A DNA stretch of 64,000 nucleotides from Limisphaerales bacterium (GTDB lineage: Bacteria > Verrucomicrobiota > Verrucomicrobiia > Limisphaerales > UBA11358), in assembly GCA_052145735.1 (NCBI GenBank), contig JBKQOA010000143.1:21916-85915 (forward strand), written 5' to 3'. This document shows, piece by piece, positions 1 to 64,000 of the stretch (within the stretch, counting starts at the first letter, position 1; each line of letters begins with the position of its first letter). The notes under the pieces are model-generated. The model was not told the origin of the DNA and made no database searches. It worked only from the letters and a program-made list of their open reading frames with translations. The position numbers were made by a program, and so were the translations under genes.

Positions 1-1
1 G

Positions 2-1015
2 CACGATCCGAAAGATGCTTTCGCTCCGCCGATTCGTTACAGCATTGAGATGTTGCGGCGCTTTTCACCGCAAATGCTCTCCGTGATGGAATTCCGGTCG
101 CCAGAAGATTACGCCGTCGTCGGCAGAATTCGTGGCGAACACAAATTGCTTGGCGACCTTGACTACCAGTTCCGCCGCGAACTGCATCCGGCGGATGACG
201 TTGAATTTTACCTGAAGGATCCAGCCCGCAAACTGCGTAAGGGCGAATCGGTGATTTACGAGGGCAAGATGATTCACCAGTTCGACGGCGATTTTGCCGC
301 ACGGGTTTTTCATGCCGAAGACGAGGCTGTCCGCCCCGAACTGCTCCGCAAGGAACTTTACCGGCTCGGTCAATTCATCCGCGAAAGCGAGGTGGAAAAA
401 GTCGAAGGCAAAAAAGTTCCGGCGAAGAAAGATGAGATGGAAAAACTTCTAGCCGAAATTTGGAAGACGAAGAAATTCTGGCTTGATTGCGACTTTGAAC
501 GCGTGGGCTACCGGCGAATTGGCCGAAGCACTGACGAACGCACCATCATTGCGACTTTGCTGCCTGCCGGAGTTTATTTCTCCGACACCGTCAGCTATTT
601 GATTCCGGCCAATTACCAACTGACCAAGACTGGCAAGCTGTCCCAGGAGCCGGTGTCCGCCGAAGATGCGCGATCAGTTCTTTGCCTGCTGGATTCGCTG
701 ACGCTGAATTATTACATCCGCAGCAAAATGTCAGCGACGGTGAACATGTTTTACATTTACGAACTACCCGTGCCGGAACTTACCGCCGCGCAGAAAAAGA
801 AGCTGGCCGATGCCGCCGCGCAGTTGTTGAAAAACCCGCGCGACGTGAAGGAACGCGCTGCGCTGGAAGCCTTCATCGCCCGCGAACTTTACGGCCTGTC
901 ATTGGACGACTGGAAACATCTCACCGGCACGTTCACCTTCGGCAGCGGCGAGACGAAAGCCGAGTTGGACGAAATCATTCGCCAATCACTCGCGCAATGG
1001 GCGAAAATCGGTTAA
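2..1015 (+). CDS. C-terminal part of a type IIG/IIS restriction-modification enzyme (TaqI-like target-recognition module); the 5' end lies outside the window
   Basis: The frame is open from base 2, with no stop before the listed Met at 50. Motifs YEGKMIHQFD, ERTIIATLLP and LDSLTLNYYIRSK..MFYIYELPVP resemble the C-terminal specificity region of fused methyltransferase-endonucleases. Assignment is from memory of family motifs. Confidence 0.45.
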   Translation, partial: HDPKDAFAPPIRYSIEMLRRFSPQMLSVMEFRSPEDYAVVGRIRGEHKLLGDLDYQFRRELHPADDVEFYLKDPARKLRKGESVIYEGKMIHQFDGDFAARVFHAEDEAVRPELLRKELYRLGQFIRESEVEKVEGKKVPAKKDEMEKLLAEIWKTKKFWLDCDFERVGYRRIGRSTDERTIIATLLPAGVYFSDTVSYLIPANYQLTKTGKLSQEPVSAEDARSVLCLLDSLTLNYYIRSKMSATVNMFYIYELPVPELTAAQKKKLADAAAQLLKNPRDVKERAALEAFIARELYGLSLDDWKHLTGTFTFGSGETKAELDEIIRQSLAQWAKIG

Positions 1016-1070
1016 CTGTAACTGTTATGGCGAAGCAGCAAATTTTTGAATTGATTTTTGTGAGGATCCG

Positions 1071-2414
1071 ATGAGTTCAGATCGAAGAGAGGAACCCGTG
1101 CCCGCCGGCTTCAAGGTCGCCGAGGTGGGAATGCCGCCGCGGTCGATCGACAAGTACGACGCGCCATTGTTGCTCGGGGGCCGGTCGCAACGGCGGTTCC
1201 ACGTCATGGCCAAGCCCAGCGGCTCCACCTGCAACCTCGACTGCAGCTACTGCTTCTACCTGAGCAAGGAAACCCTGCCCAACGGCCCGGGCACCGGCCG
1301 GATGTCCGACGAGGTGCTCGAGCGGTTCATCCAGCAATACATCGAGGGGGTGACCGGATCGGAGGTGGTGTTCTCCTGGCAGGGCGGCGAGCCGACGCTG
1401 ATGGGACTGGAATTCTTCCGCAAGGTCGTCGCGTTCGAAAAAAAATACGCCAAGCCGTTCCAGAAAATCGAAAACGATTTGCAGACCAACGGCACACTCA
1501 TCAACGAGGAATGGTGTGAATTCCTCAAGGCGAACCGGTTCCTGATCGGCCTGAGCATCGACGGCCCGCGCGAAATGCATGACCGCTACCGGGTCACCAA
1601 GGGCGGCAAACCCACGTTCGAGAAGGTCTTCCACACCGCCAAACTCTTCCAGCGATACGGCATCCCGTTCAACACGCTGACCTGTGTCAACCGGTTCAAT
1701 GCAAAACATCCGGCGGACGTTTACCGCTTTCTCCGCAGTGACGTCGGCTCGACCTACATGCAGTTCATTCCCATCGTCGAGTACAAGGGCTTTGAACAAA
1801 CCGCGCCGCACAGGTGGGACAACGCCGCCCTGCCCCGCGACGGCGACCCCGAGGCCCGGCCGGGCCACCCGAATTCCATCGTGACCGACTGGTCGGTGGA
1901 CCCGGACGACTGGGGCGAATTCCTGTGCCGTATTTTTGACCGGTGGCGGCAAAAGGACCTGGGCAAGATTCTGGTCAACCATTTCGAGACGCTGGTGTCG
2001 CAGCACCTGGGCCTGGGCTCGCAGATTTGCATTTACGGCGAGTTCTGCGGCAAAGGCGTGGCGGTGGAACATGACGGCGACGTTTACTCCTGCGACCACT
2101 ATGTCTATCCGGAGTATCGCCTGGGCAACATCACGGACCAGGCGCTCGACACGCAGGTATTTTCCCGCACCCAGGTGCAATTCGGTTACGCCAAAAACGA
2201 GACCCTGCCGAAATACTGCCGGCAATGCCCGTATTTGAGCGATTGCTGGGGGGAATGTCCGAAAAACCGGATCATCCGCACTCCCGACGGCGAGCCTGGC
2301 CTGAATTATCTCTGCCGGGGATTTAAAAAGTTTTTTGCGCACGCCATTCCCGAAGTGGAGCGGATTGTCGCGGATTTGCGCAAGCAACCGATCCAGCCCC
2401 GGAAACGAATGTGA
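1071..2414 (+). CDS. Anaerobic sulfatase-maturating enzyme (radical SAM, SPASM domain)
   Basis: FHVMAKPSGSTCNLDCSYCFY carries the CxxxCxxC radical-SAM cluster motif. Cys-rich C-terminal clusters (CIYGEFCGKG, CDHYVY, CRQCPYLSDCWGECPKNR) are typical of anSME/AtsB-like maturases. It lies next to sulfatase genes. The start may instead be an internal Met (1131 or 1206). Confidence 0.9.
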   Translation: MSSDRREEPVPAGFKVAEVGMPPRSIDKYDAPLLLGGRSQRRFHVMAKPSGSTCNLDCSYCFYLSKETLPNGPGTGRMSDEVLERFIQQYIEGVTGSEVVFSWQGGEPTLMGLEFFRKVVAFEKKYAKPFQKIENDLQTNGTLINEEWCEFLKANRFLIGLSIDGPREMHDRYRVTKGGKPTFEKVFHTAKLFQRYGIPFNTLTCVNRFNAKHPADVYRFLRSDVGSTYMQFIPIVEYKGFEQTAPHRWDNAALPRDGDPEARPGHPNSIVTDWSVDPDDWGEFLCRIFDRWRQKDLGKILVNHFETLVSQHLGLGSQICIYGEFCGKGVAVEHDGDVYSCDHYVYPEYRLGNITDQALDTQVFSRTQVQFGYAKNETLPKYCRQCPYLSDCWGECPKNRIIRTPDGEPGLNYLCRGFKKFFAHAIPEVERIVADLRKQPIQPRKRM

Positions 2415-2501
2415 ACGGGGGCCGGCGGAATCGTTTCGCCAGCGGGCAGTGGTGTGAATCCGCCACCGTTGAGAGCGTGGACACGCTCAGTTTCAGTTTT
2501 C

Positions 2502-2578
2502 GGTGGGGCGAGCATCCCCGCGAGCCGGCTTTGGCGCGTCAGAGCCAGACGGCGGCTCGTCAGTAGCCTCGCCCCACC
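2502..2578. repeat. REP-like long hairpin downstream of the maturase gene
   Basis: GGTGGGGCGAG (2502-2512) pairs with CTCGCCCCACC (2568-2578), with a nested GCGAGCCG/CGGCTCG stem. A separate short hairpin GAGCGTG-ga-CACGCTC lies at 2473..2488. Confidence 0.6.
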
Positions 2579-2713
2579 AGAATTGCAACCACAGCATTGC
2601 TGACATTGTCAGCGGGCAAGTTTGATTGCCGCCGCAGGCCGGTTCGTGCTAGGGTGGGTCGCGCAGGGATGTTTCAGCGGCAACCGATTCAAAATGCTAA
2701 AGCCAAAACGACC

Positions 2714-3439
2714 ATGAGAAAACAAACCTTCTTGATATTATGCCTTGCGGTGTGCGCCATCGGTCTCTTTGCCGGCTGTGCCAGCACCACCGTGACCTCG
2801 GAAAGCGAATATCAGGGATTTCTCCCCAAGCCCAAACAGGTGCTCGTCTATAATTTTGCCGTGTCGCCGGATGAGGTGGAATTGAACAGCGGCCTCGGCG
2901 CGGATATTGAGAAACTGGTTGAAAATGCGCCGCCGCGGACGGACCAGGAACGCGCCATCGGGCGGCAGGTGGCCGATGCGCTGGCCAATCATCTGGTGAC
3001 CGAAATCCAGGCCCTCGGCCTGCCGGCCTGCCGGGCATCCGGCGCACCGGCCGGCGGGAACACGCTCGAAGTCAAGGGCCAGTTCATTTCCATCGACGAA
3101 GGCAACCAGACCGAACGCGTCGTCATCGGATTGGGACTCGGACGGACGGACGTCAAAACCCTGACCCAGGTTTATGACTACCGGAACGGCAGCAACGTTC
3201 TGGTCAACCAGTTCGGGATCAATGCCAAAAGCGGCGACAAACCCGGCGCAGCCGAAACCATGGGGGCCGGCGCGCTTGCCGGTCATCTGGTGGTCTCCGC
3301 CGTGGTGAGCTCGGGCGTGGCGGTGGGCAGCGAAGCGTTCTCGGCCAACGTGGATGCCGATGCCGGCCGCACGGCCAGGAAAATCGCCGCGCAACTCAAG
3401 GACCTCTTCCTCACCGAGGGCTGGATACCGTTGCAATGA
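2714..3439 (+). CDS. Lipoprotein, DUF4410-like (paralog 1 of 3)
   Basis: Signal peptide plus lipobox (LFAGCAST). It is clearly paralogous to 15270..16010 and 17048..17803 (shared LPKP..VYDFA, GFGxG, PGAA motifs). The Met at 2714 was chosen over the upstream alternative start of the ORF track. Confidence 0.6.
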   Translation: MRKQTFLILCLAVCAIGLFAGCASTTVTSESEYQGFLPKPKQVLVYNFAVSPDEVELNSGLGADIEKLVENAPPRTDQERAIGRQVADALANHLVTEIQALGLPACRASGAPAGGNTLEVKGQFISIDEGNQTERVVIGLGLGRTDVKTLTQVYDYRNGSNVLVNQFGINAKSGDKPGAAETMGAGALAGHLVVSAVVSSGVAVGSEAFSANVDADAGRTARKIAAQLKDLFLTEGWIPLQ

Positions 3440-3466
3440 AACAATCCATTCAACCCCCAGAAAATC

Positions 3467-4099
3467 ATGAACCCTGAAAACACCAAAAAGCTGAAAAGAG
3501 CCGCGCTGGCGCTGTTGCCGGCGGTCCTGCTGGCAGTCGCCTCCTGCTCGTCAACCCCGAGTTCCTCAACAACGAGCCTGCCGTTCAACCCGGCCACCTA
3601 TGCCAATCAGGGCGATTTTGCCGGCCAGGTGGTGACGGATTCCATCACCCGGACGGACACGGTCGTTTCCATTGATGCCGCCCAGCGCAAGATTGAGCTC
3701 AAACACGCCGACGGCAAGATCACCAGTTACAAATGCGGCCCGGAAGTCCGCAACTTCGACCAGATCAAGACGGGCGACCAGGTCCGGGCCACGGTGGTGG
3801 ATGAAATGGCCCTGTTCCTGAAACCGGCCAGCTCCACGCAGACCCTAACGGCCACCGGCACGGTCGTCGGGGCGCGGTTGGGGGCCAAGCCGGGTATCGT
3901 CACCCTCGACACGCTGGACTTCACCGCCAAGGTCCTGGCCATCAATGCCTGGCAACATCAGGTCATCCTCCAGACCGCGGATGGCACGACCAAGCCGATA
4001 CAGGTCGGCGAATACGTCAACCTGGCGGACTTCAACGTGGGCGACGAGGTGGTGGTGCGCCTCACCCAGGCGCTGGCGGTCCTGGTCGAGAAACCTTGA
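3467..4099 (+). CDS. Lipoprotein with two internal ~60-aa beta-rich repeats (tandem paralog 1 of 3)
   Basis: Lipobox LAVASCSS. There is an internal duplication (VVSIDAAQRKIELKHADGKITSYKCGPEVRNFDQIKTGDQV / VLAINAWQHQVILQTADGTTKPIQVGEYVNLADFNVGDEV). It is a paralog of the next two genes. Confidence 0.7.
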   Translation: MNPENTKKLKRAALALLPAVLLAVASCSSTPSSSTTSLPFNPATYANQGDFAGQVVTDSITRTDTVVSIDAAQRKIELKHADGKITSYKCGPEVRNFDQIKTGDQVRATVVDEMALFLKPASSTQTLTATGTVVGARLGAKPGIVTLDTLDFTAKVLAINAWQHQVILQTADGTTKPIQVGEYVNLADFNVGDEVVVRLTQALAVLVEKP

Positions 4100-4154
4100 A
4101 ACCGCGATGACGCGGACGCAAACTGCAGCCGTTAACCCAAAAGAAAATCATCCT

Positions 4155-4706
4155 ATGAAAAAGAGAAACGTCAAAACCGTGGCGCTCGCCTTCATGCCCG
4201 TCGCCGTGATCATGCTGGCCGGCTGTTGGACGCCGCCCAATGCCAACGTCCAGCCCGCCGGCGAACCCCGCCTCATCCAGAGCGGCATCATCGTGGAATC
4301 CGTCAAGGATCCCGCGACTGTGCAGGCCGTTGATGCCGGCGCGCGCACCATGACCCTCAAGCTTTCCGACAACACAACCGCCACCTACAAGGTCGGCGCA
4401 TCCGTGGACAACCTCGGCCAGGTCCAGGTTGGCAACGCCGTCGAGGCCACGGTGGCGGAGGACCTCGCCGTTTACCTGCTGGCCAAAGGCCGGTTGCTGA
4501 ATGGAACCACTGCTGAATCCCTGGGCGTCAACGCCAGGGTCTTGCTGGTGGACCCCAGCTACCGTCTCCTGACTCTGCAATACCCCAACGGCCATGCGGA
4601 AACTTTCAAGCCCGGACTGGGCGTCCTGATGGAGCAGATGGCGCCCGGAGATTCGGTGGTGGTAACACCCAGGGAAGTGACGAAGATTCGCATCGAGAAA
4701 CCGTAG
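4155..4706 (+). CDS. Lipoprotein with two internal beta-rich repeats (tandem paralog 2 of 3)
   Basis: MKKRNVKTVALAFMPVAVIMLAGC lipoprotein signal. It has the same two-repeat layout (VQAVDAGARTMTLKLSDNTTATYKVG..). Start 4155 was preferred over the long Arg-rich upstream extension. Confidence 0.65.
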   Translation: MKKRNVKTVALAFMPVAVIMLAGCWTPPNANVQPAGEPRLIQSGIIVESVKDPATVQAVDAGARTMTLKLSDNTTATYKVGASVDNLGQVQVGNAVEATVAEDLAVYLLAKGRLLNGTTAESLGVNARVLLVDPSYRLLTLQYPNGHAETFKPGLGVLMEQMAPGDSVVVTPREVTKIRIEKP

Positions 4707-4746
4707 ATGGCAAACCGGTTTTAAAACCCGTACAACCCACAAAAAT

Positions 4747-5355
4747 ATGAAAAAGCAAATTCTGAAATTGTCAGCGATGTTTTTGATTCCGGCAGTCTTC
4801 CTCGCATTCACCTCCTGCTCGTCCACACCCCAATCGCAAACGGCTTCCGATTTGGCCATGCGCGGCGGAGTCGTCGTTGATGTTGTGACGGCGACCGCGA
4901 CCGTGCAGTCCGTCAATGCCGGCGACCGCACCGTGGTGCTTCAGCGCCAGGACGGCAGTCTGATGACCTATGAGTGCGGGCCGGAGGTGCTCAACTTCGA
5001 CCAGATCAAGGTGGGCGACCAGGTCACGGGTCAGGTAGCCGATGCCGTCGCCCTCGTGCTGGTGAAGGGCGGCGTGCCGCCCAGCGCCGGGACCGCCTCC
5101 GTCATCGTCCGGGCGCCGCTGGGCGCGAAACCGGGCGGCAAAATGGTCCATACCGTCGGATTCACCGCCAAGGTCACGAGTGTGGACGTCCTGAATCGTG
5201 AAGTGACTCTGCAAACCGTTGACGGCAAAACGCAGACGGTCAAAGTCGGCCCGGACATCAATCTGTCCAATGTGAAATCCGGTGACGACGTGGGAGTGCA
5301 GCTCACCCGGGCAATCATGATTGCGGTGACCTCGCCGGCGAAGACCACTCCATAA
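4747..5355 (+). CDS. Lipoprotein with two internal beta-rich repeats (tandem paralog 3 of 3)
   Basis: Lipobox AFTSCSS. It is very similar to 3467..4099 (YECGPEVLNFDQIKVGDQV, FTAKVTSVDVLNREVTLQTVDGKTQTVKVG). Confidence 0.7.
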   Translation: MKKQILKLSAMFLIPAVFLAFTSCSSTPQSQTASDLAMRGGVVVDVVTATATVQSVNAGDRTVVLQRQDGSLMTYECGPEVLNFDQIKVGDQVTGQVADAVALVLVKGGVPPSAGTASVIVRAPLGAKPGGKMVHTVGFTAKVTSVDVLNREVTLQTVDGKTQTVKVGPDINLSNVKSGDDVGVQLTRAIMIAVTSPAKTTP

Positions 5356-5417
5356 CCAGGATTCAAAGCCATTTCACGTCAAACAAAACTTTGGTGAATA
5401 AACCGAAAGGAAACACC

Positions 5418-7946
5418 ATGACACGAAGCAACCTGATGAGATACGGCCTGACCGGTCTGACCGCTTCGGTGGCCTTGATGAGCACTGTTGCCCCCTCCAG
5501 CCGGGCAGAAATCCAAACCACCGGTACGCCGGGTTCGCCCGGCGCCACCACCACCATCGATGGCAAACAACTGCCGCCGCCCGACCCGAAGTTCGGCGGC
5601 GTGATCAAGGACGACGCCCTGCAATCGAAGGCCTGGTGGGCGCCGCGCATCGTGCCGCCCAAACAGGCGCCGAACATCCTGCTCATCATGACTGACGACT
5701 CGGGCTTTGGCGTGCCGAGCACCTTCGGCGGCGTCATCCCGACGCCGACGATGGACCGGCTGGCGAAGTCCGGCCTGCGCTACAACAACATCCACTCCAC
5801 CGCGCTCTGTTCGCCCACACGCGCCGCGCTCATCACCGGGCGCAATCATCATTCGGTCGGGTTTGGCGTGATTTCCGAACAATCCACGGGCTTCCCGGGC
5901 TACAACAGCATCATCAGCAAGGACAAGGCGACCATCGGCCGCATCCTGCTGGAAAACGGCTACGCCACGTCGTGGTTCGGCAAGGACCACAACACGCCGG
6001 CGTTTGAAGCCAGCTCGATCGGACCGTTTGACCAGTGGCCGACGGGCATGGGCTTTGAATATTTCTACGGGTTCGTCGGCGGCGACGCCAACCAGTGGGA
6101 ACCAAACCTGTTTCGCAACAACACCCAGATCTATCCGTTCCAGGGCAAGCCCGGCTGGAATCTCGTCACCGGCATGGCGGATGACTGCATTGATTATCTG
6201 AACCGGCTCAACCAGACGGATCCCCGCAAGCCATTCTTCTGCTATTATGTTCCCGGCGCCACGCACGCGCCGCATCATCCCACCAAGGAATGGGTGGACA
6301 AGATCCACGACCTGCATCTGTTTGACGATGGCTGGAACAAGCTTCGCGAAAGAATCTATGAAAATCAGAAGCGTCTGGGCGTGATTCCGGCGGACACCCA
6401 GATCGAGCCTTGGCCGACAAATGTACTGAAGAACTGGGATGACTGCACCGCCGATGAGAAGAAGCTCTTTATCAAACAGGTCGAGGTCTTTGCCGCCTTC
6501 GAGGCTTACAACGATTATGAAATCGGCCGCGTGATTCAGGCCGTCGAGGACATGGGCAAGCTGGACAACACGCTCATCATCTACATCAACGGCGACAACG
6601 GCACCAGCGCCGAGGGCGGTCCGATGGGCACGCCGAATGAAGTCGCATTTTTCAACGGCGTCAACATGATGCCGGTTGATGTCCAGATGAAGTGGTATGA
6701 TGTCTGGGGCACGGACAAGACCTACAATCACATGTCGGCGGGCTGGTCGTGGGCCTTTGACACGCCGTTCACCTGGTTCAAGCAGAATGCCTCGCGGTTG
6801 GGCGGCATCCGCCAGTGCATGTGCGTCTCGTGGCCCGGCCACATCAAGGACCCCGGCGCTCTTCGCCAGCAGTTCTTGCACGTGATTGACGTGGTGCCAA
6901 CTCTGCTTGAGGTTTCCGGCATTCCGGCTCCGGACACGGTGGACGGCATCAAGCAGGCGCCCATCGAGGGCACAAGTTTTGCCTACACGTTTGACGCGGC
7001 GAACGCCAACGCGCCTTCACGTCATACGACCCAGTATTTCGAGATGTTCGGCCAGTGGGCGCTCTACCACAACGGCTGGATGTTGAGCACCAAGGTGAAC
7101 CGCGCGCCATGGGAGGCCTTCGGTCCCGCCAACCCCGACCCGCTCAATAACCAGATATTCCAGCTCTACAACCTGGACAAGGACTTCAGCCAGTCCCAAG
7201 ACCTCGCCGGCCAGTATCCGGACAAGGTGAAGGAGCTGAAGAAAATGTTCATCAAGGAAGGAAAGAAGTATCAGGTTTTTCCAATGGACGCCTCGGTGGC
7301 GGCGCGCATCGTGGCGCCGCGCCCGAACATTACCGCCGGACGCACCGAATTCGTTTACACCCGGCCCATGGTCGGCCTGCCGCAGGGTGATTCGCCGATG
7401 ATTCTCGATGCCTCCTACACCTTCACGGCGGACATCGAAGTTCCCGAGGGCGGTGCCGAGGGCATGATTGTGACTTCCGGCGGCCGCTTTGGCGGTTACG
7501 GCTTCTATCTGCTCAAGGGCAAGCCGGTGTTCCTCTGGAACCTCGCTGATTTGAAGCGCATCAAGTGGGAAGGGCCGGATGCCCTCACGCCTGGCAAGCA
7601 TACGCTGGTATTTGACTTCAAATATGACGGCCTCGGCGTGGGCACGCTGGCCTTTAACAACTTCAGTGGCTTGGGCCGCGGCGGCGTCGGCACGCTCAAG
7701 GTGGATGGCAAGGAAGTCCAAACCATCACCATGGAACACACGATGCCGATGATCCTGCAATGGGACGAGAGCTTCGACATCGGCTCCGACACGCTGACCG
7801 GCGTGAACGACGAGGATTACCTGCCGCCGTTCCCGCTCACGGCCAAGCTCGACAAGCTGACCATCAAGGTGGACCGCCCGCAACTGTCGCCTGCGGACAT
7901 CCAGAAACTCGAAGAGGCGACGCGGAACAACAAACTCGCCGAATAA
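5418..7946 (+). CDS. Arylsulfatase, long form with C-terminal beta-sandwich domain (Cys-type)
   Basis: NILLIMTDDSGFG and the CSPTRAALITGRNHH formylglycine signature (C-x-P-x-R). Signal peptide MTRSNLMRYGLT. Paralog of 12089..14770 and 56819..59167. Confidence 0.9.
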   Translation: MTRSNLMRYGLTGLTASVALMSTVAPSSRAEIQTTGTPGSPGATTTIDGKQLPPPDPKFGGVIKDDALQSKAWWAPRIVPPKQAPNILLIMTDDSGFGVPSTFGGVIPTPTMDRLAKSGLRYNNIHSTALCSPTRAALITGRNHHSVGFGVISEQSTGFPGYNSIISKDKATIGRILLENGYATSWFGKDHNTPAFEASSIGPFDQWPTGMGFEYFYGFVGGDANQWEPNLFRNNTQIYPFQGKPGWNLVTGMADDCIDYLNRLNQTDPRKPFFCYYVPGATHAPHHPTKEWVDKIHDLHLFDDGWNKLRERIYENQKRLGVIPADTQIEPWPTNVLKNWDDCTADEKKLFIKQVEVFAAFEAYNDYEIGRVIQAVEDMGKLDNTLIIYINGDNGTSAEGGPMGTPNEVAFFNGVNMMPVDVQMKWYDVWGTDKTYNHMSAGWSWAFDTPFTWFKQNASRLGGIRQCMCVSWPGHIKDPGALRQQFLHVIDVVPTLLEVSGIPAPDTVDGIKQAPIEGTSFAYTFDAANANAPSRHTTQYFEMFGQWALYHNGWMLSTKVNRAPWEAFGPANPDPLNNQIFQLYNLDKDFSQSQDLAGQYPDKVKELKKMFIKEGKKYQVFPMDASVAARIVAPRPNITAGRTEFVYTRPMVGLPQGDSPMILDASYTFTADIEVPEGGAEGMIVTSGGRFGGYGFYLLKGKPVFLWNLADLKRIKWEGPDALTPGKHTLVFDFKYDGLGVGTLAFNNFSGLGRGGVGTLKVDGKEVQTITMEHTMPMILQWDESFDIGSDTLTGVNDEDYLPPFPLTAKLDKLTIKVDRPQLSPADIQKLEEATRNNKLAE

Positions 7947-8093
7947 GCCGTTTCACTCGTGAACCACGTGGGCTGGCCTGGCGCGCCGAAGTTGGACGAA
8001 GGCGGCTCCGGATCGGCCAGCGACTTCACCGGCGAAAAAGAAGATGATTATTGAACAAGAGCAAACAGAGTGTTTCATTATCCGCCGGTCCAG

Positions 8094-8687
8094 ATGAAAC
8101 CAAAGAAGCCCATCGAATCGCTCATCCTGACATTGCGCGGCCAGAAGGTGATTCTCGATGCCGACCTCGCGGAGCTTTACGGCGTGCCGACGTTTCGTTT
8201 CAACGAGGCTTTCAAGCGCAATCGGGAGCGGTTTCCCGATGATTTTGCCTTCCAACTCACGGCGGAAGAGTTTGCCGCCTTGCGCGCCCCGAACTCATCG
8301 CAACTTGCGATGAGTTCATCGCAACCCGTTGAAAATGAGGCCAGCGCGCCGAACTGGTCACAATTTGCGACCAGTTCCCGGAAGCATCGCGGAATGGTTT
8401 ACCGGCCCTGGGTCTTCACCGAGCACGGGGCGTTGATGGCTGCCAACATTCTCCGCAGCGAACAGGCGGTGGCCATGAGCGTTTTTGTGGTGCGGGCGTT
8501 CATGCAGATGCGCGAGCAACTGGCGGCCAACGCGGCGATTCTTAAACGGCTGGCGGAAATTGACCGGACGCTGCTGGAACACGATTCGGCCTTGCGCGCC
8601 ATCTGGACGAAGCTGCAACCGCTGCTCGCGCCGCCGCCCGAACCGCCGCGCAAACGCATCCAAGGTTTCAACCCGCACGACGAATGA
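8094..8687 (+). CDS. ORF6N (KilA-N-related) DNA-binding domain protein
   Basis: IESLILTLRGQKVILDADLAELYGVPTFRFNEAFKRNRERFPDDFAFQLT and NWSQFATSS..YRPWVFTEHGALMAANIL match the ORF6N family pattern. It carries an internal 20-aa duplication (see findings). Confidence 0.8.
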   Translation: MKPKKPIESLILTLRGQKVILDADLAELYGVPTFRFNEAFKRNRERFPDDFAFQLTAEEFAALRAPNSSQLAMSSSQPVENEASAPNWSQFATSSRKHRGMVYRPWVFTEHGALMAANILRSEQAVAMSVFVVRAFMQMREQLAANAAILKRLAEIDRTLLEHDSALRAIWTKLQPLLAPPPEPPRKRIQGFNPHDE

Positions 8688-8737
8688 TCACATAACCGAG
8701 ACATCAGAGGCTGGAAAAGATTTCTCTGTTCTCTCTG

Positions 8738-8864
8738 CGTGCTCCCGTTTGATTGCAGGTCAACGATTCAAATATCCCGATCGTGACTTGCGTCGTTGAT
8801 TTGCCATTGTCGACAAAACTTCCGGGGACTACGATGCCAGAGCCAATCAGCCGAAAGGAAAATT
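8738..8864 (+). promoter_or_regulatory. Conserved 5' leader, copy A (repeat of 11962..12088)
   Basis: In a hand alignment to 11962..12088 most positions are identical. It ends in an AAAGGAAAATT Shine-Dalgarno-like box just before the start codon. ORF-track entries starting MICHC at 8796 and 12019 are artefacts of this repeat. Confidence 0.6.
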
Positions 8865-9800
8865 GTGAAGCGAAACAACCTAATGAGATATGGCCTGCGG
8901 GTGGCCTTGCTGCTGGCGGTTCTGCTGCTGCCACGGCCCGGTCAGGCCCAGGACATTGATCCGCGGCGCTGGAGTCATTTGCCCATCGGCGCCAACTTCG
9001 CCGGCGCGGCCTATGCCTACACCACCGGCGACATCTCCCTGGACCCCGTGCTCCGAATCCAGAACGGCCAGTTCGATGTCCAGACCGTCGCGGTGAAATA
9101 CATCTACAGTTTCGAGCTGCTCGGCAAGTCGGCGCGCGTGGACATCGCCCAGCCCTATCAGTTCGGCCACTGGTCAGGCCTGATCAACGGCGTGCAAGCC
9201 GCGACAAGCCGGGCGGGATTTGCCGACACGTCCGTGCGCTTCGCGGTGAACCTGATCGGGGCACCGCCGCTCAAGGGCAAGGAGTTTGCTGCTTACCAGG
9301 CCACCAACGCGGATCACGAGACGATTGCGGGTGTGGGCCTCGGCCTGCAACTTCCCGACGGCCAGTATTACAGCGACAAACTGATCAACTTGGGCGACAA
9401 CCGGTTCACGTTCCGTCCCCAAATCGGCGCGACGCACAACTGGGGCAAGTGGTCGGCGGAGCTTACCTTTCAGACCTGGTTTTTCACCGACAACGATGAT
9501 TTCTTCAACGGCAATAAACTGGAGCAGGACCCGCTCTACACAACCGATGCGAATCTGATTTACAACTTTCGCCCCGGCGTGTGGGTGGCCGGCAGTTTTG
9601 GCTACAGCGGTGGCGGCAATGCCACCATAAACGGGGTGTCGAAAAACGACAGCGAGAGCAGCGTCGGCTTCGGTTTCAGCGTCGGCCTCCCGATCAGCCG
9701 CGCCGTGGGGGTGAAGCTCTACTACATCGGCACCCGCAGCGAAGTCCACACGGGACAGGACTCGGACACGTTCGCCGCCGCCATCTCCGTGATGTGGTGA
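8865..9800 (+). CDS. Outer-membrane beta-barrel protein (MetA-pathway/phenol-degradation-like family), paralog of 27456..28487
   Basis: The GTG at 8865 aligns with the ATG of the sulfatase at 12089 inside the shared leader and gives signal peptide (M)KRNNLMRYGLRVALLLAVLLLPRPGQAQ. It shows alternating beta-strand patterns and a C-terminal aromatic residue (..AAISVMW). An alternative start is the ATG at 8883. Confidence 0.65.
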   Translation: MKRNNLMRYGLRVALLLAVLLLPRPGQAQDIDPRRWSHLPIGANFAGAAYAYTTGDISLDPVLRIQNGQFDVQTVAVKYIYSFELLGKSARVDIAQPYQFGHWSGLINGVQAATSRAGFADTSVRFAVNLIGAPPLKGKEFAAYQATNADHETIAGVGLGLQLPDGQYYSDKLINLGDNRFTFRPQIGATHNWGKWSAELTFQTWFFTDNDDFFNGNKLEQDPLYTTDANLIYNFRPGVWVAGSFGYSGGGNATINGVSKNDSESSVGFGFSVGLPISRAVGVKLYYIGTRSEVHTGQDSDTFAAAISVMW

Positions 9801-10663
9801 GCTGCCCGCAAGATTTGAACATGAAAATTCCGGCCACTCAACCGATATTTCCTGCCGTCCTCATCTTCCAGCTTGTATTTTTCGATAGTTGTTTCAGAAA
9901 GTGGTTCACGAACCATCTCGTCGTCCCAATTGAAAACGGGGTCGTTGTCCTTTTTGTAAAAAAGAATGTCGTGGTGCGTTCGCTTCCATGTTGTCTTGAT
10001 TGAGCTGCGAGTCGAAAACATCCACACAAGCGAGTTCAAGTGATTGTCAGCGCCGAAGACTTCATCCATCACGCAACGTATCATGTGAACTTTTCGATAA
10101 TCACAATGGAGATAGATACATCCGCCGGGAGCGAGCAATTCTTTTAGCAGTGCCAGGCGCTCAAACATGAATTGCAGAAAATTGTCTTTCGCCCAAATGT
10201 CTGCATACTGAATCTGTTCACCAAGCGCGTATCCTTCCCCAGCAATTTCGTTCTTTCCCGCCGGGCCGCGCAGCGAGACTTTGCGGACATAATCCGCACC
10301 ACTGTCAAACGGCGGGTCAATATAAATCATGTCCACTTCACCTCGAAATCCGTTGGCAAGCAGATGGGCAAGCACTTCCTTGTTGTCGCCGTGAAACAGC
10401 AAACCGCCTTTGCTCGCAAATTCGCCAGCCAGATTGAAATTCTCAACGTGCTGCGCCGGGAACGCCGTGACATGGCGCAACGGACGTTTCCCCACCCAGG
10501 ACAACATCGGTCGCCCCTTCGCGGCGGTAATGTTAACACTTGTTTGCTTTGGCGGCGCGGGCGTCTCGGCGGCGGGCGTTGGCTTGGCTGCGCGCGCTTT
10601 CTTGCCGCTGGCTGATTTTGGTGCGGCGGATTTTTTCACTTTGGTTTTCTTGTTCGTTGGCAT
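9722..10663 (-). pseudogene. Truncated N6/N4 DNA methyltransferase (type III Mod-like); C-terminal catalytic third missing
   Basis: It has LSWVGKRP and DMIYIDPPFDSGADY (DPPF/Y motif). The downstream TQKP and FxGSGT AdoMet motifs are absent. Homology stops near 9806, and the ORF then reads antisense into the 3' end of the barrel gene. The DNA is visibly richer in A+T than its flanks. Confidence 0.7.
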
Positions 10664-10669
10664 GACGGT

Positions 10670-11068
10670 TTAAGCCTCCACAAATTCGCGGGCGATTTCG
10701 GTCTGGTCGTGCGGCACGGTGTTGCCGTCCACGAAAATCATTTGATACTTGAGCCGGTCGGGATTGAGATTTTCCCAATGCCGTAGCGCCATCGCCTTGC
10801 GGCCATTCTCGCCGTTGATGGCGTGGTCGCGGTCGCGCTCGGCTTTGATCTCCACAATCAGGCATTTGCCATCCTTGCGCCGGATGATGAAGTCGGGCGT
10901 GTAACGATGCCACTTGCCGTCCTCGTCCTTGTATTCGACAAAGAAATCCGTCTTGCGCGGGTCGGTGATTGCACCGGTGAAATAGATGTCCTCCACCTTG
11001 GGGGGATCAGGTTTTGCCGGGGATATGGGGAAATCCACGCGCTCCGTGCCAGAAGCGGACGATTTCAA
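10670..11068 (-). CDS. PD-(D/E)xK nuclease-domain fragment, probably the C-terminal remnant of a type III Res-like subunit
   Basis: YTPDFIIRRKDGKCLIVEIKA is a D..(D/E)xK nuclease motif of the kind found at Res C-termini. Its 5' end overlaps the 3' end of the ParE-like gene, so the N-terminal helicase part is missing. Confidence 0.45.
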   Translation of the reverse strand: MKSSASGTERVDFPISPAKPDPPKVEDIYFTGAITDPRKTDFFVEYKDEDGKWHRYTPDFIIRRKDGKCLIVEIKAERDRDHAINGENGRKAMALRHWENLNPDRLKYQMIFVDGNTVPHDQTEIAREFVEA

Positions 11069-11315
11069 GGCTCTGATCGGTATTGTTCATCCGAAAGATG
11101 ATGCGGTAGGAGCGGAAAATAATTTCACGCAACTCCGGCCGCCGGAATTCAGGCACCATGCGGCCGCGTTCCGGAAATGTGTGCAGTGACAACGCAACGT
11201 CAAGCAACTGGTTGCCCAGTTGTTCGGCGGCCACGGGATTGTGGGGCGCAATGTAGGCGACGATGCGCTCCAAATCGCTTAACGCGACGTCGGAGAGGAA
11301 TACTTTGAAATCCAT
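11007..11315 (-). CDS. RelE/ParE-family type II toxin
   Basis: ~100 aa with the typical ParE pattern: N-terminal A..DL..I..YI, and C-terminal IFRSYRIIFR..IVRFWHGAR. Confidence 0.85.
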   Translation of the reverse strand: MDFKVFLSDVALSDLERIVAYIAPHNPVAAEQLGNQLLDVALSLHTFPERGRMVPEFRRPELREIIFRSYRIIFRMNNTDQSLEIVRFWHGARGFPHIPGKT

Positions 11316-11485
11316 TGCGGAATGCGCTTGCGGGCTTCTTCCAAGGGGATGCGCTCGCCGCGATCCAGCCCGGCCAGCCCTTCCTCCACCGCCTGCCGGA
11401 ATTCCAGTTCGTAGATGGCGTCAACGAGTGTGGCATCCGGCGGCAGTTTTTCCGCCACTTCCAGGAGAACTTCTTTCGCGCTCAT
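11279..11485 (-). CDS. Putative antitoxin partner of the ParE-like toxin
   Basis: 68-aa acidic ORF immediately upstream of the toxin and overlapping it by 37 nt, which is the typical TA layout. The family was not firmly recognised. Confidence 0.6.
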   Translation of the reverse strand: MSAKEVLLEVAEKLPPDATLVDAIYELEFRQAVEEGLAGLDRGERIPLEEARKRIPQWISKYSSPTSR

Positions 11486-11653
11486 AGTTTCAATATATAA
11501 TCAATTTCCGCTTTAACCGCCAGTTTGCAACTGTTTTTCGTGACGGACAGCAGCCGAAGCTGCGCGAAATGATTTTGGTTAAATTGGTTTTCTGGTCGTT
11601 TTGGTTTTTTCCGAACCCGGCGAGATTACGCCGAAGGCCAGGAATTGAAAAGA

Positions 11654-11679
11654 GCGAGTTTACTGCGAGTTTACTGCGA
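11654..11679. repeat. Tandem 11-mer GCGAGTTTACT x2 plus a partial copy
   Basis: Read directly from the sequence. It lies in the 600-nt gene-free, repeat-dense region 11486..12088. Confidence 0.8.
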
Positions 11680-11909
11680 CACTCACCCCAAATCCCTCTC
11701 CCCGAACGAGGCGGAGAGGGAGAAAATCAGCGGCAAGTTTTAACAGGAGGAAATCCCGATAAATCGGGACGCTTCTCGCCCGGCAACTGCGACCCGAAAA
11801 GATTTCTCCGTTTTCTCAGCGTGCTCCGGTTCACCTCGGTAGGAATTTTTTGCGCCTTTTGCGCCTTTTTGCGGCTGAGTTTCGGCTCGTGAGGACACTC
11901 GCCCCACCA

Positions 11910-11936
11910 TTCGTGTGATTCGTGTCCTTCGTGGTT
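11910..11936. repeat. Tandem 9-mer TTCGTGNNN x3
   Basis: ttcgtgtga ttcgtgtcc ttcgtggtt, read directly from the sequence. Confidence 0.8.
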
Positions 11937-11961
11937 GAACTTTTCTGTCGCCCCTCTCCAT

Positions 11962-12088
11962 GTGCTCCTGTTTGATTTCAGGTCAGCGATTCAAATATCC
12001 AGATCGTGACTTGCGTCGTTGATTTGCCATTGCTCACGAAAAGTCCGGGGACTACGATGCCACAGCCGATCACCCACAAAGGAAAATT
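11962..12088 (+). promoter_or_regulatory. Conserved 5' leader, copy B (repeat of 8738..8864)
   Basis: Same block as copy A, directly upstream of the sulfatase ATG at 12089. Partial extra copies of its 5' end occur at about 11795..11835. Confidence 0.6.
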
Positions 12089-14770
12089 ATGAAACGAAAC
12101 CACCTGATGCGATACGGCCTGACCGCCACCGTGACCCTGGCGACTTCACTTGCCCCGTCAAGCCGGGCGGAAATCGAAACCACCGGCGTCATCGGTGCGC
12201 CCAATGCCACCACCACCATCAGCGGCAACCAACTGCCGCCGCCCGACCCGGCATTCGGCGGCGTGATTGCAGAGAAAGCCGCCGACTCGAAATCATGGTG
12301 GGCACCGCGCGTCGTGCCGCCCAAGGATGCGCCCAACATTTTGCTCATCATGACGGACGATTGCGGCTTTGGCTCGCCCAGCACGTTCGGCGGAGTGATT
12401 CCGACCCCGGCGCTGGATCGCATCGCGACGAACGGATTGCGCTACACGCAGTTTCATTCCACGTCGCTGTGCTCGCCGACGCGCGCGGCGCTGATCACCG
12501 GGCGCAACCATCACGTCGCCGGCTTCGGCATCGTGGGCGAGGCAGCCACGGGTTTTCCCGGATACGACTCAGTCATCCGCAGGGAGTGCGGGACGGTCGG
12601 TGAAATTCTGAAGGAGAACGGCTACGCGACGGCATGGTTCGGCAAGGACCACAACACGCCCTTTTATCAGGCGAGCCAGGCTGGGCCGTTCGACCAGTGG
12701 CCGACCGGGCTGGGCTTTGACTACTTTTACGGGTTCATCGGCGGCGACACCAGCCAGTGGGAACCAGGCAACTTGTTCCGCAACACCACCCCGATCCATC
12801 CGTATCTCGGCCAGGAGGGGAAATGGAACCTCACCACCGCGATGGCCGATGACGCGATCCAGTATATGAGGCAGCTCAAGGAGATCGCGCCGGGCAAACC
12901 GTTCTTTGTCTATTACGTTCCCGGCGGCGTCCATGCGCCGCATCATCCGACCAAGGAGTGGATTGACAAAATCAGCGCCATGCATCTGTTCGACGGCGGC
13001 TGGGACAAATTGCGCGAGACCATCTTTGCCAACCAGAAGCGGCTGGGTTTGCTGCCGGCAAACGCGGAACTCACACCGTGGCCGAAGGAATTGCAGCACT
13101 GGGACCAACTGTCCAGTCTTGAGAAAACGATGTTCATCAAGCAAGCCGATGTGTTCGGCGCGTATCTCGCCTACACCGATTACGAAATTGGCCGGGTGAT
13201 TCAGGAGGTCCAGGACGAGGGCAAATGGGACAACACGCTCATCATTTACATCAGCGGCGACAATGGGGCCAGCGCCGAGGGCATGACGAACGGAACGCCG
13301 AACGAATTCACGACCTTCAACGGGGTCTCAGTGCCGGTCAAGGCCCAGTTCCTGTTCTATAACGTTTTGGGATCCGACCTGACTTACCCGTTGTATGCCG
13401 CGGGCTGGGCGTGGGCGTTTGACACGCCTTTCAAGTGGGTCAAGCAGGTGGCCTCGCATTTCGGCGGCACTCGGCAGGGCATGTGCATGTCCTGGCCCGG
13501 CCACATCACCGACCTGGGCGGCATCCGCACGCAGTTCCATCACGTCATTGACATCGCGCCGACCCTTCTGGACGTGACCGGCATCCCCTTGCCGGACACC
13601 ATCAACGGCATCAAGCAGCGGCCCATGGACGGCGTGAGCCTGACCTACACCTGGCCCAAGGAAAATGCCGACCTGCCCTCCAAGCGGACGACTCAGTATT
13701 TTGAGATGCTCGGCAACCGCGCCGTTTATCATGACGGCTGGGTGGCGGCCACCACGCCCGTGAACTTGCCGTGGGAATTGAGCACCAAGACGCCGCCGGA
13801 TGTCCTCACCGGTTACAACTGGGAACTTTATTGCATCTCAAATGACTTCACCGAGGACCACGATCTGGCCACCGCGATGCCCGACAAGCTCAAGGAAATG
13901 CAGAAGCTCTTCTACCAGGAGGCCGCGAATTTCGGTGTGCTGCCGCTGGACAATTCGACACTCGCCCGGTTTATAACGCCGCGTCCGAGCGCGACGGCGG
14001 GTAAAACCAACTTCACCTACTCGGGCGAATTGAGCGGTGTGCCGGACTCCTGCGCGCCGGACATCCTGGACCGCTCCTACTCCATCACGGCGGCAGTCAC
14101 CATTCCTCGAGGCGGCGCGGAGGGCATGATTGTCACTGAAGGCGGACGGTTTGGCGGCTACGGCCTGTTCCTGAGCCAGAGCTACAACTACTGGTTCCGA
14201 AGTCAGGGGTTCAGGATTGCCGGCTGGGGACTGCTCGTCGCCGGATTCCTTCTGATCTTGGCCAGCCGGAGCTGGAAGTGGTCGCGCTGGAAACTGCGCC
14301 TTGGCCAGGGGATGCTGACGCTCGGCTTGCTCTGGGCGGTCGCTGTGATGGCCACGGGTGTTCTGGACCTGGGCAAAGGCAGAGTGGTGTTTCTCTACAA
14401 TCTGCTGGGTCTCGATCGGACGGCATGGACCGGGCCGGCGCTGAAGGCCGGCACGCACACCATCGCGTTCGACTTCAAATTTGACGGCCCGGGCCTGGGC
14501 AAAGGCGGCACCGGCCGGTTGATCGTGGATGGTGAAACCGTGGCTACGAAATCACTGGAACACACAACGCCCATCATGTTCCCGGAGGACGAGACCTTTG
14601 ATGTGGGGCTGGACAACGGCACGCCGGTTTCCCTCCTCAGATATCCCTACAACTGTCCGTTCAAGTTCACCGGGACGATTGACAAGCTGACATTTGATCT
14701 CGGCCCGAAGCAGTTGGGCTTGGGGGATCAGGAGAAAGCCACCGAAATCGGCTCCGACGTGAACAACTAA
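12089..14770 (+). CDS. Arylsulfatase, long form (Cys-type), with a 67-aa hydrophobic insertion in the C-terminal domain
   Basis: NILLIMTDDCGFG and CSPTRAALITGRNHH. It is collinear with 5418..7946 except for the extra segment 14174..14374, which encodes two TM-like helices. Confidence 0.9.
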   Translation: MKRNHLMRYGLTATVTLATSLAPSSRAEIETTGVIGAPNATTTISGNQLPPPDPAFGGVIAEKAADSKSWWAPRVVPPKDAPNILLIMTDDCGFGSPSTFGGVIPTPALDRIATNGLRYTQFHSTSLCSPTRAALITGRNHHVAGFGIVGEAATGFPGYDSVIRRECGTVGEILKENGYATAWFGKDHNTPFYQASQAGPFDQWPTGLGFDYFYGFIGGDTSQWEPGNLFRNTTPIHPYLGQEGKWNLTTAMADDAIQYMRQLKEIAPGKPFFVYYVPGGVHAPHHPTKEWIDKISAMHLFDGGWDKLRETIFANQKRLGLLPANAELTPWPKELQHWDQLSSLEKTMFIKQADVFGAYLAYTDYEIGRVIQEVQDEGKWDNTLIIYISGDNGASAEGMTNGTPNEFTTFNGVSVPVKAQFLFYNVLGSDLTYPLYAAGWAWAFDTPFKWVKQVASHFGGTRQGMCMSWPGHITDLGGIRTQFHHVIDIAPTLLDVTGIPLPDTINGIKQRPMDGVSLTYTWPKENADLPSKRTTQYFEMLGNRAVYHDGWVAATTPVNLPWELSTKTPPDVLTGYNWELYCISNDFTEDHDLATAMPDKLKEMQKLFYQEAANFGVLPLDNSTLARFITPRPSATAGKTNFTYSGELSGVPDSCAPDILDRSYSITAAVTIPRGGAEGMIVTEGGRFGGYGLFLSQSYNYWFRSQGFRIAGWGLLVAGFLLILASRSWKWSRWKLRLGQGMLTLGLLWAVAVMATGVLDLGKGRVVFLYNLLGLDRTAWTGPALKAGTHTIAFDFKFDGPGLGKGGTGRLIVDGETVATKSLEHTTPIMFPEDETFDVGLDNGTPVSLLRYPYNCPFKFTGTIDKLTFDLGPKQLGLGDQEKATEIGSDVNN

Positions 14771-14787
14771 AATCCAGCGAGCCTGCG

Positions 14788-15165
14788 ATGAAAAAACTGC
14801 TCATTTTCACCGGCGCGGCCGAAGCCGCCACGGGCGTGGCGTTGATGGTCGTCCCCGCCCTGGTCGGGCGACTGCTGCTGGGCGCGGAGCTGGCCGGGGT
14901 TGCCGTCGTGGTGGCCCGCGTGGCGGGCATCGCGTTGCTCGCCCTGGGCATTGGCTGTTGGCCGGGACCGGCATCGCTCGGCATGCTGACCTACAACGCG
15001 CTCGCCACGGTGTATTTTGCCTGGCTCGCTCTCGGCCGCGAATGGGTCGGGCCGCTGTTGTGGCCGGCCGCCGGGTTGCACGCCGTCCTTGCGATCCTTC
15101 TCGGCCGCGCCTGGCTCAGGAGCCTCAAGACGGGCGGGCGGAACAACCAGACCGGTGAACAATGA
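14788..15165 (+). CDS. Small integral membrane protein (about 4 TM helices), unknown function
   Basis: Four hydrophobic stretches. It starts 18 nt after the sulfatase stop on the same strand. Confidence 0.55.
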   Translation: MKKLLIFTGAAEAATGVALMVVPALVGRLLLGAELAGVAVVVARVAGIALLALGIGCWPGPASLGMLTYNALATVYFAWLALGREWVGPLLWPAAGLHAVLAILLGRAWLRSLKTGGRNNQTGEQ

Positions 15166-15269
15166 AGTGAACAACCAATGATTCGCCTGTGAGCCACGCG
15201 GTCTGCTACCGTTCCTTCCGGTGCGGCCCGCGAATTCACGCACGAAACCTGAAACTGGAGAAACAAACC

Positions 15270-16010
15270 ATGAAAACACAAACTATGAAAATATTATGCA
15301 GCTTGATATTAACGCCTCTCGCCCCGTGTCTGTTGGTGGTATTATTCGCCAGCGGCTGCGCTTCGACCCAGGTCAGCAACCAGCAGCAAATCGTGACCGG
15401 TCAACTTCCGAAGCCCGGCAACATCTGGGTGTACGACTTCGCCGCCACCGCCGCCGGTGTGCCCGCGGAGTCCGCGCTGGCTGGCCAGCCCGACCTGGAC
15501 ACGACGCCCCAGACGCCCGAGCAGATTGCGGAAGGACAGAAATTGGGGGCTGAGATTGCCACGGAGCTGGTCGCCGATATCCGCAAGCTGGGAATGCCCG
15601 CCGATCGGGCCGGGACGGATACGCAACCGCAGATCAATGACCTGGTCATCCGGGGTTACTTCCTTGCCATCCAGAAAGGCAATGAAGCCGAGCGCGTCGC
15701 CATCGGCTTTGGCAAGGGCGAATCCGATTTAAAAACAGCCGTGGAAGGTTTTCAGATGACGGCCACGGGGCTGCGCAAAATCGGTTCCGGCGACCTCAAT
15801 GCCAGCGGCAGCAAATCCCCGGGGGCGTCCCTGGGTGTCGTCGGCCTCATCGCCACCCACAACCCGGCGGGACTCATCATCAGCGGCGGGATGCATGTGT
15901 ATGGCGAGGAAAGCGGCAGCAGCAAGGTCGAGGGCCGGGCCAAGCAGACCGCCCAGGAAATCGCCGCCCAGCTCAAGATCCGGTTCCAGCAACAGGGCTG
16001 GATCAATTAA
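15270..16010 (+). CDS. Lipoprotein, DUF4410-like (paralog 2 of 3)
   Basis: Lipobox FASGCAST. It is highly similar to 17048..17803 (QPQINDLVIRGYF, GFGKGESDLKTAVEGFQMTA, NPAGLIISGGMHVYGEESG). Confidence 0.65.
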   Translation: MKTQTMKILCSLILTPLAPCLLVVLFASGCASTQVSNQQQIVTGQLPKPGNIWVYDFAATAAGVPAESALAGQPDLDTTPQTPEQIAEGQKLGAEIATELVADIRKLGMPADRAGTDTQPQINDLVIRGYFLAIQKGNEAERVAIGFGKGESDLKTAVEGFQMTATGLRKIGSGDLNASGSKSPGASLGVVGLIATHNPAGLIISGGMHVYGEESGSSKVEGRAKQTAQEIAAQLKIRFQQQGWIN

Positions 16011-16019
16011 TGGTGGATT

Positions 16020-16607
16020 ATGCCTATCGAACTCCAAATCATCCGCGCCAGTGAATTCATCCGGTTGGGGGCGCAAGGCCATTTCGACTTGGCGGCCAGC
16101 AAGACGGCGCTGGCGATGATCGCGCGCGCCTGCCGGAAACGCGGAATGCATCAGGCGATGATGGACCTTCGCGCTTTGCGGCCCGGCCTTAAGCCGGTTT
16201 TCAGCCGGGAAGACCTGGTTGAGTTGGTGAACACCTTCTGCAAAACTGATTTCACCCGCGAGCATCGCCTGGCGGTGCTTTACCGAACCGATCCGCATCA
16301 TCGCGCCCGGCTGTTTGCGTTTCTCAGCGTGTTGCAAGGCTGGACCGTCCGGGCCTTCGACGACTTTGAGAAAGCCCTGTCCTGGCTGTCGAGCGGCCCG
16401 GAAGCCGCCCGGCCCACCCGGTCGCCTTCGGAAAAATTGATTTCCGTGCGCACCTCAAAGCCGGAGGCGGATTCAATGGCGCTTCCCATCGCGTTGCACG
16501 AACATCGTAAAAAAGAATCCAGCGGGCGAAAGCGGACGGTTCCGGCCATGCGCCGCGCGGGCTGCCCCGGAGAGCCGCCCGCCCGATCCCCGAGACGATC
16601 AAACTGA
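16020..16607 (+). CDS. Hypothetical cytoplasmic protein (possible STAS-like fold) with an Arg/Pro-rich tail
   Basis: Good-looking N-terminal 130 aa followed by a low-complexity tail. No signal peptide. The fold guess is weak. Confidence 0.45.
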   Translation: MPIELQIIRASEFIRLGAQGHFDLAASKTALAMIARACRKRGMHQAMMDLRALRPGLKPVFSREDLVELVNTFCKTDFTREHRLAVLYRTDPHHRARLFAFLSVLQGWTVRAFDDFEKALSWLSSGPEAARPTRSPSEKLISVRTSKPEADSMALPIALHEHRKKESSGRKRTVPAMRRAGCPGEPPARSPRRSN

Positions 16608-16624
16608 ATCGAAATCAACAAAGC

Positions 16625-17011
16625 ATGAAAACATTCCTTGGCCTGTTCATCGCCGGTGTGCTGCTGGCTTTCGCCACCGGTTGCTCCACCACGAAACAAA
16701 CGCAACAGACGGAAAACCTGTTGCTGGCCTCCGGCTTCAAGCTGGTGGCCGCCGCCACCCCCGCCCAACAGGCACATCTGCAAACCCTGCCGCCGGGGAA
16801 AATCACGGTCACGAAACGCAACGGCAAAATCTGGTACGTTTACCCCGACGCAGCCCGCCGCCAGCTCTATGTCGGCAACCCGGGCCAGTATCAGACCTAC
16901 CGGCAATATCGTCAGAATGAACAGTTGTTGGACGAGCAGCTCGATACAACCTATTTGAAGGAGGATTCGGCGGGCTGGAATTCCTGGGCATTTGGGGATT
17001 TCGGAGAGTGA
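16625..17011 (+). CDS. Small lipoprotein, unknown function
   Basis: MKTFLGLFIAGVLLAFATGC lipoprotein signal. It is wedged between two DUF4410-like genes. Confidence 0.6.
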   Translation: MKTFLGLFIAGVLLAFATGCSTTKQTQQTENLLLASGFKLVAAATPAQQAHLQTLPPGKITVTKRNGKIWYVYPDAARRQLYVGNPGQYQTYRQYRQNEQLLDEQLDTTYLKEDSAGWNSWAFGDFGE

Positions 17012-17047
17012 TTGGGGAAACAAATCATCCGCGCCGGACCGCCGCCC

Positions 17048-17803
17048 ATGAACACAAATCCCCGCAAATTACCGGAAGGTCCCCCGGTTCTTCGGAGAAG
17101 GCTGATGATCCTCGTTCCGTTTCTATTCGCCATGGCTTGGGCCACGGGGTGCGCCTCGACCAAGGTGACCGACCAGGAAACACTCGTCACCGGGTCGCTC
17201 CCGCGGCCGGGCAACATCCTGGTGTATGACTTTGCCGCCACGGCCGCCGATGTTCCGACCAACTCCACCCTGGCCCGCCATTATTCCGTGGTCAACACGC
17301 CCCAAACCGCCGGGCAGATTGCGGCGGGACGGCAGCTGGGCATTGAGATTGCGGCGGAACTGGTCGGGCGCATCCATGGCCTGGGAATGCCAGCCGAGCG
17401 GGTCTGGGCGGGAACGCAACCGCAGATCAACGACATCGTGATCCGGGGTTATCTGATTTCCGTAAACGAAGGCAGCACCACCAAGCGGGTCACCATCGGC
17501 TTTGGCTACGGCGCGTCCGAGTTGCGAACGGCGGTTGAAGCTTACCAGATGACCGCCCAAGGGTTGCGCAAAATCGTATCCGACACATTGGATTCCGGCG
17601 GCAGCAAAACTCCGGGAGCGGCTTTGGGAGTCGCCGCCTTCATGGTCACCGCCAACCCGGCAGGACTCATCATCAGCAGCGGGATGAAAGTGTATGGCGA
17701 GGAAAGCGGCCGCAGCAAAGTTGAAGGCCGGGCCGACGCGACCGCCAAGGAAATTGCCGCCGTGCTCAAGAAGCAATTTCAGGAACAGGGCTGGATAAAA
17801 TGA
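17048..17803 (+). CDS. Lipoprotein, DUF4410-like (paralog 3 of 3)
   Basis: Lipobox AWATGCAST. Paralog of 15270..16010. The start is uncertain (17012, 17048 or the Met at MILVPF). Confidence 0.65.
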   Translation: MNTNPRKLPEGPPVLRRRLMILVPFLFAMAWATGCASTKVTDQETLVTGSLPRPGNILVYDFAATAADVPTNSTLARHYSVVNTPQTAGQIAAGRQLGIEIAAELVGRIHGLGMPAERVWAGTQPQINDIVIRGYLISVNEGSTTKRVTIGFGYGASELRTAVEAYQMTAQGLRKIVSDTLDSGGSKTPGAALGVAAFMVTANPAGLIISSGMKVYGEESGRSKVEGRADATAKEIAAVLKKQFQEQGWIK

Positions 17804-17891
17804 TTGGCATACGCGCCGGCCCGCGAATTTACCACGGTCGAGACCAGGTAGGTTTTAAACATATTGAAACAACAATCCGGAGATCAGAATC

Positions 17892-18647
17892 ATGAGTCCC
17901 ATGACCACAGGTTTGCTGGTGTTCGGCTGCGTCCTCGGAGCCGCGTTGCTGGCGATGCGTTTGCGCACCGCGCTGCCACCGCATCACCTGAGCGCGGACA
18001 CCAAGGATACGGTGAAGCTCGCCATGGGATTGGTGGCGACCATGACCGCGCTGGTCCTCGGGCTGCTGGTCGCCTCGGCGAAGGGTTCGTACGACACCGC
18101 CCGGAGCGAGATGACCCAGATGGCGGCCAAATTCGTTGTCCTCGACCGCATTCTGGCCAATTACGGACCGGCGGCGGCGGAGCCGCGCAAACAGCTCCGC
18201 GAGGCCGCCGAACACCTCGTGGTTCTCCTCTGGCCGGCCTCGAGGTCCCAATCCGCCGAACTGGACCCCAGCGCCTCCAACGGCGAGGCGCTATACGACG
18301 CAATCCAGCAACTGTCACCGCAAAACGATGAGCAGCGCTGGCTCAAATCCCAGTGCCTGGCCCTCGCCATCGAACTCGGCCAGATGCGCTGGCTGCTGTT
18401 TGAGCAGTCGGACACTTCGATCTCCACACTCTTCCTGGTCGTCGTGGTCTGCTGGCTGGCAATAATATTCTTCAGCTTCGGCATGTTCGCGCCCTCCAAC
18501 AGCACGGTCATTGCGACGCTGTTCGTGGCGGCGCTGTCGGTGTCAGGCGCCATCTTCCTGATTCTGGAACTGGACCGGCCGTTCGGCGGGCTGATCCAGA
18601 TTTCCAGCCAGCCCATGCATAACGCGATCAATCATCTCGGACGTTAG
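17892..18647 (+). CDS. DUF4239-like membrane protein
   Basis: N-terminal TM, a helical middle part (DTKDTVKLAMGLVATMTALVLGLLVASAKGSYD) and two C-terminal TMs ending in ELDRPFGGLIQISSQP. This matches my recollection of DUF4239. Confidence 0.55.
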   Translation: MSPMTTGLLVFGCVLGAALLAMRLRTALPPHHLSADTKDTVKLAMGLVATMTALVLGLLVASAKGSYDTARSEMTQMAAKFVVLDRILANYGPAAAEPRKQLREAAEHLVVLLWPASRSQSAELDPSASNGEALYDAIQQLSPQNDEQRWLKSQCLALAIELGQMRWLLFEQSDTSISTLFLVVVVCWLAIIFFSFGMFAPSNSTVIATLFVAALSVSGAIFLILELDRPFGGLIQISSQPMHNAINHLGR

Positions 18648-18782
18648 CCTTGACCCATTTGTCTGCCGGCGCGTGAATTTGAAAAGCAGTTGAGTTGGCA
18701 GCCCGGCGGGTGTACGAGTTGTGCATCGGCCTGTCGGAGAAACGGTGGCGGTTAAACCAAACCAGACGGCCGGACCTTTGAT

Positions 18783-18977
18783 ATGAACCTCGATAAACTG
18801 AAGGGATTTTTCAATCAACTCAGCGCCCACGATCTGCCCACGGGAGCGGCAGCGCTGGTGGGCCTTGTGCTGTTGATCCTCGTGTTCAAGACCGGCAAAT
18901 CCATTTCGAGGCTGTTGCTCTTCCTCATCGCCGTCGGGCTGTTTGCCGGCGCCTGGTGGTGGCATCAACACAGATGA
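18783..18977 (+). CDS. Small two-TM membrane protein (hypothetical)
   Basis: 64 aa with two hydrophobic helices, followed by a hairpin at about 18989..19008. Support is weak. Confidence 0.35.
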   Translation: MNLDKLKGFFNQLSAHDLPTGAAALVGLVLLILVFKTGKSISRLLLFLIAVGLFAGAWWWHQHR

Positions 18978-19048
18978 TGCCTTTGCCGAGACGCGTTGAC
19001 GCGTCTTGGAGTTCCTCGGTTTCCGAGCGGGAAGCGAAGAGCAATCCG

Positions 19049-19134
19049 TCATCAGTGACCAGTGAACCGTAAGCGGGGTTCGCACGGCAGAATTGACAAT
19101 TGATTACTGATTACCGATTACTGATCGCTACTTA
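19049..19134. repeat. CAGT-rich quasi-palindromic intergenic element
   Basis: Left arm catcagtgaccagtgaaccgtaagc and right arm gattactgattaccgattactgatcgctacttac in opposite orientation, immediately upstream of the kinase gene. Confidence 0.6.
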
Positions 19135-19137
19135 CAA

Positions 19138-20919
19138 ATGAGCTGGGTCACCATCATCTGGTCCATGATCGCCTCGGTGAGCTTCACACTGGCGACGATC
19201 TATTTGCTGATCTGGTTTCGGGAGCGTCGTTCGTGGGCTTATTTGTGTTTCTTCGTCCTGGCGGCTGGCGTCATCGGGATGTCGGCGGGTGAGTTCGGTG
19301 CCATGTATGCTAAGTCGCCGGCAGAATACGGAGCGGCGATCCGGTGGGGGCACTTTGCGTTCGGGTTTATCGTCGTGGGCAGCCTGGGGTTTGTGCATTT
19401 TTACTTTGGCACCGGGAAAACATGGCTGCTCGGGGCGGCACTCGGTTTGCGGCTGCTGGCGGTGGCGGTGAACTTCAGCACGGGACTTAACCTGCATATC
19501 AGGGCCATCCAAAGTCTGCAGCAGGTGAACTTCCTCGGTGAGCCGGTGTCCATGCTCGGCGTGTGGACGCCCAATCCGTGGGTGCGGCTCGGTCAGTTGG
19601 CGGCGCTGGTGCAGGTTGTTTATGTGGTGGACGCTTCCCTCAGGCTGTGGCGCGCCGGCGCGCATGAATCGCGAAGACGCGCACTAATGGTGGGCGGACC
19701 GTTGGCCTTCTTCATCCTCTTCTCGTCGGCTCAGGCTGGATTGGTGACGGCGGGCGTGCTGCGGATGCCCATCATTGTGAGCTTTCCCTTCCTCGCCGTG
19801 TTGCTGGCCATGGGCTACGAGTTGAGCCGCGACGTACTCCGCGCCGCGCAACTGGGGCGGCAGTTGCAGGAGAGCGAACAGCAGATGGCCCTGGCCACCG
19901 AGGCGGCGAATCTCGGTGTCTGGGTTCGGGATCTCGTGCAGAATGAAATCTGGGCGAGCGACAAATGGCGCTCGCTGTTCGGCTTCCCGTCATCGGAGCG
20001 GCTGGATCTCGAAAAGTATCTGCAACGGCTGCATCCCGATGATCGTGAAACTGTCCGTCAAACGCTTGTGAATGCGACCAATGGCGCCGGCCGCTACGAG
20101 ACGGAATATCGCGTGATGCTGCCGGACGGCCAGTTGCGCTGGATCGCCTCGCGGGGTCGCGTCGAGTTCAACGGCGGAGGCAAGCCCGTTCGCGTGCGCG
20201 GCGCCTCCCTCGACATCACGGCGCGCAAGCAGGCGGAGGAATCGGCGCAGAACTTAAGCGGACGCTTGATCCACGCGCAGGAAGCCGAACGGATGCGTCT
20301 CGCGCGCGAACTGCACGATGACTTGAGCCAGAGCCTAGCTCTGCTTGCCGTCGAACTGGATATGTTTGGCCAGAAACCCGCCACCACCGGCGGGATCAGC
20401 GGCCGGATGCAGGAGTTTTCGGCGCAGGTGAGGGGCTTGTCGTCCGGTGTGCACCGGCTCTCCCACGAGTTGCACCCGGCGAAACTTGAGCAACTGGGTC
20501 TGGCGGCGGCGGTGCGCGGCTTCTGCAAGGAATTTGGTGCCGCGCACAAAATCGCGGTTGAGTTTGAGCCCCACGAAGTGCCGCGCGCGCTGCCGGATGA
20601 CATCGCGCTCTGCCTCTACCGCATCGTGCAGGAGGGGCTGCAAAACGTGGTCAAGCACAGCGGCGCCGCCGGCGCGAAGGTGGCCTTGACGGCGGATGCA
20701 AAAGAACTTTGCCTCGTCGTTTCGGATCAGGGCTGTGGTTTCGATTCCCTGGCGGTTGGCGGGGGTTCGCTGGGACTGGTCAGCATGCGCGAACGTGTGC
20801 GGCTGGTGCGGGGACACATTTCCGTGCAGTCCCGCAAAGGTGCTAGCACGCGAATCGAAGTGCATATTCCATTGGGCGGATTGCACGAATCGTTCGCTTG
20901 TGCAGTTGAAACCAACTGA
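19138..20919 (+). CDS. Sensor histidine kinase (multi-TM N-terminal sensor, PAS, HisKA_3, HATPase_c)
   Basis: About 7 hydrophobic helices, then a PAS_3-like segment (HPDDRETV..YETEYRVMLPDGQLRWI..DITARKQAEE), an H-box ERMRLARELHDDLSQSL and ATPase motifs. Confidence 0.9.
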   Translation: MSWVTIIWSMIASVSFTLATIYLLIWFRERRSWAYLCFFVLAAGVIGMSAGEFGAMYAKSPAEYGAAIRWGHFAFGFIVVGSLGFVHFYFGTGKTWLLGAALGLRLLAVAVNFSTGLNLHIRAIQSLQQVNFLGEPVSMLGVWTPNPWVRLGQLAALVQVVYVVDASLRLWRAGAHESRRRALMVGGPLAFFILFSSAQAGLVTAGVLRMPIIVSFPFLAVLLAMGYELSRDVLRAAQLGRQLQESEQQMALATEAANLGVWVRDLVQNEIWASDKWRSLFGFPSSERLDLEKYLQRLHPDDRETVRQTLVNATNGAGRYETEYRVMLPDGQLRWIASRGRVEFNGGGKPVRVRGASLDITARKQAEESAQNLSGRLIHAQEAERMRLARELHDDLSQSLALLAVELDMFGQKPATTGGISGRMQEFSAQVRGLSSGVHRLSHELHPAKLEQLGLAAAVRGFCKEFGAAHKIAVEFEPHEVPRALPDDIALCLYRIVQEGLQNVVKHSGAAGAKVALTADAKELCLVVSDQGCGFDSLAVGGGSLGLVSMRERVRLVRGHISVQSRKGASTRIEVHIPLGGLHESFACAVETN

Positions 20920-20967
20920 TGCTTCCTCCATACTCGGTCAGACGCGGCAAAACGAGTCAGCGCACCC

Positions 20968-21615
20968 ATGAACCACCGCCCCCGCATCCTGCTGGCCGAT
21001 GACCACACCATGTTGCTCGACGCCTTCCGGCGTCTGCTGGAGCCGCAGTGCGAGATTGTCGGCACGGCATCCGATGGCCGTGCTCTGATCGAACTCGCCC
21101 TCAAGACCAATCCGGAGATCATCGTTCTGGACATCTCCATGCCGCGCTTGAACGGCATGGATGCCTGCGCGCAACTCCGACGCAAACTGCCCGGCATCAA
21201 GTTTATTTTCCTCACCGTCAACGAAGACCCTGACCTCGCCGCCGAAGCCATGGGCATGGGCGCCTCGGCATTTCTGCTGAAAAAATCCGCTTCCGCCGAG
21301 TTGACCCTGGCCATCGAAAGCGCGCTGTCGGGCCGTACCTACATCACCCCGCTGATAACGAAGGGCAAATCGCTCGGCGCATTCCTCGATGCCTCGGTAA
21401 AACCAGCCGCCGAAAAACTCACCGCCCGCCAGCGCGAAGTTCTCCAGTTGCTGGCGGAAGGAAAGCTGATGAAAGAGGCGGCGGATATTTTGAAACTCAC
21501 CCCGCGCACCATTGCCTTCCACAAATACGCCATCATGGAACAGCTTGGCGTCAAGACCAGCGCCGAACTGGTCCAATACGCCGTCGAGCATCACCTGTTG
21601 ACTCCACGCGCATAA
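20968..21615 (+). CDS. NarL/LuxR-family response regulator (REC + LuxR HTH)
   Basis: ILLADDH..VLDISMPRLNGMDA receiver motifs and LTARQREVLQLLAEGKLMKEAADILKLTPRTIAFHK HTH. Confidence 0.9.
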   Translation: MNHRPRILLADDHTMLLDAFRRLLEPQCEIVGTASDGRALIELALKTNPEIIVLDISMPRLNGMDACAQLRRKLPGIKFIFLTVNEDPDLAAEAMGMGASAFLLKKSASAELTLAIESALSGRTYITPLITKGKSLGAFLDASVKPAAEKLTARQREVLQLLAEGKLMKEAADILKLTPRTIAFHKYAIMEQLGVKTSAELVQYAVEHHLLTPRA

Positions 21616-21630
21616 TCCGTCCTCCGTAGC

Positions 21631-21691
21631 GGCGTCTCGGCAGAGCGCCGTTCTTTTCTCCGGCGGAATGGCGGCGCTCTGATGAGACGCC
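21631..21691. repeat. REP-like long hairpin, possible terminator after the response-regulator gene
   Basis: GGCGTCTC..AGAGCGCCG pairs with CGGCGCTCT..GAGACGCC. There is no T-run afterwards. Confidence 0.55.
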
Positions 21692-21757
21692 GCCACGACC
21701 TGTTACTTCTGACAGTAGCTGTTTCCCACGCTGCCGCCTACGATTCGGTCCGATTTC

Positions 21758-22168
21758 ATGATTACTGTGGCAAAAACCGCGCGCGTGCTGCTGGCGGATG
21801 ATCATTCGGCTGTCCTGGTGCAGACCACCAGTCTGCTCGCCGCCGAGTTCGAGATTGTCGGCTCGGTTGGCAACGGGCTGGACCTGGTCACGGCTGCTGC
21901 GCGGCTCGATCCCGATATAGTGGTGCTCGACATCACCATGCCGGGCTTGGATGGTCTCGAAGCTGCCCGGCGGCTTCAGCTTGCCAAAACCCGTGCGAAG
22001 CTCGTGTTTCTCACCGTCCATGAAGATCCAGACTACGTGCGCACCGCGTGGCAGGCGGGCGCCGCCGCCTATGTCATCAAGGCGCGTCTGGCCACCGACC
22101 TCGTTACCGCCATCCACGAAGCCCTCGCGGGACGCCGCTTCGTCTCGCCAACCATTTCCCTGGAATAA
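21758..22168 (+). CDS. Stand-alone receiver (REC) domain protein
   Basis: VLLADDH..VVLDITMPGLDGLEAA..VFLTVHEDPDY..YVIK. There is no output domain. Confidence 0.85.
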   Translation: MITVAKTARVLLADDHSAVLVQTTSLLAAEFEIVGSVGNGLDLVTAAARLDPDIVVLDITMPGLDGLEAARRLQLAKTRAKLVFLTVHEDPDYVRTAWQAGAAAYVIKARLATDLVTAIHEALAGRRFVSPTISLE

Positions 22169-22194
22169 AATCCATAAACAAATAACAAATCGCC

Positions 22195-23073
22195 ATGAAA
22201 TCAAAACTGAAACTCCTCGCGCTCGCCTGCGCTCTCGCGGCGACTGCGGCCCAGGCCCAAACCGATTCTGGCTTCCACAGCCAGCTCACCCTTGCGCCTG
22301 CCGACGCCAGCGCCTCCGGTGGTGGAGCGGCCGACGAGAAGGCGGCCCAGGAAGCCGAACTGGCCAAGAAACTCCAGAACCCCGTCGCCGCTCTGATCAG
22401 CGTGCCCATCCAGAACAACTGGGACTTCGGCATCGGCCCGGCCAACGCAATGAAATATACGGCCAACATCCAGCCGGTTGTTCCGCTTTCCATCAGCAAG
22501 GATATGAACCTTATCGTCCGCACCATACTGCCGGTCATCTATGCGGAATCGCCGGTCAATGGCGGCTCATCGCATTCCGGTCTGGGGGATACCACGCAAA
22601 GTTTCTTCTTCTCGCCCAAGGAACCCGTGGACGACTGGATTCTGGGTGCCGGCCCGGTGGGCTATTATCCCACGGCCACTGAAAGTGAATTGGGCGCCGG
22701 CAAGTGGGGCGCCGGTCCGACCGTCGTAGCGCTGCAACAAAAGAACGGCTTCACCTACGGTTTTCTCTACAACCACATTTGGTCCTTCGCCGGTCAGGAT
22801 GACCGACAGAACGTCAACACCTGCTTTCTGCAGCCGTTCGCTGGCTACACCACCAAGACCTTTACCACCTTCACCGTGAACACCGAATCCACCTACGACT
22901 GGCAAGCCCACCAATGGACGGTGCCGTTGAACTTCATGGTTCAGCAGCTGGTGAAGATCGGCAAGCAACCCATCGCCTTCCAGTTTGGCTATCGCTACTA
23001 CGCGCAAAGACCCGCCAATGGGCCGGACTGGGGATTGCGCTTCACCATAACCTTCCTCTTCCCGAAAAAATGA
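22195..23073 (+). CDS. Putative outer-membrane beta-barrel protein
   Basis: Signal peptide ending AAQAQ, conserved LQNPVAALISVPIQNNWDFGIGP segment, alternating strands and a C-terminal ..FTITFLFPKK. Confidence 0.6.
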   Translation: MKSKLKLLALACALAATAAQAQTDSGFHSQLTLAPADASASGGGAADEKAAQEAELAKKLQNPVAALISVPIQNNWDFGIGPANAMKYTANIQPVVPLSISKDMNLIVRTILPVIYAESPVNGGSSHSGLGDTTQSFFFSPKEPVDDWILGAGPVGYYPTATESELGAGKWGAGPTVVALQQKNGFTYGFLYNHIWSFAGQDDRQNVNTCFLQPFAGYTTKTFTTFTVNTESTYDWQAHQWTVPLNFMVQQLVKIGKQPIAFQFGYRYYAQRPANGPDWGLRFTITFLFPKK

Positions 23074-23173
23074 AAAACCACCAACGACTGATTACTGAAT
23101 TTGACTGACGCTGACCGAACCAAACCGCACAACTCACAAAAATGTAACAAGACAACAAAACCATAAACCAAAT

Positions 23174-23836
23174 ATGAAAACATCCAAACTGACATTGCTC
23201 GCATCAAACCTCGCACTCACCGTGGCCGTGGCCATCCTGGCCGGCTGCGCCTCGCACAATTATGACAAGGGCTCGGCCACGGCCGCCGGATTGAGGGAGT
23301 CCGCCGACAAAATCTCGGTCGCCGACGGACAGTTGAACGCCACGCTGGCCTCCTTGAACAACCTGGTGGAGCGCCCGCAAGCCGACTTGCGCCCGCAGTA
23401 TCAACAATTCTCCGACAACGTGGACAACCTCGCGTCGCTCGCCAAGCATGTGGATGATTCGGTGACCTCGATGCGCAAGAATGGCAAGGAATACTTCGCC
23501 AAATGGAATGAGGAACTCGCCGGCATCAAAAACGAGGACATCCGCAACCGCAGCGCCGCGCGCCAGAAAGAAGTCAGCGATGCGTTCTCGGACGTAAAGC
23601 GGAGTTATGCCGAGGCTGAAACCGACTTCAAGCCGTTCATGTCCGACCTGCGCGACATCCAGAAATATCTCGGCACCGATCTGACCCCGGCGGGCGTCGC
23701 TTCCATGAAGGACGTCGCGGCCAAGGCCAACAAAACCGGCGCCACGCTCAAGAAATCCGTGAACAAACTGGCGGCCGATTTCAAATCGCTCGGCGTCGCC
23801 ATGTCGGCGGCAGCTCCGCAACCCGCGCCGCAATAA
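23174..23836 (+). CDS. DUF2959-like helical lipoprotein (paralog 1 of 2)
   Basis: Lipobox LAGCAS. Helical, with KEYFAKWNEELAGIKNEDIRNRSAARQ and FKPFMSDLRDIQKYLGTDLTPAG. Paralog of 60637..61290. Confidence 0.55.
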   Translation: MKTSKLTLLASNLALTVAVAILAGCASHNYDKGSATAAGLRESADKISVADGQLNATLASLNNLVERPQADLRPQYQQFSDNVDNLASLAKHVDDSVTSMRKNGKEYFAKWNEELAGIKNEDIRNRSAARQKEVSDAFSDVKRSYAEAETDFKPFMSDLRDIQKYLGTDLTPAGVASMKDVAAKANKTGATLKKSVNKLAADFKSLGVAMSAAAPQPAPQ

Positions 23837-24018
23837 AAAACCGATTCAACAGGAGCAAACAGAGATAACAGAGACCGAAAAGCAAATCCCCGTTGCCTCC
23901 TGTTCAAATCCGGAATACCGTGGCAACCCAAACCAATTTGTTCAGCGCTGAAAGAATCGAACCACGCGAAGGACAGAAAACAAATCAACCAAACAGTAAA
24001 TAAACCAAAAGGAAAAAC

Positions 24019-25647
24019 ATGAAACGAAGTAACTTGATCAAATACGGTCTGACCGTGCTGACCGCTTCGACGGCGCTTTTTAGCGCTGGCGGAACGGCGC
24101 AGGCGGCGGACGCCAAGAAACCCAACATCGTCATCATCTGGGGCGACGACATCGGCATAACCGACATCAGCGCCTACTCGATGGGCTTGATGGGCTTCAG
24201 AACCCCAAACATTGATCGCGTCGCGAAAGAAGGCGTGATCTTCACGGACTACTACGCCGAGCAGAGTTGCACGGCGGGTCGCGCCTCGTTCATCACCGGC
24301 CAATGCGGCCTGCGCACCGGCAACACCAAAGTCGGCCTGCCTGGCGCGGCCCAGGGTCTGCAAGACCGCGACGTGACCATTGCCCAAATGCTCAAGGCCC
24401 AGGGCTATGCCACCGCGCAGTTCGGCAAGAACCATCTCGGCGACCGGAATGAATTCCTGCCCACCGTCCACGGGTTCGATGAGTTCTACGGCCCGCTCTA
24501 CCATCTGAACGCCTCCGAAGAACCCGAACAGCCGGACTACCCGAAGGCCCCGCAATACCCGAATTTCCTCGCCAATTTCGGCCCGCGCGGCGTGCTGGAT
24601 TGCAAAGCTACGACCGTGGATGACCCGACGGTTGATCCGCGCTTCGGCAAGGTCGGCAAGCAAACCGTCGTGGACACCGGCGCACTGACCAAGAAGCGCA
24701 TGGAAACCTGCGATGACGACTTCGCCGCCCGCGCGGTGGACTTTCTCAAGCGCGAGCACGCAGCCGGCAAGCCGGTGTTCCTCTGGGTGAACTTCACCCA
24801 CATGCACTTCCGCACGCACGTGAAGCCCGAGAGCGTCGGGCAGTCCGGTCAGTTTCAGAGCGAATACCACGACGCAATGATTGACCACGACAAGAACGTC
24901 GGCGAGGTCCTCAAAGCGTTGGATGACTTGGGCATGGCCGACAACACCATCGTCATGTATAGCACCGATAACGGCCCGCACATGAACTCCTGGCCGGATG
25001 CCGCGATGACACCGTTCCGCAGCGAGAAGAACTCGAACTGGGAAGGTGCTTACCGCGTGCCCGCGATGCTGCGCTGGCCGGGCCACATCCCAGCCGGAAC
25101 GATTAACAACGACATTGTGTCACACTTGGATTTCTTTCCCACGCTCCTCGCCGCTGCCGGTGTTCCTGACGTGAAAGAGCAGCTCCTGAAGGGCATGAAA
25201 GTCGGCGACACCACCTACAAGGTGCATCTCGACGGTTATAATATGCTGCCGCTCTTCACGGGCGAGACCACGGTGGATCCGCGCAAGGAGTTCTTCTATT
25301 TCAACGACGACGCCGAGCTGGTTGCGCTGCGCTATGACAACTGGAAGATTGTCTTCGAGGAACAGCAGGCCCAGGGCACGATGAAGATTTGGAGCACGCC
25401 GTTTGTCACCCTGCGCGTGCCGAAGCTCTTTAATCTTCGCACCGACCCCTACGAGCGCGCCGACATCACGTCGAACACCTATTACGACTGGCTGCTCAAC
25501 CACGCGTTTGTCTTCGTGCCGGCGCAGGCCAAGGTCGGCGAATTTCTCGCCACGTTCAAGGACTTCCCGCCGAGCCAGAAGGCGGGCAGCTTCAGCCTGA
25601 AGGATGTCATGGATAAAATGAGCGAAGGCGCGACCGGCAACGACTAA
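24019..25647 (+). CDS. Arylsulfatase (Cys-type, C-x-A-x-R variant)
   Basis: PNIVIIWGDDIG, CTAGRASFITGQ and STDNGP. Signal peptide MKRSNLIKYGLT. Confidence 0.9.
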   Translation: MKRSNLIKYGLTVLTASTALFSAGGTAQAADAKKPNIVIIWGDDIGITDISAYSMGLMGFRTPNIDRVAKEGVIFTDYYAEQSCTAGRASFITGQCGLRTGNTKVGLPGAAQGLQDRDVTIAQMLKAQGYATAQFGKNHLGDRNEFLPTVHGFDEFYGPLYHLNASEEPEQPDYPKAPQYPNFLANFGPRGVLDCKATTVDDPTVDPRFGKVGKQTVVDTGALTKKRMETCDDDFAARAVDFLKREHAAGKPVFLWVNFTHMHFRTHVKPESVGQSGQFQSEYHDAMIDHDKNVGEVLKALDDLGMADNTIVMYSTDNGPHMNSWPDAAMTPFRSEKNSNWEGAYRVPAMLRWPGHIPAGTINNDIVSHLDFFPTLLAAAGVPDVKEQLLKGMKVGDTTYKVHLDGYNMLPLFTGETTVDPRKEFFYFNDDAELVALRYDNWKIVFEEQQAQGTMKIWSTPFVTLRVPKLFNLRTDPYERADITSNTYYDWLLNHAFVFVPAQAKVGEFLATFKDFPPSQKAGSFSLKDVMDKMSEGATGND

Positions 25648-25730
25648 TGCCTCGCTTGTGAAACACGCGGGCTGGCCGGGTGGCCGGCCCGCGACTTCAC
25701 CAGCGAACGAACCACAAACAAATCATAAAC

Positions 25731-27383
25731 ATGAAAACCATATTCAAACAAACCTTGCTCGCCGTAGCGCTTGTTTGCGCGGTGGCTTTCACTTCGATCA
25801 TCGCCCGCGCCGCGGACCCGTTGCCCTCGTGGAACGACGGCAAGGCCAAGCAGTCCATCATTGATTTCGTCACGAAGGTGACAACCCCCGGCTCGCCGGA
25901 TTTTGTGCCGGTGCCGGAGCGCATCGCCACGTTCGACAACGACGGCACGCTCTGGTGCGAACAGCCGTTGCCGGTCCAGCTCTATTTCGCGCTCGACCGC
26001 GTGAAGACCCTTGCGCCGTCGCATCCCGAGTGGAAGACGCAGGAGCCGTTCGCCTCCATCCTCAAGGGTGATTTGAAAGGTGCGATGGCCGGCGGCGACC
26101 ACGCGCTGCTCGAACTCCTCATGGTCACGCACACGGGAAATACCACCGAGGAATTTGAGCAGATCGTCAAGGATTGGATCGCCACCGCGAAACATCCCAA
26201 GACCGGCAGGCTTTTCACTGACATGACCTATCAGCCGATGCTCGAAGTGCTCGCCTATCTGCGCGCGAACGGCTTCAAAAACTTCATCGTCTCCGGCGGC
26301 GGCATCGAGTTCATGCGTCCGTGGACGGAGCCGGTTTACGGCATCCCGCCGGAACAGGTCGTCGGCAGCAGCGTGAAGACGAAGTTTGAAATGCGCGACG
26401 GCAAACCCGTGCTCATGCGCCTTGCGGAACTGAACTTCAATGACGACAAGGCCGACAAGCCCGTCGGCATCAACCAGCACATTGGCCGCCGGCCCATCAT
26501 GGCGTTCGGCAATTCGCGCGGCGACCAAGAGATGCTGGAGTACACGCAGGGCGGCAGTGGCGCGCGGTTCGAGCTGCTGGTGTTGCACGATGATGCGGCG
26601 CGCGAATACGCCTACGGTCCGGCGCTCGGTTTGCCGGACACCAAGCTGGGTGCGTTCACGCAGGCGGTTTACGACGAGGCGCAGAAATCGGGCTGGACTG
26701 TGGTCAGCATGAAAAATGATTGGAACATTGTGTTTCCTTCCGTTGAATCCCCAGTCACGGCCATTGACATCCTTTTGGAACCAGACGCCACGATGCTTCA
26801 GAAGTGCGCCGCCAACAACGCCCGTCTGCTCGGCGTCTTCCCGAAAGGTTTCGCGCTGGATGCCACACACACACCTCATATCACGATGCTCCAGTGTTTC
26901 GTTCGCACGGTGGACTTGGACCAGCTTTATGCCGCCGAAGAAAAAGTGTTGGCCGCCGCCAACATTAGCGCGCTAAAGCTGGAAGCGTTCAAATACTACT
27001 ACGCTCCGGCCGGCGCGACCGGTGTGGCCGGTATCTGCACCAGGCCGACGCCGGAAATCCTGAAGCTGCAGGCGGACGTCATCGCCACCGCGAAGCCGTT
27101 CATGCAGGAAACCGGTCCGATCGGCGCGTTCACCGCGCCGCACGACAATCCCGCGATTGACGCGGCCCTCATCGGATACGTGTCCACGTTCGTGCCGAAG
27201 ATGAGCGGCGAAAATTACAATCCGCACGTCAGCACCGGCGTCGCCCCCGTCGCCTACCTCGACCAGATGCTGGCCGAGCCATTTGAGCCGTTCACTTTCT
27301 CGCCCGCCGCCGCGGCCGTTTACCAGCTCGGCCCGTTCGGCACGGCAGCGAAGAAGCTCAAGCAATTTGACCTGAAACCATGA
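25731..27383 (+). CDS. Secreted fusion protein: HAD-superfamily hydrolase (N-terminal) plus 2H phosphoesterase-like domain (C-terminal)
   Basis: Signal peptide. HAD motifs FDNDGTLW (DxDGT), FIVSGGG and FGNSRGDQEM. The C-terminal ~200 aa carry two H-x-T/S motifs (PHITML, PHVSTG) characteristic of the 2H/LigT superfamily. Confidence 0.65.
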   Translation: MKTIFKQTLLAVALVCAVAFTSIIARAADPLPSWNDGKAKQSIIDFVTKVTTPGSPDFVPVPERIATFDNDGTLWCEQPLPVQLYFALDRVKTLAPSHPEWKTQEPFASILKGDLKGAMAGGDHALLELLMVTHTGNTTEEFEQIVKDWIATAKHPKTGRLFTDMTYQPMLEVLAYLRANGFKNFIVSGGGIEFMRPWTEPVYGIPPEQVVGSSVKTKFEMRDGKPVLMRLAELNFNDDKADKPVGINQHIGRRPIMAFGNSRGDQEMLEYTQGGSGARFELLVLHDDAAREYAYGPALGLPDTKLGAFTQAVYDEAQKSGWTVVSMKNDWNIVFPSVESPVTAIDILLEPDATMLQKCAANNARLLGVFPKGFALDATHTPHITMLQCFVRTVDLDQLYAAEEKVLAAANISALKLEAFKYYYAPAGATGVAGICTRPTPEILKLQADVIATAKPFMQETGPIGAFTAPHDNPAIDAALIGYVSTFVPKMSGENYNPHVSTGVAPVAYLDQMLAEPFEPFTFSPAAAAVYQLGPFGTAAKKLKQFDLKP

Positions 27384-27404
27384 ACCGGTTTAGCAGGGAG
27401 CGGG

Positions 27405-27577
27405 GAGTAGTAATCGGTGATCAGTAAACAGTATTCAGTAAGCGGCAAGCCAGAGATGAATGCGTTAAGAAAAAATCAGTTCGCGTTAGGCGGTAGTCAG
27501 ACTGCGCTGGCCGTGAGGCTAAGCGACGACGACCGTTTTTCAGGCGGCGCTACTGATCACTGTTCACTGCTTACTCC
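27405..27577. repeat. CAGT-rich element pair flanking ~105 nt
   Basis: taatcggtgatcagtaaacagtattcagtaagc (27410-27443) and ctactgatcactgttcactgcttac (27551-27575) in opposite orientation. The pair overlaps the uncertain 5' end of the following gene. Confidence 0.5.
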
Positions 27578-28487
27578 TTTACGCCTGCGTTTCGCCCTGG
27601 CGCTGGCGCTCCTTTTGCTGCCCCGGCCCGGCCACGGCCAGGACATCGAGCCGCGCCGCTGGAGTCATTTGCCGATTGGGGCCAACTTTGCCGGCGCTGC
27701 CTATGCCTACACCACCGGAGACATCTCCCTGAATCCCGAGCTTAAGATTCAGAACGGCCAGTTCGATCTCCAAACCATCGGATTGAAATACATCCGGAGC
27801 TTCGAGCTGCTCGGCAAGTCGGCCCGCGTTGATCTCGTTCAGCCCTATCAGTTCGGCCACTGGACCGGCCTGCTCAACGGTGTGCCCGGCACGGCAGATC
27901 GCAACGGATTCGCCGACACCTCCGCGCGCTTTGCGGTGAACCTGATCGGGGCGCCGCCGCTCGCGGGCAAGGAATTCGCCGAATACCGCGCCAAGGCGGA
28001 CCACGAGACGATTGTGGGCGCGGGCCTCATCGTGCAATTTCCCACCGGACAATACTACGATGACAAATTGATCAACCTGGGCAACAACCGGTTCGCGTTC
28101 CGTCCGCAACTCGGCGTCGTCCACAACTGGGGCAAGTGGACGGCGGAACTCACCGGCCAGGGCTGGTTCTTCACGGACAACAATGACTTCTTCAACGGCA
28201 AGCGGCTGGAGCAGGATCCGATGTATGGCGCCGATAGCCACTTGATTTACACCTTTCGCCCCGGCCTCTGGGTGTCCGGCAGTTTCGGCTACGCCGGCGG
28301 CGGTGAAACTGCCGTGAACGGAGTTTCGAACAACGACAACCAATGCAATATCGGCTGGGGTCTCGCCGTGGGCCTCCCGATCAGCCGCGCCGTCGGCGTG
28401 AAGCTCGCCTACATTGGAACTCGCACCGAAGTCAGTACCGGGATGAACTCGGACACCTTTCTCTGCGCCATCTCCGTGATGTGGTGA
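27456..28487 (+). CDS. Outer-membrane beta-barrel protein, paralog of 8865..9800
   Basis: LLLPRPGHGQDIEPRRWSHLPIGANFAGAAYAYTTGDISL.. is nearly identical in pattern to the 8865 gene, and it ends ..CAISVMW. The start is uncertain: the mature-region homology begins near 27585, and the upstream part overlaps intergenic-type repeats. Confidence 0.6.
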   Translation: MNALRKNQFALGGSQTALAVRLSDDDRFSGGATDHCSLLTPLRLRFALALALLLLPRPGHGQDIEPRRWSHLPIGANFAGAAYAYTTGDISLNPELKIQNGQFDLQTIGLKYIRSFELLGKSARVDLVQPYQFGHWTGLLNGVPGTADRNGFADTSARFAVNLIGAPPLAGKEFAEYRAKADHETIVGAGLIVQFPTGQYYDDKLINLGNNRFAFRPQLGVVHNWGKWTAELTGQGWFFTDNNDFFNGKRLEQDPMYGADSHLIYTFRPGLWVSGSFGYAGGGETAVNGVSNNDNQCNIGWGLAVGLPISRAVGVKLAYIGTRTEVSTGMNSDTFLCAISVMW

Positions 28488-28548
28488 GATGCAAACAAGA
28501 TTTAAAAAATGAATAAACAGATTCAACAGAAGCCAAGTTCCGGAGGGA

Positions 28549-28636
28549 GTGATCAGTTATAAGTGAACAGTCATCAGCTATCGGTGAACGCTGCTGACTG
28601 GCTACTGATGACCGGTTACTGTTCACTGGCTACTTC
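28549..28636. repeat. CAGT-rich quasi-palindromic intergenic element
   Basis: Left arm gtgatcagttataagtgaacagtcatcag and right arm ctactgatgaccggttactgttcactggctac. The reverse complement of the right arm contains GTGAACAGT..GTCATCAG. Confidence 0.6.
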
Positions 28637-28702
28637 TTCGCGAAGGCGACTGTTCAAGTTCCGAAGCCACACGCAAACAAAAAATTGAAAGGAAATAAAA
28701 AT

Positions 28703-29038
28703 ATGGAAAGTCATCTCCCACCGATGGAGGAAGATCGCAGCCGAATCGCCCGCGAACGCATGCTGGCAGACCTGGGGGCCATCGCCGCTGATGCCGAAGC
28801 GTTGCTGCAGGCCACGGTTGCCGATGCGGGCGACAAGGCGAAAGAGACCCGCGCCCGGCTGGCGGCGGCGCTCGAAAAAGCAAAAGCAACCTATCAGGAA
28901 TTCAAGACCCAGGAAGTCGAGTCCGCCAAGGCGGCGGTGAACAAGGCGGACCAGACCATTCGCGCGCACCCATATGAAGCCATCGGCATCGCGTTTGGCG
29001 TTGGCATTCTGCTGGGCGCTCTCCTGCGGCGAAAATGA
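28703..29038 (+). CDS. ElaB/YqjD/DUF883-family membrane-anchored protein
   Basis: Helical N-terminus, conserved HPYEAIGIAFGVGILLGALLRRK C-terminal anchor, and an AAAGGA box upstream of the ATG at 28703. Confidence 0.85.
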   Translation: MESHLPPMEEDRSRIARERMLADLGAIAADAEALLQATVADAGDKAKETRARLAAALEKAKATYQEFKTQEVESAKAAVNKADQTIRAHPYEAIGIAFGVGILLGALLRRK

Positions 29039-29433
29039 GCAATATGTTTGAATCTGAACCGGACTCCGGCGGATTCATGGAATCCGTTCGCCGGCTGGGA
29101 AACTCGCTGCTGGGACTTTTGCACGCGCGGGCCGAGCTGTTCGCGGTCGAGTTGCAGGAGGAGAAGCTCCGAGCCATCCGGCTGATGGTATGGGTCGCCG
29201 TGGCCATCACCCTCGGCGTCGCGGGCATCCTGATCGCCATTGGCGGGCTGGCACTGTTTTTTTGGGAAATGGCAGGCTATTGGGGGCTCGCCGGCCTCGC
29301 GGCCGGTACCCTCGGGACGGCGGCGATCATCCTATGGATCATTCACCGGCAAATCGTGCATGGCCCCGCTCCCTTCGCGGGGACGGTTGCCGAGTTCAGA
29401 AAGGACGCCGAATGTCTGCGCCAGAGAAAATGA
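29035..29433 (+). CDS. YqjE-like (phage-holin-family/DUF1469-like) membrane protein
   Basis: ATGA overlap with the previous gene. RAELFAVELQEEK followed by two TM helices, as in YqjE. Confidence 0.7.
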   Translation: MSNMFESEPDSGGFMESVRRLGNSLLGLLHARAELFAVELQEEKLRAIRLMVWVAVAITLGVAGILIAIGGLALFFWEMAGYWGLAGLAAGTLGTAAIILWIIHRQIVHGPAPFAGTVAEFRKDAECLRQRK

Positions 29434-29678
29434 ACGACTTGACCGCACGCAAACGCCTGATCATCGCGCAAGCCGATCTCCACCGTCAGGTCATCGAGCT
29501 GGAGTGCCAACGCGTTGTGCAGCGCCTGGATCGAACGCAGGACTTTGTTCACCAAAAACGGTGGTGGCTGTTGGGTGGAGCCGCCGTCGGCGGTTTGTTG
29601 CTCGCCCCAAGATGGCGGCGCTTTCTGGGGTGGCTGCCCTTGATCCCGGATGTGTTGCGAGTTTTGCGTGATGAATGA
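29430..29678 (+). CDS. YqjK-like small membrane protein
   Basis: ATGA overlap with the previous stop. RKRLIIAQADLHRQ coiled segment, then one TM. The position after the yqjD/yqjE homologs mirrors E. coli yqjDEK. An alternative start is at 29412. Confidence 0.55.
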   Translation: MNDLTARKRLIIAQADLHRQVIELECQRVVQRLDRTQDFVHQKRWWLLGGAAVGGLLLAPRWRRFLGWLPLIPDVLRVLRDE

Positions 29679-29684
29679 CAAACT

Positions 29685-31112
29685 ATGAAAACCACCCAAA
29701 AACAAAAATCGGAAAAAGTGGCAAGTGCCGGCCACCGGTCACTGATCACTGATCGCTGGTCACTCTGTCTGGTCCTCCTGCTCCTTACTCTTGCCACCGG
29801 CTGCCGCTTGTTGCAAAAAGCGGCGAATGTCCCGGGCCAGGCCGTCCAGGCTGTCACCCCTGGAAACACGGACAAACAGGCCGCCGACACGGTGGAGGTG
29901 CAGCAAATGTTGTTGCGGTTCGCCGACGAATACACGACGCGAATGATCTTCGGCATTGATAAACTCCGGCGTGGCACCAACGCGCCGGATGCCGCGGAAA
30001 TCCTAAGGTGGAAAATCACGCTCGCCACCGAGAGCTGCTCCATTGCCTCCGGTCCGAAGCCGGTCGCCAACCTGCTCGACATGGTTATTTTTGTCACGGT
30101 GACACGGATGGCATTGGCAGACTATTGGCAGCCCAAGGTTTTCGGTGAATCCACACTGCCGCTGCTCGAAAGCGCACAAAGTTCAGAGGCAGAAATCTGG
30201 CTGATCGCCGGCGGCATTCTCCGGCCGGAGCAGCAGACGGAATTGCGCCATGCGATTACAACGTGGTATGCCCAGAATCCGCTGCCGGAAAGCGTGACGG
30301 CGGCGCGCGCGCTGGGTTTCGCTTCGCAGGTCGCCGAGACCGACAAGGCCAACGCGGCCAAGCCCGGCAGTGTGTTCAGCCTGCTCGGGGTGGACCCGCT
30401 GGCCGGCATGGACCCGGCCGTGCGCGAGCTGGCCCAGACGCGGATGCTGGCCGAACGCGCTCTCTTTGTAACCCAGAAGATGCCGATGTTGCTGCGGTGG
30501 CAGACGGAATTATTGACCCTCAACTCGATGGCAACGCCCGCCGTGCAGCAGATGGTCTCGAACTCCACGCAAATTGCGGCTTCGGCGGAACGCTTTGCCG
30601 CCGTTGCCGAAAAGCTGCCGGGTCAGGTCAGTACCGAGCGCGAGGAAATCCTCAAGGCGCTCCAGGCGCAGGAAAAAGATGTCGCGTCTCTCATGACGAC
30701 TGGCACTGCGATGTCCACTTCCCTGAACACGACGCTCACGACCTTCGACGCGTTGATGAAACGTTTTGGGGTGGGCGAAACGAACAGTGCCGGGCCGCCG
30801 CCGACCAACGCCGAACCGTTTCGCATCCAAGACTACACGGCCACCGCAGCGCAACTTGAAGCGACCGCGCGGCAACTGACGGAATTGCTCGTCACACTCG
30901 ACCAGACGCTCGGTTCGACCAACCTCGCAAAACTCACAGCACAGGTCGGCCCGGTGGTCCAGCAGGCCCAATCCAGCGGCAAGGAGATTGTGAACTACGC
31001 CTTCTGGAAAGGCATCCTGCTCGTGGTCGTCATGCTGCTAGCCGCCCTGATTTACCGCTTTCTGGTCAACCGAATATTTCCAAAGTCGTCAACAACAAGC
31101 ACGACGAAATAA
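29685..31112 (+). CDS. ~470-aa helical envelope protein (N-terminal lipobox, C-terminal TM anchor), unknown family; paralog of 37303..38709
   Basis: LTLATGC lipobox, long helical body, C-terminal ILLVVVMLLAALIYRFLV helix. It is clearly alignable to the 37303 gene (RFAD.Y, GP.PV.N.LDM, L.PEQQ.ELR, FSLL..DP.AG.DP, MP.LL.WQ.E.L). The start is uncertain: a CAGT-type repeat lies in codons 17-27. Confidence 0.65.
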   Translation: MKTTQKQKSEKVASAGHRSLITDRWSLCLVLLLLTLATGCRLLQKAANVPGQAVQAVTPGNTDKQAADTVEVQQMLLRFADEYTTRMIFGIDKLRRGTNAPDAAEILRWKITLATESCSIASGPKPVANLLDMVIFVTVTRMALADYWQPKVFGESTLPLLESAQSSEAEIWLIAGGILRPEQQTELRHAITTWYAQNPLPESVTAARALGFASQVAETDKANAAKPGSVFSLLGVDPLAGMDPAVRELAQTRMLAERALFVTQKMPMLLRWQTELLTLNSMATPAVQQMVSNSTQIAASAERFAAVAEKLPGQVSTEREEILKALQAQEKDVASLMTTGTAMSTSLNTTLTTFDALMKRFGVGETNSAGPPPTNAEPFRIQDYTATAAQLEATARQLTELLVTLDQTLGSTNLAKLTAQVGPVVQQAQSSGKEIVNYAFWKGILLVVVMLLAALIYRFLVNRIFPKSSTTSTTK

Positions 31113-32092
31113 TGAATGGCCGTCTGTCCGCCAAATCCGGGCCAACATGGGCAATCTCACTGTTTGTGATTTCCTTCGCGGTCATCGCGGGCCGGGGCCA
31201 GAGTTTGCCGCCCGGGGCATTGCAGCAACTGGACACAGCCATCGGCCAGCGCGTCGAGGCCACGGCCGTGCTCGGCACCCAGAACATTGCCTCCCGCGCC
31301 GGCCTCGGCTGGTCGTTGAACGGCGCGGACGGCAGCATCTACAAGATCCCCTGGAATTTTCAACTGCGGGAACCAACTGCCCTGGGCGACAGCGGCATGA
31401 CATGGGCGCCGGTGATTGACGGCGGCCTCGGGTACGGCTGGTTTGTCAACCACTTCCAGAACAATCCCCTGGCCGGGAATGAATCCGATTTCCGCACGGT
31501 GGCGCTCGGGGTGAATGTCGGGCCGCGATTTTACTTCGGCGACAGCGGCTTGAGCGTGCTGCCCGCCTTCGGCCTCCTGTATGCCTACACGGAAAATGAT
31601 TTCAACGCATACACTCCCTTGGGCCAGCAAGTCGCCAAGAACGGACAATATGTCAACTGGAACGTCCAAACCATCTCCCTCGTGCCATCGTTCGAGTTGC
31701 AGTACAAAAAAACGTTCGGCCGCTGGACGCCAAAATTCACGTCGGCCTTTGCCTATTACAACACCCAGCCCATCAGCCGTTCGACCGAAGCGTTGAGCTT
31801 CCGCAGCGATTCGGCGGTGTGGGCCAACAAGCTGGACCTCGATTACCTCACCGCGTGGAAGCTGTTGGACTGCCCGGTGCATTTCGGCGGCGATGTGGGC
31901 CGCACCGACCTTTTTCAGGGTCTTCAAGGGGCGCTGGGAACTGACCATTATTACGAAACCGACGGGCGAGTGACCCTCGATGTTTTAGGCCGGCTCTGGA
32001 AGTTCAAATCGGTCGGCCTGACCGGCGGCTATTTTTGGTGTGCTGCTTTCACCGGGTATTCCGTCGGGCTGGAGTGGTCGGTAAAGTTTTGA
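31112..32092 (+). CDS. Predicted outer-membrane beta-barrel, unknown family (copy 1 of 3)
   Basis: TAATG overlap with the upstream gene, a signal peptide, amphipathic strand pattern and a terminal ..GLEWSVKF. Close paralog of 61562..62578 and distant paralog of 38723..39745. Confidence 0.65.
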   Translation: MNGRLSAKSGPTWAISLFVISFAVIAGRGQSLPPGALQQLDTAIGQRVEATAVLGTQNIASRAGLGWSLNGADGSIYKIPWNFQLREPTALGDSGMTWAPVIDGGLGYGWFVNHFQNNPLAGNESDFRTVALGVNVGPRFYFGDSGLSVLPAFGLLYAYTENDFNAYTPLGQQVAKNGQYVNWNVQTISLVPSFELQYKKTFGRWTPKFTSAFAYYNTQPISRSTEALSFRSDSAVWANKLDLDYLTAWKLLDCPVHFGGDVGRTDLFQGLQGALGTDHYYETDGRVTLDVLGRLWKFKSVGLTGGYFWCAAFTGYSVGLEWSVKF

Positions 32093-32145
32093 ACCGGACA
32101 GTTATTTTTTTTCTGAAAATACAAACTACAACCATCAATCGAAAC

Positions 32146-33237
32146 ATGAACATTACATTCAAGAGCAATCTCATGACCGCCACGTTCGTCGGTGTGCTGT
32201 CACTGGCACTGACCGGCTGCCATTCGATCGGCCCACACACGGTCGCCACGGACCGGTTTGATTACAGCTCGGCCATCGCCGATTCGTGGAAACAGCAGAC
32301 ATTGCTGAACATCGTCAAACTGCGTTACCTCGACTTGCCGGTGTTCGTGGACGTGTCGTCCGTCGTGGCCGGTTACTCCCTGCAAACCGGCATTAGCGCC
32401 GGCGGCACACTCTCCTCGGAAAATGCCATCCAGGGTAATTTTGGGACGATCGGCGGCTCGGCCATCTACACCGACCGGCCGACCATCACCTACACGCCGA
32501 TGACCGGGCAGAAATTTCTGCACGGACTCATGACACCGATTGAGCCCAAGAATATATTTTTCATGCTCCAGTCCGGTTATCCGGCAGACTTCATCCTGGG
32601 CCTGACCGTCGAGTCCTTAAACGGCGTGCATAACCGTTCCGCCACCGCGGGGACCGTGCGTGAGGCCGACCCGGAGTTCGTCCGGGTGTTGCAATTGTTG
32701 CGCGAGGTGCAGATGGCAGGGGCCGTCGGGATGCGCGTGGAGGAAAACAAGGACAAGACCGAGACCGCCGTGATGTTCTTCCGGCGCGACAACCTGCCGC
32801 CGGACCTTTTGGACAAGCTCGGCGAAATCCGGCGTCTGCTCAAACTGCCGGAAGGCCAGCAACAATTCAACCTGGTCTATTCCCCCGTGCTGGGATCGAC
32901 CAATGAACTGGCGGTGGGCAGCCGTTCCATGGTGCAGATCATGATCGCCATGGCATCCTACGCGGACGTGCCGGAATCGGATTTGAAGGACGGGCGCGCG
33001 ACGCCGTCGGTGCAGGCCACCAACAATGTAGGCAACGGTAAACCAGTCGAGATCAAGTGCAGTAAAGAGAAACCGGCGGACGCCTTTGCCGCCGTCCTTT
33101 ACCAGCATCAATGGTTTTGGATTGATAACCGCGACTGGCGCACGAAGCGTGCGTTCACGGCCATCATGTTTTTGTTCACCATGACCGAAACCGGCGCTGA
33201 CGAGAAACTGCCCCTGATCACAATCCCCGCGCAGTGA
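32146..33237 (+). CDS. Lipoprotein, unknown function
   Basis: LALTGCHS lipobox. Last gene of the 28703..33237 cluster. Confidence 0.6.
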   Translation: MNITFKSNLMTATFVGVLSLALTGCHSIGPHTVATDRFDYSSAIADSWKQQTLLNIVKLRYLDLPVFVDVSSVVAGYSLQTGISAGGTLSSENAIQGNFGTIGGSAIYTDRPTITYTPMTGQKFLHGLMTPIEPKNIFFMLQSGYPADFILGLTVESLNGVHNRSATAGTVREADPEFVRVLQLLREVQMAGAVGMRVEENKDKTETAVMFFRRDNLPPDLLDKLGEIRRLLKLPEGQQQFNLVYSPVLGSTNELAVGSRSMVQIMIAMASYADVPESDLKDGRATPSVQATNNVGNGKPVEIKCSKEKPADAFAAVLYQHQWFWIDNRDWRTKRAFTAIMFLFTMTETGADEKLPLITIPAQ

Positions 33238-33242
33238 GCAAC

Positions 33243-33348
33243 AAGTAATCAGTGCTCAGTGACCGGTCATCCGTTGTCCGCAGGTGATGATCTGTCCCCG
33301 ATCGGCGACTCCAGGCACCGGCCATTGATTACCGATTACTGTTCCTGA
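33243..33348. repeat. CAGT-rich element pair
   Basis: aagtaatcagtgctcagtgaccggtcatc and gattaccgattactgttcctgac in opposite orientation. Confidence 0.5.
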
Positions 33349-33353
33349 CCTCC

Positions 33354-33371
33354 ATTGGCCCAAGGTCCAAT
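33354..33371. promoter_or_regulatory. Palindrome ATTGG-N8-CCAAT (copy 1), candidate operator or RNA stem
   Basis: attggcccaaggtccaat recurs at 53141..53158 with one substitution. It is followed by the perfect 12-nt palindrome TTTTGCGCAAAA (33387..33398) and by GGCCAATGG, which is complementary to CCATTGGCC. Confidence 0.45.
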
Positions 33372-33531
33372 AGCCACCGGGCACTGTTTTGCGCAAAAAT
33401 GTGGCCAATGGATATGAGATTGGAGTCAGGCACACTCAAACAATGGGCTGTTGCCTTTTTCGCCGTGTCCATTGCAGAATGGGCAACCGGATCGGGCTGA
33501 ATCAGCAACCGCGACGCCAACGAATCAAACC

Positions 33532-34980
33532 ATGAAAACCACACGCACACAAAACCTCCTCGCCGCGGCGCTTGCCGGCGTGTTTGGTCTGGTTTTGTCG
33601 TTCTTCGTTTTTACCGCCCGGGCGGAGGAACATCCGCAGCTCAGCGCGGCCAGCGGGCAGGAAGTCCAGCGAGCCGCCGCCGCCGCCGCGGCCCCGGATG
33701 AGGTGTTGGAATTTACCGAGACGGTCCAGGAGGCCGCGGAGAAGCCCGGCTGGGTGGAGTCGTTCCCGATGATGGTGCGATTTATGATCGGCATCTCCAT
33801 CGTGCTGATCGTCCCCTCAATTTCGCGCCGCTGCCATCTGCCGCCGGTGGTGGGTTTGATTCTCACGGGCATCGTCTGCGGCCCCTATATTCTGGGCATG
33901 ATACGGCACACGGCCCCGGTCCTCGCCATGTTCGCGGAAATTGGTCGCCTGCTCCTGCTGTTTTATGCGGGGCTGGAAATTGATCTGGCGCTGTTCAACC
34001 AGGCCAAGTGGCGGACCACCTTTTTTGGATTCGCGACGTTCCTGTTGCCGCTCGGGTTTGGGGTCGCGCTCGGGTTGGGTTTCGGCTACAGCCTGGTGGC
34101 GGCGGTCCTGATCGGTTCCCTGCTCGCTTCGCACACCTTGATCGGCTACCCGGTGGTGGAACGCTACCAGCTCCTGCAGCGGGAACCGGTGATTGTGACT
34201 GTGGGCGCGACGATTTTCACGGACACCCTGTCTTTGACCCTCCTGACCATCTGCGTTTCCGTGCATAAAACCGGCTTCGACGGTTATCAGCTGGCGAAGC
34301 AACTGATCGAGATTGCGGCTTACATCGGCATCGTGTTGTTCGGGCTGAGCCGGCTGGCGCTTTGGTTTTTCAGGAAGTTCCAGCCGGAAGCGGAAGTCCA
34401 GTTGCTGGTCCTGCTGTTCATCGTGGGCACCGCCGGTCTCCTGGCGGAGGTCATCAACATGGAGAGCATTGTCGGCGCATTCATGGCGGGGCTGGCGGTC
34501 AACCGGGCGTTGCGCGGGACCCCCACCCAGAAGAACATCGAAGTGCTGGGCAAAACCCTGTTCCTGCCCGTCTTTTTCCTTGCCATCGGCCTGGCCATCA
34601 ACCTGCCGGAAGTCTGGCTTTGCATCCGCAGCCGTCCCGGGTTTGTTTTCCTGATGACCGCCGGATTGATCGCTGCAAAATTCCTGGCGGCCTGGATCAC
34701 CGGCGCAGTGTACGGCTACTCCCGCAACGACCGGTTCAACATGTGGTCGCTCAGCATGCCCCAGGTGGCCGCCACCATTGCCGCCGCTTTGGTCGCTTAC
34801 AAGGCGGTGAATGCCGCCGGACACCGCCTCATCGGCCAGGAAGTCCTCAGCAGCATTCTGGTGATGGTGCTGGTGACTGCCATCACCGGGCCGATCCTCA
34901 CGGAAGTGTTTTCCAAAAAAATCAGGGCGGCGGACGACGCTACGGATCCATGCAGTGAAAAAATCTTTAACCACGGATGA
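33532..34980 (+). CDS. Cation:proton antiporter (CPA2/Kef-like) with an N-terminal signal and Ala-rich extension
   Basis: About 12 TM helices and Na+/H+ exchanger-family patterns (GPYILG, LLLFYAGLEIDL, LASHTLIGYPV). N-terminus MKTTRTQNL. Confidence 0.8.
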   Translation: MKTTRTQNLLAAALAGVFGLVLSFFVFTARAEEHPQLSAASGQEVQRAAAAAAAPDEVLEFTETVQEAAEKPGWVESFPMMVRFMIGISIVLIVPSISRRCHLPPVVGLILTGIVCGPYILGMIRHTAPVLAMFAEIGRLLLLFYAGLEIDLALFNQAKWRTTFFGFATFLLPLGFGVALGLGFGYSLVAAVLIGSLLASHTLIGYPVVERYQLLQREPVIVTVGATIFTDTLSLTLLTICVSVHKTGFDGYQLAKQLIEIAAYIGIVLFGLSRLALWFFRKFQPEAEVQLLVLLFIVGTAGLLAEVINMESIVGAFMAGLAVNRALRGTPTQKNIEVLGKTLFLPVFFLAIGLAINLPEVWLCIRSRPGFVFLMTAGLIAAKFLAAWITGAVYGYSRNDRFNMWSLSMPQVAATIAAALVAYKAVNAAGHRLIGQEVLSSILVMVLVTAITGPILTEVFSKKIRAADDATDPCSEKIFNHG

Positions 34981-35011
34981 ACTCGGCACCGCCCCGGCCG
35001 CGGCCCTGGAT

Positions 35012-35110
35012 TTTGGACTGCGGAGGGAAGCGAAGCGCCACGCCGCTTCTGGCGGCAACCGGCAATGCAGAAAGCGTTGTCGCCGCTGCGCTCTGCCACC
35101 GCAGTCCAAA
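35012..35110. repeat. REP-like structured palindromic element (~100 nt)
   Basis: Outer arms TTTGGACTGCGG / CCGCAGTCCAAA, with nested stems (GAAGCG..CGCTTC) inside. Confidence 0.6.
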
Positions 35111-35223
35111 TTTTGGTCATCCGTGCGCGCCGCCAGGGCGGAAGGACTGCCCACCCTCCCTTTGATTTTATCAGTGTTCATCCGTGTCCATCCGTGGTTT
35201 AATTGCGTCGATACGGCGCCGCC

Positions 35224-35979
35224 ATGACAGAATCTCAACCACCGAAACCTGAACCCGCCGCGCCCAAGCCGCCGGCCGCCCGGCCCGCCCACATCGGGTT
35301 CCGCCGCTATTCAACGGCGGAATTTCTGGTGGCGCTGGTGCTGTTGTTTGTCACAGTGCCTTTCATTGAGAAAATCCCCCACGGCGACAGCCTCGAAGCC
35401 GCGCTTATGACGCTCGTGCTGGTGTCGGGGGTGCTGGCGGCAGGCCGGAGCCACCGGCTCCTGGTTTGGGCGGCAGTGCTGGTGGTGCCAGCGGTCGCCG
35501 CCAAATGGATGCATCACTTCTGGCCGGAACTTGTCCCTAAAGCGTTTTATTTCGTCTTTGGGTTGTTGTTTCTGATTTTTTTGATTGGGCAATTCTTGCG
35601 TTTCATCCTGCACGCACCCCGGGTCAATGCCGAGGTGGTGTATGCCGGCATCTCCGTTTATCTGCTGCTGGGCCTGTCCTGGACGTTTGCCTATCTGTTC
35701 GTGGCGTGGATGGGAGACCCGCAACATCCCGCGTTTGCCTTCAACGCCGGCCCGCCCGGCCAATTGATGGATGGTTTCACCGCCTATTATTTTAGTTTTG
35801 TAACCCTCACCACCGTCGGCTATGGTGACATCACGCCGGTTTCAAACGGGGCGCGGGCGCTGGCGGCGATGGAGGCGATGACCGGCACGCTGTACGTAGC
35901 GGTGCTCATTTCCCGGCTGGTGGCACTGTACTGTGCTCCGCCCCCGGCCAGCCGGGCAGATGGAGCCGACCATTCATGA
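35224..35979 (+). CDS. Potassium channel (2TM-type pore with extra N-terminal helices)
   Basis: Selectivity filter TLTTVGYGDITP. Confidence 0.85.
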   Translation: MTESQPPKPEPAAPKPPAARPAHIGFRRYSTAEFLVALVLLFVTVPFIEKIPHGDSLEAALMTLVLVSGVLAAGRSHRLLVWAAVLVVPAVAAKWMHHFWPELVPKAFYFVFGLLFLIFLIGQFLRFILHAPRVNAEVVYAGISVYLLLGLSWTFAYLFVAWMGDPQHPAFAFNAGPPGQLMDGFTAYYFSFVTLTTVGYGDITPVSNGARALAAMEAMTGTLYVAVLISRLVALYCAPPPASRADGADHS

Positions 35980-36030
35980 TCTTTATAATACCTGTGATTG
36001 CTTAAACAACCAAAACGAAAGGTAACGCCA

Positions 36031-36775
36031 ATGAAGACGGGCATCATGAATACAATGGCCAATCCCCGCTTCGCCAGGCTCCTGACCGGGGTTTTTGGCC
36101 ACCGGACTGCTGCTGGAACTGACCGCCTGCCGCACGACCCACGAGGTGCGGGGCAGCATGAAGGATTCCGGGTTTCTGAAAGATTACTCCCAGTTGCACG
36201 AGAGCAAGGGCGATTACGCCAAGATGGTGTACATCGATCCGACGGTGAACTGGGCCAAATACACCAAGATTCAAATCCTGCCGATCGAACTGTGGAAGTC
36301 CGACGACACAAATTCCCCGCTGGGCAAGCTGGACAAGGAAGATCAACAGTTGCTGGTGGATTATTTTTACACGGCGTTGAGCAACAGCCTATCGAAGGAT
36401 TTTCAGATTGTGAACCAGGCCGGTCCCGGGGTGCTGGTGATTCATGGGGCGATCACGGAAGCGAAGAAGAGCCGGCCGGTGTCGAACCTGGTTTCGAGTG
36501 TTGTTCCCATTGGCATGGGCTTGAGCCTGGTCAAGCGGGTGGTTTTCGGGACGGGATTGGGCGTGGGCGAGTGCCAGGTGGAAGCGGAGCTGCTGGACGG
36601 GGCGACGGGCCAGCGCATCGCGGCGGGGATGGACCGGCGGGCGGGGACGAAAGCCCTGCGGACCAAGTTCGACGGGACATTTGGGGACGTGAAACTGGCA
36701 ATGGATTTCTGGTCGGAGCGCCTGGACAAAAACCTGGTGGAAATGCGCGAAGGCAGGAACAACAGCGAACTCTAA
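36031..36775 (+). pseudogene. DUF3313-like lipoprotein with an apparent 1-nt insertion in a T5 run (frameshift or sequencing error)
   Basis: Frame A gives MKTGIMNTMANPRFARLLTGV. One base later the frame continues ATGLLLELTAC (lipobox), then SGFLKDYSQL.. typical of DUF3313. Removing one T from 36092..36096 restores a canonical lipoprotein signal. Confidence 0.6.
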
Positions 36776-36820
36776 AAAACGGGCGCCGGACATGGGTCGA
36801 ACCGGCATGACGCCGAAAAC

Positions 36821-37306
36821 ATGTATTCACGAAGACCTGCAATTGGAACACACGGTCTGGGAACGGTGAGCCGGCAGCTCGCATTGTTGCTGCTCGCCGT
36901 GGCCCTGGCCGGCTGCCAGTCGGGAAGGTTTTCATATTACGTCTCGCCCCGGGTGTCGGGACAGGTCCTGGCCGCCGACACGCACCAACCGCTCGCCGGC
37001 GCCACCGTCCGGCGCGTGGTGCCGGTGATGTCCAGCGGCGAAGACACCTCCCCCAAGGGCGCCCAACTCCTGATGCAACCCGGCGGCCAGCGGACGGATG
37101 CCGGCGGCCGGTTTGTCCTGGAAGCCGAACGTGTCGTCGCCGTGTTCCATCGCGGGGGCTGGCACTCGGTGACGGTTTCCTTCGAGCGCAGCGGTTACGA
37201 AAGTTTGCAGACCAATTACACCTCCGCCAGTTTCAAGGAACGCTCCCCCGAAGGCGTGCCGCTGGTCAATGCCGGTGACATTTTGCTCAAGCCCAACACC
37301 CAATGA
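36821..37306 (+). CDS. Lipoprotein with a carboxypeptidase-regulatory-like beta-sandwich segment
   Basis: Lipobox ALAGCQS. VSGQVLAADTHQPLAGATVR..TDAGGRFVLE resembles CarboxypepD_reg-type domains. Confidence 0.55.
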   Translation: MYSRRPAIGTHGLGTVSRQLALLLLAVALAGCQSGRFSYYVSPRVSGQVLAADTHQPLAGATVRRVVPVMSSGEDTSPKGAQLLMQPGGQRTDAGGRFVLEAERVVAVFHRGGWHSVTVSFERSGYESLQTNYTSASFKERSPEGVPLVNAGDILLKPNTQ

Positions 37307-38709
37307 ACGAATCACACAAAAAACATCTGCACCGCAGCCGCTCCTTCGGCTGCGTCTGCCTGGCCTGTCTGGCGCCGGCCCTGACCGGATGCTCGCTGCT
37401 CCGTCTCCATTCCTCCCCGCCCAAGGCCCAGGTCACGTCGCTCCAATTGGGAACGAATACGCCGGCGGCGGCCGTCACCTACGACACGTTGCAACTTCAA
37501 GTGATGCGCTTTGCGGATGGTTATGTCGCCGCCATCTCCCAGGCGGCCGATGATTTTAGCGCAAAAGTCGGGACGCCCACAGCCCGTCTCGCCGCTTTGA
37601 GATACAAGCTGGGGGAGGCCACTTCAGCCTATACCGACGCCACCGGGCCGAACCCGGTCATCAACGCGTTGGACATGCTGGTGCTGCTCTCCGTGTCCCG
37701 CATGGTCGTGGAGGATTATGGCGTGGAGACTTTTGGCGACGCGGTTCTGCCGTTGCTGGAAGTCCAGCGCCAGCAGGAAGCCAGGGCCTGGAAACTGGCC
37801 GACGGCGTGCTCAAGCCGGAACAGCAGCAGGAGCTCCGGGATTTGATCCAGGAATGGCGCAAGAAATATCCTCATCAGCGTTATGTTGGCGCGATCCGGT
37901 TCAATGAGTTTGCCACCAGCCTGGGCAGGATGCCCCAGCAGTCCACCACCTCGCCCAACAGCATTTTCAGCCTGCTCTTTCTCGATCCGTTCGCCGGGCT
38001 GGATCCCACCGCCGCCGCCATCGAGGAAACCCGCCGGCTGGGGGAACGCGCCATGTATTACACGCAACGCATGCCCCAACTGCTGAGCTGGCAGGCGGAG
38101 GTGCTGGCTTACCAACTCGCCGGGCAACCCGAGTCCGAACAGGTCTTATCCAATGCCAACCAATTGGCCGCCTCCGCCCAAAGCTTCGCGGCCACGGCCC
38201 AACAATTGCCCCAGCTCATCAACGACCAACGGCAGGCTGCCATCCAGCAACTGCTTGACGGCCTCACTTCCCAGGAAACGCAGGCGCGTCAGACGCTCAA
38301 TTCGGCCGGCGATGCGGCGTCCAACATCAACACCGCCATCCAGTCACTCGCGGAATTTGTCCGTTATGTTTCCCCGACGAATGCAAGTCGGGCATCCGCC
38401 GCCACGAACAGCCGGCCGTTCAACGTGCTCGATTACGGCACGGCCGCCAGCCAGATCGGGGACGCCGCCAAAAACTTGAACGCCCTGTTGGCCACGGTGA
38501 ACCAAAGCTCGCCCCAACTGGCCCAACTCGGACAACAGACCACCGCCAACGCAAACCGCGTGGTGGACCATGCGTTCCGGCGGGGATTGATTTTGATTTT
38601 GATATTGTTGATCGGCTCGGTTGTGGCGGGCTTGACCTACCGCATCCTGGCGAGCAAACTGGCCGGCGATGGACGCAAACCAGCCAGGCCGGATTCCGGA
38701 GCACCCTGA
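37303..38709 (+). CDS. ~470-aa helical envelope protein, paralog of 29685..31112
   Basis: ATGA overlap with the upstream gene, lipobox ALTGCS and a C-terminal TM (LILILILLIGSVVAGLTYRIL). Confidence 0.7.
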   Translation: MNESHKKHLHRSRSFGCVCLACLAPALTGCSLLRLHSSPPKAQVTSLQLGTNTPAAAVTYDTLQLQVMRFADGYVAAISQAADDFSAKVGTPTARLAALRYKLGEATSAYTDATGPNPVINALDMLVLLSVSRMVVEDYGVETFGDAVLPLLEVQRQQEARAWKLADGVLKPEQQQELRDLIQEWRKKYPHQRYVGAIRFNEFATSLGRMPQQSTTSPNSIFSLLFLDPFAGLDPTAAAIEETRRLGERAMYYTQRMPQLLSWQAEVLAYQLAGQPESEQVLSNANQLAASAQSFAATAQQLPQLINDQRQAAIQQLLDGLTSQETQARQTLNSAGDAASNINTAIQSLAEFVRYVSPTNASRASAATNSRPFNVLDYGTAASQIGDAAKNLNALLATVNQSSPQLAQLGQQTTANANRVVDHAFRRGLILILILLIGSVVAGLTYRILASKLAGDGRKPARPDSGAP

Positions 38710-38722
38710 ACCATATCTTGCC

Positions 38723-39745
38723 ATGAACACACACTCGCGCTTCTCTCGAATCGGCCGCCATGCTTGCTGGGCGGCGGGATTCCTGTCGCTGTTGCTGGCG
38801 GCCACGCCCGCGCACTCACAATTCACCGATATCAACAGTTTGCAAAACACGGTTGGCAACCGCATCGAGGCCGCCACGATTCTGGGCGGTGATTTCGGGA
38901 TGACCGGTGCTTCTTATAACCGGGGGAGCGGGGGAAACCTCAGCCTTTCCAAGTTCGGCGGCTGGGGTGACATCGGCGACCCGCAACCGTTGGGAACCCT
39001 GCCCATTGCCTGGCAGCCGCAGTTGCAGGGCGAGATGGGCTATCTTGTGGCCACGAAAAATTATTCCGCCGCAGATAACGTTACTTATTACGGTACACCC
39101 TATAATCTGAAAGGCGCGTTCACCCGGTTCCACGATTTTTCGATCCAGTTCGGCGGCGGCCCACGCTTGTGGTTCAACGACAACTTCAGCATCGCGCCAA
39201 CGATCATGGGGATGTATGGGTACACGGACAACACTTTCGATCAAAACGCCAACACCACTTTGACGCCAAGCGTTATCAGCGCAGCCCGGAAGGCAGGCCT
39301 GATTGACTATGATGTGGATACCTGGACCATCCGGCCCGCTGCGGACTTTCAATTTGTTTACACCTGGCGGCGCACCATCTTCACGCTGAACTCGGACCCG
39401 GTTTATTTCCACACCGAGAGCTTCAACGCTTCCAACCCGAATGTGAACGTCAACGGCGACTCGGAGACCTGGATGAACAAGCTTGACGTGGATGTTCCCC
39501 TGGGCAAGGACCTGTGGGGCCATGAATTGCGCACGGGCGGTTATTTCAGCCGGACCGAGTTTTATGGCAACATCCAGGACGGCTTGGGCCTGAGCCATCT
39601 CTACGAAGTTCATGGCCGCGTCGTGCTGGATTATTTGAACCAGCTTTGGAAGGTCCAATGGATTGGCCTCGGCGTCTCGTATCTCTGGGGCAACAACGGT
39701 TTCTCCGGTTATTCCTACGGCCTCGATGTCGCCTTCCGGTTTTGA
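38723..39745 (+). CDS. Predicted outer-membrane beta-barrel (copy 2 of 3, divergent)
   Basis: Signal peptide ending PAHSQ. Same N-terminal helix motif (LQNTVGNRIEAATILG vs LQQLDTAIGQRVEATAVLG) and C-terminal ..GLDVAFRF. Confidence 0.65.
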   Translation: MNTHSRFSRIGRHACWAAGFLSLLLAATPAHSQFTDINSLQNTVGNRIEAATILGGDFGMTGASYNRGSGGNLSLSKFGGWGDIGDPQPLGTLPIAWQPQLQGEMGYLVATKNYSAADNVTYYGTPYNLKGAFTRFHDFSIQFGGGPRLWFNDNFSIAPTIMGMYGYTDNTFDQNANTTLTPSVISAARKAGLIDYDVDTWTIRPAADFQFVYTWRRTIFTLNSDPVYFHTESFNASNPNVNVNGDSETWMNKLDVDVPLGKDLWGHELRTGGYFSRTEFYGNIQDGLGLSHLYEVHGRVVLDYLNQLWKVQWIGLGVSYLWGNNGFSGYSYGLDVAFRF

Positions 39746-39797
39746 ACCGCTGGAAAATGCGCTTTCATGTTGTATGGGAGAAAAGCAGAATTCGACC

Positions 39798-40472
39798 ATG
39801 CACAATCAGCCGCTGGCTGACGCCACGCTGGTCGCCTGTCCGCACTGCGATCTGTTGCAGCGCCTGCCCGAAATCGCGCCCGGCGCCTCGGCGCGCTGCC
39901 CGCGTTGCGACAAGGAATTATGGCGTCGCCGCGAGGATTCCCTCAACCGCACGTTCGCGCTGTCGCTGGCGGCCCTGGTGTTGTACGTGGTCGCGAACAC
40001 CGTTCCCATGCTCGGGTTGACCGCGGTTGGTCATGCCGCCTCCACCACCGTCGTGGGCGGCGCCCGGCAACTCTGGCAGGACGGGCAGCAGATTGTCGCC
40101 GTATTGGTGCTCTTTGCGGCTGTCATCTCACCCGCGCTGCAGATCGGGTTGATGCTCCTGATTGTGATCGGCTGCCATCGCCCGCAACCGCCCGCCTGGG
40201 TCGGGGCACTGTTGCGCCATGTCCCGTTCACCCGCACCTGGAGCATGATCGAGGTCATGCTGATCGGCGTGCTGGTGGCGCTCACCAAGATTGCCGACTA
40301 CGCCACGGTCATTCCCGGCGTGGCGCTCTTCTCACTCGGCGCGCTCGTCTTCCTGCTCGCCGCGATGCAGTCGAACTTCGATCCGCGCGAAGTATGGGAC
40401 CGGGTTGAGTGGGCGGACGCCGGGGCCCGGCAACCGGCGGCCGGGAACCCGATGGCGGAGGTGACGTCGTGA
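39798..40472 (+). CDS. pqiA: PqiA-family inner-membrane protein (first half-gene)
   Basis: CPHCDLL..CPRCDKEL zinc-ribbon-like motif followed by TM helices, which is the PqiA domain layout. Confidence 0.8.
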   Translation: MHNQPLADATLVACPHCDLLQRLPEIAPGASARCPRCDKELWRRREDSLNRTFALSLAALVLYVVANTVPMLGLTAVGHAASTTVVGGARQLWQDGQQIVAVLVLFAAVISPALQIGLMLLIVIGCHRPQPPAWVGALLRHVPFTRTWSMIEVMLIGVLVALTKIADYATVIPGVALFSLGALVFLLAAMQSNFDPREVWDRVEWADAGARQPAAGNPMAEVTS

Positions 40473-41122
40473 AACCGATGGCCATGACCGCGATGCAGGA
40501 AGGACTGCAGAGCTGCGAAGCCTGCGGGCTGCTCTCGCGACCCGCGCCGGGTGAGCACGAAGGGCTCTGCCCGCGTTGCGGCGAGGAACTGGTCTTTCGC
40601 AAGCATGACAGTCTTCAACGCACCCTCGCCTACCTGATCGCCGCCGCGGTCTGCTATGTTCCGGCCAACGTCCTCCCGGTGATGACCACCGTCACGGCCT
40701 CGGGCCGCGAATCGGACACCATCCTGCAAGGCGTTGTGCTCCTCTGGTCGCCGACCGGCTGGCCGCTGTCGCTCATCGTGCTTTTTGCCAGCATCATGAT
40801 TCCGAGCGCGAAGATTCTCGCGTTGCTCTACCTGCTCATCACCGTCCGGCGGGGCTCGATTGAGAACAACACCCAGCGCGTCCGGCTTTACCGGATGGTG
40901 GATTTGATCGGACGCTGGTCCATGGTTGATGTGTTCGTGGACACCTTCACCGTCGCCCTCATCCAGCTTCAACCGCTCATGTCCGTGGAGCCGGCGCCCG
41001 GACTTTTTTTCTTTGCCGCGGTGGTGGTATTGACGATGCTTGCAGTGGAATCCTTTGACCCGCGGTTGATCTGGGATGCCAACAGTTCCAAGAAAAACCA
41101 GAATGAGGTTCAATATGCCTGA
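40469..41122 (+). CDS. pqiA: PqiA-family inner-membrane protein (second half-gene)
   Basis: The GTG start overlaps the previous stop (GTGA). CEACGLL..CPRCGEEL motif plus TM helices. An alternative ATG is at 40478. Confidence 0.8.
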   Translation: MKPMAMTAMQEGLQSCEACGLLSRPAPGEHEGLCPRCGEELVFRKHDSLQRTLAYLIAAAVCYVPANVLPVMTTVTASGRESDTILQGVVLLWSPTGWPLSLIVLFASIMIPSAKILALLYLLITVRRGSIENNTQRVRLYRMVDLIGRWSMVDVFVDTFTVALIQLQPLMSVEPAPGLFFFAAVVVLTMLAVESFDPRLIWDANSSKKNQNEVQYA

Positions 41123-42623
41123 CAAATCTCCCACCCCGGTTCCCGAATCCAAGGTCGTCCCCAAAAAGCGCACGCGGCTCTCGTTCGTCTGGGTCATCCC
41201 CATCGTGGCGGCGGCCGCCGGCGTCTGGGTCGCCGTGACCAAAATCATGAACGAAGGTCCCAAGATAACCATCGTCTTCCAATCCGCCGAGGGACTCGAA
41301 GCCAACAAAACCAAAATCCAATACAGCGGACTGGAAATCGGCACCCTCACGGCCATCCGGTTGGCGGAGGACCGTCATCACGTGATCGCCACGGCGAAAA
41401 TGGCTCCCAGGACGGACGAATACCTGGTCAAAGACACCAAGTTCTGGGTTGTGCGGCCCCAAATCACCGGCCTGAACATCACCGGCTTGGGCACCTTGAT
41501 TTCCGGAGACTACATCGGGGTGTCGCTCGGCCAATCAAAGGAGAGCGAGCGTAATTTCACCGCGCTGGATACGGCGCCGCTGGTGTCGAGCGATACTCCC
41601 GGCCGCTTTTTCATGTTGAAAACTACGGAGCTGGGCTCGCTCAGCGAAGGAGCGCCCATTTATTTCCGGCACCTGCCAGCCGGTCAGATCATTTCGTATG
41701 AACTCGACAAGAACGGCGAAGGCCTGAACGTCAAGGTGTTTGTGCAGGCACCGTACGATCAATATGTCACTCCGAACACGCGTTTCTGGCATGCAAGTGG
41801 GGTTGACATGTCGCTTTCGGCGACCGGCCTGCGCGTCCAGACCGAGTCGCTCATGTCCATTCTCGCCGGAGGCATTGCCTTTGAAACGCCTGCCACCGGA
41901 CCGCTTCTGCCGCCGGCTGACGCGGACACCGTTTTCACCCTGTTCGACGACCGCAGCGAGGCCTTTCGCCCGCCCCCCCGCGATCCGTACACCTTCCGGC
42001 TCGCCTTCAGGCAATCGTCGGTCCGCGGGCTGACGCCCGGCGCGCCGGTGGAGATTGGCGGAGTGACGATCGGGCAGGTCACCGAGGTCAGCCCGCAATT
42101 CGACCTGAACACGATGGAATTCTCCGTGCCGGTGACCATCTCCGTGGATCCACAGCGATACGGAGTCAAGTTTCTCAACGTGCCGGGCAACGAGGACACC
42201 ACGGCTCGTCACCGCAAGGTGATGGACATCCTGGTGGCACACGGGCTGCGCGCCAATTTGAAGACGGGCAACCTGCTCACCGGATCGCTGTACGTCTCGG
42301 TGGATTTCTTCCCTGACGCGCCTCCGGCGTCGGTGGATTGGGCGCAGAACCCGGCGCTGCTGCCGACCATGCCCGGCAAGACCGAGGAAATCGAAATGAG
42401 TGTTGCCGACCTGCTCAAGAATCTCAACCAGACGCTCACCAACACCGACAAGCTGCTGGGCAGCGCCAACAAGCTCATCGAACCGAACTCCGTGCTGGAC
42501 ACGGAACTGAACAACATGCTCCAGGAGGGGGGCGGGGCGGCCCGGTCGTTGCGGGTGCTCGCCGATTATCTTGAGCGCCATCCCGAGGCGCTCATTCGCG
42601 GCAAAACCGGAGAGGCAAAATGA
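41115..42623 (+). CDS. pqiB: PqiB-like multi-MCE-domain protein
   Basis: N-terminal TM, then repeated MlaD/MCE-like segments (GLEANKTKIQYSGLEIGTLTAI, GSLSEGAPIYFRHLPAGQI, RGLTPGAPVEIGGVTIGQV) and a helical C-terminus. Confidence 0.85.
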   Translation: MPDKSPTPVPESKVVPKKRTRLSFVWVIPIVAAAAGVWVAVTKIMNEGPKITIVFQSAEGLEANKTKIQYSGLEIGTLTAIRLAEDRHHVIATAKMAPRTDEYLVKDTKFWVVRPQITGLNITGLGTLISGDYIGVSLGQSKESERNFTALDTAPLVSSDTPGRFFMLKTTELGSLSEGAPIYFRHLPAGQIISYELDKNGEGLNVKVFVQAPYDQYVTPNTRFWHASGVDMSLSATGLRVQTESLMSILAGGIAFETPATGPLLPPADADTVFTLFDDRSEAFRPPPRDPYTFRLAFRQSSVRGLTPGAPVEIGGVTIGQVTEVSPQFDLNTMEFSVPVTISVDPQRYGVKFLNVPGNEDTTARHRKVMDILVAHGLRANLKTGNLLTGSLYVSVDFFPDAPPASVDWAQNPALLPTMPGKTEEIEMSVADLLKNLNQTLTNTDKLLGSANKLIEPNSVLDTELNNMLQEGGGAARSLRVLADYLERHPEALIRGKTGEAK

Positions 42624-43216
42624 AAACCAACCATATCACTCAGTTGTTTTTGATCACCTGCGTCGTGGCGACAGCCGCCGGCTGCGCCTCGTCCCCGTCG
42701 CGCTTCTACACCCTCAACTCCACGGCGACGGGTGACGGCACAACCGCCGTCAGCTATGGCGTCGCCGTCGGGCCGGTTTCCATCCCCGCGTTGGTGGACC
42801 GGCCGCAGTTCATGGTCCAGGTGGCGACGAACCGCGTCGAGGTTGATGAATTCAACCGCTGGGCGGAACCGCTGAACAACAACATCGCCCGCGTCGTCGC
42901 CGGCGACCTGGCCACGCTGCTCGGAACGCCGCAGGTGGCCATGGCACCGCTGGCGAACTTCAATCCCGCCTACCGGGTATCCATCGACATCCAGCGCTTC
43001 GAATCCGTGCGAGGCAAGTCGGTGCTGATCGAAGCGGTTTGGGTGGTTCATCGGACGGCGGCGGGTGGCGCCACGTGCTCGGGTCGTACGGTCGCCAGCG
43101 AGCTGGTATCGGGTGACAGCTTTGACGCGCTGGCCGCCGCCCACAGCCGCGCGCTCGGGAAGGTAAGTGGCGACATCGCTGCCGTGATCCGGGCGGAAGC
43201 CGATCAGAAGCCATAG
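42620..43216 (+). CDS. pqiC: PqiC/YmbA-like (DUF330) lipoprotein
   Basis: ATGA overlap, lipobox AAGCAS, and SRFYTL directly after the Cys as in PqiC. Confidence 0.8.
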   Translation: MKTNHITQLFLITCVVATAAGCASSPSRFYTLNSTATGDGTTAVSYGVAVGPVSIPALVDRPQFMVQVATNRVEVDEFNRWAEPLNNNIARVVAGDLATLLGTPQVAMAPLANFNPAYRVSIDIQRFESVRGKSVLIEAVWVVHRTAAGGATCSGRTVASELVSGDSFDALAAAHSRALGKVSGDIAAVIRAEADQKP

Positions 43217-43270
43217 CCTCGCTCGTTCCGCGTTACAAGCAAGGCATGGCGGCGGAAGTGGTTTTGAATT

Positions 43271-44521
43271 ATGATTCTCATCGCCATTTTCACCGGGTTG
43301 GTGTTTCTCTACAGCCTGGTTTCCGGGCGGCTGGAGCGAACCATCATCACGCCGCCAATCCTGTTCACTGCGGCGGGCATGCTGGTTTTCCTCGTCTTGC
43401 TGGAAGTGCCGGGCCGGGAGGGCAACGTCGGCTGGTTGCTCCGCGTCGCCGAGGGCGGCCTCGTGTTGCTACTCTTCACCGATGCCAGCCGCACCGACCT
43501 CCGGGTGTTGCAGGGCATCCGGAACCTGCCCGTCCGCTTGTTGAGCGTGGGGATGTTGCTGACCATCGTTTTTGGCACTCTCGGCGCCCGGGTCGTTTTT
43601 CCCCAGCTCTCGCTCTGGGAAGCGGGCATCCTCGCCGCCATCCTCGCCCCCACCGACGCCGGGCTCGGACAAATCATCGTGAACAGCCCGCGGGTACCCA
43701 TGAAAATCCGCCAGAGCCTCAACGTGGAGGCCGGACTCAACGACGGCCTGTCTGTTCCATTCCTGCTCTTTTTCATCGCGCTGGCCGGGACCGGCGCGGA
43801 AGACCGGCACACGAACCTGCTCCGGTTCATCGGGGAACAACTCGGTCTGGGGTTGCTCATCGGCGTCGGAATTGGCCTGGTGGGTGGCTGGCTGCTGGGG
43901 CTGGCGCGCCGCAAGGTCTGGATGGCGGAACCGCTCCAGCAAATCGGCGTCGTCGCGCTGCCGCTGCTGTGCGCACTGGCGTCCGAGGCCGTCGGTGCGA
44001 GCATGTTTATCGCCGCCTTCGTCGCCGGCCTCGCGGTGCAGGTGGGGTTCAAGGAAGCCGGCAAACACAGCGTCGAGTTCACCGAGGAATGGGGCCAGTT
44101 GCTCAACTGGTCCGTGTTCTTCCTGTTCGGCCTGATCGCGGCGCGGAACTGGCCTCAAATCACCCTCGCCCATGTGCTCTATGCCGTCCTGAGCCTGACG
44201 GTGGTGCGGATGTTGCCGGTGGCGATCTCGCTCATCGGCACCCGTTTGAGCTGGGCCACCGTGTTGTTCATGGGCTGGTTCGGTCCGCGCGGGCTTGCGT
44301 CCATCGTGCTCGGCCTGGTTTATCTGGAACAGGAAACCCGGCAGCCCGGCGAATCCACCATCCGTCTGGCCGTGATGGTGACGGTGTGGCTCAGCATTTT
44401 TGTCCACGGCTTCAGCGCCCGGCCCGGAATCAATCTCTATGCCGCAAAAGTTGCGGCGCTGAACGCAGGAGCGCCGGAGCACCAGGGTGCCGATGAGATT
44501 TCCACCACGGCACCAGCTTGA
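43271..44521 (+). CDS. Cation:proton antiporter (Na+/H+ exchanger family)
   Basis: About 11-12 TM helices, AILAPTDAGLG and LNDGLSVPF motifs. Confidence 0.8.
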   Translation: MILIAIFTGLVFLYSLVSGRLERTIITPPILFTAAGMLVFLVLLEVPGREGNVGWLLRVAEGGLVLLLFTDASRTDLRVLQGIRNLPVRLLSVGMLLTIVFGTLGARVVFPQLSLWEAGILAAILAPTDAGLGQIIVNSPRVPMKIRQSLNVEAGLNDGLSVPFLLFFIALAGTGAEDRHTNLLRFIGEQLGLGLLIGVGIGLVGGWLLGLARRKVWMAEPLQQIGVVALPLLCALASEAVGASMFIAAFVAGLAVQVGFKEAGKHSVEFTEEWGQLLNWSVFFLFGLIAARNWPQITLAHVLYAVLSLTVVRMLPVAISLIGTRLSWATVLFMGWFGPRGLASIVLGLVYLEQETRQPGESTIRLAVMVTVWLSIFVHGFSARPGINLYAAKVAALNAGAPEHQGADEISTTAPA

Positions 44522-44653
44522 AAAACCGACGTTCACTCGCATGACGGAAAACGCAAGTTGAAACTTGATTTATAAATTCTTTTGGCTCTGAATTATTCAT
44601 CGCCGCGCGGAAGAAATGTTTCCCCTGCTCCCGCGGCTCAGTGCAGACTGATT

Positions 44654-45799
44654 ATGAACAACAATATGATTCGTAAAATTTCGCTGGCGGTTCTGCTCCT
44701 TCCCCTGCTCGCATCGTTCTCCGGCTGCAAAAAGGCCGGGCCGGCCGCGGGCCCGCCGACCGTTGAGGTCGTGGCGGTGGAACAGCGGGACGTGCCCATC
44801 TATCGCGAATGGGTCGGCAGCCTGGAAGGCAACGTCAATGCCACCATCTCCGCGCAGGTGAGCGGCTATTTGCTCCGGCAGGATTACACGGAAGGCCAGC
44901 CGGTAAAGAAGGGCGACCTGCTGTTCGAGATTGACGACCGCACCTATCAGGCCACGCTGGACCAGGCGCTGGCCAAGCTGGGTAAATCGGAATTGGACGT
45001 GCAGCGTTACACGCCGCTGGCGAAAACCCAGGCCATCAGCCAGCAGGAACTGGACGATGCCATCCAGGCCAATCTCGCCAACCAGGCCGCCGTTGACGCC
45101 GCCCGGCTGAATGTTCAATTCTGCAAAATTCTCTCACCCGTGGATGGGGTGGCCGGCCTGGCGAACGCGCAAGTGGGCAACCTGCTGGGCCCCAACTCCG
45201 GTCCCCTGACCACCGTGGTACAGATTGATCCCATCCGGGCGTATTTTTCAGTGGACCAAAAGCTGTTAACCCGGATTCAGGAGCGCATGCTAGCTGAAGG
45301 CAGGGAACTACGAGCCGGGGGCGAAGATTACCGGGGCCCGGTCTTGGAACTGCTGCTGGCGTCCGGCTCGGTTTATCCGCAGCCGGGGCGGGTGCGGTTC
45401 GCGGACAACCAGGTGGACGTCAAGACCGGCACCATCCGGGTGGTGGGCGAATTTCCCAATCCGCAGGGACTGCTTTTGCCCGGCATGTTCGTCCGCGTGC
45501 GAGCGCTTTTGGACACGGAGACGAACGCGTTGCTGGTGCCCCAGAAAGCGGTGGCGGACATGCAGGGCCGCAATCTGGTCGCCGTCGTCGGCGCAGACAA
45601 CAAGGTCAGCATCCGGCCCGTGAACGTCGGCGAACAGGTCGGCTCGCAATGTGTGATCCAGGGGCCGGTGAAGGCCGGTGACCGGGTCGTAGCCGAGGGC
45701 ATCCAGAAGGTGCGCCAGGATGCAGTCGTAAATCCGGTGCCCCTCGGAGAGAAGCCCGCTGCGGCTTCCGCGGCGCAGGCGGAAGGACAGAAACCATGA
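44654..45799 (+). CDS. RND efflux periplasmic adaptor (membrane-fusion protein)
   Basis: Lipobox FSGCKK. SAQVSGYLLRQDYTEGQPVKKGDLLFEIDDRTYQA and hairpin and barrel segments typical of the AcrA/MexA family. Confidence 0.9.
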   Translation: MNNNMIRKISLAVLLLPLLASFSGCKKAGPAAGPPTVEVVAVEQRDVPIYREWVGSLEGNVNATISAQVSGYLLRQDYTEGQPVKKGDLLFEIDDRTYQATLDQALAKLGKSELDVQRYTPLAKTQAISQQELDDAIQANLANQAAVDAARLNVQFCKILSPVDGVAGLANAQVGNLLGPNSGPLTTVVQIDPIRAYFSVDQKLLTRIQERMLAEGRELRAGGEDYRGPVLELLLASGSVYPQPGRVRFADNQVDVKTGTIRVVGEFPNPQGLLLPGMFVRVRALLDTETNALLVPQKAVADMQGRNLVAVVGADNKVSIRPVNVGEQVGSQCVIQGPVKAGDRVVAEGIQKVRQDAVVNPVPLGEKPAAASAAQAEGQKP

Positions 45800-45827
45800 C
45801 GCACCACATCATGTCTGCCGTGGCCCA

Positions 45828-45855
45828 ATTCCGCATTCCGCATTCCGCATTCCGC
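45828..45855. repeat. Tandem heptamer ATTCCGC x4 between the adaptor and pump genes
   Basis: Read directly: attccgc attccgc attccgc attccgc. Confidence 0.9.
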
Positions 45856-45867
45856 AATTACTGACCT

Positions 45868-48800
45868 ATGGCCAGATTCTTCATCAACCGCCCCATTGTG
45901 GCGATGGTCATCTCCATTCTCATGGTGCTCATGGGCGTGGTCGCAATGTCCCGCCTGCCGGTCGCCCAGTTTCCCAACATCGCCGACCCGCAAATCCAGG
46001 TGAACGCCTCGTATCCGGGCGCGGATGCCCTCACCGTCCAGCAATCCGTGGCCGTGCCCATCGAGCAGCAGATGTCCGGCGTGGACAACATGGAATACAT
46101 GTATTCGCTCAATGCCAACAACGGCTCGATGAAGCTCACCGTGGACTTCGACGTCAAGACCGATCCGAACACCGACCAGATTCTCGCGCAGATGCGGCAG
46201 GGGCAGGCCAATTCACAGTTGCCGGGCGCGGTCATCAATCAGGGCGTGACGGTTCAAAAGTCCACCTCTTCGCCGCTCATCATGTTCGCGCTCTACTCGC
46301 CGAACAAGACCTACGACAGCATCTTCCTGGCGAACTACTCCTACATCAACATCAACGACGCGATGACGCGGGTGAAGGGCATCGCGAGCGTCTCGGTGTT
46401 CGGCGCCGGCCAGTATGCCATCCGGCTCTGGGTGCGGCCCGACCGCCTCGCGCAAATGGGCATCACCGTGCCGGAGATCATCAATGCCATCCAGCAGCAG
46501 AACACCGTCAATCCCGCCGGCAAGATCGGCGGCGAACCGGTGCCGAAGGGGCAGGAATTCACCTACGCCGTCCGCGCCCAGGGCCGCCTGGAAACCGCCG
46601 AACAATTCGGGGACATCGTCCTGCGCGCGGCGCCGGGCGGCGCGATCGTGCGCGTGAAGGACGTGGCGCGGGTCGAACTCGGCTCGCAGAATTACGACAT
46701 GATGGCGCGGCTCAATGGCGGACCGTGCGCGCTCATCGCCCTCTACCAGTTGCCCGGTTCCAACGCCATTGACGCCGCCAACGGAGCGAAGCAGCTCATG
46801 GCGAGACTGAAGGAAAGCTTCCCACCCGGCCTCGACTACGTCGTCGCGCTCGACACGACGCTCGCCGTAACGGAAGGCATGAAGGAAATCGAGCACACCC
46901 TCATTGAAGCCATTGTGCTCGTGCTCATCGTGGTGTTCATCTTCCTGCAAGGCTGGCGGGCGACGCTCATCCCGCTGCTCGCCGTGCCGGTGTCACTGGT
47001 CGGCACCTTTGCGCTGTTCCCGCTGTTCGGCTTCTCCATCAACACGCTCTCGCTCTTCGGCCTCGTGCTCGCCATCGGCCTGGTGGTGGACGATGCCATC
47101 GTGGTGGTTGAGATCGTGGAACACCACATTGAGCACGGATTGTCGCCCAAGGAAGCGGCGCTGAAGGGAATGGAAGAAGTAACCGGCCCGGTCATCGCCA
47201 TCGCCATCATCCTGGCGGCGGTGTTCATCCCGACAGCGTTCATACCCGGCATCACCGGCCGCTTGTATCAGCAGTTCGCGGTGACCATTGCGGTATCGGT
47301 GATCATCTCGGCGTTCAACGCGCTCACGCTTTCGCCGGCGCTGTCGGCCCTGTTGCTGCGGCCCAAGAAAAAGAGCGGCGGCTGGTTGCAGAAATTCTTC
47401 GACTGGTTCAACGAATGGTTTGGCCGGGCAACCGATGGCTACGTCGGCGTCTGCCGGTTTCTCGTCCACAAGAGTGCCGTGGCGATGCTGCTGGTGGCGG
47501 GAATAATGGTGCTGGCCGGCGTGCTGGGCAAATCCGTCGCGACCAGCTTCCTGCCGGATGAAGACCAGGGCTACGTTTTCGCCGGCATCCAGCTCCCCAA
47601 CACGGCGTCGCTGCAACGCAACGACGAGTTGTGCAAACAGGTTGAGGAAATTCTCAAGAACACACCGGGCGTGAAGTATTATTCGACGGTCGTCGGCTAC
47701 AGCATGTTGAGCGGCGTCAACAACACGTACAGCAGTTTCTTCTTCATCAGCTTTGAGGAATGGTCCAAACGCAAGAAACCTGAGGAAAAATATCAGGCCA
47801 TCATGGCGCATCTGAACCGCGAACTGGGCAAAATTCCCGGCGCGATCGGTTTTGCCTTTCCGCCGCCGGCGATTCCTGGTGTGGGCACCTCGGGTGGCGT
47901 TACGTTCGTGCTGGAGGACCGCTCCGGCAAGGGCATCCCCTTTCTGGCGGAGAACCTGCAAAAGTTCATGGCCGCGGCCCGGAACCGCCCGGAACTGGCG
48001 AGCGTGTTCACCACCGCCCTGCCTTCCGTGCCGCAGGTGTTCGTGGACGTCAATCGCGACCAGGTGCTCAGCCAGGGCGTGAAGTTGCAGGACGTTTACC
48101 AGACGATGCAGTGCTTCATGGGCGGCGCGTTTGTGAATTTCTTCAACCGGTTTGGCCGGCAATGGCAGGTGTACGTGCAATCCGAAGGCGATTACCGGAC
48201 GCAGGCCCAAAACCTCGGCCAGTTCTACGTGCTCAACAGCAATACAAACATGGTTCCGCTGGCGGCCTTGACGGACGTGCGGGCGACCACCGGGCCGGAG
48301 TTCACGATGCGCTACAACCTTTACCAGAGCGCGCAAATCAACGCCTCGGCCCGGCCCGGTTTCAGCTCGGCCCAGGCCATGCAGGCGATGGAGGAGGTCT
48401 TCAAGGAAACCATGCCTCCTGAAATGGGGTTCGATTATCTGGGCATGAGTTTTCAGGAAAACAAGGCGGCGCAGGGCGTGTCGCCGATGGTCATCTTTGG
48501 CTTCTCGCTGCTGTGCGTGTTTCTGATCCTGGCCGCGCAATACGAGAGCTGGAGACTGCCCTTCAGCGTGCTGCTCGGCACGCCCATCGCCGTGTTCGGC
48601 GCGTTTGCCGGCCTGATGATCGGCCGCTTCGAGAACAACGTCTATGCCCAGATCGGTCTCGTCATGCTCATCGGCCTCGCGGCCAAGAACGCCATTCTCA
48701 TCGTCGAGTTTGCCAAGATGGGCTACGAGCAGGGCAAGCCGCTTATTGATGCCACGCTCGAAGGCGCCAAGCTCCGCCTGCGGCCGATTCTGATGACCAG

Positions 48801-49035
48801 CTTCGCCTTCATCCTCGGCTGTGTGCCGCTGGCCAAGGCGAGCGGCGCCGGCGCCCTGTCGCGGCAGGTCATGGGCTTCGCCGTCATCGGCGGCATGAGC
48901 GCCGCCAGTTTCATCGCCATTTTCTTCATCCCGGTGATGTTTTATGTGGTCGAGAAACTGGGGGCTGGAAAGCATGAATCGGCAAAGCCCGTCGAAGCCG
49001 CGGCGACGAAACCGGCGCAAGGCTCCGGTCACTGA
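45868..49035 (+). CDS. RND multidrug efflux pump (AcrB/MexB-like, HAE1)
   Basis: 1055 aa, starts MARFFINRPIVAMVISIL, has 12 TM helices and two large periplasmic loops. Confidence 0.95.
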   Translation: MARFFINRPIVAMVISILMVLMGVVAMSRLPVAQFPNIADPQIQVNASYPGADALTVQQSVAVPIEQQMSGVDNMEYMYSLNANNGSMKLTVDFDVKTDPNTDQILAQMRQGQANSQLPGAVINQGVTVQKSTSSPLIMFALYSPNKTYDSIFLANYSYININDAMTRVKGIASVSVFGAGQYAIRLWVRPDRLAQMGITVPEIINAIQQQNTVNPAGKIGGEPVPKGQEFTYAVRAQGRLETAEQFGDIVLRAAPGGAIVRVKDVARVELGSQNYDMMARLNGGPCALIALYQLPGSNAIDAANGAKQLMARLKESFPPGLDYVVALDTTLAVTEGMKEIEHTLIEAIVLVLIVVFIFLQGWRATLIPLLAVPVSLVGTFALFPLFGFSINTLSLFGLVLAIGLVVDDAIVVVEIVEHHIEHGLSPKEAALKGMEEVTGPVIAIAIILAAVFIPTAFIPGITGRLYQQFAVTIAVSVIISAFNALTLSPALSALLLRPKKKSGGWLQKFFDWFNEWFGRATDGYVGVCRFLVHKSAVAMLLVAGIMVLAGVLGKSVATSFLPDEDQGYVFAGIQLPNTASLQRNDELCKQVEEILKNTPGVKYYSTVVGYSMLSGVNNTYSSFFFISFEEWSKRKKPEEKYQAIMAHLNRELGKIPGAIGFAFPPPAIPGVGTSGGVTFVLEDRSGKGIPFLAENLQKFMAAARNRPELASVFTTALPSVPQVFVDVNRDQVLSQGVKLQDVYQTMQCFMGGAFVNFFNRFGRQWQVYVQSEGDYRTQAQNLGQFYVLNSNTNMVPLAALTDVRATTGPEFTMRYNLYQSAQINASARPGFSSAQAMQAMEEVFKETMPPEMGFDYLGMSFQENKAAQGVSPMVIFGFSLLCVFLILAAQYESWRLPFSVLLGTPIAVFGAFAGLMIGRFENNVYAQIGLVMLIGLAAKNAILIVEFAKMGYEQGKPLIDATLEGAKLRLRPILMTSFAFILGCVPLAKASGAGALSRQVMGFAVIGGMSAASFIAIFFIPVMFYVVEKLGAGKHESAKPVEAAATKPAQGSGH

Positions 49036-49138
49036 GCTTATGAGCAAGCCAGCCACCAAGGAAAACTTCGTCCAGCGGCACCTCGATCCCGCGAGCCGGC
49101 TGGGGGAGGTCCTGTTCGGCGGTTGAACCCATTGTGCT

Positions 49139-50041
49139 ATGAAAACAAAAGAAATCATCAAAAAAGCCCGCAAGTTTGCGAAACCCTTCCGGGTCACCGA
49201 CGGCAAAAAATTCCGGCTCAAGGACTTTGACCCCGGCGAATTGCTCGGGTTCACCACCGAGGACAAGCCGCGAGCCAAGGAGGCGCTCGCCATGGGCGTT
49301 CAGGCGCTCGCCGAATTGCAGGAAAAGCTGTACGCGGACGACCAATGGGCGTTGCTGCTCATTTTTCAGGCCATGGACGCCGCCGGCAAGGACGGCGCCA
49401 TCAAGCACGTCATGTCCGGCGTCAATCCGCAGGGTTGCCAGGTCTTCTCCTTCAAGACCCCTTCCGCCGAGGAGCTCGACCACGACTATCTCTGGCGTTG
49501 CATGAAAGTCCTGCCCAATCGCGGCCACATCGGCATCTTCAACCGCAGTTACTACGAAGACACTCTCGTGGTGCGTGTCCATCCCGAGTTGCTGAAAAAG
49601 CAGAAGGTCCCGCCGGAACTAATCACCAAGAACATCTGGCAGGAACGCTTTGAAGACATCCGCACCTTCGAGCGGTATCTGGCGCGCAACGGCGTGCTGG
49701 TGCGGAAATTTTTCCTGCACGTCTCCAAGAAAGAGCAGAAACGGCGGTTCCTCGAACGCATTGAGAACCCGCAGAAGAACTGGAAGTTCTCCGCCGCCGA
49801 CATGAAAGAACGCGGATACTGGGATGAATATCAGGCGGCCTACGAAGACATGATCCGGCACACGGCCACCGAAGAGGCGCCCTGGTACGTGGTGCCCGCA
49901 GACAACAAATGGTTCACCCGGGCCATGGTGGCCGCGGCGGTCATCGAGACCCTCGCCTCCCTCGATTTGGAATATCCCCAGGTCGGTGCGGACAAACTCA
50001 AGGAACTGGCGGCAGCAAAGGTGGCCTTGCTGAAAAAATAG
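49139..50041 (+). CDS. ppk2: Polyphosphate kinase 2 family protein
   Basis: FQAMDAAGKDGAIKHV (Walker A-like), HDYLWR and IFNRSYYEDTLVVRVH motifs. Confidence 0.85.
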   Translation: MKTKEIIKKARKFAKPFRVTDGKKFRLKDFDPGELLGFTTEDKPRAKEALAMGVQALAELQEKLYADDQWALLLIFQAMDAAGKDGAIKHVMSGVNPQGCQVFSFKTPSAEELDHDYLWRCMKVLPNRGHIGIFNRSYYEDTLVVRVHPELLKKQKVPPELITKNIWQERFEDIRTFERYLARNGVLVRKFFLHVSKKEQKRRFLERIENPQKNWKFSAADMKERGYWDEYQAAYEDMIRHTATEEAPWYVVPADNKWFTRAMVAAAVIETLASLDLEYPQVGADKLKELAAAKVALLKK

Positions 50042-50051
50042 CACTGCAATC

Positions 50052-51476
50052 ATGAAATTCAGGTTTAAAGTTTTTTTTCTGCTGGCCGTTGTATTGGTAT
50101 TGGTCGGCGGCTGCGCCGTGGGGCCGAACTACAAGCGGCCGGCCGTGAACACGCCGGAGAACTTCCGGTTCGCGGAAAGCCAGGGCACCAACTCGCTCGG
50201 GGACCTGCCCTGGTGGGAGGTGTTCAAGGACCCCATGCTTCAGCAACTGGTCCGCACCGCGCTTACCAACAACTACGACCTCAAACAGGCCGTGGCGCGG
50301 GTGGAGCAGTATCGCAACCTGGCCATCGCCGCCCGCAGCGCCTTCTTCCCGCAAATCGGTTACGGCGGCAATATCGGGCGGGGCCGCAATGCGCTTTACA
50401 ACACGCCGACGACCACCGGCGGCGCCACGGACAGTTCCGCCATGCTTAGCCTCAACGCGTTCTGGGAAATTGATTTCTGGGGTCGCATCCGGCGTATGAG
50501 CCAGGCTGCCCAGGCCCAATACCTCGCCACCGACGAAGCCCGCCGCGGGGTCACCATCACCCTGATGAGCGACGTGGCCACCGCCTATTTCCAGCTGCTG
50601 GACCTGGACCGGGAACTGGAGATTCAACGCGCGGCGACCAATGCTTACGCCGGCAGTTATCAAATCTTCAATGACCGCCTGGTCAACGGGGTCGCCTCCA
50701 AACTGGAGACCGACCGCGCCGCCGCCGCGCTGGCCAATGCCGCCGCCCTCATCCCGCAACTTGAACTTCAAATCGCCACCACGGAGAATCAGTTGAATGT
50801 CCTGCTCGCCCGCAGCCCGGGACCGGTGCCGCGCAGTTCGCTGTCCGAACAATCACCACTGGCGCCGGAAATACCGGCGGGATTGCCCAGCGCCCTGCTC
50901 CGCCGCCGGCCGGACGTCCTCCAATCCGAGCAATTGCTCGTCGCCGCCAACGCCAACATCGGCGTCAGCATTGCCAATTTCTTTCCGCAGATCGGGCTGA
51001 CCACCTTTCTGGGCCGGGCCAGCCCGGAATTGTCCTCCTTCACCGGCGGCGCGGGGAACCTGTGGAACGTCGGCGGCACGATGACCGGTCCGCTGTTTCA
51101 GGGCGGGCAGTTGCGCGCCCAATACCGCGTTTCGAAGGCGCAATTCCAGGAGGCGGCCGCCGCCTACCAGCAGACGGTGTTGACGGCCTTCGAGGATGTA
51201 TCCGACGCGCTCATCACCCGGCAGAAACTCGCCGAGGAAAATGTCTTCGACGGCCAGGCCGTGGTGGCGCTCACATCCTCTGTCGAGCTGGCCACACAGC
51301 GTTATCTCAACGGCAAATCCAGTTACTTTGAAGTGCTGCAGGCCCAGCAGGAACTTTACCCCGCCCAGCGCGCCCAGGTCCAGGCGCAGGCCGGCGAACT
51401 GATTGCGGTCGTCCAGCTTTACAAGGCGCTGGGCGGAGGCTGGCAGAATACCAACAACACGGTTAAGAAAAAATAA
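50052..51476 (+). CDS. RND efflux outer-membrane factor lipoprotein (NodT family)
   Basis: Lipobox LVGGCAVGPNYKRP, two OEP repeats, and ends LYKALGGGW. Confidence 0.9.
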   Translation: MKFRFKVFFLLAVVLVLVGGCAVGPNYKRPAVNTPENFRFAESQGTNSLGDLPWWEVFKDPMLQQLVRTALTNNYDLKQAVARVEQYRNLAIAARSAFFPQIGYGGNIGRGRNALYNTPTTTGGATDSSAMLSLNAFWEIDFWGRIRRMSQAAQAQYLATDEARRGVTITLMSDVATAYFQLLDLDRELEIQRAATNAYAGSYQIFNDRLVNGVASKLETDRAAAALANAAALIPQLELQIATTENQLNVLLARSPGPVPRSSLSEQSPLAPEIPAGLPSALLRRRPDVLQSEQLLVAANANIGVSIANFFPQIGLTTFLGRASPELSSFTGGAGNLWNVGGTMTGPLFQGGQLRAQYRVSKAQFQEAAAAYQQTVLTAFEDVSDALITRQKLAEENVFDGQAVVALTSSVELATQRYLNGKSSYFEVLQAQQELYPAQRAQVQAQAGELIAVVQLYKALGGGWQNTNNTVKKK

Positions 51477-51502
51477 CCGGGCGGCTGGCCAACCGGCCTG
51501 CC

Positions 51503-53056
51503 ATGGCGAATAAATCCAAACTCAACCATGAACTCTGGCGCGCGGTTATGATCCCACGTTCGGTCTGCATTGACCGGCCGACTTGGATTGGGATCCTGGC
51601 GCTTGCGTTGTGGGCAGGCGTGACGGCGAGCCCGGCGGCTGCGACTGTCGAATCCAACGCTCCGCCCGGCGACATGCTGCTGCTCGACAGCCTGGGGCGC
51701 GCGGTGGCGGTGCCGACGAATGAAGTGCCTTCGGCATTGCGGCCCGGCGCGGGCATGAAGATGGAGCACCAGATACCCAATCCAACCGCGGGTTCAAGCA
51801 TGCCGCGAGAAATTCAGCAGCGAGCAAGCGAGGGCACGGCAGGATCCCGGTTTTTTCCTGACCGACCGCCACCGCTCATGCCCTACCTCGCGAGCCAGGA
51901 CGATTACGGCAACACGGCCATCCGCCCTGGCGCGCTTGTTTATCCATTTGTCCCGCTGGAAGGACCGGTGCAAGGCATAAAATACCGGCTTTCGGAATAC
52001 GGCTTCCGCTATTCGCTGGAACAGACGCTCACCTTCGTCAGCATGACCGACGTGAAAAAAGGAGACAACGATCTGGGATATTACACCTTCGATTTCAAGT
52101 CGAAGTGGGCACTCTTCAATGCGCCCGATGCCGGCACCGCCGGCTGGATCAGTTCCCAGATCGAGGCCAAGAACGGCCTCGAGTCCGCCGGCAACACACA
52201 GTCCGCCAAATCCAATCTCGGCACCGTGACCGATCCCACCGGCATCTGGTCGGACGTGAATGGCTTCCGCGTGCCGGAACTGGCCTGGCAACAGTCCGCG
52301 CGCCATGGCGAAATCGTCCTGATCGCGGGCATGGTCAGCCAGCGCAATTACATTGACGGCAACGCCTATGCCGACAGCGGTCGCAGCAAGTTCATGAATT
52401 CCGCCCTGATCCATTCGCAGGTGCTGCCCCTGGCGCAGTACAACTTCGGGCTCAACCTTCAATGGCAGCCGGTGGACGAATGGTACGCCATGGCCGGCGC
52501 CTCCATGGGCGACTCCCAGGCCGGCAACGCACCGTGGACGGATTACAGCAGTGACAACTGGTCGTTGCCCGGGGAGATCGGCTATGCGCCGCGGGACCTT
52601 TTCGACCTGGGACCCGGCGTTTACCGCCTCCAGCCGTTTGCGGCCGAGGTGGATGGCGCCACCGGCGGCGGACTGTGTTTCGACCTCCAGCAGCAACTGG
52701 GTTCAGATTCACCGTATGGCTGGTTCGGGCGCTTTGGCTTCGGCGGCAAGAAGGTGTCCGACGGCGCATCCGCCCAGGCGGGCACCGGGTTCGTGGTGCA
52801 GGAACCCTTCAAGCATGTGCTGTTGCAACGGACGAGCAACGATCTGCTCGGTACTGGATTCGTCTGGAGCCAGCCTTCGTCCACGACCAAGACGGTGTAC
52901 CACGAGAACGAATACGTTTGGGAGACGGTGTATGCCCTGCAACTGACCCCCACGATCAAAATCCAGCCCGACTTCCAACTGATCTGGGACCCGGCCTTCC
53001 ACCGGGACACCGACCACGCGATGGTCTTTCAACTCCAGCTGGCGATGGCCTGGTGA
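51503..53056 (+). CDS. Carbohydrate-selective porin, OprB-like
   Basis: C-terminal ..IKIQPDFQLIWDPAFHRDTDHAMVFQLQLAMAW resembles the OprB family terminus. Strand-rich. The start is uncertain. Confidence 0.5.
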   Translation: MANKSKLNHELWRAVMIPRSVCIDRPTWIGILALALWAGVTASPAAATVESNAPPGDMLLLDSLGRAVAVPTNEVPSALRPGAGMKMEHQIPNPTAGSSMPREIQQRASEGTAGSRFFPDRPPPLMPYLASQDDYGNTAIRPGALVYPFVPLEGPVQGIKYRLSEYGFRYSLEQTLTFVSMTDVKKGDNDLGYYTFDFKSKWALFNAPDAGTAGWISSQIEAKNGLESAGNTQSAKSNLGTVTDPTGIWSDVNGFRVPELAWQQSARHGEIVLIAGMVSQRNYIDGNAYADSGRSKFMNSALIHSQVLPLAQYNFGLNLQWQPVDEWYAMAGASMGDSQAGNAPWTDYSSDNWSLPGEIGYAPRDLFDLGPGVYRLQPFAAEVDGATGGGLCFDLQQQLGSDSPYGWFGRFGFGGKKVSDGASAQAGTGFVVQEPFKHVLLQRTSNDLLGTGFVWSQPSSTTKTVYHENEYVWETVYALQLTPTIKIQPDFQLIWDPAFHRDTDHAMVFQLQLAMAW

Positions 53057-53076
53057 GATGGCTGATCTTGAAGCCG

Positions 53077-53137
53077 TGGTCAGTAATCGGTTGCCAGTAG
53101 TCCGTGTTCACAGAATGCCGATTACGGGTCACCATCA
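53077..53137. repeat. CAGT-rich element pair
   Basis: gtcagtaatcggttgccagtag and gttcacagaatgccgattacgggtcacc. Same context as 33243..33348. Confidence 0.5.
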
Positions 53138-53140
53138 CCT

Positions 53141-53158
53141 ATTGGCCCAAAGTCCAAT
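53141..53158. promoter_or_regulatory. Palindrome ATTGG-N8-CCAAT (copy 2)
   Basis: attggcccaaagtccaat differs by one substitution from 33354..33371. Both copies are followed by AGCC and a CCGG-containing stem. Confidence 0.45.
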
Positions 53159-53293
53159 AGCCCGGAGTGGTGCCCGGTTCAAACTTGAGTGATTGTTCTC
53201 GGAACGTCAAATGAGTAGCATTGTTGACGACGAAGGGTGTGTTCGGATCAAGTCACTGAAATCGGGTGGCATGCCTGTCGGGTTTGTAAATCA

Positions 53294-54241
53294 ATGAAAA
53301 CAAAAACGAAACTTGGCTTCATCGTCTTCACGCTGATGTCCTTTACGGTCTTCGCCGAGGAGGGCGGCTCCGGTCATTACATGCCCGGCTCAATGTCTTC
53401 CTTTGTGGATGGTGTGCCGGCCAGGGAGACCTTCATCGTCCGCTACAACCTGCTGTATTACAACGGCTCGGTTGGCGGAAGCGTGCCGCTGCCCATCGGC
53501 GGACGGACAACGCTGGGCGCGTCGGCGACGATTTGGGGGCACGGCCTGACCTGCTTGTGGCGTCCGCCGCTGGATTGGGGCGACCGGTGGAGTTACGCCC
53601 TGAGCGCCACGGTGCCGTTCCTGTGGGCGGATGTGAGCGCCAACGTGACGTCCGGCCCGCTCACGGGACACCGTTCCAGCAGCGTCAATGGCCTGGGCGA
53701 CATCGTCCTGATGCCGCTCATGCTCAACTACAACGTCAACTCCAACCTGAATGCAAACTTCCGCGTGGGCATCTACGCGCCCACCGGCGATTATGAGGTC
53801 GGCCGGCTGGCCAACACCGGCAAGAATTTCTGGACCTTCGAGCCGACGCTGGGGCTGATGTATTTTGGCGTGAATAATGGCCGGGAAGCCTCGGTGTTCC
53901 TGGGGGCTGATTTCAACACCGAGAACCCGGACACCCATTACCAGAGTGGGGATCAATTTCATTTGGACGGCACGTTGGCCCAGCATTTCCCGCTGGCCGG
54001 CGGTCTGGCCGGTGTGGGCGTGAACGGATTCTGGTATGACCAGATCACCGGCGACAGCGGTTCAGGCGCAAATTTCGGCGATTTCGAGGCGCGCACGACC
54101 GGTGTGGGTCCCGTGGGCTCTTATGTGTTCAAGATCGGCAAGGTGGACATGATCGCCGAGCTGAAGTGGCTGTACGAGCTGGACACGACCAAGCGGCTTG
54201 AAGGCGACATCGTCTGGTTCAAGCTCGTCGCCAAATTCTAA
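53294..54241 (+). CDS. Outer-membrane beta-barrel protein (MetA-pathway/phenol-degradation-like)
   Basis: Signal peptide ending VFAEE, GSGHYMPGS start of the mature protein, and ends ..WFKLVAKF. Confidence 0.6.
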   Translation: MKTKTKLGFIVFTLMSFTVFAEEGGSGHYMPGSMSSFVDGVPARETFIVRYNLLYYNGSVGGSVPLPIGGRTTLGASATIWGHGLTCLWRPPLDWGDRWSYALSATVPFLWADVSANVTSGPLTGHRSSSVNGLGDIVLMPLMLNYNVNSNLNANFRVGIYAPTGDYEVGRLANTGKNFWTFEPTLGLMYFGVNNGREASVFLGADFNTENPDTHYQSGDQFHLDGTLAQHFPLAGGLAGVGVNGFWYDQITGDSGSGANFGDFEARTTGVGPVGSYVFKIGKVDMIAELKWLYELDTTKRLEGDIVWFKLVAKF

Positions 54242-54277
54242 ACACGATCAGTATCCTGGAATGAAATTAAAACCATT

Positions 54278-55752
54278 ATGAAAACCAAAGACGCACTCCT
54301 AACCGCCCTGTGCAGCGCTCTCGCGCTGACTTCCGTCCGCGCGGCGGACAAACCCAACATCGTCTTCATCATGGCCGACGACCTTGGCAATGCCGACGTC
54401 GGCTACCATGGCGCCAGGTCAAAACGCCGGACATTGACAAGCTCGCCACCGAAGGCGTTCGCCTGGAATCGTTCTATGGCATGCCCGTCTGCACTCCGTC
54501 CCGCGCGTCGCTGATGACGGGCCGTTATGCGATGCGTTACGGCCTGCAGACGCTGGTGATTTTTCCGAGCCACACCTACGGCTTAGCCACCGATGAGCGG
54601 ACCCTGCCGCAGGCGTTGAAGGACGCCGGCTACCAGACCTACATGGTGGGCAAATGGCACCTCGGTCATGCCGACAAAAAATATTGGCCGCAGAATCGCG
54701 GCTTCGATTACTTCTACGGCAACATCGTGGGCGAAGTGGACTATTTCACCCGCGAGCGCGGCGGGGTGATTGACTGGCAGCGCAACGGCAAGTTCCTCAA
54801 GGAGGAGGGTTACTACTCCACGCTGATTGGTGACGATGCCGTCAAGCTGATCGGGCAACAGGATCCGTCCAAACCGTTCTTCCTCTACTTCGCCTCGCTT
54901 GCACCGCACGCGCCGTATCAGGCACCCGAGGAATATCTCAACCGCTATGCGGACATCCCGGACAAGCAGCGGCGCGAATATTGCGCCATGATCTCCTGCC
55001 TGGACGACCAGGTGGGACGCGTCGTCGCTGCCCTCGACAAGAAGGGCATTCGCGATAACACCATTATTTTATTCGCCAGCGACAACGGCGGAGCGACCAG
55101 CGGCCTGTTTGCCGAGGGCGCCAAGAGCAAAGAAGAGCGGGCAAATCAGGAAGGCGGCATCGCTATGAACGCGAAGGCGCCCGCCAACAATGCTCCATTC
55201 CGCGGCGGCAAAGGCAGCTTGTATGAAGGCGGCGTGCGTGTCCCGGCCTTTGTCAACTGGCCGGCCAAGCTAAAACCCGCCGTCGTCAGTGAACCGGTGC
55301 ACATGGTGGACATCATGCCCACGCTGCTCGCCCTCGCCGGCGGCACCGGAAGCCCAGATCATCCCTTCGACGGCAAGGACATCTGGCCCGTGCTGGCGGA
55401 TGGCAAACCCTCGCCGCACGAGGACATCCTCATCAACGTCGAGGCGTTTCGCGGCGCCGTGCGCAAAGGTGACTGGAAACTTGTCAAAATCGCCCTGCTC
55501 CCCGGCAAGACCGAGCTATTCGATCTAGCCAAGGATCCCGGAGAAACGACCAATGTTGCCGACCAACACACGGACATCGTTGCCGATCTGGAGGCGCGCC
55601 TGCTGGCTTATGCCAAACAGCAAAAGCCGAGCTTGTGGATCAAGGCGCAGCCCGAGTTTGTCGGCGAACAGGGCAAGACCATCTTTGATCCGGATTTCGA
55701 CATTGATGACGGCGGCCTGCCGCATGAGAAGACGGACCTTCCGGCAAAGTAA
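54278..55752 (+). pseudogene. Arylsulfatase (Cys-type) disrupted by a 1-nt deletion near 54413
   Basis: Frame 1 reads MKTKDALL..PNIVFIMADDLGNADVGYHG. The protein continues in another frame as QVKTPDIDKLATEGVRLESFYGMPVCTPSRASLMTGRY. Only 2 nt (gc) sit where one codon is expected. Confidence 0.75.
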
Positions 55753-55796
55753 ATCCAAGGACGACACGCAGCGACTTGCGCAAACCATCCAATCCT

Positions 55797-56807
55797 ATGA
55801 AATCAAAAGTCACGCAGTTTACTGCCCTCTGCGGGCTAGCCATTGCCACAGCAAACGCGGTGGAACTCGTCACGACCGACAACTTCAATCGCGCCGAAAC
55901 CGACTTCTATTTCAAAAAGAAGGTAGACGATGGCATGTTCGGCAAGATTGTGCATGTTCGCGAGCCCGCTCCCATCGACAAACAACTGATCGTCCGCATG
56001 AATCGCGACACGCTCTATTCGTTCGGTGTGTTCGATCTCACGGAGCCGGTGACGATCGTCAAGCCGGACACCGGGAAGCGATTTCAGTCGATGGTCATTA
56101 TCAATGAGGACCACTACATCAAACTGGTGGCCTATGATCCGGGCGAGTATGTCCTGACCCGCGAGAAGATTGGCACGCGCTATGTCCAGGTCGCCTTCCG
56201 CACGCTCGTCAATCCAGGTGACAGTGAAGACATCAAGGCTGTCCACGCGATTCAGGACAAGATCATCGCCCGGTAGAGTTCTCCCGGCAGCTTTGAAATC
56301 CCGGAATGGGACCCAGTTTCGCAGAAGAAAGTCCGTGATGGTCTTCTGATGATGGGCAGCACTTTGACGGATAGCAAGAGAATGTTCGGCGATGTCGGCA
56401 ACGTGGATCCGATTCGCCACATGATCGGCACAGCGGGGGGCTTTGGTGGAAACCCGGAGAGCGATGCGATCTATTTGAATGTCTTTCCGGAGAAAAATGA
56501 CGGTAGTACGGCCTACGCGCTGAAAGTGAAAGATGTTCCGGTGGACGGCTTCTGGTCAGTGAGTGTGTATAACGCCGAGGGTTTCTTCGAGAAGAACGGG
56601 GCCAACGCCTATTCGTTCAATAACCTGACTGCGAAGAAGGACGGCGATGGCAGTGTGAAGATCCATTTCGGCGGCGACCCAAAACAGTCGAACTACATTC
56701 CGATCACCAAGGGCTGGAACTACACCGTGCGCCTCTATCGGCCCCGGAAGGAGATTCTCGATGGCTCGTGGAAGTTTCCTCAAGCCACACCAGCGAACAA
56801 CAATTAA
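55797..56807 (+). pseudogene. DUF1254/DUF1214 protein interrupted by a single in-frame TAG at 56274..56276
   Basis: The two ORFs (55797..56273 and 56277..56807) are in the same frame. The sequence runs ..AIQDKIIAR-TAG-SSPGSFEIPEWDP.., and homologs as I recall them carry Gln at this position (CAG to TAG). Confidence 0.7.
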
Positions 56808-56818
56808 CTCATACAATC

Positions 56819-59167
56819 ATGACTACAAAACGATCCTTCACGACCGCGATGTGCGGATTTTTCGTCGCAAGCGCCGGGGCCGCCGTTAACGACGGCTCGG
56901 TGCTGCCATTTACGCCGCCGCCCACGGCCAGCATCGCCAAACCGCGCCTGCAAGACTCGGTGATGAAGTGGCGCGTGGAACCGGACCGCCTCCCAACCAA
57001 CGCCCCAAACATTCTCATCATCCTCATTGATGACGTCGGCTTTGGCACGCCGGACACCTTTGGCGGTTTCGCCCACACGCCCACGCTCACCAAATTGCGC
57101 GACGAGGGCGTCTGCTACAATCGTTTCAACACCACGTCGATCTGTTCGCCCACCCGGGCGGCGTTGCTGACCGGGCGCAACCACCAGCGGGTCGGTTCCG
57201 GCACGATTGCCGAGCGCGCGGTGGATTTTGACGGTTACACCGGCATCATCCCGATGACGGCCGCCACCATTCCAGAAATTCTGCGCAACTACGGCTACAA
57301 GACCGCCGCCTTCGGCAAATGGCACAACACGCCCGCCGACCAGACCACCGCCATGGGGCCGTTCACTTACTGGCCCACCAGCTATGGTTTCGATTTTTTC
57401 TACGGTTTCCTTGCCGGCGAGACTTCCCAGTATGAGCCACGCCTTTTCCGAAACACTACTCCTATCGAGCCGCCGCACGATCCGCATTATCACCTGACCC
57501 AGGACATGGCCGACCAGGCGATCGGCTGGCTGAAAGAACATCGCGCCTACGCGCCGGACAAACCCTTCTTCATGTATTGGGCGCCGGGCGCGGCCCACGG
57601 TCCGCACCAGGTTTTCCAGGAATGGGCGGACGAGTATAAAGGCCACTTCGATCAGGGCTGGGACAAATTGCGCGAGGAAATTTTCGCCCGCCAGAAGGCG
57701 CTCGGCTGGATTCCGGCCGATGCCGAACTCACGCCGCGCGCCTCCACCATGCCGGCGTGGGACAGCATTCCCGAATCCGAACGCGCCTTCCAGATACGCC
57801 TCATGGAAGTGTTCGCCGGTTTCGTGGAACACACCGATGCCCAGGTCGGCAAGTTGGTTGATTATCTCGACGCCACCGGCCAGCGCGACAACACGCTTAT
57901 CTTTTACATCTGGGGTGACAACGGCTCATCGGCCGAAGGCCAGAACGGTTCCATCAGCGAACTGCTCGCCAATAACCAGATTCCCAACACCATCGCCCAG
58001 CAAATCGCGGCGATGAATGAACTGGGCGGGTTGAAGGCGCTCGGCGGGCCGCAGATGGACAACATGTATCACGCCGGCTGGGCTTGGGCTGGTGACACGC
58101 CGTTCAAATATACAAAGCTCATCGCCTCGCATTTCGGCGGCACTCGCAATCCACTCGTCGTTTCCTGGCCGGCCAAAATCAAACCGGACCCGACGCCGCG
58201 TTCGCAGTTCTATCATGTCAACGACGTCGCACCGACCATTTATGATCTGCTCGACATCAAACAGCCCAAGGTCGTCAATGGCTTCAAGCAGGATCCGATG
58301 GACGGCGTCAGCATGGCAGCGTCCTTCTTCAACCGCGCCGCGCCGGAGAACAATCATATTCAGTATTTCGACAACAACGGCAGCCGTGGCATCTACCACG
58401 ACGGCTGGTATGCCTGCACGTTCGGGCCGTTGATTCCGTGGTTAAACGCACAACCGGGACTCGCCGATTGGGATTCCGCCAAGAATGTCTGGGAACTCTA
58501 TGACTTGACCAAGGACTTTTCCCAGGCGCATGACCTGGCCGCCGAGAACCCGAACAAGCTCGCCGAACTCCAGAAACTTTTCTCCGCGCAGGCCAAGGAA
58601 AACCAGGTTTTCCCGATCGGCGCCGGCATCTGGTTGCGCCTGCATCCGGAGGACATCAAGACTACGCCTTACAAGAGCTGGATTTTTGATGACACCACCA
58701 CCCGTATGCCGGAGTTCACCGCACCGGGGATCGGCAAAAAGAGCAACACCGTGACCATTGACCTCGAAACCGGCGAAAATGCCAGCGGTGTGCTCTACGC
58801 GCTTGGTGGTGCCGGTGGGGGACTCACTTGCTACATGGACAATGGTTACCTTTGTTATGAATACAACCTGATGATCATCGAGCGTTACCTCGCGAAGTCG
58901 CCGGACAAGCTGACGCCCGGCAAACACCAGATCGTCGTGGATACCACCATCGCCAAACCCGGCGCGCCGGGCGAGGTGGTTTTGTCCGTGGACGGGAAGG
59001 AAGTCGCCCGCGCGAGCTTGAAACGCACCGTGCCCGCTTTATTTACCGCCAGCGAAACTTTCGATGTGGGCGTGGATCTCGGCTCGCCAGTTTCCCGCGA
59101 CTACTTTGATCGTGCTCCGTTCAAGTTCGACGGCAAGCTCAGCCAGGTGAAGGTGGAGCTGAAATAG
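56819..59167 (+). CDS. Arylsulfatase, long form (Cys-type)
   Basis: NILIILIDDVGFG and CSPTRAALLTGRNHQ. C-terminal domain collinear with 5418..7946. Confidence 0.9.
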   Translation: MTTKRSFTTAMCGFFVASAGAAVNDGSVLPFTPPPTASIAKPRLQDSVMKWRVEPDRLPTNAPNILIILIDDVGFGTPDTFGGFAHTPTLTKLRDEGVCYNRFNTTSICSPTRAALLTGRNHQRVGSGTIAERAVDFDGYTGIIPMTAATIPEILRNYGYKTAAFGKWHNTPADQTTAMGPFTYWPTSYGFDFFYGFLAGETSQYEPRLFRNTTPIEPPHDPHYHLTQDMADQAIGWLKEHRAYAPDKPFFMYWAPGAAHGPHQVFQEWADEYKGHFDQGWDKLREEIFARQKALGWIPADAELTPRASTMPAWDSIPESERAFQIRLMEVFAGFVEHTDAQVGKLVDYLDATGQRDNTLIFYIWGDNGSSAEGQNGSISELLANNQIPNTIAQQIAAMNELGGLKALGGPQMDNMYHAGWAWAGDTPFKYTKLIASHFGGTRNPLVVSWPAKIKPDPTPRSQFYHVNDVAPTIYDLLDIKQPKVVNGFKQDPMDGVSMAASFFNRAAPENNHIQYFDNNGSRGIYHDGWYACTFGPLIPWLNAQPGLADWDSAKNVWELYDLTKDFSQAHDLAAENPNKLAELQKLFSAQAKENQVFPIGAGIWLRLHPEDIKTTPYKSWIFDDTTTRMPEFTAPGIGKKSNTVTIDLETGENASGVLYALGGAGGGLTCYMDNGYLCYEYNLMIIERYLAKSPDKLTPGKHQIVVDTTIAKPGAPGEVVLSVDGKEVARASLKRTVPALFTASETFDVGVDLGSPVSRDYFDRAPFKFDGKLSQVKVELK

Positions 59168-59213
59168 CAACTTTTGATCCGATGACTGCGATTTTTATCA
59201 CCAAACCACAACC
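59158..59213 (+). promoter_or_regulatory. Conserved intergenic block with sigma70-like promoter (TTGATC-16nt-TATCAC), copy 1
   Basis: tgaaatagcaacttttgatccgatgactgcgatttttatcaccaaaccacaacca aligns with 60562..60617. Confidence 0.45.
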
Positions 59214-60569
59214 ATGAAAACCACACGCACGCAAAATCTCATCGTCGCCGCCCTGTGCGGCCTCCCGATGCTTGCGCTCAATGCGCAGACGCCGTCGCCC
59301 GCCGCGGCGGTGACGCTCTTCACCAACGTCCGCGTCTTCGACGGCAAAAGCGCCGCGCTTTCCGCGCCCGAAAACGTCCTCGTGCGCGGGAACAAGATTG
59401 AAAAAATCTCCGCGCAGCCGATCCCGACCGACAAACGCGGCGATACGGTGATCATTGACGGCGCGGGCAAGACGTTGATGCCCGGGCTGATTGACGCGCA
59501 CACGCACGTGATGTTTGCCACGTTGGCGAATTCGGCACTGCTCACCAGCGACATCGGTTTTATCAACGTCAACGCCGTGAAGACCGCGAACGACATGCTG
59601 ATGCGCGGCTTCACCAGCATCCGCGACATGGGCGGGCCGGTCTTCGGGCTAAAGCTCGGCATTGACCGGGGGATGGTGCCCGGGCCGCGCATCTGGCCGA
59701 GCGGGGCGATGATTTCCCAGACCGGCGGGCATGGCGATTTCCGCCTGCCGAACGAACTCCCCGCCGCACCCGGCACGTTTTCCTACAGCGAACGCATCGG
59801 TGCCGCCGCCATCGCGGATGATGCCGACACGGTTCGCAAACGCGCGCGCGAGCAACTGGCGCTGGGCGCGTCGCAGATCAAGCTCATGGCCGGCGGCGGC
59901 GTCGCCTCGAATTACGATCCGCTGGATGTCACGCAATTCACCGTCGAGGAGGTGCGCGCCGCCGTGGAAGCGGCGGAGAACTGGGGCACCTACGTCACCG
60001 TCCACGCCTACACGCCGCGCGCCGTGCGGCAAAGCATCGAGGCCGGGGTGAAGTGCATCGAGCACGGCCAGTTGCTCGACGACTCGACCGCGAAGCTGAT
60101 GGCGGAGAAGGGAATTTGGTGGAGCCTGCAACCCTTCACCGATGACCGCCCGTCCGCTTTCGCCGAAGGCACGCCCAACCGGATCAAACAACTGACGATG
60201 TATGACGGCACGGACACTGCCTACAAGCTGGCGAAGAAATACAGGATCAAGACCGCGTGGGGCACGGATGTTTTGTTCAACACCGAAGGCTTGAAAGCCC
60301 AGAGCGAGATGCTCGCGATCATGACCCGCTGGTATTCGCCCGCCGAGGCGCTGAAGATGGCCACGGCCGACAACGCGGAACTCCTCGCGCTCTCCGGCCC
60401 GCGCAATCCGTATCCCGGCAAGCTCGGCGTCGTCCAGGAAGGCGCGCTCGCCGACCTGCTGCTGGTGGACGGCGATCCGCTGGCAAACTACAACCTCGTC
60501 GGCGACCCGGACAAAAACTTTCTTGTCATCATGAAGGACGGGAAGATTTACAAGGACGCGTTGAAATAG
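59214..60569 (+). CDS. Amidohydrolase-family metal-dependent hydrolase (secreted)
   Basis: LMPGLIDAHTHV metal-binding motif, VTVHAYT and CIEHG. Signal peptide MKTTRTQNL. Confidence 0.8.
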   Translation: MKTTRTQNLIVAALCGLPMLALNAQTPSPAAAVTLFTNVRVFDGKSAALSAPENVLVRGNKIEKISAQPIPTDKRGDTVIIDGAGKTLMPGLIDAHTHVMFATLANSALLTSDIGFINVNAVKTANDMLMRGFTSIRDMGGPVFGLKLGIDRGMVPGPRIWPSGAMISQTGGHGDFRLPNELPAAPGTFSYSERIGAAAIADDADTVRKRAREQLALGASQIKLMAGGGVASNYDPLDVTQFTVEEVRAAVEAAENWGTYVTVHAYTPRAVRQSIEAGVKCIEHGQLLDDSTAKLMAEKGIWWSLQPFTDDRPSAFAEGTPNRIKQLTMYDGTDTAYKLAKKYRIKTAWGTDVLFNTEGLKAQSEMLAIMTRWYSPAEALKMATADNAELLALSGPRNPYPGKLGVVQEGALADLLLVDGDPLANYNLVGDPDKNFLVIMKDGKIYKDALK

Positions 60570-60617
60570 CATCCTTTGAACCGACCATGACATTTTTTAT
60601 CACCCAACCACAACCAA
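60562..60617 (+). promoter_or_regulatory. Conserved intergenic block with sigma70-like promoter (TTGAAC-16nt-TATCAC), copy 2
   Basis: tgaaatagcatcctttgaaccgaccatgacattttttatcacccaaccacaacca. Confidence 0.45.
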
Positions 60618-60636
60618 TAAACCTATAAAAAAACAC

Positions 60637-61290
60637 ATGACCACCATCCTCAAACTTCAACTCATTGCCTGCGCAACCGCGGCCGTGCTGCTTTCCGGCT
60701 GCGCGTCCAAGGGCTATGACAAATCCGCCGCCACCGGAACGGCCTTGCAAACCACCGCGGCACAAATCTACCAGGGCAATGCTCAACTGACCCTGGTGAT
60801 GGCCAGCCTGAACAACCTGGTGGAACGTCCGCAAGCCGACTTGCGCCCGCAATTTGACAAGTTCACCGCTGACCTCAACCAGCTGCAATCGCTGGCGTCG
60901 GACGTGAACGACAAGGCCACCGACATGCAGGCCAAGGGCCAGGATTACTTCAAGGACTGGAACGAGCAACTGGCCTTGATCAAAAACGAAGATGTCCGCA
61001 CGCGCAGCGCGAAACGGGCAAAGGAAGTGGAAACGAAATTCATCGCCCTCAATGGCAGCTATCAGGAGGCGAAAACCGCGTTCAAACCGTTCATGGCGGA
61101 CTTGCAGGACATCAAAACCGCCCTGGGCAATGACCTGACACCTGCTGGAATCGACGCCATCAAAAAGACCGTGGCCAAGGCCAACAAGGAAGCCAAGCCG
61201 CTTAAAAAGACCATCAAAAAGTTGGGCGACGATTTCAAGTCTCTCGGCGTTTCCATGTCGCCGACGACTCCGCCGGCTACCGCCAAGTGA
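60637..61290 (+). CDS. DUF2959-like helical lipoprotein (paralog 2 of 2)
   Basis: Lipobox LSGCAS. LNNLVERPQADLRPQ, DYFKDWNEQLALIKNEDVRTRSAKR and FKPFMADLQDIKTALGNDLTPAG match 23174..23836. Confidence 0.55.
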   Translation: MTTILKLQLIACATAAVLLSGCASKGYDKSAATGTALQTTAAQIYQGNAQLTLVMASLNNLVERPQADLRPQFDKFTADLNQLQSLASDVNDKATDMQAKGQDYFKDWNEQLALIKNEDVRTRSAKRAKEVETKFIALNGSYQEAKTAFKPFMADLQDIKTALGNDLTPAGIDAIKKTVAKANKEAKPLKKTIKKLGDDFKSLGVSMSPTTPPATAK

Positions 61291-61457
61291 TGCGTTCAAA
61301 TCTACGATAAATCTTATCGCTGTCGTATCGGCGCAGCGCGCAGGTCAAGGTTCCACTTCGCGCTGCGCCCTTTCGTTCAGGTTCTGTTGACAGCCACAGG
61401 CAATGGCTGAATGGCTGGCAGGGTTGCTGTGAAGTGACCGTCCCAACAGTTCTTCGA

Positions 61458-61535
61458 TCGGAGGGGCGAGTTACACGAGCCCCCATTGGCAAAGGATTTC
61501 ATCAGTCAGGGGGCTCGCAGAGCTCGCCCCTCCGA
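61458..61535. repeat. REP-like long hairpin
   Basis: TCGGAGGGGCGAG..GAGCCCCC pairs with GGGGGCTC..CTCGCCCCTCCGA. It shares the GGGGCGAG/CTCGCCCC core with 2502..2578 and 11899..11909. Confidence 0.6.
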
Positions 61536-61561
61536 AAGTTTTGAGACAAACTTGTGAACGC

Positions 61562-62578
61562 ATGAACTGGTGCATTTCCAATGAAGACGGACCTTCGATC
61601 ATCCGCAAACGGTCGCGGAGGAAAATCAGGAGGTTACTGTTTCGATGCGCGTTCTTTCTTTTGTTTGCCGGATGGACAACTTGGGCCCAATTGCCGCCCG
61701 GGGCGTTGCAGCAACTGGACACGGCGATTGGCCAGCGCGTCGAGGCCACGGCCGTGCTCGGCACCCAGAACATCGCCTCCCGCGCCGGCCTCGGCTGGTC
61801 GTTGAACGGCGCGGACGGCAGCATCTACAAAATCCCGTGGAGTTTCGAAGTATGGGACCCGGCTCCCTTGGGCGACACCGGCTTACGGTGGACGCCGACA
61901 ATCGACGGCGGACTCGGCTACGGCTGGTTTATCAATCACTTCCAGAACAATGCGCTGGCCGGAAACGAATCCGATTTCAGCACGGCGGCGCTCGCGCTGA
62001 GCACGGGACCGAGGTTTTATTTCAGCAACAGCGGCTTCAGCGTGCTGCCCGCCTTTGGCCTCCTGTATGCCTACACCGACAATGATTTCGACGCGCACAA
62101 TGCCCTGGGCCGGCAGGTCGTTGCCGACGGACGATATGTCAACTGGAACGTCCAAACCCTCTCCCTCGTGCCGTCGTTCGAGATTCTGTACAAAAAAACA
62201 TTCGGGCGCTGGACGCCAAAATTCACCTCGGCCTTCGCCTACTACAACACCCAGCCCATCAGCCGTTCGACGGACGCGCTAAGCTTTCGCAGCGATTCGA
62301 AGGTGTGGGCCAACAAGTTCGACCTTGATTATCTCACCCCATGGAAGGTGCAGGATTGCCCGTTGCATTTCGGCGGCGATGTCGGCCGCACCGACCTGTA
62401 TCAGGGGCTGCGCGGCGCGTTGGGAACCGACCATTATTACGAAACCGACGGGCGCGTGACCCTCGATGTGTTGGGCCGGCTCTGGAAGATCAAATCCGTC
62501 GGCCTCAGCGGCGGCTATTTCTGGTGCGGTGCCTTCACCGGCTATTCCATCGGGTTGGAAGGGTCGATGAAATTTTGA
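61562..62578 (+). CDS. Predicted outer-membrane beta-barrel (copy 3 of 3, close paralog of 31112..32092)
   Basis: Same family as 31112..32092, with a tract of near-identical DNA. Ends ..GLEGSMKF. The start is uncertain (TTG 61541 or ATG 61562). Confidence 0.65.
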   Translation: MNWCISNEDGPSIIRKRSRRKIRRLLFRCAFFLLFAGWTTWAQLPPGALQQLDTAIGQRVEATAVLGTQNIASRAGLGWSLNGADGSIYKIPWSFEVWDPAPLGDTGLRWTPTIDGGLGYGWFINHFQNNALAGNESDFSTAALALSTGPRFYFSNSGFSVLPAFGLLYAYTDNDFDAHNALGRQVVADGRYVNWNVQTLSLVPSFEILYKKTFGRWTPKFTSAFAYYNTQPISRSTDALSFRSDSKVWANKFDLDYLTPWKVQDCPLHFGGDVGRTDLYQGLRGALGTDHYYETDGRVTLDVLGRLWKIKSVGLSGGYFWCGAFTGYSIGLEGSMKF

Positions 62579-62615
62579 AGCGGAAGGTTGTTTTCTCCAG
62601 GAATCCCAAACTACA

Positions 62616-63158
62616 ATGAAATTCATGAAGCCCATCATCGGCTGTTTGCTGGTCACCGGCGCCGTATTGCTCGCAGGCGGTTGTGCCTCGCCCAACCTTG
62701 ATCCCGCCAGCGCCCGGTCCCACACCGGTTACGTGGATTTTTATGCCGTCAACGCGGACGATTTGTGCTGGGACATCACCGACGTCAAACGGAACAAAAA
62801 GGTTTTTTACGAATTCAATCCGGTGAAGGAACCGATCCTGCGGCTGGCGTTCAAGCCGGGGCAATACCAGTTGCGCGTGACCTTTCTGAACCATGTCGTC
62901 GTCCAGCCGGGCGTGGCGGATGTGGAAGTCCAGGATGGCTGGGTCACGCCGGTGACGGTGACGTTGTTGCCGGCGGGCACGGCGCTTGTCCAAACCAGCA
63001 GCGGGAAGGCGGGAACAACGTATTATGGCCGCTACGGCCGGCGGACAAAAATCAAAAGCAACGAGGCGGTCAGTTATGAGGTCAGCGCCGAACCGCAACC
63101 GCCGGTGCCGTTCCAGCCCCGGGCGCAGATGCCCTACGTCGTGGCGCCGAAAGATTAA
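62616..63158 (+). CDS. Lipoprotein, unknown function
   Basis: Lipobox LLAGGCAS and a beta-rich body. Confidence 0.55.
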   Translation: MKFMKPIIGCLLVTGAVLLAGGCASPNLDPASARSHTGYVDFYAVNADDLCWDITDVKRNKKVFYEFNPVKEPILRLAFKPGQYQLRVTFLNHVVVQPGVADVEVQDGWVTPVTVTLLPAGTALVQTSSGKAGTTYYGRYGRRTKIKSNEAVSYEVSAEPQPPVPFQPRAQMPYVVAPKD

Positions 63159-63191
63159 GTGACCGGCTAAACAATTTCCCCGGTTCCTGAC

Positions 63192-64000
63192 TTAATCGTC
63201 TCCGCCCTTGCCCTTTTCCACCTCCGCCCGCAGCAAATCGTGGAGCGTGACCAGGCCGATGACCTTGCCGTCCGGACGATCCAGCACGACGACAAACTGG
63301 CTGGCGGATTCGATCAACAGGTGTTGCAGGTCGCGGATGGTCTGCTCGCGCCGACAGGTGGTGGCCGGCTCCAGTTTGGGCGCGCGCTGCTCCGCCAGGG
63401 CCAGCCCGGCTTCCTTGCGGGCGAGGATGCCAACCAGCCGGCCATTCTGCTCCACCGGAAAACGCTGATACGGATGCGCCTTTAACACGGCCTGAATTTC
63501 CGCGGCGTCCAGGCCGCGCAACGTCACCGGCTGGAAGCTGGCGATGGCGGACACGGGCAGTTGCTGCCAGCTTTGCAAATCGCGCGGTGGCCGGACGTGT
63601 TCAAGCTGGTGTCCGTCCTGGGTCAGCAGGGCGTCGTAGAAATTCTGGCGGTTCAGCTTGCGGCTGATGGCCTGGCTCACCAGTGCGCCGATCATCAGGA
63701 CCGGCACCAGCGCAAACTGGTGCGTCATTTCAAACACGATGAGGATGCCCGTGACCGGCGCGCCCACCACCGCCCCCAGGCAGGCGCTCATGCCCACCAC
63801 AATCAGCGTCAATGAGTCAACGTGCGTCATCGGCCATTCCAATCCCACCAGCCCCGCTGCCAACGCGCCCGTCATGCCGCCAAAGAACAGCGCCGGTGAA
63901 AAAATTCCGCCGCAACCGCCGAAACCATAGCAACAAAACGTGGCAATGAACTTGGCGACCAGCAGCCCCGCCGCCAGCTGCCAGCCAATGTCACCCGCCA
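63192..64000 (-). CDS. ClC-family chloride channel/antiporter, C-terminal part with a CBS pair (5' end beyond the window)
   Basis: The frame stays open upstream of the listed Met to the window edge and encodes GGIFSPALFFGG. GAPVTGILIVFEMT is followed by two CBS-like repeats. Confidence 0.85.
   Translation of the reverse strand, partial: AGDIGWQLAAGLLVAKFIATFCCYGFGGCGGIFSPALFFGGMTGALAAGLVGLEWPMTHVDSLTLIVVGMSACLGAVVGAPVTGILIVFEMTHQFALVPVLMIGALVSQAISRKLNRQNFYDALLTQDGHQLEHVRPPRDLQSWQQLPVSAIASFQPVTLRGLDAAEIQAVLKAHPYQRFPVEQNGRLVGILARKEAGLALAEQRAPKLEPATTCRREQTIRDLQHLLIESASQFVVVLDRPDGKVIGLVTLHDLLRAEVEKGKGGDD

What the first reader, a model, noticed from the sequence alone, without database searches (positions are those of the whole stretch)
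14174..14374. In-frame 201-nt insertion encoding two TM-like helices inside the C-terminal domain of a secreted sulfatase
Paralogs 5418..7946 and 56819..59167 run ..GGRFGGYGFYLLKGKPVFLWNL.. without interruption. The 12089 gene instead has GGYGLFL-[SQSYNYWFRSQGFRIAGWGLLVAGFLLILASRSWKWSRWKLRLGQGMLTLGLLWAVAVMATGVLDLG]-KGRVVFLYNL. The insert contains two ~17-residue hydrophobic helices joined by a W/R/K-rich loop, which resembles a membrane hairpin placed in what should be a soluble beta-sandwich. It could tether the enzyme to a membrane, or it could be the footprint of a small inserted element that preserves the frame.
Basis: seen in the sequence. Interest (0 to 1): 0.6.

Follow-up and report, generated by a model that had tools for sequence, protein, structure and literature searches.

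The report
Membrane-hairpin cassette inside a bacterial arylsulfatase
A secreted bacterial sulfatase carries a conserved two-helix hydrophobic hairpin inside its lectin-like tail domain; the hairpin most likely pins the enzyme to the cell membrane, occurs in sulfatases of many phyla, and entered this gene by recombination with a relative.

Summary
ORF 12089..14770 (893 aa) is a Cys-type arylsulfatase with a signal peptide. Compared with the paralog at 5418, it has 66-67 extra residues (nt 14174-14374). These form the only two membrane-grade hydrophobic segments in the protein, joined by a +5 loop.

It is not a one-off, an artefact or a mobile-element scar. About half of the 120 closest homologs carry a homologous hairpin at the same site. 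So do more than 119 species-representative genomes, including Acidobacteriota, Gemmatimonadota, Verrucomicrobiota, Planctomycetota, Nitrospirota, Bacteroidota, Proteobacteria and a Synechococcus. In 150 distinct hairpins:
- neither hydrophobic core contains a charged residue;
- the connecting loop averages +4.3 net charge with almost no acidic residues;
- length is nearly fixed;
- dN/dS is about 0.37.

AlphaFold2 predicts a confident helical hairpin (aa 706-729 and 733-758) projecting from a ConA/LamG-like beta-sandwich. All forms have Sec-type signal peptides. The best reading is a two-pass anchor in the inner membrane, with the loop in the cytoplasm. This is analogous to, but not homologous with, the stem of human steroid sulfatase.

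In this gene the hairpin arrived by homologous recombination. The backbone sits among hairpin-less syntenic orthologs, while nt ~14168-14490 groups with a different lineage (0 of 1000 permutations reached the observed clustering).

Membrane insertion itself is inferred, not shown.

The parts
12089..14770 (+). Arylsulfatase gene (893 aa), the hairpin-bearing 'long' form. It is identical to an NCBI protein named 'MAG: arylsulfatase [Limisphaerales bacterium]'.
   Evidence: ORF list. PF00884 scores 182 bits at aa 82-499. 100% match to P0001. Foldseek and phmmer match P. aeruginosa arylsulfatase 1HDH over aa 81-617.
12089..12169 (+). Sec-type signal peptide (aa 1-27, MKRNHLMRYGLTATVTLATSLAPSSRA|E). 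It has no twin-arginine motif.
   Evidence: Read from the sequence. All 120 homologs, long and short, have comparable n-h-c signal peptides ending A-x-A/AQQ. Seven carry an RR-x-hydrophobic pair (loose regex), none a full S/T-R-R-x-F-L-K Tat consensus. The cleavage site is inferred, not predicted by a tool.
12470..12484 (+). Formylglycine motif C-S-P-T-R (aa 128-132); Cys-type sulfatase.
14006..14710 (+). C-terminal beta-sandwich domain (about aa 640-874), ConA/LamG/CBM40-like. It is the host of the hairpin.
   Evidence: AF2 strands at 641-697 and 763-874. Foldseek PDB hits to CBM40, laminin-G, galectin and botulinum HCN domains are weak: E 4e-4 to 1e-2, target-normalised TM up to about 0.5. 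No PDB sequence match covers this domain.
14174..14374 (+). The reported insert (aa 696-762) relative to the in-window paralogs. Relative to the closest orthologs the indel is aa 698-756 (nt 14180-14356).
14216..14263 (+). Hydrophobic core 1 (aa I710-A725), within AF2 helix 706-729 (nt 14204-14275).
   Evidence: KD19 of 1.91. Helix pLDDT is 86-92. The corresponding columns hold 0-1% charged residues across 150 hairpins, and one Gly is invariant.
14264..14299 (+). Basic connecting loop SRSWKWSRWKLR (aa 726-737), net +5. Inferred to lie in the cytoplasm.
   Evidence: Read from the sequence. Family-wide, loop net charge averages +4.3 (minimum +2) with 0.03 acidic residues per loop.
14300..14365 (+). 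Hydrophobic core 2 (aa L738-L759), within AF2 helix 733-758.
   Evidence: KD19 of 1.96. AF2. Column profile.
14168..14490 (+). Recombination tract (codon 694 to about codon 790-805): the hairpin plus about 40 downstream codons, of P0017-like ancestry. The 5' breakpoint lies in the conserved GGRFGGYGLFLS-coding patch. The 3' breakpoint lies in or just before the conserved GPGLGKGGTG-coding patch.
   Evidence: Informative-site test, pairwise nt identities, junction alignment and tree incongruence. The 3' end is only bracketed, at nt ~14450-14515.
14788..15165 (+). Conserved small membrane protein (125 aa, about four hydrophobic segments, no Pfam or NCBIfam family), 17 nt downstream of the sulfatase. 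Possible membrane partner; its role is not established.
   Evidence: Present directly downstream in all five close loci, both short and long forms. Present in at least 41 of 104 hairpin loci from many phyla. No family hits.
1071..2414 (+). Anaerobic sulfatase-maturating radical-SAM enzyme (anSME). It supplies the formylglycine modification in the cytoplasm before export.
   Evidence: TIGR03942 scores 491 bits against a cut-off of 349. PF04055 plus SPASM. The function and location of anSME are from established knowledge.
5418..7946 (+). Hairpin-less paralog, 60% identical, with no loop at the site. It serves as the comparator and outgroup.

Best explanation
The insert is a conserved two-helix transmembrane hairpin module. 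It defines a large, previously uncharacterised 'long' subfamily of Sec-exported, Cys-type bacterial arylsulfatases. Inferred mechanism: after cytoplasmic formylglycine formation, the N-terminal signal peptide threads the unfolded chain through SecYEG. The first hydrophobic helix (about aa 706-729) acts as a stop-transfer segment. The short basic loop (aa 726-737) stays in the cytoplasm. The second helix (about aa 733-758) re-initiates translocation, so the remaining strands of the C-terminal lectin-like beta-sandwich also reach the periplasm and complete the fold. The result is a periplasmic sulfatase pinned to the cytoplasmic membrane by an internal hairpin. The topology is the same as that of human steroid sulfatase, but the hairpin is non-homologous and sits in a different domain. 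In this particular gene the module is not ancestral. A short-form gene acquired the hairpin plus about 40 flanking codons (nt ~14168-14490) by homologous recombination with a hairpin-bearing relative of the P0017 lineage, with crossovers in two nearly invariant glycine-rich coding patches. Shown: presence, conservation, distribution, hydrophobicity, charge pattern, predicted helical hairpin, and mosaic ancestry. Inferred: actual membrane insertion, topology, and the biological benefit (retention at the membrane, or access to membrane-proximal or lipophilic sulfate esters).
For: Module and conservation:
- 59 of the 120 best homologs carry a homologous 64-67-aa hairpin at the identical site.
Essentially all translate to hairpin sulfatases from at least 8 phyla.
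- Median dN/dS is 0.37 in the hairpin against 0.17-0.19 in the flanks.

Membrane character:
- KD19 peaks of 1.91 and 1.96 are the only ones above 1.6; the highest value elsewhere in the mature protein (aa 1-40 excluded) is 1.03.
- Both cores hold 0% charged residues. Loop positions are 55-90% K/R and at most 1% D/E, and acidic residues occur only in the two outer flanks.
- AF2 predicts helices 706-729 and 733-758 with pLDDT 86-94, between strands 689-697 and 763-772.
- Both forms have Sec-type signal peptides with no full Tat consensus motif.
- An anSME gene lies in the window.

Recombination:
- The backbone tree places P0001 inside short clade A (191/200), and P0001+P0017 are sisters in 0/200 replicates.
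- The hairpin-tract tree makes P0001+P0017 sisters in 181/200.
- The window gene sides with P0017 at 15 of 26 informative nt sites in aa 755-800, against 0-13% elsewhere. Max chi-square is 115, reached by 0 of 1000 permutations.
- The short orthologs are normally similar to one another across the tract.
- Breakpoints fall in conserved patches.
- The syntenic orthologs L001, L003 and L005 lack the hairpin.

Analogue: the STS two-helix 40-A stem (PMC4591525).
Against: - No experiment and no dedicated topology predictor was available, so membrane insertion is inferred from hydropathy, charge and AF2.
- A simple sum on the Hessa scale gives marginal insertion energies of +0.0 to +1.3 kcal/mol.
- The first hydrophobic core is only 16 residues, and a nearly invariant Arg sits just before it.
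- The periplasmic flanks are also net positive, about +2 each. The charge asymmetry therefore rests mainly on the absence of acidic residues from the loop.
- I could not obtain model coordinates, so the position of the hairpin relative to the active site is unknown.
- The recombination donor is not sampled: the best match is 72% aa and 79% nt. Trees are neighbour-joining only.
- A chimeric metagenome assembly could mimic a mosaic and was not tested by read mapping.
Confidence: 0.65

Rival explanations
1. The hairpin is hydrophobic but does not span the inner membrane. It could be a protein-protein interface, for example for homo-oligomerisation or for docking onto the conserved 125-aa membrane protein encoded downstream. 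Or it could be a monotopic insertion into one leaflet of the inner or outer membrane.
For: The first hydrophobic core is short (16 aa) and Hessa-scale sums are marginal. A small membrane protein is conserved next to both long and short forms, so the enzyme may work at the membrane through a partner anyway. Invariant or near-invariant Gly residues in helix 1 suggest tight helix packing.
Against: A loop with +4 to +5 net charge cannot sit in the bilayer core, which argues against a re-entrant or monotopic hairpin. AF2 helices of 24 and 26 residues are long enough to span a bilayer. Both cores are uniformly apolar rather than amphipathic, with 0% charged residues. Docking onto an integral membrane partner would in any case place the hairpin in the membrane.
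Confidence: 0.2
2. The hairpin is ancestral to the whole short-plus-long group and was lost repeatedly by clean deletion. The window gene simply retained it and there was no recombination.
For: The short forms' 8-aa loop GxxGxGRG matches the C-terminal end of the long insert, so a 59-aa deletion would convert long to short. Deletions are mechanistically easy.
Against: This requires about 8-10 independent deletions with identical boundaries, because P0001 and P0017 each nest inside different short clades. It also predicts that the hairpin tree mirrors the backbone tree. Instead P0001+P0017 are sisters for the tract (181/200) and never for the backbone (0/200). It does not explain the sharp block of P0017-type nucleotides downstream of the hairpin.
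Confidence: 0.08
3. Assembly artefact: the MAG contig is a chimera of a short-form gene from one population and about 320 nt from a long-form gene of another population in the same sample.
For: The source is a metagenome-assembled genome. The breakpoints lie in conserved sequence, which is where assemblers can switch.
Against: It needs two switches within about 320 nt that preserve the frame. The conserved patches are short, roughly 20-30 nt of near identity, which is below typical assembly k-mer sizes. The flanks show no coverage-type or composition anomaly in GC. An independent second case of a hairpin in a short-type backbone exists in another sample (P0017). Even if this were true, it would affect only this gene's history, not the existence of the hairpin family.
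Confidence: 0.05
4. The insert is the footprint of a mobile element such as a MITE, an IS remnant, an intein or another selfish insertion that happens to preserve the reading frame.
For: It is patchily present among close relatives.
Against: There are no terminal inverted repeats or target-site duplication around it. There is no other copy in 64 kb. GC content matches the gene. It is always at the same site in the same protein family, with conserved residues, nearly fixed length and dN/dS of 0.37. At 67 aa, and read by eye to lack the terminal splicing residues (no tool applied), it cannot be an intein.
Confidence: 0.02

Closest known systems
Human steroid sulfatase (STS, PDB 1P49/8EG3)
   Same: It is an S1 formylglycine sulfatase whose globular part lies on the non-cytoplasmic side. 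It is held in the membrane by two antiparallel hydrophobic helices, a stem of about 40 A, with a short connecting loop (PMC4591525). STS appears among the sequence hits to the catalytic domain. Helix lengths are comparable (24 and 26 residues here).
   Different: The STS hairpin is inserted in the catalytic domain. Here it is in an extra C-terminal lectin-like beta-sandwich, beyond the region that aligns to any solved sulfatase (aa 81-617). No sequence relationship between the hairpins was seen. STS sits in the eukaryotic ER membrane and this enzyme in a bacterial inner membrane. This is convergence, not homology.
Pseudomonas aeruginosa arylsulfatase PAS/AtsA (PDB 1HDH)
   Same: It is the best structural and sequence match for the catalytic domain (phmmer E 1e-54 over aa 81-617; Foldseek E 1e-29; target-normalised TM 0.82). 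It has the same CxPxR chemistry.
   Different: PAS is 536 aa, with no C-terminal beta-sandwich and no hairpin.
Hairpin-less 'short' orthologs of the same family (e.g. P0002, P0006, P0014; 830-836 aa)
   Same: They are 83-87% identical outside the insert. They have the same signal peptide and the same neighbours (small membrane protein, DUF4410 lipoprotein, upstream paralog).
   Different: They have an 8-aa loop K-GxxGxGRG where the window gene has the 67-aa hairpin, and they are presumably soluble in the periplasm.
Membrane-anchored sulfatase-fold enzymes of the alkaline-phosphatase superfamily (LtaS, EptA/MCR, OpgB)
   Same: They combine a PF00884-type periplasmic domain with membrane helices. 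This comparison rests on established knowledge and was not tested here.
   Different: Those enzymes have an N-terminal bundle of about 5 transmembrane helices and transfer phospho-groups from lipids. Here the N-terminus is a cleavable-type signal peptide and the anchor is an internal hairpin in a C-terminal domain.

Membership tests
Type I (S1) formylglycine-dependent sulfatase | Pfam PF00884 sulfatase domain above the gathering score | tested here: met
   182.3 bits against a cut-off of 25, at aa 82-499.
Type I (S1) formylglycine-dependent sulfatase | C/S-x-P-x-R formylglycine motif near the N-terminus of the domain | tested here: met
   CSPTR at aa 128-132, within LCSPTRAALITGRNH.
Type I (S1) formylglycine-dependent sulfatase | Alkaline-phosphatase-like fold matching solved sulfatases | tested here: met
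   Foldseek to 1HDH gives E 1e-29 and target-normalised TM 0.82. phmmer E is 1e-54.
Type I (S1) formylglycine-dependent sulfatase | A maturation enzyme is available | tested here: met
   anSME at 1071-2414 scores 491 bits on TIGR03942, above the cut-off of 349.
Type I (S1) formylglycine-dependent sulfatase | Sulfate-ester hydrolase activity and substrate | not testable with these tools
   No NCBIfam equivalog reaches its cut-off. The substrate is unknown.
Helical-hairpin (two-pass) membrane anchor | Two segments of about 19 or more residues with membrane-grade hydrophobicity and no charges | tested here: met
   KD19 of 1.91 and 1.96. Cores hold 0% charged residues across 150 hairpins. Core 1 is only 16 aa plus a flanking L-F.
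Helical-hairpin (two-pass) membrane anchor | Predicted antiparallel alpha-helical hairpin protruding from the soluble fold | tested here: met
   AF2 helices 706-729 and 733-758 with pLDDT 86-94, between strands 689-697 and 763-772. Protrusion and antiparallel packing were not measured because no coordinates were available.
Helical-hairpin (two-pass) membrane anchor | Charge bias consistent with topology (positive-inside loop), given exported flanks | tested here: met
   Loop net charge averages +4.3 (minimum +2) with 0.03 acidic residues per loop. Acidic residues occur only in the flanks. Sec-type signal peptides in all forms. Caveat: the flanks are also net positive, about +2 each.
Helical-hairpin (two-pass) membrane anchor | Demonstrated membrane integration and topology | not testable with these tools
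   Needs fractionation, reporter fusions or a structure. No TMHMM- or DeepTMHMM-type tool was on hand.
Steroid-sulfatase-type stem (homology to the STS hairpin) | Hairpin inserted at the STS position in the catalytic domain and related in sequence | tested here: not met
   The hairpin lies at aa 706-758 in the C-terminal domain. STS aligns only to aa 81-227 of the query. The two are analogous only.
Mobile-element or intein-type insertion | Terminal repeats or target duplication, multiple copies, or splicing motifs | tested here: not met
   No flanking TIR or TSD. Single copy in the window. The hairpin-only profile search returned one hit, a fragment of a long-form sulfatase; the search also missed the known full-length members, so absence from other families is not established.
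Recombinant (mosaic) gene | Statistically supported block of alternative ancestry, with incongruent trees | tested here: met
   Max chi-square of 115, reached by 0 of 1000 permutations. Backbone and tract bootstrap support conflict: 0/200 against 181/200. Breakpoints mapped. Methods were NJ trees and a home-made test; RDP and GARD were not run.

The most novel reading that the evidence does not exclude
A portable membrane-anchor cassette. A hairpin of about 60 aa, flanked by two nearly invariant glycine-rich coding patches, is swapped by homologous recombination among orthologous and paralogous arylsulfatase genes of soil and freshwater bacteria. The swap toggles the enzyme between a free periplasmic form and an inner-membrane-tethered form. 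The tethered form has converged on the architecture of human steroid sulfatase. It may act on membrane-proximal or lipophilic sulfate esters, together with the conserved small membrane protein encoded downstream.
Probability: 0.4. Interest if true: 0.7.

Novelty: new variant of a known kind. Interest (0 to 1): 0.55.

Why it matters
Arylsulfatases drive organic-sulfur mineralisation in soils and sediments. Whether the activity is cell-bound or free is a long-standing practical question in soil enzymology (my own background knowledge, not checked here). This work identifies a large and phylogenetically broad subfamily, most often seen in Acidobacteriota. In it, a Sec-exported sulfatase carries a built-in two-helix anchor inside a lectin-like domain. 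I found no description of this arrangement for bacterial sulfatases in the searchable literature.

The finding matters in four ways:
- It gives a sequence marker, (S/T)-x-S-(F/Y)-N-(W/Y)-W ... G-L-L-L ... basic loop ... G-x-G-(R/K)-G, that separates tethered from soluble forms in metagenomes.
- It provides a natural pair of about 85%-identical orthologs, with and without the hairpin, for testing what tethering does.
- It is a bacterial, genetically tractable analogue of the steroid-sulfatase membrane stem.
- It is a clean example of a membrane-anchoring module moved between genes by recombination at conserved motifs, and of a transmembrane hairpin tolerated inside a beta-sandwich loop.

Tried and rejected
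1. Mobile element or scar. A repeat search around the insert found only short chance matches and no flanking TIR or TSD. Composition is unremarkable. BLASTN of the 201 nt against the window found only itself. Rejected.

2. Hairpin-only profile search (A4) against 5.8 billion proteins. It returned a single 97-aa fragment of a long-form sulfatase and, oddly, not the known full-length members. It is therefore uninformative about other protein families. I cannot claim the hairpin is absent elsewhere.

3. Representative-library search with the C-terminal domain. It found 3775 clusters at E<=1e-3, but the top 150 were mostly fragments, so it was not useful for counting long against short forms.

4. 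Protein-level mosaic test. The signal was only weak (5 of 9 long-type sites clustered; 21 of 500 permutations reached it). The region aa 755-812 showed no clear protein-level preference. The DNA-level test with syntenic orthologs was decisive.

5. A matching flanking tract in P0017, which would mark a second recombinant. No clear block was seen at the protein level. Its mosaic status rests on tree position only.

6. Closer donor. The best hairpin match among 124 loci is still P0017/L002 at 72% aa.

7. Literature. Five searches found no bacterial sulfatase with an internal transmembrane hairpin. Only the STS precedent turned up.

8. The antisense ORF 13838..14458 (206 aa) overlapping the insert was considered and dismissed. 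It is a high-GC shadow ORF, and conservation and dN/dS follow the + frame.

9. Geometry of the hairpin relative to the active site. Not possible, because model coordinates are not exposed.
Full report
**1. The observation**

ORF 12089..14770 on the + strand encodes an 893-aa protein.

The protein is a type I sulfatase:
- PF00884 scores 182 bits at aa 82-499.
- It has a Cys-type formylglycine motif, CSPTR, at aa 128-132.
- It has an N-terminal signal peptide.
- It is identical to a GenBank protein from a Limisphaerales (Verrucomicrobiota) MAG.

Aligned with the two in-window paralogs, it carries 66 extra columns at this point. For the 56819 gene it is only homologous.

Kyte-Doolittle 19-residue means reach 1.91 and 1.96 inside the insert. 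Nowhere else in the mature protein do they exceed 1.03. The connecting loop SRSWKWSRWKLR has five basic and no acidic residues.

**2. It is a family feature, not a one-off**

The 120 best database homologs fall into two length classes, about 833 aa and about 890 aa. In a multiple alignment, 59 of them carry a homologous hairpin of 64-67 aa at precisely the same site. The other 61 have an 8-residue loop, K-GxxGxGRG, which matches the C-terminal end of the long insert. The difference is therefore a clean 59-aa indel (aa 698-756).

I scanned one genome per bacterial species with a degenerate DNA pattern spanning the junction (GGYGLFLS-x-S-[YF]-N-[YW]-W). On translation, essentially all are hairpin-bearing sulfatases; a few contain frameshifts.

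The carriers are:
- mostly Acidobacteriota;
- also Gemmatimonadota, Verrucomicrobiota, Planctomycetota, Nitrospirota, Bacteroidota, Beta- and Gammaproteobacteria, Armatimonadota and a Synechococcus;
- among cultured strains, Acidobacteriaceae KBS 89, Tunturiibacter gelidiferens X5P2 and Flavobacterium laiguense LB2P30.

Nothing marks the segment as a mobile element:
- There are no flanking inverted or direct repeats.
- GC content is ordinary.
- There is no second copy in the window.

**3. What the module looks like across 150 distinct copies**

Length is almost fixed. Measured with three flanking residues, 99 copies are 70 aa, and the shorter classes differ only in the loop. The column profile shows four zones:
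- An N-terminal interfacial stretch with an aromatic belt (F/Y-N-W/Y-W, with one Trp invariant).
- A 16-residue apolar core with 0-1% charged residues and an invariant Gly.
- A loop in which K/R occupy 55-90% of positions and D/E at most 1%. Mean net charge is +4.3 and the minimum is +2.
- A 19-residue apolar core with no charges, ending in G-x-G-(R/K)-G-K.

Median dN/dS over 367 pairs is 0.37 in the hairpin and 0.17-0.19 in the flanking 60 codons. The hairpin is under purifying selection, relaxed in the way expected for transmembrane segments.

AlphaFold2 predicts two helices, aa 706-729 and 733-758:
- In the full-length run their pLDDT is about 86-89.
- In the run on the C-terminal domain alone it is above 90.
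- The helices lie between beta-strands 689-697 and 763-772.

The host domain has no sequence match in the PDB. By Foldseek it weakly resembles ConA-like sandwiches such as CBM40, laminin-G, galectin and botulinum HCN (E 4e-4 to 1e-2). The catalytic domain matches P. aeruginosa arylsulfatase 1HDH.

**4. Mechanism (inferred)**

Long and short forms all start with Sec-type signal peptides; none carries a full Tat consensus motif. An anaerobic sulfatase-maturating enzyme is encoded at 1071-2414. From established knowledge, that enzyme acts in the cytoplasm on the unfolded chain.

With the N-terminal 690 residues exported, a hydrophobic helix followed by a strongly basic, acid-free loop and a second hydrophobic helix is the textbook arrangement for a stop-transfer and re-insertion hairpin. 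The loop stays in the cytoplasm. Both halves of the beta-sandwich end up in the periplasm, where a hairpin's adjacent ends allow the sandwich to close.

The enzyme would thus be tethered to the inner membrane. Its short orthologs would be free in the periplasm.

The closest precedent is human steroid sulfatase, which is held in the ER membrane by two antiparallel hydrophobic helices about 40 A long (PMC4591525). That hairpin sits in the catalytic domain, so the resemblance is convergent.

Caveats:
- No topology predictor or experiment was available.
- Simple Hessa-scale sums are marginal.
- The first core is short.
- The outer flanks are also net positive.

**5. How this gene got its hairpin**

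Outside the insert, the window protein is 83-87% identical to a clade of short forms and at most 73% identical to any long form.

Three of those short forms sit in syntenic loci. All three share the 125-aa membrane protein directly downstream and a DUF4410 lipoprotein gene further downstream; L005 also shows the 5418-type paralog upstream.

In bootstrapped NJ trees that exclude aa 690-815:
- the window protein nests inside this short clade (191/200);
- the short crown is monophyletic without it in only 24/200 replicates;
- the main long clade is monophyletic (198/200);
- a second long form, P0017, nests in a different short clade (187/200);
- P0001 and P0017 are never sisters (0/200).

For the hairpin tract (aa 696-790), P0001 and P0017 are sisters in 181/200 replicates.

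At the DNA level I used the three syntenic short orthologs and P0017:
- There are 359 informative sites. The window gene sides with P0017 at 15 of 26 sites in aa 755-800, against 0-13% in every other bin.
- Max chi-square is 115, for aa 694-787 (18 of 23 sites). None of 1000 permutations reached it.
- The short orthologs are normally similar to each other across the tract (0.83-0.90 nt identity).
- In the tract, the window gene drops to 0.76-0.77 against the short orthologs and rises to 0.79 against P0017.

Synonymous divergence from P0017 is lower in the tract (0.73-0.92) than upstream (1.33).

The junction alignment places the breakpoints as follows:
- The 5' crossover lies between codons 693 and 694, inside the nearly invariant GGRFGGYGLFLS-coding patch.
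- The 3' crossover lies between about codon 788 and 809, at the nearly invariant GPGLGKGGTG-coding patch.

The hairpin plus about 40 codons was therefore imported by homologous recombination from a P0017-like gene.

A loss-only history would need many identical deletions and cannot explain the incongruence. A chimeric assembly is unlikely but was not tested.

**6. Comparison and novelty**

The enzyme is a bona fide S1 sulfatase. The hairpin is not homologous to the STS stem, not an N-terminal bundle as in LtaS or EptA, and not a mobile element.

Literature searches found no description of a bacterial sulfatase with an internal transmembrane hairpin. Neither Pfam nor NCBIfam models the module or the C-terminal domain.

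I rate it a new variant of a known kind. It is a widespread but unrecognised membrane-tethered arylsulfatase subfamily. It shows evidence of cassette-like exchange of the anchor and is a convergent analogue of steroid sulfatase.

**7. Verdict**

The membrane-hairpin interpretation is supported in silico. The inserted-element interpretation is replaced by recombinational acquisition of a conserved module.

Interest is moderate (0.55). The feature is common in nature rather than unique to this genome. It is nonetheless undescribed, mechanistically interpretable and directly testable.

Noticed in passing
window 14788-15165 (+); also L001:10539-10925, L002:10707-11090, L003:5097-5471, L005:8520-8897: A small membrane protein of about 125 aa, with about four hydrophobic segments and conserved AEAATG, VGRLLLG and ARVAG motifs, matches no Pfam or NCBIfam family. 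It lies directly downstream of the sulfatase in both short- and long-form loci and in at least 41 of 104 hairpin loci across phyla. This looks like a conserved two-gene module of unknown function.
   Followed up: partly
window 1071-2414 (+): Anaerobic sulfatase-maturating radical-SAM/SPASM enzyme (TIGR03942, 491 bits). It sits in a window that holds four sulfatase genes with C-x-P-x-R motifs, at nt 5808, 12470, 54490 and 57143.
   Followed up: partly
window 2597-3439, 15189-16010, 17012-17803 (+); 8796-9800 (+); 17892-18647 (+): Three DUF4410 lipoprotein-like paralogs, a Phenol_MetA_deg-type outer-membrane channel protein and a bestrophin-like anion-channel protein are interspersed with the sulfatase genes. 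The same families recur in the syntenic loci L001 and L005, which suggests a conserved envelope-located sulfate-ester utilisation cluster.
   Followed up: no
window 9722-10663 (-); L003:5736-8239, L004:3866-6396: A DNA methylase gene lies between the two sulfatase paralogs in the window. In the orthologous loci of P0002, an Eco57I/BsuBI-PstI restriction-modification pair is inserted just after the small membrane-protein gene. The neighbourhood appears to be a hotspot for restriction-modification gene insertion.
   Followed up: no
L015, L044, L048, L054, L064, L081, L095 (hairpin region): Several MAG loci, all but one (L081) from MFD-series assemblies, have the sulfatase reading frame broken within or just after the hairpin-coding segment. 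This could be sequencing error in the assemblies or real pseudogenisation; the two were not distinguished.
   Followed up: no
L008, L024, L027, L029, L035, L056 and similar; L019, L032, L096, L117: Lineage-specific hairpin variants exist with shorter cytoplasmic loops. The Acidobacteriaceae type is ...WRSKPGWSRRFGY... and the Gemmatimonadales type is ...LANRGGKFARGLAYFG.... Insert lengths are 63-67 aa instead of 70 (measured with three flanking residues). The two hydrophobic cores are kept.
   Followed up: partly
P0017 / L002:8001-10676: P0017 is a second hairpin-bearing gene whose backbone groups with short forms (83.6% identity to short P0113 against 78.9% to the best long form; 187/200 bootstrap). 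It also has a run of four long-type residues at aa 255-496. It may be an independent or older recombinant, but no clear flanking tract was resolved.
   Followed up: partly
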